Assembly (NCBI GenBank): GCA_000934665.2 | Contig: JYFJ02003168.1 | Coordinates: 1-45,743, forward strand | Length of the DNA: 45,743 nt | From: Catajapyx aquilonaris | Taxonomy: Eukaryota | Direction of reading: 5' to 3' | In this document: one piece after another, positions 1-45,743 of the stretch | Layout of the letters: each line of letters opens with the position of its first letter | Numbering within the stretch: the first letter of the stretch is position 1 | Program-made: the position numbers and the translations under genes | The notes under the pieces: model-generated | Seen by the model: only the letters and a program-made list of their open reading frames with translations | Told to the model about the DNA's origin: nothing | Database searches by the model: none

Positions 1-495
1 GTGAGTGAAAATGTTCTTGTTGAATGAAAATATATTTTCTTTCCGAGTGAAAATGTAATTTTTGAGTGAAAATACATCTTCACTCAAAAATTACACTTTT
101 TTTGAATGAAAATATGATTTCTTTCTGAGTGAAAATGTTCTTTTTGAGTGAAAATATATTTTCACTGAAAAAGAGTGTAATTAATAGAGGTGGCAGAATG
201 GCAGACAAGTCACTCAATGAGTGGAAATCTATTTTCATTCAAAAATAGTGACTACATCATGTACTATATTGAGTGATTTTTGTCTTTCTTCCACCTATAT
301 TGGTTCCCCTCTTTTTGAATGAGAAGTCGAGTGAAAATGTTCTTTTTGAGTGAAAATATACTTTCACTTAAAAAGAGTGGAATCAATGGAGCGGAAAAGT
401 TACTCGATATGGAGTGAAATAACCAAAGTTTAGGCGGCTCAAGTAAGTTATAACTCGCTCGAGCCAAATAAACATTGGTTACTCTCACTCAAAAT
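1..495. repeat. Degenerate array of (TTTT)GAGTGAAAAT / CACTCAAAA sub-repeats, probably part of a non-autonomous DNA transposon running off the window edge
   Basis: GAGTGAAAA recurs at 3, 45, 64, 127, 147, 329 and 348, with inverse CACTCAAAA at 81 and 486. The same motif fills the TIR-bounded element at 4102-4390. Confidence 0.6.
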
Positions 496-2599
496 GGGCT
501 GATATGGACCCAGATCACAACAGGCCGTAAATCACAGGGTGTGTCCAGGATGTTTTGCTTTCTGTTATACGTATATATTTTTTTACATCTTGATTATTGA
601 TGCATCAACAAGGGCAAGATCCGTAACGGGTTGGGCAGATTGTGCGTGTGCCCCGGAAGACCGGAGGGGGCTGCTGTTGCAACGAAAAAGGGGGGCTCGT
701 AAATCGGGCCTGCCACGCCCCCGTATAGTCAGTCCCCCACTTTATTACCTGCCCCGTGTCCGCCCAGGGGCAAGACAAGCACGGCACACTCCCACCATCC
801 CAAATTCCGGTCGACGCTTCCGGGGGACACACACTCTCTTGTTGCTTACACCTGCCCATATTTGACTCGTGATCTAGTCCTATTTGGCCCGTTGTTTGGA
901 TCAAAAGACATGCAGTACAAAGGGAGGAAAAAGCCCTACCTGCAAAATGCATTTACCGCACAAAGACTAGAAAGACGACTCGAGTGTGGTCCCATCTCTG
1001 AACACACAGATGCGTCTGCTGGTTTTAATGGAGTCCAGCTGCGGTTGGTAATGAATGACCCGGGCAAGAGGTCAGTGCGACCTCCTCCAGGAAAATGAGC
1101 TGTTTCATGAACTGAGCACAAAAGATGGGCGCAGTACAGTTACCGGGTACAACACACCCGAACAAATTCCCTGCAAGTTCCTATGGAGAGCGCCAACAAT
1201 GAAGCGTGCTGCGGAGTAATTATTATCGCCGACATTAGCCTCCCCCGGCTCGTCGAGCTTTCCCAACAAAAACCGGTCGTCGTCGCGGGTGACCACTGTC
1301 CACTGGGGTAGTTTTGAGGACATAAATCATGCTAACGAAGCGAGTCCCATTTGTCAGGCGGGGCCTGTCACAAAATGCCTCTCCGCAATTTGCTCCTGGG
1401 ATTTCTGCTGGGCCCGACTCTCACCTGGGGAGTCTCTCTCGGGACGGGGGACAAAGGAATCAGGGGGTCTCATCTTCCTTTTCTTTTTTCTTTTTTTGTA
1501 TAGTTATGGGGGTAGGGATGGGGGCGGGAGACGAGAAGGGAGGGATGGGGGTATGAGGAGACCACCCCTGCACAATTTTCAAAAATCTGTGCCCAAGTTA
1601 GATACATCCTAAAATTAATTATGTCTATACTACGTACGGTCTTATTAGGGGCCATATACCGCCAACAAAATAATGCACACTACTACATACTGATTAATGA
1701 AACTATTCTGAAAAATACAAAATGAAGAAAGGACATATCCGGATTCAACTGTACGGTATTTTTGTCATATGAATGTTTGTTAACATCGAATAAAATATGT
1801 GATTTCTACACATGTTCCTTCAGCAAGAGCAGAATATGGAAATAATCGTATAATCATTTCTTACGCCGAATATTTACAGCATGGCAATAGTGTTGCGGCG
1901 AGTTAGATCAAGGAAGAATCACCATTATCGGGCCATCCTCGCGACAATTGCACTGTGGTCCAAATGTAATTACGTTGCAATTGCTGCAGCACGAACATCA
2001 TGATGCCCATTCCGATTTGATTGCGATTATTATACCCTGGGACTGGGTGCAAATAAGTACGATCGGTGGTGGGGTACAGTTATGCGTACGCGTGTTGATG
2101 TCCCCTGAGGGTGAGGTGGGCAGGTGTGTACCAGGCAGAAGAAGGAAAAGAGGAGCAATGCGGGTCTCCTCCTCCTCCTCCTCCTCCTCCTCCCGACCAA
2201 AAGCCAGTCATCCCGACCTTGTCTGGAAGCCACACCTGCCTTGGAGAGAAATGAAGGGCCCCCGACTACAGAGAGAGAGATAAGGCGAGATAGTAGTAGG
2301 GCGAGTAGAGGAGGGCGGAAGGGAGGCGCGTGGGCGAGGCACGCGACCCGGCCGCGCCACTGCCGCTTCCACCCTGCGCCGCCAGGGGCCACGCGCCCAC
2401 CTCTAGAAAGGATAAGCCCCAGCTTTGTTCTCTGACACTGTCTCGCTGCCTGATTGTTTATCAGTCATCGGAGCATCATTATGTACACAAGCTGCAGGAA
2501 AATGTGTCAAGTGACGTGCGGGAATGTTTGCACACGCAGTAAGCCGCGGATTAGACATATGATGCTACTAGCTGTTTCTGAACAAATGAGGAACATTTT

Positions 2600-3060
2600 T
2601 TGACTTTTTCCCCATCTAAAAAAACGGCTGTCTGCCCGTCTGTGGACAGGTATCAGGACCTAAACCGCAATAGATTGCGACAAACTGTTTTCGGATTCGG
2701 ATTCAGCGGTCCCTATAAGTATGCTTCCTGGCCAACTTCCGGTTTTCCGGGTTCACTCTATCCGCCAAGGTCGAGTCTACACCGTATAAATTGTCTTGGA
2801 CGACAGGAAATGAGACTGACAACATTCCATGCCATTGTTGTCCAGCAGTAAGAATCGCATCTTGTATCCAATGTATCGTATCAACAAGTTGTCAGTCTCA
2901 TGCGAGCGTGATTCGAGTAGATTTTTTTTCTCATTGGGCAGTGGGAAATGAGAACTTGTTGATACGACAATATGCAATAAGATGGACAACAACGACATAG
3001 AATGTTGTCAGTATCATTTCCCACTGCCCAATGAGAAAAAAAGTCTACTCGAATCGCGCT
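2600..3060. mobile_element. Dispersed repeat (MITE-like) with an internal fold-back rearrangement; second copy inverted at ~33640-33935
   Basis: 2736-2781 acttccggttttccgggttcactctatccgccaaggtcgagtctaca is nearly the reverse complement of 33740-33787. Internal inverted repeats at 2905-2951 / 3014-3060 and 2806-2890 / 2953-3021. Confidence 0.7.
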
Positions 3061-4101
3061 GGCTTGGTTTGTCAATCTATAAGTGTGTAGTTTGGCAAAG
3101 TGTCCAGCTGTAAAAACCTGCAGTCCTGTTGAGTGCTGCGAAAGGAGAGCGCATTCCTCTAGGTCACGTGCATCAGGCAGCGGTTCTGCCCCGGGGCCAC
3201 CTTTTTTCCATCATGCTAGGGCCGATCGAGAGAGCCACGCGCCAGCTGAACCTTGGCCAGCCAAAGTCAGATAGAAGGAGGTGATGGGGTGGATGGGGGG
3301 GCAAAACTTGGCAAAAACTAGTCTCCCCAGAAGTGGCCCTCGCTGCCAATTAGACCTCACGGCTCTTCATTACCACTCGCTTTTCTCTCTCTATTCTTCC
3401 AACGCTTGTTTTTCAGGTGGGGGAGGGCGAGACAGACCTTTGTTCGAGTGTGTGTGTGTCCTCTATTCGAAATCATTTTTGTAGGACCCCGCATTGGGGG
3501 TCGAGACTCGGATGTGACGTCACGGAAGCGGGACACCTGGCGTTTTCGGTGGGTGGGTCCAGGGTTTTTATTCCGTTATCTGGAGAGGGGGGGAATTTAG
3601 CACCTGTCCGCCCAAGTGTGTTCCTGCAGATCAAGATCTGGGGGAAAAGAGATTTCTTTTTTTGTTTTATTGCAAGTTGGAGTGGAAAGGGGGGGGGGGG
3701 GGTTCAGGGATAGAGGTCCTCGTGACGTCAGTCGAGTCGGGCTTGTTTTTTTGGTCAGTTGTAAGCGCGTGCCACAAGGTTGGCACGCGGAGGACCTTCA
3801 TGTCATGTTCCATCACGGAGGTTTCGACGGCGATGAAATAGAGAGGTTCTGTCAGTCGTAAAATGAGTTTGACACCTCTTGACCCTCGTGTCACGTTGGA
3901 CAGCCTCGTGACATTTCCTTTAAATTTTTATTTCTATAGTTGCATATATATCTTACATGGAGTGGAGCAGTAAGACATACTCCTGGCAAAACTGGGTTGG
4001 CGCCACATACCCTGAGAGGATTGTGGGAAGAGTTGCAGGGATCGAGATACATCCTTCAATATGCCATTTAAAAATGTCCCACCATGGAAATCTTAACCGC
4101 T

Positions 4102-4390
4102 CTAAAAAAATTCGAGTATTTTCCCACTCGTTTTGAGTGATTTTCACTATTTCTTCCACCTGACTTGAACCCCACTCGTTTTGAGTGAAAAATATTCAGT
4201 GACTTTTAACTCAGAGTAATTATTTCACTCACTGAAAGAGCAGGAGTCTATCACTTATTTTCACTCTTCTTTCGAGTAATGTTCCACTCCATTTGAGTTA
4301 AAGTAAATCTTTGAGGAGGGAAATTCAATCAAAAAAGAGCATTTTGCGAAACTGCTCCTTTTTTGAGTGTTTTCACTCGATTTTTTTTAG
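4102..4390. mobile_element. MITE-like element with GAGTGAAAA sub-repeats
   Basis: Terminal inverted repeats ctaaaaaaattcgagt (4102-4117) / actcgattttttttag (4375-4390), 15/16 match. The interior is made of the same GAGTG/CACTC motifs as 1-495. Confidence 0.6.
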
Positions 4391-6602
4391 CCAGTACAGG
4401 GTGAGACTATACATTTCGTTCCGTTATTGTATTTCCATATCTTTATGTCTCGGATAGTACAGAATCTGTACATGACTGAGTACGGTTGTCAATTTCCTTG
4501 TTGCAGTCCATCACTTGATGGTTGCATGTCCCTTTTCCCCCCATATCGGCAGTGTAGGGGTCTACGAGTAATTTTATGGCGGGAGATGGGGGATGGGGTG
4601 GTGGAAAAATAAAATAAAAAAAATAAGAAGGCGGGAGGGCGCGTGTTGCTTCCTCGTGAAAGTAAAGTGTCTCACCTTCGGACTGGGAGTGAGTGTGTGT
4701 GTGTGGATAGTTGGCCTGGCAGGTTCTCCCTCCTCCACCTCCCTCTTCCCCCCCCCCTCCCCCCCTCCCCCCCTCGAAGGCCGATCCGACCTCTTTTGCA
4801 CCTGCTGCTGGCAATAAGCAAGAAAGCAAGCCCGGCACGCGACCCTCGACGTGTGTACGTGATGCGTACCTAGGCTGGCAGGCACGTGACCTGACACACT
4901 AACTACTACCTGCCTCTCATTCCTCTGCTGCTGCCACACAACAACAGACACACACTCGCCCACACTATACACTATGTCTGATATTTAGTCAATGCCAAGG
5001 CATGTATTATCAGATATATCCGAATTGTTATGCCGACCGGTTGCTTTCATTCCGAGCGTGCGCGGAATATACGCGGACTCTATAGCCCCCCGGATTACAT
5101 GATTGGTGATACACCTGCTGTGGTCAACCAAGTTTCAATAATAGCCAGAGTTTATTTCGAGAAGTCAATTCAAATGAACGTATAATTTGGTCAAATGAGT
5201 CGCATGATACATCATTTATGCAGTTTTTAACTAACTTACTTCGAACCGTCACATCAGTGCCACTCTGCACTTCATTTGAAAATAAGTGGAAACGTGACAA
5301 TTCTTTCGAAATATTAGGGTCTGAAAATTGATGATTGTATTACGGCAGGATTGTCTTAACATTTCTGCAGCAGGCAAATCGTACCAGATAGTCAAAGACT
5401 GATCGTCCTGCATTTACCGGCCTTCAATAGTTTTTCTGCTTAGATATTATAATTTCCCTTCAATTGACAAGTACACCCTCCTCCTACGTGAGTCTTTCCG
5501 ACCAGTGCATGACCAGGTGCCAGCTCACGTCACATAGACGCTACCGGAGTTGGGCCCAGCCAAGGGCATGTGTGATCAGCGTGATTAGTGTACGCGAGTG
5601 GCCTACCGGTAATCTGGAAGCTTGAATAATGATCCCAATAATTACGGCAGGGCAAGGCACGCAAAAAAAAGGGAGAGAAACAAATGGTGTGGACTTGAAC
5701 TGGGGATCAAAGTCATCAAACTGGTTTCTTTTCCAATCAGTTCAAGTCCGGTTGGAAAAGAGAGAAGATACAGGAGCTAGAGGAAATTTCCAGAGAGTTC
5801 AGATGTCCGCCACTCACGGCGCAGTGGGCGGAGGAACAGGCGGCTCCATCTGACCGCGAGTACGTAAAACAAGCACGTGATGGGCAAGGATGCAACTGGT
5901 AGGCGATCAAGTATTAATTGGCAGCAATCAAGCAATCCCGAGGGGATTAAAATGCGTACGACGGATCACATTTGCATTTGACTATTTGGCAAAACTTACT
6001 ATAGAAAAACCCTCGTTTCGCTCGCCTTTTTTCCTTATTTACTGATGTGGCTCAAGTGTTATTTTTTGAAAGTAAAAGGGCGTTCCACCACTTCCAGTAG
6101 AACCATTCCCTATCGGAAGAAGCGGCAGGTAAATGTCAAGCGTGCACTTTTAGCCTTACATTTCCTCCGGTTTATTGCCCTGGTGCTTTTAAAAGGTCCA
6201 TAACCACCTTTTTAATGGCAGGCAATTAGGAGCCTGAAAATTATGCAAGAGGGCTGCGTACTTTGCTTATAGATGCATCAACAATGCCCACGATATCTAA
6301 TTATGCGTGGAAAGTATTATTTTGACTTCTGGTAACCGCAACTGGTGGATTCAGCAGTTGGGGACCCCGCACGTTTATCTATATGTATTTGTATCTGCTG
6401 AAAGATATAGGTGTGTATCCGCTGGGAAGGAGCGTTAGGTTGGTACAGCGTGCCCCTACCCCTGCCACGATTCACCTGGTAAAGGTGCCTTATTGGTGGG
6501 TAACCTCCAGACCAAATATAATTATGTAGACCATATCAGCTTCACATATTTATTACAATAGTTTTTTCGGGATTGTTACATAGTAGGCGTCGACACCGAT
6601 GA

Positions 6603-7481
6603 TTAGTAAGGTGGAGTTGTTGGAGGAGGGTAGTACTCGGTGGTGTAAACAGTAGGCCTGGTCGGGTAGGTGCTAGGTCCGGTGTTGTAGCACTTGGCGT
6701 ACAGATGAGGCACGCAGTTCTTGGGGCACTCGTACTGGTCCACCCTGTACATCTGGGTGATGTCCACGCCCCATCCGGTCAGCTTGGCCCTCAGCCTCTC
6801 CACCAGCTTGTCTGGCAGGCAGTCCCTCCTGGCCCAGATGAAGGCGAAGTGGAGGACCGTGCCGTCTCCGTGGTCCTGGCAGAAGGAAGCTGCCAGGTAC
6901 TTGGTGTAGTCCGTCTCGATGCCAGTCAGGCGGAACTCGCCTGAAAGCACAGTGGGTTAGAAGAAAATGGAAACGTCTAAATGCTCTCACCATTTGAGCC
7001 TCGGTCGCACGACCAGTCTAGTCGTGCGACCGAGGTTCAAATGACGTAAACAGGTCTTAAAATGCCAAACATACATCCGCGGATGATGGCAAAAGCGTTG
7101 GTAGGATCTGGAAGCTCGCATGCGATGGCGGTGGACAACCTATGGAAGCAGATTCCGTCGTAGTTGACTCCGGTACCGTTGGCCTGAATGGAGTGTGGAC
7201 CCAGCTGCACCACTCGCTCTCTCAGACAACGTCCCTTGTCCTGCTGGTTCGGGCTCAGGAAGTCGATCACGTACCAGTCACCAGTGATCTAGATCGGACA
7301 AAAAAAATATTAATATTGGAGAAACTATCAGTACATCTTGTATACGCTTTACCTTGGAGAGATCCAGGTTCCGGACGCCGTGCAGGGTGCCACACTGGTT
7401 GGGCTTGGTCGGAGGGTACCTGCTGGCACCGGTGCAAGCCACGGCTGCCATCACAACGATGATCCAGAGAGAGGAGGCCAT
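6603..7481 (-). CDS. Secreted lipocalin (ApoD/insect bilin-binding-like fold), Cys-rich, paralogue A
   Basis: Exons 7481-7353, 7288-7075, 6940-6603; GT-AG introns of 64 and 134 nt in matching phase. Signal peptide MASSLWIIVVMAAVAC. Lipocalin motifs LDLSKITGDWYVI (GxW), ETDYTKY (TDY) and FIWARR. AATAAA at 6549-6554. Confidence 0.9.
6991..7043. repeat. 53-bp intronic palindrome (23-bp arms, 7-nt loop), in intron 2 of lipocalin A
   Basis: catttgagcctcggtcgcacgac-cagtcta-gtcgtgcgaccgaggttcaaatg, one mismatch; a related copy lies at 11959-12015. Confidence 0.9.
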
Positions 7482-8674
7482 TCTTGCTCTTCAGTGTCGA
7501 ATGTGACTGGTTGTAGGGAAGGAAGGAGGCCTATTTATCTGGGCTCGGGTTGTGCTGAGGTCCCGGATAATTAATGTTGATTGGAGCCAAGGTAGGCAAA
7601 AAAACAAGGGTTTACGCCGCCACGATACTGGTTATAGGCTATTAAGCTGGTGTTAACTGTTCCCGGAGCTTTGATGATGGCCATTCGCAGCTATACAGGA
7701 ATTAATATTCTGCGCAGTCGGCTTTGCTTCCGCTAAATCAGTGCTTCTCAAAGTGCGGTCCTTTTATTTTTAACCACTTCGAAGTGTAGCCATTGAAATA
7801 CGTAATGTGGCAAACACTCGCATTAATTCGATATTGTTACCAAAAAAGTTTATGTAAGTTATAGAGCAAAAGCACATGTTGCCTTCCTGGAATCTGATTG
7901 GGGCTCCCAAATGTGGTGTAATGATAATTTCTACCTTCGTGAATAATCAATTTCAGTTGGGTACACACACCTCACCGAACTGCGCGTTTTTCTGTTTGTT
8001 TGTTTCTGCGAATTCACCAAGCATTAATTTGTTGATATTTTTGGCATGATAACGCCTTCAGTTCTGCGCACCTGAACGAGCCGTTGAACAACAAGATCGA
8101 CCTATGTGCAATTAAGGGGAAAATAACTTCAATAAACATTTGCGATGCATTCGAGATTACAGAATACTGTATAGTAGCTGACGCCACAATAAGCGTTGCC
8201 GGAATTGTTGATGTATTGGTGACAGTCATTGTTGCCCTTTGCACTTCGGTTCTCTTTAATGAATGGTGCGATTAACATATTAATTTCAAGAAATACATTT
8301 CAAATTACTGTATATGTAAATAATTGAGAGGTATATTTTTTATTTGTATTTCCTTCATCAGAAATTCAGAATGCATTTTTTTAAAACTGTCATTAGATGA
8401 CATGCTTTTCACATTATACTTTGACGTTGCTGAAAATAATGCTTTTGCAATGAAACGGTGAAGCTAGACAAGAAGTAAATCTTTATTTCGTATAGATTGA
8501 ATGCACGTTACAGACATTCAAATTCGAGCATCAGGGAGTTATTATACGTACATAACTTTTTACATCATTGCTAAGGCATAAAAAATGAAAAAAATCCAAC
8601 GCAGGTTACGAAGAAAGAGGCGGTGGTGAAGGCAATAATAATTCTTTCGTGCATCTCAGGGAAGCGAATAATCC

Positions 8675-10778
8675 TCATTTTGATGAATTCGTTTTGCTTG
8701 GCGGTTTGCTTTTGCTGTACATCTCTAAGGTCAGTGCAATGGCCGAAAGAGATATTCCTACGAGCCAGAGTCCAAAAACGGAGGCCAACTTTTCAAAGGT
8801 GAGGAGACTCGTCAGGTCAAAGAAGGAAGCCTCCGGATTCTCCCTCCTCTTCTTGAAGAATCTCCTGACGAAAGTGTGGTGGTTGATTCGCGATTCCATT
8901 GCATAGTACAGGCCGCTTTGGGTAAAATGCATCCAAAGGCCGTTGAAAGAGTGGTAGAAAACATTGTCCCGACTGAACCCTTGGCCGAGATAAACAAGAA
9001 CCATGGGCTCCGAAGTCAATATTGTGAGTTGTCCCGTCCCGTCCAGAAAGTAGTCTCTCTCCTGGCGGTATTGGAAATCAGATGTGATGCAAGCAAAGTC
9101 TTCCTGAAGAGTCCTCTCCAGACAGTCGTGCATGGTGGGAATTATTTCAGCGCTGTCAGATAGTTCGCGCTCTACGATCATTTCATCTGAAGCAAATCGG
9201 AATACAAGAGACGCAATGAGTAATACAATATCTGTGGTTCCCTTTTTCATGACGGACTGGTGCAATTCCTCTGTTGTCCTGGGCAAAACTTCATTCGGAG
9301 GAAACGTAATGAACGACACTAACTTTGATTTGTATGCGCAAGTAATTACCATGGAAAACCAAAAAACAAATGCAATTAAAATATTCGTGTGTATATTGGC
9401 TTCCAAAGGGCAGTCTGATTGTTCCAGCAACACCCGAAGGAGTATTTTCATCATTTCCCCCCACATTGAAATTTTTTGAAGTGTAGGGTAGAACCACCTT
9501 AATTGACAGGGACGATACGTCTTGACAATGTGCATAAAAGTGGCAGTTATGACAAGTGAAACACCGAGGCACATCCAGACAGACAGAGTGAAGGGTTTGA
9601 CAATGACATACCATTTGATGTCCATCCTCGGTGTCCTCGTGACAAATATTCCGTACGCAGTAAACAAAGGGTGAGGAATAGCTAATGCTTTCACCCAAGT
9701 GTCAGAGTAGATGATGGGCACCAGCATGGAGAGGTTACCGAACACGACGCCTCTGAGTGCCCCAGACAGGCTGCCATTCGGGTGAAAGTCCGAAACCGTG
9801 AGATCCGGGACGACGAAGGTTATGCGAACGTTCAATTGGTCTTCAGTCAGAAGGGCCAATTGCTCTTCAACCAGTACGTCTTGGTCGTGCCTTTTCTTTT
9901 CCCGAGCACTATCGGTGTCTATGTGAAACACCAGAGATCCCATTGTCATCTTCTTGCCATTCATGTTTCGAGGAGGTTCAGGAAACAGCACCTCCCTTTT
10001 CATCTCCTTCTGGTCCAAGAATGGATACTCAAAGGGTGCGTTGAGGACGTCCTCCCCCGACGAGTGGCAACAATAGCAGACGTTGTTGAGGACCTTCTTC
10101 CCAGTGGTCCTATTGAACAGGGAAAGCATCTTGAGCTTGATTCCCTGGACAGGGTCGGACAGCAGAAAGCGAGTGGCATCCTGGGTGGAGAAGAGGTGCA
10201 GGAGGAAAGGGTCATGCAGGTTCCTGACCATGAAGAGGGCAGCCGAGGTCATGACCAGGCGGGGCACCCTGTCCCCTGATCCTTCCTTGGCCAAGATGAG
10301 GTTGAATGCGCACCTTCCTCCGGGCCAGACTCCGGACCTCATCTCTGGAGGCTGCGTCCTGAAGGAGAGGAGATGCTCCCTCTTCCACACCCAGGGGTAG
10401 TCCTCCGGGTCAAATGAAGGGTCAGAGGTCGACCCATCCACCAGGGCAATCATGACTGGTCGGTCAGTCTTTCCCTCCGCCCAGGCCAGCACCCTCTCCA
10501 GGTCCCTGCTCAGGTCCGGGTGGTCCATCCCCAGGGTCAGGGAGCAATCCGGGTAGTTGGTCGAGAGGAGGTGCTTCACCAGCGATGCCAACTGGTTACT
10601 CTCGGGGTCGGAATCAGGGAGAAACTTGGCTGCCATCAGGTTCTCTCCTGCCTGCAAGTTTATCATGGACTGATTTAAGCGGTTCATCGAAAATGCATAA
10701 TTCCTTCATAATATTATCTAATATTCTTACCGATTGGAGGATGCACATCACCACGGCAGATAATGCAACAAGCAACAT
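8675..10778 (-). CDS. Divergent ionotropic receptor (IR, chemosensory iGluR-related)
   Basis: Long exon 10651-8675 carries M1 (KPFTLSVWMCLGVSLV), pore segment (LLRVLLEQS), M2/M3 (FWFSMVITCAYKSKLVSFITFP) and a final TM (LTFEKLASVFGLWLVGISLS). A short exon 10778-10731 (MLLVALSAVVMCILQS, donor GTAAGA at 10730) supplies the signal peptide, so the ORF-track ATG at 10687 is probably intronic. An alternative in-frame acceptor lies at 10670-10671. Confidence 0.88.
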
Positions 10779-11358
10779 GATGAATAGCAGTGCAGTGCTT
10801 TTCCCGTTTCAGACCAACACAAACGATCCACTGTAATATTCCTAATGGTACTTCTGTTCCCTAGAAATACCGCTGTTGGTGTGATACGTGTTGCACATAA
10901 TATTTGTACAGCTATTGAGTAACATACATATGGCTCTTAACATTTCCCCCAAATCAGCTGTGTACTTTCCTTGAGAGAATATTTCCGAATGTTTGTTTGG
11001 AAGGAGTGCGCATGTCTCTAGTAGTCTAGTGTAATGTAAGCAATAATTTACCGCCTCATATTAGTGCTACTGACCTCTTTACAGGCTGCTTTCGTCTCCA
11101 TTAAACTCTGCAAATCCTGCAGTTTTTTTAACATACAATATACTGTGAGATTATGCAGAATATTAATTACCACAGTGTCTCCCTCATTTCAAGCATATAG
11201 GAATACAATATTACGTGTAAATTTTGTTCCAGTAGATTTGGACAACTTTTGTTCCAGCAAGTATATAGAAGAGCATTCGGGACATTATTGGGTAATGTAC
11301 TGCAATTTCTTAACGACAATTTTATTTATTGGCACCAAGAGAGTATACAAGTTTTTGA

Positions 11359-12253
11359 TTAGTAGACAGGTGGAGTTGAGCCGTAGCACTTGGCGTAATT
11401 GTAAGGTATGCAGTTCTTGGGGCACTCGTACTGGTCCACCCTGTACATCTGAGTGACGTCCACGCCCCATCCCCCGAGCTTGGCCCTCAGCTTCTCGATC
11501 AGCTTGTCCGGCAAACAATCCCTTCTGGCCCAGATGAAGGCGTAGTGCCGAACCGCACCCTCACCGTGGTCCTGGCAGAAAGAAGCTGCCAGGTACTTGG
11601 AGTAATCCGTCTCGAAGCCCGTCAGCCGGTACTCGCCTGAAATCAAACGTCGTTAGGTGATGGTATCTATTATACAAATGGCCAATGATGATGGACTTAC
11701 ATCCTCGAATAATTGCAAAGGCGTTGGTAGGGGTTGGAAGCTCGCAGGCGATGGCAGTGGACATCCGATGGGAGCAGATTCCGTCGTAGTTCAGCCCAGA
11801 TGTGTTGGTTAGGATGGAGTGTGGACCCAGCTGCACCACACGCTCTCGGATGCAACGTCCCCTGTCCTCCGGGTATGGGCTCAAAAAGTCCAGCACATAC
11901 CAGTCACCAGTGATCTGAAACGTCGTGCACATTTTTTGCAATCAGACCTCAAGGGCTGACGATTTGGAGCCTCGGTCGCAAAGGCTTCTGGTCGTGCGAC
12001 CGAGGCTCAAATCGTGAGGGCATAAACTTTGTATTTTAATTACTAAACAGCAAGGTGTGTAACATTGCTAATAAAGAAGGACACAATTTACCTTAGGTAA
12101 CTCGAGGTGTTGCCCGCCGTGGAGTGTGCCGCACTTGTTCGGTAAGACGACCACAGGAGGAGGAGGAGGCTGCAGAGTCGTGTACTTGGCCCCGGAGCTG
12201 CCCGAGGTCCAAACGGCTGCAACAATGAAGAGGGCAGCCCAAAAGCACGTCAT
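11359..12253 (-). CDS. Secreted lipocalin, Cys-rich, paralogue B
   Basis: Exons 12253-12092, 11914-11701, 11636-11359; introns of 177 and 64 nt. Exon 2 is 214 nt as in paralogue A, with the same intron positions. Motifs ITGDWYVL, ETDYSKY, FIWARR. AATAAA at 11325-11330. Confidence 0.9.
11959..12015. repeat. Intronic palindrome homologous to 6991-7043, in intron 1 of lipocalin B
   Basis: acgatttggagcctcggtcgca...tgcgaccgaggctcaaatcgt. Confidence 0.85.
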
Positions 12254-12309
12254 TGTTGTTGCTGGCTGGGGGCAGTCACGGGTCGTTAACGGAGCGTGTC
12301 AAAGCAGTG

Positions 12310-12346
12310 CGAGTGAGCAGATCTGGAGGCTCGATGGGTTTTTATA
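12310..12346 (-). promoter_or_regulatory. TATA box plus Inr-like element of lipocalin B
   Basis: TATAAAAA (minus strand, 12346-12339) lies ~30 nt upstream of TCACT (12316-12312) and ~90 nt upstream of the ATG. Confidence 0.55.
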
Positions 12347-13351
12347 GCGATATTCAGAGGGACACAGCATGTGCTGAGTCTCTGGAAAGCACCACCAGCT
12401 CGGCCGATTTACGCAAACGTAGACAGATAGCGAGGGTTTTATGGGGTCTGCACCGCTAACTAAGCTGGCGACGTTTCATGGCCGGGAAACAATCCATATA
12501 CTGACGAAACCATGTTTTGACATATTTCAGTTACATGGTTCCGTGGTCGTGTTCAGCATGTCGTGAAACGCGGAAGGCATCGCGAATAATTGTTGCGCAG
12601 GGTGTAATACTGCCAAAGTACACCGTCAAACGGGGATTAAAACAGGGAGAAGTAACGACTTGTTTACCACAGTAAGCAAACCACGCTAGAGAAACTGTTT
12701 GCAACTTGATTATTATTAAGAGGCAAAGAAGTCCCCTTTACTGGACTACGAACTTGAATCGGAGTGTATAATTATTATATGCAAGTTCTGATCAGGTTAC
12801 ATAATCACTTTCTCTATTGAATAAAAATAGATAGCGCAGGTTCACGCCCTTGTTACGTAAGAAGAGCTTGATGGCTGCAAAAATATGCTGAGAGGTATAG
12901 AATGCGTAAGAGGCATGCGACTGGGTTTTACGATTCGGTGGAGGAGAGTTGAAATAATAATAATTGCGGGTGTGTGACATCGACCCGGATTTCAATCATA
13001 CCGGGGGATTACTTCATTCTCATCGTGAATATGATGAGCGATAAGGATGCTTTCTCCTCTATCCATAAAATGATCCTAGATAATCGTGTTCAAATGGCGA
13101 TCATATAAATATAGCTTCAGTAGGTTACACATAAAAGAGCTCATAGAAATAAGTCTCATTTAAGTATAGGGGCAATTTCTTTTCCTTGGCGAGTGAGATC
13201 TCAGAGGTATTGAAAGAAGCTCTGAGCTGACTGCCTCTTTGGTAAAAGAAAAATGTTGTACAGATCTCGCAAGTCACAACTGTGTCATGAAACAATGCAC
13301 TAATGAAAAATCAAGTTTTATTGTTCCAGCACACATACACTGAATAATTTT

Positions 13352-15102
13352 TCATGGCACATGCTCAAACCCAAACGGCACCTGGCGGTGCTTCAGCCAT
13401 TTTGGATAGGCTTGGTCGAGGAGAACTATCTGGCTCACGGTTAACTTGCCGCTTGTTCTGTGAAGAAATAATATAACTTGTGTAATTTGCGCAAAACACT
13501 TTCAGCGGACCACTGTTTCCTTACCGCGGGTGCTTGATGCAGAGGATTTTTTCCCTTACTAAAAAGGCCATGATCTTTGCTGCAGTTGCCATGTTAACAG
13601 TCAAGTACGACATCAGATCTCTCTGGTTGACCGTGTCTTTGCCCCGGAGATGATCCAGAACCCGGCGGATTCTACACGTCATCTGCAGCCGGTGATAAAA
13701 ACAATGTGTATTGCAGCAGGGTGGTGCACAGCCCAAGGTTCCTCAGTTAAACAATCTATAACATTTCCAGTGTTGGCTTGCAAATTTGACCACACTGCAG
13801 GAGAAAAATTGTTCGCTTCATTTCCAACGCGACAAACTCCGAAATATCCGAGTCGTCATCGCTCCTCACACTGAATCATCTAGAATACTCTAGAATAAAT
13901 GCGCTCTGGATATAGCTTTGCAATGAGACTCATATACAATGAATGTAATAAATCCACTTAAACACTCGTAAGTATGATGTTCACCAAATCAGCGAACAAT
14001 TTCCTCCTTCCAGGGGCCAGTTCATAACCCTTACAGACATGCTTGCCACCTCTGATCTGTACCTGGGCATCCTCTGGCTCCATGTCCAAGAGGGTAGGGT
14101 CCCTGCATGACAGTCCTGGGTTGTCTTTGGCACATCTCAAACAAGTGTGAAAACCATCGAACTTTGGCGCTAACTCCAGGAAGCACACCTGAAAGTCACC
14201 AAAAATTAATTGCACTATGACCCACTTCCGTTCTCCCAATCCGTCTATACAGGATGTTCCACAACGTTCTATATAGGGCGAACTCCTGAGGATAAGAGTA
14301 TCACTTTTTGTGGAGCCTTCATTTGGTACCTAAACGCTGGTTACCAATGATTGGGCCTCTAAATGTGCTGCAAAATATTTTGGCAGTTTCACTTACATTC
14401 TAGGAGTCACCATGCAAATTCATTTTAAATTAGGACCCCCAAGATGTAGCCGTCCGCCACATAGATGGTACGATTATGAACTCTTTAACTAATGATAATT
14501 ATCTCAGAAGAGATGCTATACGCAGACCAATAGTGGCTCTATGAACCTCGAGAAGTTCGCCCAGTCAATCACTCCCAGTCTCCCAAAACTTGAAGTACGA
14601 TTAGCTTACAGCGTGCTGCCACATAGGGCAGCTGTCGCAGGCGACCATCGTTCCATCCCACGAGTTCTCCCCGCATGGGCAGTCCGTGTCATCCCTGTTG
14701 AGGCCTGTACGCTGAGGCGCGTTCCCAATAAGCTCTCCTGCAGCAATGAATCAAGTTTTATCAGGCTTGCATGTAAGAATAGGCGATTTATAAATACGTA
14801 TATAAACAACAGTGATAATGTATGTTGCTTGAGTTTCGTGAATAAAATTATTACTCTAATCCGTGCCCCTTTTCAAAATAATGACAATTTTTGTGACTTT
14901 TCTCGAGTCTGCATTTTTGCTCTTCAACTTAATTCTCTCAATATTCACATGGACATGGGAGCTGCTGTCAACTTCTGTGTTAAGTCAACTGGAGTGTACT
15001 GTAATGACTAATAATCCAATCAGTAGAAGGCTGGGAAATATTCTTACCTTGGGGGTTAGGATGGTCACCTCCGGGATTCATGTATGGTGGAATCTCACCC
15101 AT
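13352..15102 (-). CDS. 190-aa PHD finger + winged-helix protein resembling the HORMAD/Hop1 chromatin-binding region, without a HORMA domain
   Basis: Coding exons 15102-15048, 14737-14610, 14188-14063, 13682-13525, 13457-13352; all GT-AG with consistent phases (1,0,0,2). PHD C4HC3 pattern: CPC-GENSWDGTMVA-CDSC-PMWQHAVC...HTCLRC. It is followed by SCRDPTL...QMTCRIRRVLDHLRGKDTVNQRDLMSYLTVNMATAAKIMAFLVREKIL (helix-turn-helix pattern). AATAAA at 13317-13322. Confidence 0.82.
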
Positions 15103-15405
15103 CGCAGACTATCTTGCTCGTTGCTGGGTATGACCAACAATAATCGACCAACCTGGGAATGGTACTATAATACTATAATCGTTCAAAAAGATGGAGACAA
15201 TTTTGCATTGAAACTAAATGAATTTTTTTTTGACTTGTCTGAAAATTTGTACACAAGATTATTTCTCCTAGTGTAGTAATGTGTGATTTTGGAGATCCTG
15301 GGATAACCAGTCATGACTGAAAGTTTTTAAAAAATGTAGCAAGAAAAATAAAATATGTCAAAAATTTTTGCTTCATAATAATATCTCACAATAACTTGGT
15401 CAGTA

Positions 15406-15592
15406 CACAGTAAACCGCAAAACATTAAAAGAGCATCACTGGTGAGTCTCTCATGGAACATCAATTTTTAATGCTCTTGTGATGCTTTTTGTTGCTAAAA
15501 AGCACCACACGAGCATTAGAAGAGCATTAAAAATTGATGTTCCATGAGAGACTCACCAGTGATGCTCTTTTAATGTTTTGCGGTTTACAGTG
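15406..15592. mobile_element. Fold-back MITE with 69-bp perfect inverted arms and CAC...GTG ends
   Basis: 15410-15478 is the exact reverse complement of 15520-15588. Termini CACAG / CAGTG; no clean TSD seen. Confidence 0.8.
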
Positions 15593-16088
15593 CAGCTTTT
15601 AATTCTATCATAATAATTCATGTCTCATTCCAAATGGTTCAGAGCATGGTTCAGAGGTTCATAAAACATGGGATCAAAAATATCATACGAGTATTTCAAA
15701 TAATCAGGCATTTTTTTTAGATGCCACATATGTGACCTTTTTGACCTGGAGTCCTAGACTAGTTTTATTATATTACAGTACAACAGAGCACCGCTTGGAA
15801 CATTTCCCTGAAAAGATTTGGAATTTGAAGAATTTTAGATACAAAGAAAAAAAAAATTAAGAACAAAAGACACACATGGAATCTCATATTTTCCTAAATT
15901 GAGAGCAGATTCGTCAAAAATGTCCGTCGTAACCGGTAGTAACCATAGTCACTAATAATTAACTGTCATTGCGGCAAATATTTATGAATCCACCCCCCAG
16001 CCACACATTCATTAAAATTATGCGAAATTAGCGTTAGTTATAAGTGGAAAGTGGAAAAATGTGCGAGTCAATATTTAGAACGACCTAC

Positions 16089-16305
16089 CCTTGATGAGTA
16101 TGATCAAGAGTACTCTTGGTATGATGCCTTTCCCCACTCGGGCTTCTTTTCGAGGCTGGCCCCGTGTCTGCCCCTGGTCTCGCACGGCCACTGGGCTGCC
16201 CCCGGTCGGAAGGAAACGGCCTGTTGTCCTCTTTAACCCAACACAAATTGAACGAATCGAACGGAAAAGAAAATAGGGGAAAGGAAAAAAAAAAGATGGC
16301 CGACC
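16089..16305 (-). other. Probable non-coding first exon / TSS region of the PHD-wHTH gene
   Basis: GC-rich block ending in donor AAGG|GTAGGT (16088), with a matching acceptor at 15153-15154. YY1/Pho-like AAGATGGCCG at 16293-16302. Confidence 0.45.
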
Positions 16306-16320
16306 AGACGTTCCATTAGG

Positions 16321-16884
16321 AGCAGGGTTGCCAATATGACACACAACAACTATTTATATTTTTATGGAGATTTTAAAAAAACCGTTTAAAAAAAATAGTT
16401 GGCACCGTGCCTTAATTACGATAATTGGAGTAATTATATGTAACCAGAAAAATCATCAAAACTGATTAGCAGGCCCTACAGGGCCGTTTACACTAGGAAA
16501 CTTGTCAAATAACTAGTTGCGCAACTAGTTTTGTCCAACCTGAAAATACATGGGACAGATAGGAAGTTTTGCCCTGACCTGAAAATGCTCCAACTTGTCA
16601 TCCAACCAACTTTTTGGTTGTGGGTGGAGCCATAAGTTGTGGGTGGAGCCATAAAGTTTAGCTCTAGGGAGCATACTAGTTGTTCAACCTGGGAGGGGGA
16701 ATAGGGAATCCGACGGAATCCATCTTGAAAGTTCAAGGTTGGGTTGGTGGGAGGGGCGAGAAGCTGGTCACGTGGGGGGTTTTATTGCAACTAGTTGTAC
16801 AACTAGTTATTTGACAAGTTTCCTAGTGTAAACGGCCCTTACAGTTGAAGGTCACTTCAGGTCATACCTGTTGGCAACCCTGCT
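16321..16884. mobile_element. AGCAGGGTTGCCAA-ended non-autonomous element, host of a nested MITE
   Basis: 14-bp perfect TIRs at 16321-16334 / 16871-16884; no TSD recognised. Confidence 0.55.
16480..16839. mobile_element. PIF/Harbinger (Tourist-like) MITE
   Basis: 40-bp perfect TIR agggccgtttacactaggaaacttgtcaaataactagttg, flanked on both sides by TAC (16477-16479, 16840-16842). GGGCC ends and a 3-bp TSD are typical of PIF/Harbinger. Confidence 0.8.
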
Positions 16885-17489
16885 GCCAGCTGGATTTCGA
16901 ATTAATTTTTTCCCGTGCCCCGATTTTTTCCTTTTTAAAATCAATTTTAAAAAAACTCGGTTAAACTTAAACAGACTTTAATGCACATTATTTTTCATCA
17001 GACTTTGATTTGTTGCGTACAATATTGCACAGTTACNTTAGGCATATATATTTTTAAACATTTTTTTGGGGGGTTTAAATACAATGACACAAAAAATCGC
17101 CCCCTAAAAAAAATTTAGTGGGCTAGGAATGAAAATATTTTACAATATTGCACCACATCATGTGTGCTGGTTTTGCATTATTCACATGTAATTTGAAAAA
17201 GGCAAAAAACACACGACATGTAATAAACCCAGGCGATTTCTATAGTGGATTAAAAAATAATTAAAAAATTGTTAAGATGTTATTAGGCAGCCAAAAATGA
17301 GTCTCCGTTTGGCAGCAGCAAAAAAAGCCCTTGTTGTTTTTTTAACAATGGCTAACTGGGGGCAGGGTGTCTCGTAACATCCTTTGTGTAAAGTCCGACT
17401 GTACGCTTCAGATAACAGTAAATTTGATTAAGTCTGCATGAAGCTGTAACAACCTCAACATTGCTAACTAGCACGGTGACTGATAAATA

Positions 17490-17873
17490 AAAGAAATCCT
17501 GTTCCGCAATTGCCGTGGCTAAGACACCAACCTTAAAAAAATCCTAAATTTTGGGTATTAAGACTCAAAAAATTGCAGTTTTCATACTTTTCCCTAAATC
17601 AGCAGCACATAAGACATCAGTGTGCCAAAGTCCAGCACTCTCAGTAGTCGGGAAGCGGGTTAGGTAACCCAGACATACAGACAAACTTGCTGATTTATAC
17701 GCGTAAGAAAAATCCTACATTTTTGGGTATTTACACTCAAAAAATTGCAGTCTTCGGACATTTCCCTAAATCAGCAGACATTTGTGTGCCTAGTTTCAGC
17801 ACTTTCAGCACTCCGGATGTGGGTTAATTGTCCTGGACATACAGACAAACTTTCAGCTTTATACAATGTCAGA
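17490..17873 (-). mobile_element. Helitron-like non-autonomous element with a ~170-bp tandem duplication
   Basis: Units ~17536-17700 and ~17708-17864. The minus strand starts A|TCTGACATTGTATAAAGCTGAAAGTTTGTCTGTATGTCC, like arthropod non-autonomous Helitron 5' ends. The 3' end is degenerate. Confidence 0.55.
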
Positions 17874-18306
17874 TGTATGATACCATCATAATTGGGCAGC
17901 GTATAGAAATCAAACTCAGGTCTAGGCTATACCATCCAGCGAGAAGTTAAAAAAATTAAATAATCTAACCAAATACCGCATAATGAATCTCCAAAGGTTC
18001 TGTGTGCGCCTGCTTACAATAATATTAAACCATTTACAAGCATTTTTAAATGCAGGGCAATAGCAATTACTGAACCGATCACAGTCAACATCAGAGCGCC
18101 AGCACTCAAACTTACATTTGTTTAAAAGGCATGACTTGGTACTCGGAAGGACATTACGAGACACCCTGTTCGTTCATTTATTATGGGAATGTTATCACTT
18201 TCAAACGTCTTTTTTATTGCCCTCTGGAAATGAGTAGACAGCCTGTAATCTTTGGTATCGTTAAATACTGGCCACGATTTAATTTAGAGGACCTCGCATA
18301 ACATGG

Positions 18307-19153
18307 CTACTTGTACCCGCCGATGTCGGGGCAGCAGTTCCTCCTGCCCGTCCGTCCGTCCCCTGCCGCTGCCAGATTACTGGAGGAACTGGATTCCTGC
18401 GAGTAGAAGCGTCTTCTGGATAGATCCACTGTCTCCCCCAAACCAGCCGGTCGCTCCAGGCGGGCTTCCAGGCGCGTCCAGCTGTCCACGGCTAGGGTGA
18501 AAGCCGAATCCACGTTGGTCGCATCCTTCGCAGACGTCTCGACATACGGGGGTCCTCCGTTCTGCTGGCACCACTGCAACGCCTCGTCCGTCGTCACCTG
18601 TCGACTCTCCTCAATGTCCACCTGTAATTGCAGCAATTAATTAACTGCCAACGCACCCTGCAGGCACCAACCTTGTTCCCAGCAACGATGAAGGGGAAGG
18701 AGCTCCCATCCTTGACATCCGCATAGTGTAGGAACTCGTTCTTCCAAAGCATAAGGTTCTCGAAGCTCCTGGCGTCGTCCAGTGCAAAGGCCAGGATGCA
18801 GATGTCGGACCCTCTGTAGAACGGGGTCCGCAGGCTCTTGAACCGCTCCTGCCCTGCCGTGTCCCATATCTGCAGTACGTACGACCCCAGCAGTCTAATT
18901 ATACCCGCCAACAAACCAACGTCTGCGCCAGTACCTGCAGCGTGTACTTCTCCCCTCCGATCTCAATGTCCTTGTTGAGGAACTCGACTCCGATGGTGTG
19001 GAAGGAGTGGGCGTCGAACCGGTTGGACACAAACCGGTTCATCAGGCAGGACTTCCCAACCCCTCCGTCGCCCAGTATCACCACTTTCAGCAGGGTGTTG
19101 CGGCTCGACTGGCGCTGGTGCCTCATCTGCTGGGGCGTACTAGACGACGACAT
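18307..19153 (-). CDS. Rab9: Ras-related protein Rab9, 243 aa
   Basis: Exons 19153-18935, 18869-18672, 18621-18307; introns of 65 and 50 nt. Motifs GDGGVGKS, FHTIGVEFLNK, WDTAGQERFKSLRTPFYRGSD (Rab9-specific), GNKVD, ETSAKD, and CC near the C terminus. 5'UTR intron acceptor at 19155-19156. Confidence 0.95.
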
Positions 19154-19274
19154 CCTGAAGGAAATCACGCAAGTCAATCATTGTTGCCATGCTATTGTGC
19201 CGACATTACTATAGAAATCATTAATCAGCAGCAATCAACCATATCACGGGGTAGCACCAAAAAAAAACAAAAAA

Positions 19275-20139
19275 ACATTGCAACCTGTTGCCATGACAGA
19301 CCCGTTGCCATGCTAACCGGTTGCTATGCAAATCAGTGCAATGCTAACAGATTGCCATGCTAACCAGTTGCGCTAAACCGTGCCATACTAGCCAGTTGCC
19401 ATGCTAACTCGTCGCCATGCTATCCAGCAGTTGCTATGCTAAACCACTGCTACGTTAAACTGTCGCCATGCCAACTTGCTGCTATGCTAACCTGGTGTTA
19501 TGCTAAACTGTTGCCATGCTAACCGGTTGTTATGCTGAACTATAGCCATGCGCTAACCAGTCGCTATGCTAAACCATTTCTATGCTTATTCATGCCCTTG
19601 TAACCAGTTGCAATGCTAAAGCGTTGCCATGCTAACCCACTGCTACGTTAAACTGTTATTGCCATGCCAACTCGTTGCCATGCTAATTAACCTGTTGTTG
19701 TGCTAAACTGTTGCCATGCTATCCGGTTGTTGTGCTGAACTATATCCATGCTAACAAATTGCTATGCTAAACCATTTCTATGCTTATCCATGCCATTGTA
19801 ACCAGTTGCTCTGGTGAAGCGTTGCCATGTGCCAACTCATTGCTACGTTAAACTGTCGCCATGCTAACCCACTGCTAATCTAAACCGCTGCCATATATGC
19901 TAGACCTGTTGCCACGCTAAATATCTGCCATGCTAATCTGTTCCATGACAACCAGTTGCTATGCCCAAACCGTTGCCACGCTAATGAATACATTGCTACG
20001 CTGAACTGTGCTGTCGCCATTCTGACCCGTGCCATGCCAACCGGTCAGCTACGCTGATTCTGTTAAGCCGGCCAGTTGCAATGCCAAACCCCCGTTGCCA
20101 TGGACAAGCAAACAGACTTTCCCTTTCATATATTATGGA
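19275..20139. repeat. Degenerate tandem array of GTTGCCATGCTAA(C/A) units (~16-18 bp) in the Rab9 5'UTR intron, inside a Helitron-like element
   Basis: Dozens of gttgccatgctaa/gttgctatgctaa units. The right end on the minus strand reads A|TCCATAATATATGAAAGGGAAAGTCTGTTTGCTTGTCC, a Helitron-like 5' end. Confidence 0.85.
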
Positions 20140-20238
20140 TAGGTGGCTAAGCACTGTTAAGATGCGGCGTGCACACTCTTAAGGCGAATGGTGGTGCGGA
20201 GTCCCATAGCCAAGGCGTACCGTGCAACCTGTACCAAC

Positions 20239-20730
20239 CTTGTGGCTGTTTTAATCCGGCTCCTGACCTAGTGTGACCTGAGGTCAACCCTTCTTCTGTT
20301 GACCTCTTATTACGCCATGATTATTTCAAAACAACATTTTGGAGGCAGCTTATTATTATCCTTTTGATGAAGTAGTAGTAGTAGGCGTGTGTTTAGGCCC
20401 CGAATGGCGCACGCGTTCTATCGATCGGAAGCCCAGCCTAAACCGCGGTTTTAAAGTTAAACCCGATTAAACCGACGGGTTTAAAATGCGACGCAACTAA
20501 ATTATACTAATGACTAATTAAAGTGCACGGATGTGTCCTGTCCGCATGTTAATTCGGTTCAACCAGTTCTAAAATCATGTTTTTAACGATCATGCCCATT
20601 GATGCAAGTTAAGTTTTAAACTGTTCGCATTTAATAGTTTAAATTGAGGGGACGGGTGCCTCCTCCAGGCGGCGGGTGGCCGAACCAGAGAGAGAGAGAC
20701 GTTCCAAAAAGGGAAAAAAAGATGGCCGCC
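20239..20730. promoter_or_regulatory. Bidirectional promoter region for Rab9 (-) and PDZD8 (+)
   Basis: Ohler motif-1-like GGTCACACTAG on the minus strand (20278-20268) just upstream of donor AAG|GTTGGT (20238). DRE-like TATCGATC at ~20419. YY1-like AAGATGGCCG at 20719-20728 precedes a GC-rich + strand leader. Confidence 0.6.
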
Positions 20731-21089
20731 GTTCCGACCCGTCTCTTCTTCCCGGAGGAGCCCAACTCCGGAGGAGGGATCGTCTGCCCCGGGGCCAGGG
20801 GCGGGCTGTAGCTGGCAGGGCAGGCCACAGGTGATACTATACGGACGGGGAGGGGGGCAGGGCAACAACGACCAGGGGGAAGCGGGTAAAGGAGAAGGGG
20901 TTACGTAACATGGGCAAGATTTTGTTCCATTCCACCCAAAAACTGACCAGTAAATATTTATGTAATAATAATAATTGCATTTGATGTAATAATTGCCTCG
21001 GGGGGCGGTTAAAAGCACATGAAGTGGTCAACCCATGTAAGTCCACAACCGTCTGGACAAGCCAACTGTCCTTTTGAAACGGAAAACTC

Positions 21090-21835
21090 TCAACAACCAT
21101 GCTGACCAGTTGCCATGCTCAACTGCTGCCATGTTACCAACCCGTTCTATGCTACCCCCGTTGCCATGCTCAACCATTGCTACAATCAAAAACCGTTGCC
21201 ATGCTAACCCAGATTGCCAGGCAAACCTTGTTGCCATGCTAAACTGTTTGCCATGCCATAAATGTTGCCATGCCAACCCGTTAAACCTGTTGCTATGCTA
21301 AAACCGTTGCAATGCAAACCCCGCTGCCACGTCAAACCATCGCCGTCATCAACCAGTTGCTATGTTAAACCGTTCCTAACGCATCGCCAAGCCAAGCTGT
21401 TGCCGTGCTAAACCGTTTTCCATGCTACCCCCATTGCTACGCTAACCCGTGCCATGCTAACCAGTTTCCATGCTAAACAGTTTCATATAATGCTAAACTG
21501 CTGATATGCCCAACCATTGCTTCAAGCTAAAACCGTTGCCATGCTAAGCTATTGCCATGGTGACCCGTTGCCATGCTAAAATGTTGCCATGCTAACCCAA
21601 TTGCCATGTTAAACCATTCCATGCTAATCCATGTCATGCTAACTGGTTGCCATGCTAACCCATTGCTAATAAGCTAAACTGTTGCCATGCTAAACCATTT
21701 CTATTCACAACTGTTGCTGCACTAATACATGCCATGCTAACAAGTTGCTATGCTAACTGGTTGCCATGCTAAACCACTTCTAAGCTACTCCCGTTGCCAT
21801 GCTAATCCGTGCCATGCCAACCCGTTGGCGGATAG
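21090..21835. repeat. Second GTTGCCATGCTAA(C/A) tandem array, in the PDZD8 5'UTR intron
   Basis: Same unit and same + strand orientation as 19275-20105. It ends ~30 nt before the acceptor ttcccttccag at ~21865. Confidence 0.85.
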
Positions 21836-21881
21836 CAAACGGTACTGAAACCCATTTCCCTTCCAGCAGAAGACCTGCGCC

Positions 21882-24800
21882 ATGATCATCCTGGTGGCAG
21901 CCTCGGTGGTCCTGGCCTTCGTGGCGGGGGTTGCGGTGACGCTGCTCCTGGAGTGGGTCTTCCTGCAGCGCTGCCTCAGGGAGGACGACGTGCCCAAGCC
22001 GACCAACGACGCGGCCGCCTTCCAGCTGCCGGCCGTCCTCTCCGAGCTGGTCAAGAACGGATCCATTGCCGAGCCAGAGTCCTGCCGGGCGCTCAACCTG
22101 CTGTGCCAGTTCATATTCAAGGAGCTGCGCAACACGGAGAAGGTTCGCAAATGGTTCCTGCGCAAGCTGAGCATGGAGTTCGAGGACCTGATCACCAAGA
22201 CCACCACTGGGAAGCTGTTTGATAGCGTCGCCATCCGGTATCTGCACCTCGGTACGCAGTTTCCCGTACTGACGGACGTGCGAGTCGAGAACGTCAAGTT
22301 GCATCAAGGAGGCCATATCGAAACGCTTGATCTCAACGTTGGGGTTGAGTACCTCGGCGGATTCCAGCTGGCGGTGGATTGCTCCATGAAGCTCGGAAGG
22401 TCTGCGTATCTCTCGGTGACTGTCACGCACTTGTCCGGACGTGCCAGGCTACGCTTCACACGCATACCCTACTCGCACTGGTCCTTTTCATTCGTATCTG
22501 AACCTGTGATGGAGCTCAAAGTTGAGTCGCAGTTTCAGGGCCGTCCACTATCACAAGTCACAGCCATCATCGCCAGCCAGATACGACGAGCCGTGCGGAA
22601 GAAGCACACACTGCCAAACTTCAAAATGCGCTACAAGCCATTCTTCACAAAAATGGACGCAGCCGCCATGCTGTACGCAACACCCGTGGCGTCGGAAGTA
22701 ATCAAGGTCACACCCGGATCTTTGGAGGTCGTCGTCGTGGAACTGACCCGCTTGCCAATAGAGGAATCCAAGGCTGCGGCCAAAGCGGCCGCCGGATCTG
22801 TGGTCAGTCCGGTGGGAATGGCCCTTTACTGCACCGCCGCAATAGGACGAGTTCCATGGGTGTCGCTGACCGTCGGGGAGCAAAGCGGCCAGGTCGTGCT
22901 GGATTTAAGCGTGGTCAAACGTGGAGCGACATCAGGTCACACCGCAGCGGCCATCGTGGAAGCGACTGTCGGGGTCATGTTTCGGCAGGAGTTTGATCTC
23001 GAAAGGGCACAACCGCGGGTCGCCATATCCAAAGTTGTGTCTGGGTCTGCTGCGGATAGAGCTGGGCTCCATCATGGCGACCTGGTCACGTCGGTTGGCG
23101 GACGGCCTGTGCGGCTGGTCTCCGAGGCTGTGAGGGCTGTCAGAGGCGCCAGAGACAAGTTCGGCCTGAGAGTTGAGAGGCGATGGGGGAATACGGCCAC
23201 CGCTTCGGGGCATCCAGGCGCGACTCTTACGGCAGGTCGTGGCGGGTCACTCCCTGGTTCGCCGACTGCTCGCGGACCACTTCCAATTGGGCTGCGGCAT
23301 CGACGAAGGTCGCCAGATATTGGTAAGTTACGTCGACGGTTGAGAAACGCAATAATTAACTCCGATCATTCCAGCCAAAGATATAGACAACGAAAGTAGT
23401 TCGTCCCAGTCCTCGTCACAAGCCGGTTCGCCTTCGAAGCGCGACCATGGGGATCATGTCCGCCGCGCATCAGCCGAGGGCAGCCCATCCGCACCGACCG
23501 ATCCGGACAGTTCCACCGAGTGGCAGCACACAGAAGTCCGTTCGACCTCTCACAAGCCAGCCTCGCTGGACGTCCACTTTGAAGAAACCCTTCTGCTGCG
23601 AGTCGCCAACGGGGACAGATACTTAAACCTATGCGTCTGGATGCAGCCGGTCAGTCCCGCCTCCAGGTCACCAAGTTCGACCCCATCGGCTCCTCCGACA
23701 CCATGGGAACCGGTTAATCACGGCAGGCCTGTACTGATAGGCCGACTGAACGTCCCACTTGCTGCGATCGCCGCCGACTGTAGCACCTCGACTATCGGCC
23801 ATTACGTGAAGGACTTTTTACTTGTGCCACCCGAGCCATCTCCCAATATCGGGTACGTACGTGTCGGGGTTTTACATTTGCAGTACATAACGACAGTTTC
23901 GATTCCAGACTGAAAAATACGCTGAGCTCACACTCTGGATTTGAAGCTTGCATGTGCTACGGCGACATAACGCTGTCGTTCATGTACAGACGCGACTCTT
24001 CTCCTTCGCCGCACCCTGGCAGTCCGACACCAAATTCCCACTTGTCCGCGCCCCCCACGACCCCATCGTCATCGCCAACACCGTCGCCATCTCCAACCCC
24101 AACGCACCCAGGCAGCACCGGTGGAAGCCCAAAGAGAAGCCTGGATGGCGAAGAGACACTTCCGGGACTGGCGCAACAGCACGACTTCCTTCGCACTCAC
24201 TTCCACTCAGCGACACAGTGCGAGTTTTGCCTTAAGAAGGTCTGTACCCGCAATTGCGTTTGAGCTGCGACTAACTTGGGCTTTTTCCTGATCAGATTTG
24301 GTTGAAGGATGCATATCGATGCCGTGCCTGCTCGCTGACCTGCCACAAGAAGTGTGTTGCCAGATGCCAGGCCAACACTGTTTGCTCGCCCAGGGGCAGC
24401 CCTGGGGCCGGGGAAGGATCAAACGCAAGTGCAGGAGACCAGGTCCTGCAGGTGGAGATCGCACAGGAGCCGGGACAAAAGCCGGATTCGCTCGAGTTTG
24501 TGCAGCCTACCGTCCGAATCTTACCGACCACACCTCAGGTATGTCGCAACGACATGCTGACAGTACAGTGTATTCAACCAGCTTTGTTTGTAGAGTGGTC
24601 GTCGCACTGTGAGCAGCCTGCTGGCGACCATGGCCGACCTGGCCGCAAGCCAGTCATCTCGTCACAGCAGCGGCACCAACTTAAAGCGAGCCGGATCCGC
24701 CACCTGCCTGGCCCCTCCGCAACCTGGTACCGGACAAGGGGCAGGCCCAGGGGCAAGTCTGGGGGCAGGAATGGGAGCAGGAGACCCCCTGCAGATGTCC

Positions 24801-26749
24801 AGAAGCCTTCCGCCTTCTCCGCAACACTCGCCAACCGCGAGCAGGAAGGTAAAAAAATAAAAGCGCAGGACCGTTCGACATTTTGCACTTTTTGAATTTC
24901 CTGTAGGCATGTTTTTTGTGTCTTTTTTTTGTTCGCAGATTTTTGGTTTGCTTCATATTAGAAGTCCTTCCGATTCCAGTGATTATTTTCATTGATGGCT
25001 GCAAATGGGGGCATCTGTGAAGATAATCAGAGAAAAATAACGCACTCACTCCCCCATGTATGTACTTAAAACACTAACAATTGCATGTTGTGGTACCAAC
25101 ACGTATTTTGATTGACGTCCCAATTATTTGTGAGCACCACCGGAATACTTTCGCCGTTTTAATTATTTAAATGTGACCGCTCAGTTGTATCAAATTAACG
25201 GAAATTCTGCTGTGATAATTGGCGATTTTCTTTTAATTTTTGTATGTACATGTCGGCCAATGAGCAATTGAAATTATAGATGGTTTAGCACGGAAAAGCT
25301 TTTCAGTTGGGTGGAGGTGTCAGCTGTCACGATTATCTAAATGTTTCCTGTTATTGCAAGTGTATCTTGACATGCAGCGATTAGCTCAGAGTACGATTAG
25401 ACAACTACTGTTGCGATAAAAATTATGTAATATTATGGGGCAATGTGCAGCCCCTGTAATCTCAGCTTCGTTTGATAACAAGACGGTCATGATGTTTGTT
25501 GCGGTAATGTGTTGCGTTGACGTAAACTAACACTAATAACAAGTGGTATGTGGTGACGTAATTGACTGTAAAATTGCTGGAATTTGTAGCGTCACGTACT
25601 ACTGCTTGTTTCATTTGTACATGTTTCCGTCATGTGTTACTCGATATGGTCCGGCTCAATACAAATTGTATGTTGCATGATTGTTCAGAAACATTGGAAA
25701 TGTGATTTACGCCACTTGCATTTTCACAATATTAAAAAAAATGATATTTACGAGTGGTTTGCTGCCAATTTTACATCTCGAGACATGTTCGTGATTACCG
25801 TATTTGACGGCATGAGACGCACTTTTTCCCCGCCGTAAATGGCTTGAAAATTCGGCTCATATGTACGAACTTTTTTCCGTGGCTTTTTATGATCAGCTGA
25901 AATGGGGCTGCGTCTTATATGCCTTCAAATACGGTACATGTTATTAGATGTCTATGGCCTGATATCCCGAACAGTAAATGTAAACTCGGTTCAAGTCCAG
26001 TTTAATCCCAGACTCGGAGCTGGGAATAAACCTGTTTTACATTTTAATCACTGTTCTAGAAATCGGGGGCAAATTGGACATTTGGGCGCATGTTTGATCT
26101 TTCCGTTTTGCTCTCCCGTAAGTCCTCCCTGACCTGTGATCCCCTGGAGCTACTGGAGCAGGTGTCCTCGATGGAAGAGGTGAGCGAATCAGTGATGGAG
26201 CGACTGGTGTCCAGTGCAAGTGACGAGAGGCTGGTGGCGGCTGCGAAGGAAGAAGGGAAGCGCCTCTACTCCGAACTCTCCCTGCCTCTCCGCAGGGAAA
26301 AGCTCGACGCAATGGTCAGTACAACTCAGATGTTAACAAACAGCATTTTTGATCGCAATTTCCCGCAGTTGAGCCGCCTGCAGAGTGCCGTTGACGTTGA
26401 GAGCGACCGAAGAGCCACGTTTGCTCGGATGATGGCAGGAAGCAGCACAGAAGAGAGAGCCAAGTCGACCTTCCTGGCCGCCAAGAGCGAGGAACGTCTG
26501 CAGGCGCTTGCCCTTCTCATGCTGTACTTCTGCACAGGCCTGCAGCACGTGCAGGATCTCGAGGATCAGATCAAGGTTAGCGTTTCATCTAATTTTACGT
26601 TTTACCCGAGACGTTTCATTGTCCTCGAGACGTGTCATTGTCCTCGAGACAATTCATCGTCCTCGAAACGTTTCATCATCCTCTTTTTATTGCAGAAAGA
26701 AGCTGCCAAAGTAGCTTCAGAAGCTTCGGAAGCCAATTCAGACGATTGA
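21882..26749 (+). CDS. PDZD8: PDZ domain-containing protein 8 (TM-SMP-C2/PDZ-C1-coiled coil), ~1066 aa
   Basis: Exons 21882-23322, 23375-23852, 23909-24239, 24296-24538, 24594-24848, 26123-26314, 26369-26575, 26696-26749, phases consistent (the 26123 acceptor is a weaker AAG). N-terminal TM; SMP (ALNLLCQFIFKELRNT...KKHTLPNFKMRYKPFF); PDZ (SAADRAGLHHGDLV); CYGDITLSF; C1 (HDFLRTHFHSATQCEFCLKKIWLKDAYRCRACSLTCHKKC); C-terminal QALALLMLYFCTGLQ. Confidence 0.93.
26607..26683. repeat. 19-bp minisatellite, about 4 copies, in the last PDZD8 intron
   Basis: Unit cgagacgtttcattgtcct and variants. Confidence 0.8.
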
Positions 26750-28526
26750 GAAAAAAATGTTAACCAAAAAAATATTTCTAGTGAGTGGTTCAAATTTAGG
26801 ACTCAAAGTTACCTGTCCCCTTTCCCCCCGTTGCCTGCACGTCCCCCATTTAAAAAAAAAAGAGACATATCAACTTCGGAGTGGACCCAGAGCTGTTGGC
26901 TGCCACTCATTTTTTTAAACGTTACGTCCCCGGAAAGAAGCATCGAGTGAAGAGAGATAAAAATGGCTGGTAGCGAATAGCAGTATGTATAGTTCATGCT
27001 TCCCCCCGTTTATAATAGTGATATTACTCGATGCCAGCCCCTCCCCTTTTAAATTTAAGTGAAGCACTCAATGTTGTGTATTTAATACTCGGTTTTACTT
27101 TTATGGAAGTGTTTTTATCTTCAGAGTTTATGGGATATTTTTTTGGGTTTAATTTAATTTAATTTTTTTTTAGAACCGATTCCAATTAATTTACAGCCAG
27201 TATTTATAAGCATTCCAAAGGCAGTGTACTGTGTTTACTTGCATATTAGACGAGTTTTTTTAATTTAACGGGGCATGTCTGGAGTTAATAAGCGCGCGTG
27301 TACTTGATGAGATTCGTTAGCAATATTGATAATAAAAATCAATACATCGAAAACCCCAATTTTGTGCAGATTATCCCCAATAATTACTCCAATCGCATTG
27401 TACGGGGTACTACGTGATATGTGCTTCAAAAAGTTGCATACGTAATTGAAAGCGTATAAAAGCGCTCCAGCTGCCGAATTTTTTTTTTGCGCCAAATTGT
27501 TTTCGCAATTTCTGGCGATAAGTGTTGCGTCTAGTTTGAAATTTCTCAAAGTTACTGCGAATGTCGTCTTATATGCAAGTAAATACATCAGTCGTGATTT
27601 TTTAAAAATGGTTGTGCATGCGTATAAAAACAAGCCGAAAGAAAGAAAAAAAAAGTATACATCGAATCTATATCATGTGTCCCCCCCACCCCTCCGCAAT
27701 AATGACACTCCAGTAGCGACTAGAAAATGTTGCACCGCAATTGTTTTGTAAAGAAGAGAAAAAAAAGGGCATTAAAAATTGATCGCCACTGATCAATTTT
27801 TCCATCTGTACAAACTCGTCTCCTTGTTTATTTAAGTGTTGGCGCCGGTTTTTATTCCTTCGGCAGGTGTGCAAATGGAGAAAAAGCACAGGTGTAATTT
27901 AGTTTTCCCCCCCTGCTATTCCCACCCTCTTCACCACCAGTTTCTCACTTTGCCCAAATCCACTCTATAAATCAATAATACATCAGAACACTTTTTCAAG
28001 TAGGGGGAGGGAAGAGAAGGTGCACGTTAAAAAAAAAAAACGGGAGAGAATTTGTGGGGCATTTAAATTCCCGCAGGCGTCCGGACAAGTTGAGAAGTAA
28101 GTTGAGCTCGAGCTATAAAGACGTGAGAAGCTTTCTTTTCCGCACCTCTTTTTGCCGCCTTGTATCCCACTCGTTTGCATATGAAATGTCATGCTAAATG
28201 GTTTAGCTCGCTTTCCGTGGCTTTCGTTCAAAAGTTGCATGCATGATTGAAAGTGTGTAAATACACCGACTAACCATCTTTTTCATCGCCATCGCTTAAT
28301 GGTCAGGCTGTATTCCGCAAACTTCGGTTAACTAAGCGCTAAACAAAATTCGCGGCTTGAGGGCCCCATAATGTAAATTGATCTTTGCCGAGTCAAACTT
28401 TACGGTCCCTTGAGATGATACTAGTTAGCCCAGTTTAGCTGCACTTAAATGTGATTTAAGTTTCAATGGAGAAGGTTTCTGATTTCCCCCTTAAAGGTCA
28501 TGTTGTAGCCTAATATATTCCAGCAG

Positions 28527-28866
28527 ATGCCAGGGGCAGATATGGGCGACAAGACGAACCCGTTTCTTCCTGAAAACCGTATCCCGCTTCCTCCGAGCGG
28601 TGCGGCCAGATCGTGTAACCCTCCCTGGAGCGACTCGGATGATTTTGCGTCTCTGTCCCCTTGCGTTGTCCGCAGGAGGAATGAGCGTGAGAGGGAAAGG
28701 GTTAGGATGGTTAACGCAGCCTTTGACAAGCTCAGGATGCACCTTCCTGTCGTTGAGGTGGGCCGAGGAGGGAAGCAGCATGGGAACAAAAGGCTCAGCA
28801 AAGTGGAGATGCTTCGGCTGGCCACCATCTACATCCAGCAGCTGCAACAAGCGCTGAAGGATTCAG
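28527..28866 (+). CDS. Achaete-scute-family bHLH transcription factor exon (ASC-b/ASCL3-5-like); gene ends uncertain
   Basis: VRRRNERERERVRMVNAAFDKLRMHLP...NKRLSKVEMLRLATIYIQQLQQAL. Acceptor-like ttccagcag before the ATG and donor CAG|GTACGT at 28867. Unspliced, the frame ends at 28928. Confidence 0.8.
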
Positions 28867-30226
28867 GTACGTATCTGCTGAACTCATCAGTCGTCACTCT
28901 TTCAGTGAGTCGCTCGAGAGATTTTTAATCGATGTTATTGCAATTTTCATACGCATTATTTAGCAAATAAATTGTACGTATCATCTGAAATGTTTTCTGG
29001 GATTGTCCGTGAAATATATCATGTTCGTTAAGGAGAGGACGAGGCCAGTGTGGCGCACTGTTATGTACGGCTTGGTTGTGCAGAATGCAGATTGGAATTA
29101 CGACATGCTCAAGTGCACTGATTAAATTGTGATTACTGAAAAATTTGCATACATATTGACTGGTCTTGAACTGTGGGATGCCCAGGGGCTTGCGGAAATG
29201 CAAAGGAAGGTCGGCACGTACGACTAACAGAGCTTTGAATTGCTCCGAGGAGATGTGAATCTGTCAGATGATTACATTCAACCTGTCGTATGCCGCGTGT
29301 TCCAGTTTGATTCTGACCAAAAGTTTCACGTTATTTATGAAACACCTTGTGTAATGTTACGTTGTTTCATCTGTGCAATACTTGTTCTTACGGCTGGAAT
29401 GAGCGTGCAGATTTGTTCTTGTCGAGTAATTTCCGGCTCGATGCAAATTCCCCCCCCGCCGATAACAATCTGGAATTAGCGTGACTCTGCCTTAATGATT
29501 AGGGTCCCCATCATTGCATTTTAATTACAGCGGTATATACGCATGTCGTTCGTATTTCTTCGGTATGTCATTCTCCAAAGTTTGGGAAGCAATAAGTTCT
29601 GGAGCTGAAAATTGAAGCTCCACCTCAAACATTTCCAACTTAATAACTCCCCCCTCCCCCCCTTCTCTTTAGTCCACAGGAAGGTCCCTGAAAATATGCA
29701 AATTTGCCCAATAACTCCCCCCCAGCCTCCCTCCCTCCCTCCCTCCCCACCGCAGCTAGTTATCTGCGAGGCGCAGATTGGAAGTCAGAAAAACGCATAG
29801 GCAGCGGAATATCCCTGATTGGACCTCCCCCGTGATAAAACCCAGTGCTCTCCCAAAAAACCAACAATCTCCCGACTAATTAATTAGTCCTCAGGGTTTT
29901 TGGACACTTTTGCTCCACCGCCCCCCATCCCCTCCGTGTGGTGGTGGGGGATCACCTATCTGTGGGTATCTGCGGGTGATGGGTTGTGTAATTTGTAAAT
30001 GACACCACGGCATAGTCAAAACCTGAGTGGTCATTGCATAGTAAGTAGGTGGCAGTGCGATGCATGCTGGGACAATATTTGAAAAGTGGGACATGTGTGG
30101 CTGTCACGAGATGATAGTGTCGTGCAGGGGACGGTTGAGGTTGTTACTTTGAAAATATGTTAACAAGTATGTGCTGTTGTATCGCACTAAAGGTGGTGGC
30201 TCAGCTATTGTGTGTTTAGCTAAAAT

Positions 30227-31026
30227 CGAGGGGTTAGTCACTTGATAGTGTACAACAGACTTCGACCGTTCTTCACGGACTTCAACCGGACTTCAACCAA
30301 ACTTCTCCTGGACTTCAGACAGACTTTATTGGACTGCACTGGACTTCACTGGACTTTAAGGAGTTCAACCAGACTTCACCTGGACTTCAGTCAGACTTCA
30401 ACCGGACTTTCAACTGGACTTCACCTGAGGATTTCAACGGGACTTCCAGGACTTCAACTGGACTGCAATCAAACTTCACTGGACTTTGACCGGACTTCAG
30501 TAGGAATTCAGCAGGACTTCAACTTGACTTTAAGGACTTCAACTAGACTTACCTGGACTTCAATCAGACTTCAACCGGACGTACCTGGATTTCAACAGGA
30601 CTTACAGGACTTCACCTGGATTTCACTGGACTTAAACCAGATTTCAACTGGACTTGACTGGACTTCAAGGACTTCAGTCTGACTTCAACTGGACTTCAGT
30701 CTGACTTCAACCGGACTTCACTGGATTTCAACAGGACTTCCAGGACATCAACCAGACTTCATTGGATTTCACTGGACTTCAACTGGACTTCAGTAGGACT
30801 TCACCTGGACTTCAAGGACTTCAACCAGACTTCATTGGATTTCACTGGACTTCAACCGGACTTCAGTAGGACTTCACCTGGACTTCAAGGACTTCAACTG
30901 GACTTCACTGGATTTCAACAGGACTTCCAGGACTTCAACTGCACTTCAGTAGGACTTCACCTGGACTGCAACCTGATTTTAAACTGTCCTTCAGTCTCTG
31001 TGACTTCACAAGTGACTAACCCCATC
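30227..31026. mobile_element. 800-bp Mutator-like (MULE) non-autonomous element filled with a GGACTTCA satellite
   Basis: Perfect 15-bp TIR core ggggttagtcacttg (30230-30244) / caagtgactaacccc (31009-31023). Exact 9-bp direct repeat AGCTAAAAT at 30218-30226 and 31027-31035. Confidence 0.85.
30257..30980. repeat. Simple-sequence array of GGACTTCA(ACT/CCT/CT/A) units, 9-11 bp
   Basis: Continuous ggacttca variants over ~720 bp. Confidence 0.95.
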
Positions 31027-32242
31027 AGCTAAAATTCGATTTTTTTTTCCCAGTAATGTCTATGGGACCATTTACTAGTACACATCACCAATGAAACTGG
31101 ACCGGGTGTAGACTGGGTCCACTATTTTGTGGCAACTGCGGATTCTCTTCAGATCTTCTGTATACTGTACTTGTGAATCGTAGTAAACCATTCGATTTCA
31201 ACCAAAGTATAGGGCGCTATAGAGTGAGTGAGTGTTGCGGCTGGCAGGCCACACAAGCCAGTCCCCGTCAGCTGTTGCTGATTTCGCGAGTTTAGTTTTG
31301 CAATATTGTGTTTAGAAGATTGACCCACTTTAACAGTCTGCAACGGTAATTGGAAACCCACTTTTTTTTAATGCAGACCCCCCTCCAGTAATAAGCAGGA
31401 ATCTCTAATGATGACGTCCCACTAATCACAATGGTTAAAACTCCCAGATTGATAAAGTCGTGTGTACATGACTGTAATTAACACGTTGCGAAAATTGGTG
31501 GCCAGTTGGAAATAGTATTGCAATCTGTTGGATTCGCAGAAAAGGAAAAGACTCACCTGCGTTCTGCATTCCACTCATTCTTCAATTCTTTTGTGTTATG
31601 CTCTGTGTATTTATTTTTTAATGTGCTGTTCTTTCATGTCAAGACTGTTTGTATTCTGTTTGAAGATTGCATTACCTCTCCTGGATTATCTTGGTATAAT
31701 CTTAATTACCATGGCATAAGGCTTTTTCTGTGTATTCCCCGTAATTTAATGGTTTACTGGCTTTATAATTTGTTCCCCTAGGATTATACAGTATTCCTGG
31801 GATGTCCAGAATTAAACCATGTGTTGCGTTCAAATCTGGTTATCTCGGATGTTGCGGATATTTGCTGATTACCGTGGACGCCTCTGGTCTGTTCTGGTTT
31901 ACCTGGAGTGTCTGTCGGCTTTAATATCTGGATTTCTTATCAATTTGCCAACATTATTAGCTCTTTGCTGCTCCTGGGTTATTTAAAAAATAACTCTGTT
32001 GGATTTTGCAGGTTTCCTCTTGATCATGCCAAATCCACCGGATATCCCTGTTTCGTCCGGGATGAGCCAACATGTTATAATTCCTTCTGATTACAGGGAT
32101 TTTGAAAAGATTCCCCCGAATTATCTGGCCTTTAATTTGATGGATTTTCCTGCCCAGTAACATGCGCTGTGAACACATGGAATCGTGATTGTATCTTTCC
32201 ATGAAGATATCTAATTGGCTAGTCTGTGCCTCTGTCCGTCAT

Positions 32243-32500
32243 GACTCATCACCAACGTGCATGTAGTACTCAAGGTGGCAGTAGCGTGCAGAGAGTGATG
32301 TGCCATCTATGTGTAGGACAAGGAACTGCGACGACTCATCCCCAACGTGCATGTAGTACTCAAGGTGGCAGTAGCGTGCAGAGAGTGATGTGCCATCTAT
32401 GTGTAGGACAAGGAACTGCGACGATTCATCACCAACGTGCTTGTAGTACTCGCACGATCCTGAGGGTGGCAGGAGCGTGCAGATGCGCCATCTATGAAAG
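32243..32500. repeat. 90-bp tandem repeat, ~2.7 copies
   Basis: Units start at 32243, 32333 and 32423; the first two are almost identical. Confidence 0.92.
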
Positions 32501-33639
32501 AAGGAATGAACTAGATAGACAGTGGTGGGGACATTATCATTATAACAATTGTTTATACAGTCAATTATGTGTAATTGGGTGTGCATAACGCTTCTCATTG
32601 GTTTAAAAGGGACTGTACTTTAAGTATTGTATGAACGAGGCGTATTTCCCACCGAGAGGCAACGTCCCTTGTTTTGTTCCGGACAGAGGCAAATAAAAGG
32701 CCTATTGTTGCCTCCCCGACTGGCACACGCTAATTGACAGTTTCGCAGGAGGATATCTTGGTGACAAACAATTTAGTGGACATCGATCCACCCTCCCAAA
32801 CCCCTTTTTGGGAGGACACTACCCTGCTCCCCACTTTTGTTTTATGCATCCTCCCCCTTCTGCCAGGCGCAAATGTGGGTGACGTCATCCTCCCTCCGGA
32901 GTTTAAAGTCAGCTTAATCAGCATTAATTAGTGTGTGGGGGGGGTGTGCACAGTACAATTTACTCCCCCTCCATCTCCCACAGGATCACAACCTGTTATC
33001 AATCCTGATATAAACGGGAGCCAGAGGGTACATCCTGGCCCAAAAAGGGAGACACACCCAGACATTTCAGGCCCCTACATTTTCAACTTGCAGAAGAAGC
33101 GAGCAGAGGCTTGCACTTTTATCAGATCCGCCTGTGCACAGTGCATTTCCCAGACGATGTTTATTTTTCCGTGTGATTATCGGTCCTGCCATGTTTACAG
33201 AGCGATCCATCACTCACTCACTCACTCACTCTCCTTTTTTTATATATACTTTGGAAAGCCTTTTCCTAAAGCCGCAAGCCGACGCCTAATTGGAAGGCGC
33301 GCCTCCGACGGAAGGCGACGCTTTTATGCACGGAAAGTACTCTCCCACCATGCCCATGCTCATCATTAACACATTCAATGCGAAACTACAGGGTGTCGCA
33401 CTCAGCCCTACACTACCCTCATTTAGAAGAAGAAAAACATGGCAACTGCACGTATAGGCTATATGCATCTGGAACGTCGTCCAAAATAACGCCTTATTGA
33501 CTAGTACACTCACTATATATACAGTGAGATTACCAGATATCACTGATAATGCCAACCGTGCCAGCTGCGCGAACTGTGGTGCGCACTGCCGCACACGGTT
33601 GCGTTCGTAACACAAGATTTGCAAACACAAATGAAGCGA

Positions 33640-33935
33640 GAGTGATTCGAGTAGACCTTTTCTCATTGCCAAGGAAATCCAAATTGGAGTAAAATGACAT
33701 GAAATGTCAGTCTCATTTCCTGTTTCCAAGGAGCTGCCTGTAGACTTTGACCTTGGCGGATAGAGTGAACCCGGAAAACAGGAAGTGGCCGGTCACCGGA
33801 TGTTGGCCATGAAACCTATTTAGGAGCCTCCGAATCCCGAAAACAGTTCGTTGATATCTCTTACGATTTATGACCTGATTCCTGACAGATGGAGAGAGCC
33901 GTTCTATAAGACTTTTTTTTGTATAGAAAAAGTCT
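33640..33935. mobile_element. Inverted copy of the 2600-3060 dispersed repeat
   Basis: Shares gattcgagtaga..ttttctcatt, tgtcagtctcatttcctg, ccttggcggatagagtgaacccggaaaac and ccgaaaacagtt. Confidence 0.7.
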
Positions 33936-33937
33936 AA

Positions 33938-35078
33938 CTATAGCAGGATACCCGTTCTTCTCACCGGAATTGAAAAATCCCACTATGGTAACCTCGTCGT
34001 TGCCATGCTAACCCGATTGCTAAGGTAAATTGTTTGCTATGGTACCTTGGGCGGGGGCAGTAGAGGGGAAGGGGTGGTGGAGGAAAGGGAAATTGGACAA
34101 CTTTCCCCTTTATTACACACTTTATATTGGCTTCACCGCCACGGATGTGTGTTAGTTCGCAATTTCCACACCATCTATCGGTAGGTAGTCACGTTAGGGG
34201 GTGAGTTCGCGACTTCCACACTATTTAGCGGTATAAAGTCACGTTAGGGGGAGAGCTCGCAACTTTCACGCCATCTAGTGGTAGGTAAGGGGGAGAGTTC
34301 GCAATTTTCACGCCATCTAGTGGTAGGTAAGGGGGAGAGTTCGCAACGTCCACACTATCTAGCGGTAGGTAGTCGCGTTAGGGGAGAGTTCGCGACTTTC
34401 ACGCCATCTCGTGGTAGGTAGTCACGTTAGGGGGAGAGTTCGCGACTTCCACATTATTTAGCGGTAGGTAGTCGCGTTAGGGGAAGAGTTCGCAACTTTC
34501 ACGCCATCTAGTGGTAGGTAGTCGCGTTAGGGGGAGAATTCGCACATTCCACACTATTTAGCGGTAGAAAGTCACATTAGGGGGAGAGTTCGCAACTTCT
34601 ACACTATTTAGCCGTAGAAAGTCACGTTAGGGGGAGAGTTCGCAACTTCCACACTATTTAGCGGTAGGTAAGGGGGAGAGTTCGCAACGTCCACACTATT
34701 TAGCGGTAGGTAGTCACGTTAGGGGGAGAGTTCGCGACTTCCACATTATTTAGCGGTAGGTAGCGCGTTAGGGGGAGAGTTCGCAACTTTCACGCCATCT
34801 AGTGGTAGGTAGTCGCGTTAGGGGGAGAGTTCGCACATTCCACACTATTTAGCGGTAGAAAGTCACATTAGGGGGAGAGTTCGCAACTTCCACACTATTT
34901 AGCCGTAGAAAGTCACGTTAGGGGGAGAGTTCGCAACTTCCACACTATCTAGCGGGAGGTAGTCATGTGAATTGGTGAGCTCGCAACCTCCAGGCCAGAC
35001 AGCGGAGTGACAGGCTTGCATAATCGAGTTCGCCGCCTCATGAAGCGTGTTCTTAAAAAGGATATAGTATATATGATA
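33938..35078 (-). mobile_element. Helitron-like non-autonomous element carrying a 50-bp tandem array
   Basis: On the minus strand it starts A|TCATATATACTATATCC and ends CCGGTGAGAAGAACGGGTATCCTGCTATAG (degenerate hairpin + CTAG-like end). One GTTGCCATGCTAACC unit at ~33999. Confidence 0.55.
34150..35005. repeat. 50-bp minisatellite (~18 units, some 42-bp variants)
   Basis: Unit gggggagagttcgcaacttccacactatttagcggtaggtagtcacgtta; AGTTCGC recurs every 50 or 42 nt. Block 34437-34680 is re-duplicated from 34729. Confidence 0.95.
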
Positions 35079-38000
35079 TACATATACATGGTGATCCCAA
35101 TATTATCCCTTCGAGGCTAGTTGCTGGAATAAACAACCCATAAATTGTTCGCCCATTTTCTGTCAGTGCTTGCAGCGTGTATACCTAATAATGCTTGACG
35201 TGGCTTATCCGCATTAGGAGTGCAATTGGACTCCGGGTGAAACCACGTGTTTACCAATATGGCGGCTGGTTTTTAGATTGGGCCAATATTTTTGCGTTTA
35301 CAAGGGGGCATTTTGGGAGTTGGCGAAAAAATGTTGTTGGGTGGGTGGGTGGGGAGTGGATTGATTTATAAGTAGCGGCCTAGGGAGGGCGGACATTTCA
35401 GCCGTAAAATGAGCCGGCAGGTGGCCGGATTTACGACCGGTCAAGCCTTTACCCCGGTGGTGTAGAATTCGCCATTTTTTTATTATTTTGGCGAGGCAGG
35501 GGGGCAGCTCTAGAGGGAGTGGGGAAGGGTGCAGGTAGTTACGAGCGTTGGGTTTTCCCCGGAAGTAGCCATCATCTCCATCTGGCAACCCGTAACATCT
35601 GGCAACCTGCAATTAAGATACAACCACCCCCTTTTGGGTATAGGAAGCCCCGGAGGCAAATGTAAATTGAATTGTTGCATGCAAAAATGGGACCCGATTT
35701 TTTTTTCCGATTCCGAGGGGGGGGCTAATGCGAGGCAGGGGCGGTGTGGGGGGGTTAATCCCGGGATTTACCAAGGTCGGTCCGTAAAAAGAAGAGGAAG
35801 GAGTTGTAAAACCGGCCGTAAATGGGGCAGGCTGATAGCTTTATGCGTCTGGCCCCGCTGCCTTTTAGTGCGACCAGGCCTTATTTATTTAGGCTATGAC
35901 TCGATACGTATGTAACAGTCCCGACCCTGGACATGTATAGGGCCAGCTAATAGCCACAGGGTGAAGCAGCTAGATATTGCCAACCCTGCTGGCTACGATC
36001 TACATTTGACTAAAGCTAGACACCACACACGCGACAGCCACACACTACGTAAACTCAAACTTCCGGACATCTCATCTCATCTCTTACATAATAAACGAGA
36101 GAGTTTGTACATATACTGTAGATATGTTTGTCCGGGCTACCCAACACGCTTCCACAAGAAAATCTCAGATTACCAATACATAATCGGGCGTTTTAAAGTT
36201 GATGAAACTCAGCCTGGTTACCGGTTCGGTTTAAACTGGAAAATGACCGATTATATACTGGTGATGCGAGACATTTTCTCTTTCTAACATACCAACAAAC
36301 TTACTATGAGAGATGAGATTTCCTGAAGTTTGTGTTTGCGTATAGAGTGTGTGGGTGTTTTGTGGATTCCAATCGTGAGAAGTGCGGCTTGGCGGTTGTA
36401 AACGCGGTTCGGATTGGTTTCGGAGGAGAGCAGGGGACCAGGGGTAATAAAAGTGACGTGAGTGCACCCAGGGACGCCATGAAGCTTTCATCAACACCTC
36501 CTATCGCGGCCCCTTCCCTTCGACGCCTGACATGCTAATAGATCGCTATAGATCTGTATAGACAGATTCTACGACCCTGCGCGCCTTTTACGTACGTACA
36601 TCCACCTTGCATAAGCTACTCGAGGTCTCCCCGTACTAAAGTTGAACCGTTTTTAATAACATTCCTGTGTTCTGGCAGGTTTGTCCTATAACCTATCCCA
36701 ACGGGAGATAAGCAGAGGCATGCGCTGTTGGTGGGGATGATGATGCAAAGGAGGAGACAGAGAGCCAGCCAGTCTATCCGAGGCAATTTCCCCGTCTTGG
36801 TAACTCGATTTGTAAGTTGGCTCTCTCTCCGTTTCCACTCCGGCTCCTTCTTCCTAACGCTAATTCCGCTGCGGCTACTTTGTCTCTCCCTCCCCCTTAC
36901 TCTCCACCATTCCCTTCCCTCCAAAAGGAAACTTGTTGACTTAAACGTGTCCACAACTAATCAATGTTTCATGCTCCTCCAGAGACCATTCCCAAGACTA
37001 TCTTCCCCTTTCTCTCTCTCAGCCTCCCAGTCTCCCCTTTCACCTCCCTGGAGCATAAATCCTCCATCAAGGAAAACGGTCCGGCAAACGGACATAATGG
37101 CCGCTGCACTACATTGATTCCATTAAGAGGGGGGGAATCCCCGCAAGATGGAGCCCGTCGCCTCACGCTTTCCACGCAAATCAGCTTGCGCCACAAAATT
37201 ACGGCTCTGCGCACTACTTAGAGATTGCTTGTAAAATAGGAGCTTCACACTGTGCAAAATTATTTTTCCCAGGCAATTTGTAGTCGACCTGGCATGAACA
37301 TGACATATTTGGGGAACCTGCTTCCAGGGTGACATGGGCCTTTCCCACGAGGATAGCGATAAATAATGTGCAGCATTTATTGGCGGGGATTTCGCAGGCG
37401 CTGTTGTCGCAAAACTTTCGGGGGCCTCGCAAAAAAAAAATGCGACACACACAAAAAAATGTATAGCGTGGAAGGTTGATCTGTGGGCCATCCACGCACT
37501 CCAGCCATTTTTCACACTCGGAGCCTCGGAACCAATAACCCTGTCCAAATAGCTGCTCCTATACCCCCATCCAGTATAACTATCAAGCCCCACCCACCCA
37601 CAAGGGGAAAAAGGGGGGCTTCCAAGATGACAATGAAGACGGACGACGAATATGGTTGACAAGCGCCATCTGTCAGTGCCACGCGCCATGCATTGTGAGG
37701 TCGACCACCCAAAAAAAGGTCCCAAGAATTCCTGAAAAGTTGAGGAGCACCCTGCAAGCACACTTGCTAGACTCTAGCAAGTTGGTAGTACGATACTTCC
37801 TCTGGCAGCTAGCAGAAACACGTATAGGATAACCATAGAGAATGGTCCGGATGATCAAGTCCTTCCGGAACAGAGAGCATTGATTTTTGCGAAAGTTAAA
37901 TATGTAGTTGGGCGAATTGCCCCTTTCCCGAGTCCGTCTCCTCCGAAAATAAACTCCGGAGCAACAATGCAGTCCGGGGAAGGGGGGCGACAATTCGCAC

Positions 38001-40705
38001 AATTTCTCCGGAGTGACGTTAAAAAACTGGGGGCGGTTTTGTGACGGGCTGCACAATAAAGTCGAGTGATAAGAATTTATCACCACTAGGCCCTGCCTAA
38101 CCCTCCTCCCCCTCCCCTACCCCTTCCACACCCTTTACCAAAAGTCGATATTGTTGGGCGAGAGAGAAAAGAGGTGGAACTCAAAACTTTTGTCAAAAGT
38201 GGAGGGATATACGGGCGGAGCATACTGCGCACCCCTCGTATAGTAATTTTATTGCCTGCGGTTTATACCAGGACTGGGCCTGAACTTAGGTTCAGTTTGT
38301 GACGTCACTCGGATTGAATTCGGGCGATTGCGATGTGTTATGCTTGCAACGATATTGGTCATGTTGCTCGTGATTGTTTTACGAAATTATCCAAGATTAT
38401 TACTTTCCATCGCATCATCTGGGAGGCAGATAGACGGCCACAATGACTGGCCTTCACGTGCCTCCTTCCCACGAGTGACTAAACTGTAGATGCAGGGTCG
38501 CACAATGGTTATCCAATTTGTCAAACACCCTTGGTTATACCCTCCCACCGGACACCTCCCCCTCAATTTTTGAGTAGCCATTTCTTCTTCCAGTTAGGGT
38601 GTATAGAGTGTATGAGAGGCTCTGTGGGGAGGGGGAGGTTGATGGAAGGGAATCAGTCTCCCTCCTCTCTAATGGCCGCTTCCCATTTGCCCAAAGAAAA
38701 GGCCCAGACTAATTTGGTCCTCTCCTCTCCTCCCTCCTTCCCTAGTCCCATTTGATAAGCGTCATTTGCTTCATTCCCTGTGGAGGAAGTTTGGTGGGGG
38801 CGACGTGAGAGGAAGGCCCAAAGAGATAGTCGGTGAGGCTTCTCCATGATGATGAGCAGCCAGGCTCCCTCATCCGTCCAACTAACAAACCCATCCCTTC
38901 CTCTCCTCCACCATCCAGGCCAACTTTCTTGCCAGATTGCTTCTTGCCACTTAATTCACGCCACACCCGGATTACCCACCTTTCTATAATCAAGAATGGC
39001 GGGGGTGGGCCAAAGGATGTCGACCGCATCTGTTATGACCGCGGCTGACATGGTGTCAATATCCTCTACCCATCCCCGCACCTTCATTAGGGCCTGTCAA
39101 AAATCAAGGGGTGTCTAGTCTCTAGTGTCTGTGTATAGATGTGTACGAGAGTCACTGGAAGGCTTCTAGTGAGAGAGCTCTCATACACAGAGTGGTGTAG
39201 TTCACTCGAGAACATGAAGCAGCTCTCGCCTAATCCCAACCAAGGTGCGCCTGACCAAAAATGTTTGGAGATAATGTGGCCTTATTTGGGTCATGTACAG
39301 TAATTGACAATAATGGTGTCGCACCTGGTGCCGGCAGAAAAAGAACGAATCGAGATAATCACACCTGTTGATGTTCGCATGAAATCTAGTTGCCCTTCAT
39401 TACCTACTTGTGTTGTCAGCCCTGACGATCACATAACTGACACATATGACGATTCAATCAAGTTTGATCGAATGACGCGAATTGTTACGCCTGACATTGT
39501 TGCCACTCTGCTCGACACTGTTTAATGACTTTAACGAATAAAGTGGTAACAAAGTTTTTTGGGAAACCGGCATATGCTGATTACCTCCCTTCCCACCAAC
39601 TCATTTTTTTGTCGATTAATTTTTCCTGTTCGGAAATTACGTAATGCTGGGGGGGTTTTTGGCAGCGCTTCCGAACATTGGTGGTAATTAAATGCCGGGG
39701 CCCCAGTGTGTACCGGAAACTGGGGTACATCGGTTGGGAGAATATTTTGACGCCTCTGGTGGTAATCCGGGCTAATTAGTTGCGCTCTTGCCCGCGGGCC
39801 AATCCGAATTCAATGCCTCTAATGGCGGTTTTCATGCCAAAGGCTTGCAGCAAAAATTAGCCGCAAAAAAAACCTCGCATCTCAACTCACTTCCTTGAGT
39901 AGCTCTGATTGCACCGAACCTCATGAAGGAAAAATAGCTGGTTATATTGTAAATACTCCGGGCCAGTTGCGTGAATGCCAATTAGGTCAAATCTCCGAAA
40001 AATATTACATAATTATCAGATAGTTTCTCCCTTCGCAGTCCCTAGAAAAAAATATTCGCCGGAAAATTGTGCCCTAAGCCAGAATTCTTCGGTAATTGTG
40101 GAAATTATGGAAAATATTTTAGCTCGCGGGAATTATCAACTAATTAGCTTGAACTTCAGTTAGCTGCCATTTAAAAGAAAAAAAATCCTACCACTACTTA
40201 ATGCCAAAATAGGATAATGCTGAGAAAGTTAATGCTGCTTTGAATCCGTCGATTCAAAGTTGTTTTCTCCTCAGGTTAAGTAAACGCGGTACTTGAACCC
40301 TCGGCTGCACTTACTCTGCTGAATTGCGAGGCAATGAAAATGTAAATATTTTTCTTATCGGCTTATTCAGTGGTCCAAAGGAGAGAGTCTGACGTGCACT
40401 CGACATGGCTAACAGATATCGAAAATTTTGGCAAAGCAGGTTTTGAGCCGCTTTGCAAAACCGTGATGGAAACACTACTTCACTCAGTTTTCGCCAGGGT
40501 TTCAAGCAAATTGCGGGGCATCAAGGCTGCCAATCAAAACACTCCCACAGGTACCTAGGGGATACATTTTTCAATAAATTCTGCAGGGTGTTTTGTAATC
40601 ACTCGAGCAAACATCTGTGGTAAATTCCTGAGCACCCGATGATCACTCTATAGGAACCACTTACACGAGAAACAGAAATTCCGTAAATTAATTTACGTAA
40701 AATAC

Positions 40706-40828
40706 AAATCAAATCAATTCTAAATGAAACAAAAAATCAAATCAATTCTAAACGAAACAAAAATCTAATCAATTCAAAATCGAACAAAAATTAAATAAAT
40801 TCGAAATCATACAAAAATCCAATAAATT
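40706..40828. repeat. AT-rich 27-28-bp tandem repeat, ~4.5 copies
   Basis: Unit aaatcaaatcaattctaaatgaaacaaa and variants. Confidence 0.75.
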
Positions 40829-43312
40829 GAGGGCTGCGTGGAGGGAAAAGATGATAACCCCCTAATTTTTGTCATTTTTGACCTGAACACCTAGCAACTA
40901 TGTAAAATACGTGACAAACAGTTTGGTATACTCCAAGTTCACGTATCATGCACGAGACGGCAACATGGACTAGAATCACTAGATCAAAACCACGCATTTT
41001 TGTGAAGAGGGTGCAAAATTACCACACCCTTCAATTATAAATCAAATAAAAATTAATAAATTCAAATTAAATCATTGATACACTATAATAAAAGACACAA
41101 CACAAATAAATACGAGAAATCATATTATAAAATAGAATTAAAATAAATACCGGGACGCAATCACGTGTGATGATTTTTCATCCCCTTCGAAGTGTTTGCT
41201 GGAGGTGAACAACCAATGACTTCTGTCCCTTATAAGCTAATATTTGTGCGTGCGTGCGTGTGGAGCATAGGAGTACTGTAGTTGTGAATCACCCTGTAGA
41301 CTCGCATAGCCGTGGTCCTGACATGATCCCAGGCAGTGGCTGCACTTGCTGCATGACTTGATTCGGCATCAGACAGACAACTACTACTGGAGGGGGGGTT
41401 CTAGTTGCAGGCAATGGAGCGCGTCTGACCGCAGAGCAACGCTCTATTATTACACCCCGGTCCAAATACTCCGTAACGCGGCTTGGTCCGCACAAAAGGC
41501 CTAAATAGACCCTGATGTTGCCCCCCTCTTCCAGCCCCTGGTGTTATTATTCCCTGCCTCGTGCACTGAAACTGTAATATGAAGAGAGGGGGGTAACAGA
41601 GTAATTATGATGGGAATGGTTACAAGCGTCGTGGACCAGTCCGACTATAATTTACTAGAGAAGCTCCCTCGGGGAAGGTTTGCGTTTACACTCTGAGGTG
41701 AGACGCGGCCGAAAAGAAATGATGCTATAGTCAGATTTGGCAACGGTGTTCCAAGAATGCAAAGCAGTTTGCAGATGTTGTGACAGCGACAGTGCATTCC
41801 ACCCGTGACGTCACGGTCATTAGCAGTCACTTGAACCGCTTCCGGAGCCACTTGGCTTAACAACCTGGATCGGAATGCCAATCGCCCTTACAGATTGGCT
41901 ACAAGCTGACTACGCACATTCTACACACATGACCATGGACACGACACTTAAAGCATATGGAGTTGGCTCGAGTCTGTGCCTCTGTCTGTCCAGGGCGAGT
42001 CATCATCTCCGGTCAGCCAGTGCGCGTAGTACCACTACTCGTTACACGGTGTTATGCAATAATGGGTCAACCCACAAAAAATGCCAAATTGAGTTAAGCC
42101 TAGGAACATACACCCAAGGATCCTACTTCATTAAGTTAAAATCAATCTGGCGAAATCTGCATACTTCTGCCATAAATGACCGAAAAGAACACCGAATTAA
42201 TTTCACATGTATGACCTTCAAAGCCCTTTTTCTCCAAACTGTGGGTTGACTCATTATTGCATAACACCATCCAGTTCTGGTGAACTGGACTTATTGTACG
42301 GTCCCACAGACGAGTCATAATCGCGTTGTCCGCCTTTGCATTTTTCCGACACTGATTATACTCCAGCGCACTTAATTACGCCCAGACTTTGCCCTACTTA
42401 ACTGCTGTTACGACACATACGCAATTTTTTGTACAAGAGAGAGCACGAATTACAGAGCCAGGTAATTCCACCCAGCACCCCCATCACCCCCTTTTAAAAA
42501 AAGTGTCGGACAAGGACAGCTAAATATACGATCGGGATTTAATTAGCTGCCATAATCTCCTTTTCGAGGCTCGGGATTTTAGGACCCAATCAGGAGGACT
42601 GGAACTTAAAACCGAACTTTGCCGGCGGTTATTAGGCGGCAACAATCATCATTTCGAGGGGGGAGCTTCATAAAAAGTCCGAAGCGCGGCGCTGCTCTTT
42701 TTTTATTTTTTTATTCGCACACCCTACCCCCTATCCCCCACCCCCCATCGGATTAAGTGTCGGGGCTTAACGAGCCTCATCAACCTACTTAACGCTGATT
42801 TTATGAAGCCAACTTCTTTCATTTGGCCCGCCCCATCCGATATGTGGGGTGTCACTTTGGCAACGCAGCCATCAGAGGGGGAGGGGGGTAGGACAGAGCC
42901 ATCTGTTATCTCTAATGGAATTTCGCCTCATTACCAAACTTAATCCAACCTTAAATATTCAACACGTGTCAACGTCCAATCCTGCAGCTGTGGCATACTT
43001 TGAATTACTACAGCAACTTAATAATTTTGCGGAATAAATGTGGCGACACTGGAATGAAAATCTCGGGTCCATGCGCTCCCCCATCTCTCGAAAATTGCTT
43101 TATACTGAAACAAGTGACGTTCAATAAATGTTTACGGGGCCGTAATTTTTACCCACTTAATTTTTTATGCCCCTGTACTTTTACACCCCCCCACCCCAAC
43201 CCCCCCCCNCCCTCCACCTCCGCTCAGGTTGATGCGACAACAAGTGATAGTCCCGACAGCTGTGGCAACGCTGTAAAAAAAGACGAGAGCGCCTCGTTGG
43301 ATATGACATGTA

Positions 43313-43920
43313 CAGGGTGTGCCATCAAAGTAGATATGCGCTGGTGCTAAATAACTAGGTGGGGGTCATTAGTAGTTCACTTAATGTAGAGGTGCTATTT
43401 GGTTCCTGCAACTTAGTTACCGTGATAATCAGCAGTAAACGTTTAAAAAGCCCTATCTACACTCTGTATAATGATACAGAGTGTAGATTGGGTGTATGTT
43501 GTAAGCCACTGAAGTGTCCTAAGCTGTATCCGCAACATAGAAGCTGTCCTATAGCCGTCCCAAGGAAAAAGGCCTATCTACACTCTGTATAATGATGCAG
43601 AGTGTAAATAGGTCTTTTTCCTTGGGACGGCTGTAGGACAGATCTTCTATGTTGCGGCTATAGCTTCAGTCGTTTATAACATTGTCTGCTACACCTAATG
43701 GGATCGTATCATAAATTTTAATTGCACGGTAACACCTAAAGTAAGGTCGCTTGGAGTGATACATACCTACCTGTCAGGATACTTCCTGCCCCTTTGAAGG
43801 TGATTATCTCGGTAACGAGGCTTCGTAGATGAAATGACATCTCTACATATAAAAGTGACCCTTTGGACCTCAGGGATTCACCTGGCAAGAAGTTTGTCCG
43901 TCAAATTATGAAACACCCTG
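43313..43920. mobile_element. Possible Tc1/mariner-type MITE
   Basis: TA|CAGGGTGT ... ACACCCTG|TA; only 8 bp of TIR match perfectly. Confidence 0.45.
43521..43666. repeat. ~146-bp imperfect palindrome; its core is duplicated at 43445-43492
   Basis: ~70-bp arms centred near 43592, with 6 substitutions and a 2-nt indel. Confidence 0.88.
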
Positions 43921-44283
43921 TATGGGTCGCAAGATGCCAACAGAAAATTGGCACCATGAACCTGGCAACCCTGCTGAATCGAGTCACGTGACGACAGTAT
44001 TAGTATTTCGCACGCTTATTTGCAATAAGAGTATGGAAAACAAGCGAGCAGATATGATTCACCCTGTTGGGAGTATTTACCCGCATGCTTAAAGCGTTAT
44101 ATGCGGGACAAGTTTGCGAGCCAGCATTAAAATATATTATCTGGCAACGACTGTCAGCAACATGACGTGCGCCCAGTGACATGACGTGACGCGCTGATTG
44201 GACCTGTGTCAATTCGCATTTCTGCAGAGGGAAAAAGCCTGAAAGACCGCTCTCATCAATCACTCTCCTACGCCACTCACCCC

Positions 44284-44358
<75 letters not shown>
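44284..44358. repeat. (AAT)25 microsatellite
   Basis: Perfect 75-bp run. Confidence 0.98.
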
Positions 44359-44984
44359 CCAAAATTTAAACTTTCGACATTGAACATATTGATGTTAATA
44401 AATATTTTTTTCGCTGGTTTTGAGTTGTGTTGTAGTCCACAATGCAGTGAACATGTCAAGAAAAAACAATTTCGCACCAATATATTTTTAAAACGTGTTA
44501 TTTACAATTACTGTAATTCAATTTATTGTGTAACATTTGGTCCACAAATGTGGTTCAGCGCTGCTTCCGACTATCCTCTTCAATTTATTTCTAAATTTAC
44601 TTTGATGTTCGTTATAAATAATTATACAGTAATAACAGCAATATTTAATAATGAATAGTAATAGCTTCATGATTAATAATAAATTGATGGGGACAGTCAG
44701 CAGGGTGGAACACATTTGCGGACTATAATAATTATGTTTCAATTGAATTGCGAAATTCCTTTTAAAAAATCGCGATTATTTCGATTCAAGATCGTTTTTG
44801 TTTCATGTGGATGATTTTTATTTTATTTTTACAATGAAAGTGTCGTACCACAGTGACTAATATTCTGAAGAAGAAGAAGAAGAAACGAGAAGGCTCAAAA
44901 TGAACCCTCTCCTGCCAACTAGTAAAATTTATAATGTCTCAAAATGTTTCGGTACAATCTATAATATTAAAATCCTTGCGGACG

Positions 44985-45327
44985 GGGGCCGAGCCCTCTG
45001 ATTGGTCCGCCCCCGTATTGTTGCCGCCGCCTCCTCCCATTGGCCCTCCGTCCATTGTTGCTGCGTCGTATCCATGACGCACTGTTACCACGACGCCTCC
45101 GATTGGCTCCCGTTCCGAGCATGCGCAATGGGGGTGGAACACGTCCAGTTGCCTATTGACCTCCTTAGGAGAAGGTCGTTTTTTTCCGTCTCTCCCGCCT
45201 CGGTCATCGTCACCACTGCCGGACCTTTACCCCGCCTTCCCCACCTACCCTACACCTGTCCCCCCTTCGCCGCGGGTATAGCTGGTTATTGAAAAATGGC
45301 CGTATGCACTGGCGGAGAAATGTAAGT
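44985..45327 (+). promoter_or_regulatory. Promoter-like region and possible first exon of a downstream gene
   Basis: Three ATTGG (CCAAT) boxes at 45001, 45039 and 45102; GC box CCGCCCC at 45007; NRF1/EWG-like GCATGCGC at ~45119; YY1-like AAAATGGCCG at 45293; ATG at 45296 followed by consensus donor GTAAGT at 45322. Confidence 0.45.
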
Positions 45328-45743
45328 TCGAAATTCTAACCTTAGCATTAGGCCTACTGATCGGACTGCTTTGGATGTGGGCGCGTAGGCCTACCCATGC
45401 GCGGTGCTTTCACAGATGGGAAGTACAGTGCACTGTCTTCGGGGCACTTCTTTCGGTATTCAGTCTCGGAACCTGACTACCGTCGAATGCGTAGAATCGA
45501 ACGTAAGAAGGCGGGTTGCAAATATCACGCGTTCGAATTATTAGCCTGGAACGTACTATATATTGTTGGTCATCCATAGTGATGGTGCCAACTGGCAGGT
45601 TTTGTTTATATACAGTCAGTGAAGGTCATTGAGTTGGCACAACTGACAACCAACAATAGAATCCAATTACACTGTACTCCCGATTATCAGGGTGCGGATA
45701 ATACGTGCATCGCCATAATATAAACATTTACGTCCGAAAAAAT

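Follow-up and report, generated by a model that had tools for sequence, protein, structure and literature searches.

A candidate stand-alone gene for a HORMAD-type chromatin-binding region in Catajapyx aquilonaris

The minus strand of a Catajapyx aquilonaris contig carries a five-exon gene for a small protein composed of a PHD finger followed by a winged helix-turn-helix (wHTH). The interpretation that we favour, with a little more than even confidence, is that this is a separate gene encoding solely a HORMAD-type chromatin-binding region (CBR), at a locus with neither a HORMA domain nor a closure-motif tail. The HORMAD reading of the module appears largely right, judging from a search of the PDB for the PHD and from a manual alignment for the wHTH. 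The DNA analysed, hereafter the window, is a stretch of 45,743 nucleotides (assembly GCA_000934665.2, contig JYFJ02003168.1, positions 1 to 45,743) to which all coordinates refer.

The gene runs from position 15102 to 13352. Its five coding exons, spliced in silico, join into a coding sequence of 573 nt for 190 amino acids plus the stop codon, and the four introns all start with GT and end with AG, in agreement with the intact 190-aa protein proposed in an earlier note on this DNA. The start-codon exon (15048..15152, candidate acceptor AG at 15154-15153) has a coding part (15102-15048) for residues 1-18. Its ATG (15102-15100) lies in a good context, with G at both -3 and +4, and the in-frame TAG previously reported ahead of it was located at 15111-15109, two codons being placed between them. 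Exon 2 (14610..14737) begins in phase 1 and provides the first half of the PHD (residues 19-61). The second half and the winged-helix lead-in CRDPTL are coded by exon 3 (14063..14188, residues 62-103), helices 1-3 of the wHTH including the TCRIRRVL motif by exon 4 (13525..13682, residues 104-156), and the wing together with a C-terminal helix that features the AYPKWL motif by exon 5 (13352..13457, residues 156-190), which finishes with the stop codon TGA (13354-13352). Two further minus-strand elements are assigned from reading of the sequence, namely an AATAAA polyadenylation signal at 13317..13322, 30 nt past the stop codon, and a putative non-coding first exon at 16089..16300 that is GC-rich (0.52) and followed by a GT donor at 16088-16087.

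This five-exon model exceeds chance expectation. The exons have a GC content of 0.54 and a GC3 of 0.63, the latter close to that of nearby coding ORFs (0.62-0.68); GC in the four introns is just 0.35-0.43. The two alternative frames of the 573-nt coding sequence are interrupted by 12 and 7 stops, respectively. The junction between exons 2 and 3 restores the seven-residue string WQHAVCF, which is found identically in the HORMAD PHDs of sea urchin and S. mansoni. The PHD-wHTH module spans about 150 residues and is preceded by a 35-residue amino-terminal extension. HORMADs have an additional carboxyl-terminal tail with a closure motif past the CBR (PMC10907721); in the Catajapyx protein only 11 residues follow the wHTH before the TGA and then the AATAAA, leaving no space for a tail of the usual kind, although closure motifs are short and conserved poorly. 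Homology searches were carried out on individual exon pieces of the 190-aa protein, and folding on exon 4.

The PHD has all eight zinc ligands at the residues given for them in the earlier note. C38, C40, H60 and C63 form the Cys3-His site while C52, C55, C77 and C80 form the Cys4 site, with C38, C40, C52, C55 and H60 coded by exon 2 and C63, C77 and C80 by exon 3. Their spacing, C-x-C-x11-C-x2-C-x4-H-x2-C-x13-C-x2-C, is that of a HORMAD-type finger with two zinc sites. The last loop is x14 in S. mansoni Hop1 (C284...C327) versus x13 here, the remaining spacing being equal, and a manual count against the S. mansoni row of a published alignment gives 25 identical residues out of 52. When the exon 2 piece was compared to 177,635 PDB sequences the first rank was taken by 9mug_A (31.1 bits, E 1.7e-6) and the second by 9myp_A (29.6 bits), whose record title is that of the Patiria miniata Hop1 chromatin binding region; 15 of 26 residues per finger are identical in the alignment to the Hop1 PHD. 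MLL5, ASH1L and Set3 trail the Hop1 CBR chains in this search (E 4.9e-5 to 0.018). Such matches are expected because Set3, MLL5 and ASH1L are the nearest relatives of the published CBR PHDs (PMC12365614). Pfam also recognizes a PHD in the half domain coded by exon 2 (E 1.8e-4).

The lysine pocket of the Hop1 PHD is described as having Trp at position I, Met or Leu at position II, a small hydrophobic residue at position III and mostly Asp at position IV (PMC12365614). In the PDB-search alignment Trp58 corresponds to position I (W304 of S. mansoni) and Met49 to position II, also Met in S. mansoni, which bears out the earlier proposal that these two residues occupy cage positions. D46 is placed at position IV and V50/A51 at position III, an alignment-based rather than structural assignment. 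At the level of alignment, W58, M49, D46 and V50/A51 reproduce the pocket pattern of HORMAD-type CBRs.

An exhaustive HMMER search of 1.84 billion proteins with exon 2 (E up to 0.001) matched 7 proteins, none of them a HORMAD or an orthologue. Six have tandem PHDs, of which two also contain SET, and the seventh is an unrelated protein with repeats. The scores of the tandem-PHD proteins sum two fingers, with 13 of 24-25 residues identical in each, so that the PHD half by itself does not discriminate between the HORMAD and Set3/MLL5 types. With scores of about 30 bits, HORMAD fingers would miss the reporting threshold in a library of 1.84 billion proteins, and their absence among the 7 matches is hardly informative. 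In a metagenome scan the frame containing exon 2 matched 4 loci through residues 3-29 only, outside the finger, and word-indexed protein searches with the exon 2 and exon 4 pieces gave no homologue among longer proteins.

The winged-helix half contains the CRDPTL linker (residues 89-94) and the QMTCRIRRVL helix (103-112) pointed out in the earlier note. Alignment by eye of residues 88-179 with the wHTH of Limulus HORMAD, as printed in Milano 2024, needs no gap and gives 21 identities in 92 positions, for which a rough binomial tail (single fixed register) is 1e-7 to 1e-5. A manual count for the HORMAD rows of Limulus and Zootermopsis gives a similar level of identity (about 22 of 90). Corresponding motifs, paired manually, are CRDPTL and CTDPTL of Ciona, DTVN and DTVN of Ciona, TCRIRRVL and LCIWRRTL of Limulus, and AYPKWL and AFPKYL of Limulus. 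The last motif class occurs a single time in the six-frame translation of the window when searched with patterns widened to include the protein's own residues. In the manual alignment Ile108 occupies a position where HORMADs carry Trp, Phe or Tyr. The 'FP' mark of type 2 wHTHs (PMC10907721) is absent from the wHTH here.

Programs characterize this half in more general terms. Pfam finds only HTH_39 in exon 4 (E 0.023), which does not reach its cut-off. The AlphaFold2 model of exon 4 is a three-helix HTH (pLDDT 70.6) whose structural neighbours in Foldseek and VIA are generic winged-helix DNA binders, and the region is basic (pI 10.3), which supports the prediction of a winged helix whose DNA-binding face is basic. 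The structural check suggested in the earlier note, made for exon 4, returned the winged-helix fold, with 9myp_A at rank 13 in Foldseek (25% identity, E 2.4; all E values are above 0.1), and 9myp was not found among the 50 best neighbours by VIA Z score. Comparison of the exon 3, 4 and 5 pieces to the PDB with phmmer yielded no Hop1 chain and nothing else of relevance, and the metagenome scan with exon 4 gave no match. The protein atlas associates exon 4 with bacterial and archaeal wHTH clusters at 0.88-0.89, under the 0.9 line, which is a lead only. The assignment of the module to the HORMAD CBR type is supported for the PHD by the top two PDB matches and for the wHTH by the gapless manual alignment; no program gave a significant match of the wHTH to HORMADs, so that homology of this half rests on the manual alignment.

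The gene could also be a relic of the only HORMAD gene of the lineage, a decaying or functionless fragment left after loss of the HORMA exons and of the tail. HORMAD genes have been lost in three of the six arthropods of Table EV1 in Milano 2024 (Drosophila, Anopheles and Nasonia; PMC10907721). Furthermore, the distance from the Catajapyx module to arthropod HORMAD CBRs is, by manual comparison, about the same as their mutual distance, and an orthologue of the CBR part fits as well as a paralogue. Yet a long-dead fragment is expected to have accumulated stops or frameshifts, whereas here the frame is open over five exons, the splice sites are intact, and neither the pocket residues nor any of the eight zinc ligands has been lost. 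The GC3 like that of neighbouring genes, the good context of the ATG and the polyadenylation signal past the stop also speak against decay, and we regard a relic as unlikely.

The surroundings of the gene bear on whether a HORMA domain could be encoded nearby. Ras-family exons identified by Pfam (18310-19177) lie on the same strand and end about 3 kb upstream of the CBR gene. Further upstream, on the other strand, lie a PDZD8-like gene and an HLH ORF. The interval between the CBR gene and the Ras-family gene contains a hairpin (15406-15592), a terminal-inverted-repeat element (16480-16839) and a tandem duplication (17536-17864), and a single N is present at 17037 within otherwise continuous sequence. 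Capture of a gene fragment by a transposon was considered and rejected, there being no long direct or inverted repeats around the CBR gene. Of 278 ORF pieces taken from the window, none matches Pfam HORMA (0/150, 0/108, 0/16 and 0/4 in the individual sets), and there is no HORMA signal in the minus-strand ORFs out to 45.7 kb. Four of five short motifs from the HORMA domains of arthropod HORMADs have no match in the six frames of the window, and the fifth, KKYL, is found once in an unrelated context. The in-frame TAG ahead of the ATG and the AATAAA past the stop point the same way. Neither this locus nor the remainder of the 45.7-kb window yielded a detectable HORMA-coding sequence; the earlier note had seen no room for an N-terminal HORMA domain at the locus.

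An ordinary HORMAD gene might nonetheless be seen incompletely, its HORMA exons lying far upstream or on another scaffold as a result of a long intron, a misassembly or a gap, and being spliced to exon 2 so that the ATG exon is skipped. The phase-1 start of exon 2 is in principle compatible with a coding exon upstream, and the inspected sequence spans 45.7 kb only, with the N at 17037. There is also a precedent in the HORMA-less Encephalitozoon intestinalis entry of Table EV1, for which the authors suspected gene-prediction problems (PMC10907721). Such an arrangement would have to reach across the Ras-family gene on the same strand, and then the PDZD8-like gene and the HLH ORF of the other strand, through minus-strand ORFs that lack any HORMA signal, and the N is surrounded by continuous sequence. 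It would also not account for the other end of the protein, which stops 11 residues past the wHTH, 30 nt ahead of the AATAAA, where HORMADs continue into the closure-motif tail. This explanation is, in our assessment, slightly less probable still than a relic. An unrelated small PHD protein of the Set3/MLL5/ASH1L class joined to a generic winged helix, with a likeness to HORMADs due to convergence or chance, would agree with the tandem-PHD or SET proteins that are the best whole-database matches of exon 2 and with the generic winged helix of Pfam, the protein atlas, Foldseek and VIA, but it is very unlikely given a HORMAD finger that is at least as close (15/26 versus 13/24-25 identical), a gapless 92-residue manual match after the PHD with four lineage-typical motifs in HORMAD order and spacing, and Set3, MLL5 and ASH1L matches that are expected from the published kinship of CBR PHDs (PMC12365614).

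Compared to holozoan HORMAD CBRs (S. mansoni 9mug and P. miniata 9myp; PMC12365614), the Catajapyx module shares the spacing of the zinc ligands, bar one residue of the last loop, and the Trp, Met and Asp of pocket positions I, II and IV. It likewise has one basic wHTH of equal length straight after the PHD and, in the manual alignment, matching lead-in, helix 1 and C-terminal motifs. It differs in that the module is the entire protein, without HORMA domain, long linker or the usual closure-motif tail, and in the Ile of helix 1 that replaces an aromatic residue of HORMADs. A second close parallel is the 142-aa protein Q8SWC8 (CAD25118) of Encephalitozoon cuniculi, listed in Table EV1 as a HORMA-less 'HORMAD' with a PHD-wHTH CBR only (Milano et al. 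2024, PMC10907721). Both are free-standing PHD-wHTH proteins of similar size without a HORMA domain; however, the latter comes from the reduced genome of a microsporidian fungus and its gene is intronless in print, whereas the arthropod gene has four coding introns. The two CBR-only proteins are almost certainly independent of each other. Set3, MLL5 (KMT2E) and ASH1L, whose PHDs read H3K4me2/3, provide the next-best PDB matches to the first half of the finger but lack a winged helix after it and are proteins of many times the length, with SET or other domains. The Polycomb-like proteins PHF1, MTF2 and PHF19 also place a winged-helix 'EH' domain after a PHD, together with a Tudor domain and a second PHD. 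The resemblance lies in the PHD adjoining a DNA-binding winged helix; the Tudor domain and the second PHD are missing here. A Polycomb-like PHD-WH module was rejected, as PHF1 chains score E 1.8-2.0 with exon 2 in the PDB versus 1.7e-6 for the Hop1 CBR.

By analogy with the animal Hop1 CBRs that have been characterized biochemically, the Catajapyx protein would bind nucleosomes in a bipartite mode, with the PHD packed next to the winged helix-turn-helix as in the Hop1 CBR. The PHD pocket (W58, M49 and D46) would accept a lysine of the H3 tail, possibly methylated K4, while the basic winged helix would contact DNA through helix 3 and the wing. Devoid of a HORMA domain and, apparently, of a closure motif, the protein would have no usual HORMA-closure link to the chromosome axis and would consequently be a free reader. 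The origin by gene fission or partial duplication that the earlier note put forward, like its split-HORMAD or competitor role, is conjectural. Expression of the gene, binding by its product and a role in meiosis are what we infer. A bolder and rather doubtful proposal is that the HORMAD was split in this arthropod lineage, the CBR module becoming a small protein of its own while axis assembly (HORMA domain and closure motif) was taken over by another gene or lost. The free module would then mark or mask H3K4-methylated nucleosomes and so tune the sites of meiotic breaks.

A HORMA-less CBR is already known in print from the microsporidian E. cuniculi (PMC10907721), and the arthropod case is what is added here. 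The printed cases found were microsporidian only, no paper on an animal HORMA-less CBR having been found in the literature searched. On the methyl-lysine selectivity of animal HORMAD CBRs, the 2025 structural paper states that it could not be demonstrated by in vitro assays and asks for a genetic test (PMC12365614). A natural gene for the module alone would show that a CBR can be maintained without a HORMA domain. It would also offer a compact protein with which to probe what the CBR reads and to ask if a free copy is a competitor of, or a substitute for, the axis-bound HORMAD. If the gene is a relic, it would document one stage of the losses that HORMADs have repeatedly undergone in arthropods; if the split of the HORMAD is true, nature would have carried out, in an animal, a separation-of-function experiment on the CBR.

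The PHD-wHTH gene of Catajapyx aquilonaris, which codes a PHD finger followed by a winged helix-turn-helix (wHTH), lies on the minus strand. Its coding sequence of 573 nt (190 codons and the stop) is assembled from five exons with GT..AG introns: exon 1 (15102-15048), which carries the ATG, exon 2 (14737-14610), exon 3 (14188-14063), exon 4 (13682-13525) and exon 5 (13457-13352), which ends in TGA. These splice borders and the open frame confirm the five-exon gene for a 190-aa protein proposed in the earlier note, and the residues named there are all found at their positions in the spliced product. Two codons separate an in-frame TAG (15111-15109) from the ATG, which has a G at -3 and at +4, and an AATAAA (13322-13317, minus strand) is found 30 nt 3' of the TGA. 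Exon GC is 0.54 and GC3 0.63, with similar values in neighbouring coding ORFs (0.62 and 0.68), and the introns have a GC of 0.35-0.43. The two alternative frames of the coding sequence contain 12 and 7 stops. As a guess, a putative 5' non-coding exon can be placed at about 16300-16089 on the same strand.

Fold and profile tools were run on single-exon pieces of the protein. The exon 2 piece, first half of the finger, gives half a PHD in Pfam (E 1.8e-4). When its 42 residues are searched against 177,635 PDB sequences, the top two are chains named 'HORMA domain-containing protein': 9mug_A (31.1 bits, E 1.7e-6) and 9myp_A (29.6 bits), the latter from an entry whose title names the chromatin binding region (CBR) of Patiria miniata Hop1. 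MLL5, an Arabidopsis-type PHD (1wee), ASH1L and Set3 come after them. Rodriguez et al. 2025 (PMC12365614), source of both structures, gives Set3, MLL5, PHF20 and ASH1L as nearest relatives of Hop1 CBR fingers and describes a pocket made of Trp (I), Met/Leu (II), a small hydrophobic residue (III) and mostly Asp (IV). The PDB-hit alignment of exon 2 puts Trp58 and Met49 at pocket positions I and II, respectively, in agreement with the cage positions assigned to them in the earlier note.

The zinc-ligand spacing equals that of S. mansoni Hop1 apart from a one-residue difference in the final loop, and 25/52 residues are identical, by hand count, to the S. mansoni PHD row in the supplement of Milano et al. 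2024 (PMC10907721). The identical residues include WQHAVCF, a run of seven across the exon 2/3 junction that supports the splice model. With exon 2 as query, an exhaustive HMMER search of 1.84 billion representatives gave 7 with an E of 0.001 or lower, and no orthologue in this library: six tandem-PHD proteins (two with a SET domain), whose scores sum over two fingers, and one unrelated repeat protein. Per finger, the tandem-PHD proteins share 13/24-25 residues with exon 2 versus 15/26 for S. mansoni Hop1, so the half finger alone cannot show whether it is of the HORMAD or the Set3/MLL5 type.

For the winged-helix piece Pfam gives HTH_39 at E 0.023, short of its cut-off, and the protein atlas neighbours of the exon 4 piece are DeoR- and HTH_24-like clusters (0.88-0.89). 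AlphaFold2 folds the 52 residues of exon 4 into three helices (pLDDT 70.6), and phmmer with the exon 3, 4 and 5 pieces found no Hop1 chain among PDB sequences. The class assigned by the programs is 'winged helix', without a finer one. By hand, residues 88-179 align gapless and block for block with the Limulus HORMAD wHTH row in the Milano supplement, with 21/92 identities (rough binomial tail of 1e-7 to 1e-5 in one fixed register); hand counting of the Limulus and Zootermopsis rows gives about the same identity level. In the HORMAD rows of that supplement, CRDPTL at the lead-in corresponds to CTDPTL in Ciona, TCRIRRVL in helix 1 to LCIWRRTL in Limulus and the C-terminal AYPKWL to AFPKYL in Limulus, while DTVN is identical in Ciona. 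These four landmarks keep the HORMAD order and spacing in those rows, directly C-terminal of the finger. When the window is translated in six frames, helix 1- and C-terminal-type patterns each turn up once, at exons 4 and 5, a descriptive scan and no independent test since both patterns were widened to admit the protein's own residues. The wHTH region is basic (pI 10.3). Judged from sequence, with the wHTH step made by manual alignment, the module is very probably a HORMAD-type CBR.

The claim that the locus has no HORMA domain holds within the window. Pfam matched none in 150/165 stop-to-stop ORFs of at least 45 aa at 15100-30500 (both strands), every one of the 30 minus-strand ORFs 28-44 aa long at 15100-21800, 78/142 ORFs of 50 aa or more between 28900 and the end of the window (all 67 minus-strand, 11 plus-strand) and 16 ORFs downstream of the gene. 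Four of five short HORMA motifs common to the three arthropod HORMADs have no match in the window; the fifth, KKYL, has one in an unrelated context. The protein ends 11 residues past the wHTH, too few for the closure-motif tail that HORMADs usually carry, closure motifs themselves being short and poorly conserved.

On balance, a real stand-alone CBR gene is the most likely reading. Table EV1 of Milano et al. 2024 (PMC10907721) records Drosophila, Anopheles and Nasonia as having lost the HORMAD gene, and Bombyx, Zootermopsis and Limulus as having HORMADs with a PHD-wHTH CBR. What is left of a sole HORMAD gene is an unlikely reading of this open frame. Equally doubtful, or slightly more so, is part of a normal HORMAD gene with its HORMA exons lying beyond the window. 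An unrelated PHD joined to a generic winged helix has the program classes for it and the ordered landmarks against it, and is highly improbable.

Three Ras-family exons found by Pfam (18310-19177) lie upstream on the same strand. Beyond them, the plus strand carries a PDZD8-like gene (21849-23396, on to about 24900; SMP/MMM1, PDZ and C1 pieces) and then an HLH ORF (28509-28925; helix-loop-helix DNA-binding domain, E 2.7e-15). The 3 kb from the Ras gene to the ATG hold a hairpin in the presumed 5' intron (15406-15592; 81-nt arms, 96% complementary), a 360-nt element upstream of the presumed first exon (16480-16839; 51-nt terminal inverted repeats) and, between the two genes, a tandem duplication (17536-17864; unit about 165-170 nt, copies 76-83% alike). 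The hairpin and the element look like MITE-type insertions. Sequence is continuous around a single N at 17037. On the minus strand, an uninterrupted 676-codon frame with a Lig_chan (ligand-gated ion channel) match (8678-10705) may be an intronless ionotropic-receptor-like gene. The ORF sets on either side of it (6545-7530 and 11288-12298, minus strand) have very similar peptide strings and look like a duplicated gene; Pfam matches neither set with an E of 0.001 or lower. A long trinucleotide repeat at 44185-44365 reads as poly-Asn or poly-Tyr, depending on the strand.

No orthologue of the PHD-wHTH gene was retrieved by word-indexed protein searches, the HMMER search or metagenome scans. The best matches of the PDZD8-like gene, termite and cockroach PDZD8, reach at most 44-45% identity, indicating that the protein libraries searched have no close annotated relative of the organism, which accounts for the blank orthologue searches. 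The literature searched yielded no animal protein made of a CBR without HORMA domain. Such proteins are already reported from Encephalitozoon: Milano et al. 2024 (PMC10907721) list E. cuniculi (142 aa) and E. intestinalis, the latter with possible gene-prediction problems. In the P. miniata CBR, W376 of the PHD cage and R480 of the wHTH both contribute to nucleosome binding, H3K4me3 selectivity not being shown in vitro in that study (PMC12365614). By analogy, the product of a stand-alone CBR gene would bind nucleosomes in the same bipartite manner and would do so without a tie to the chromosome axis.
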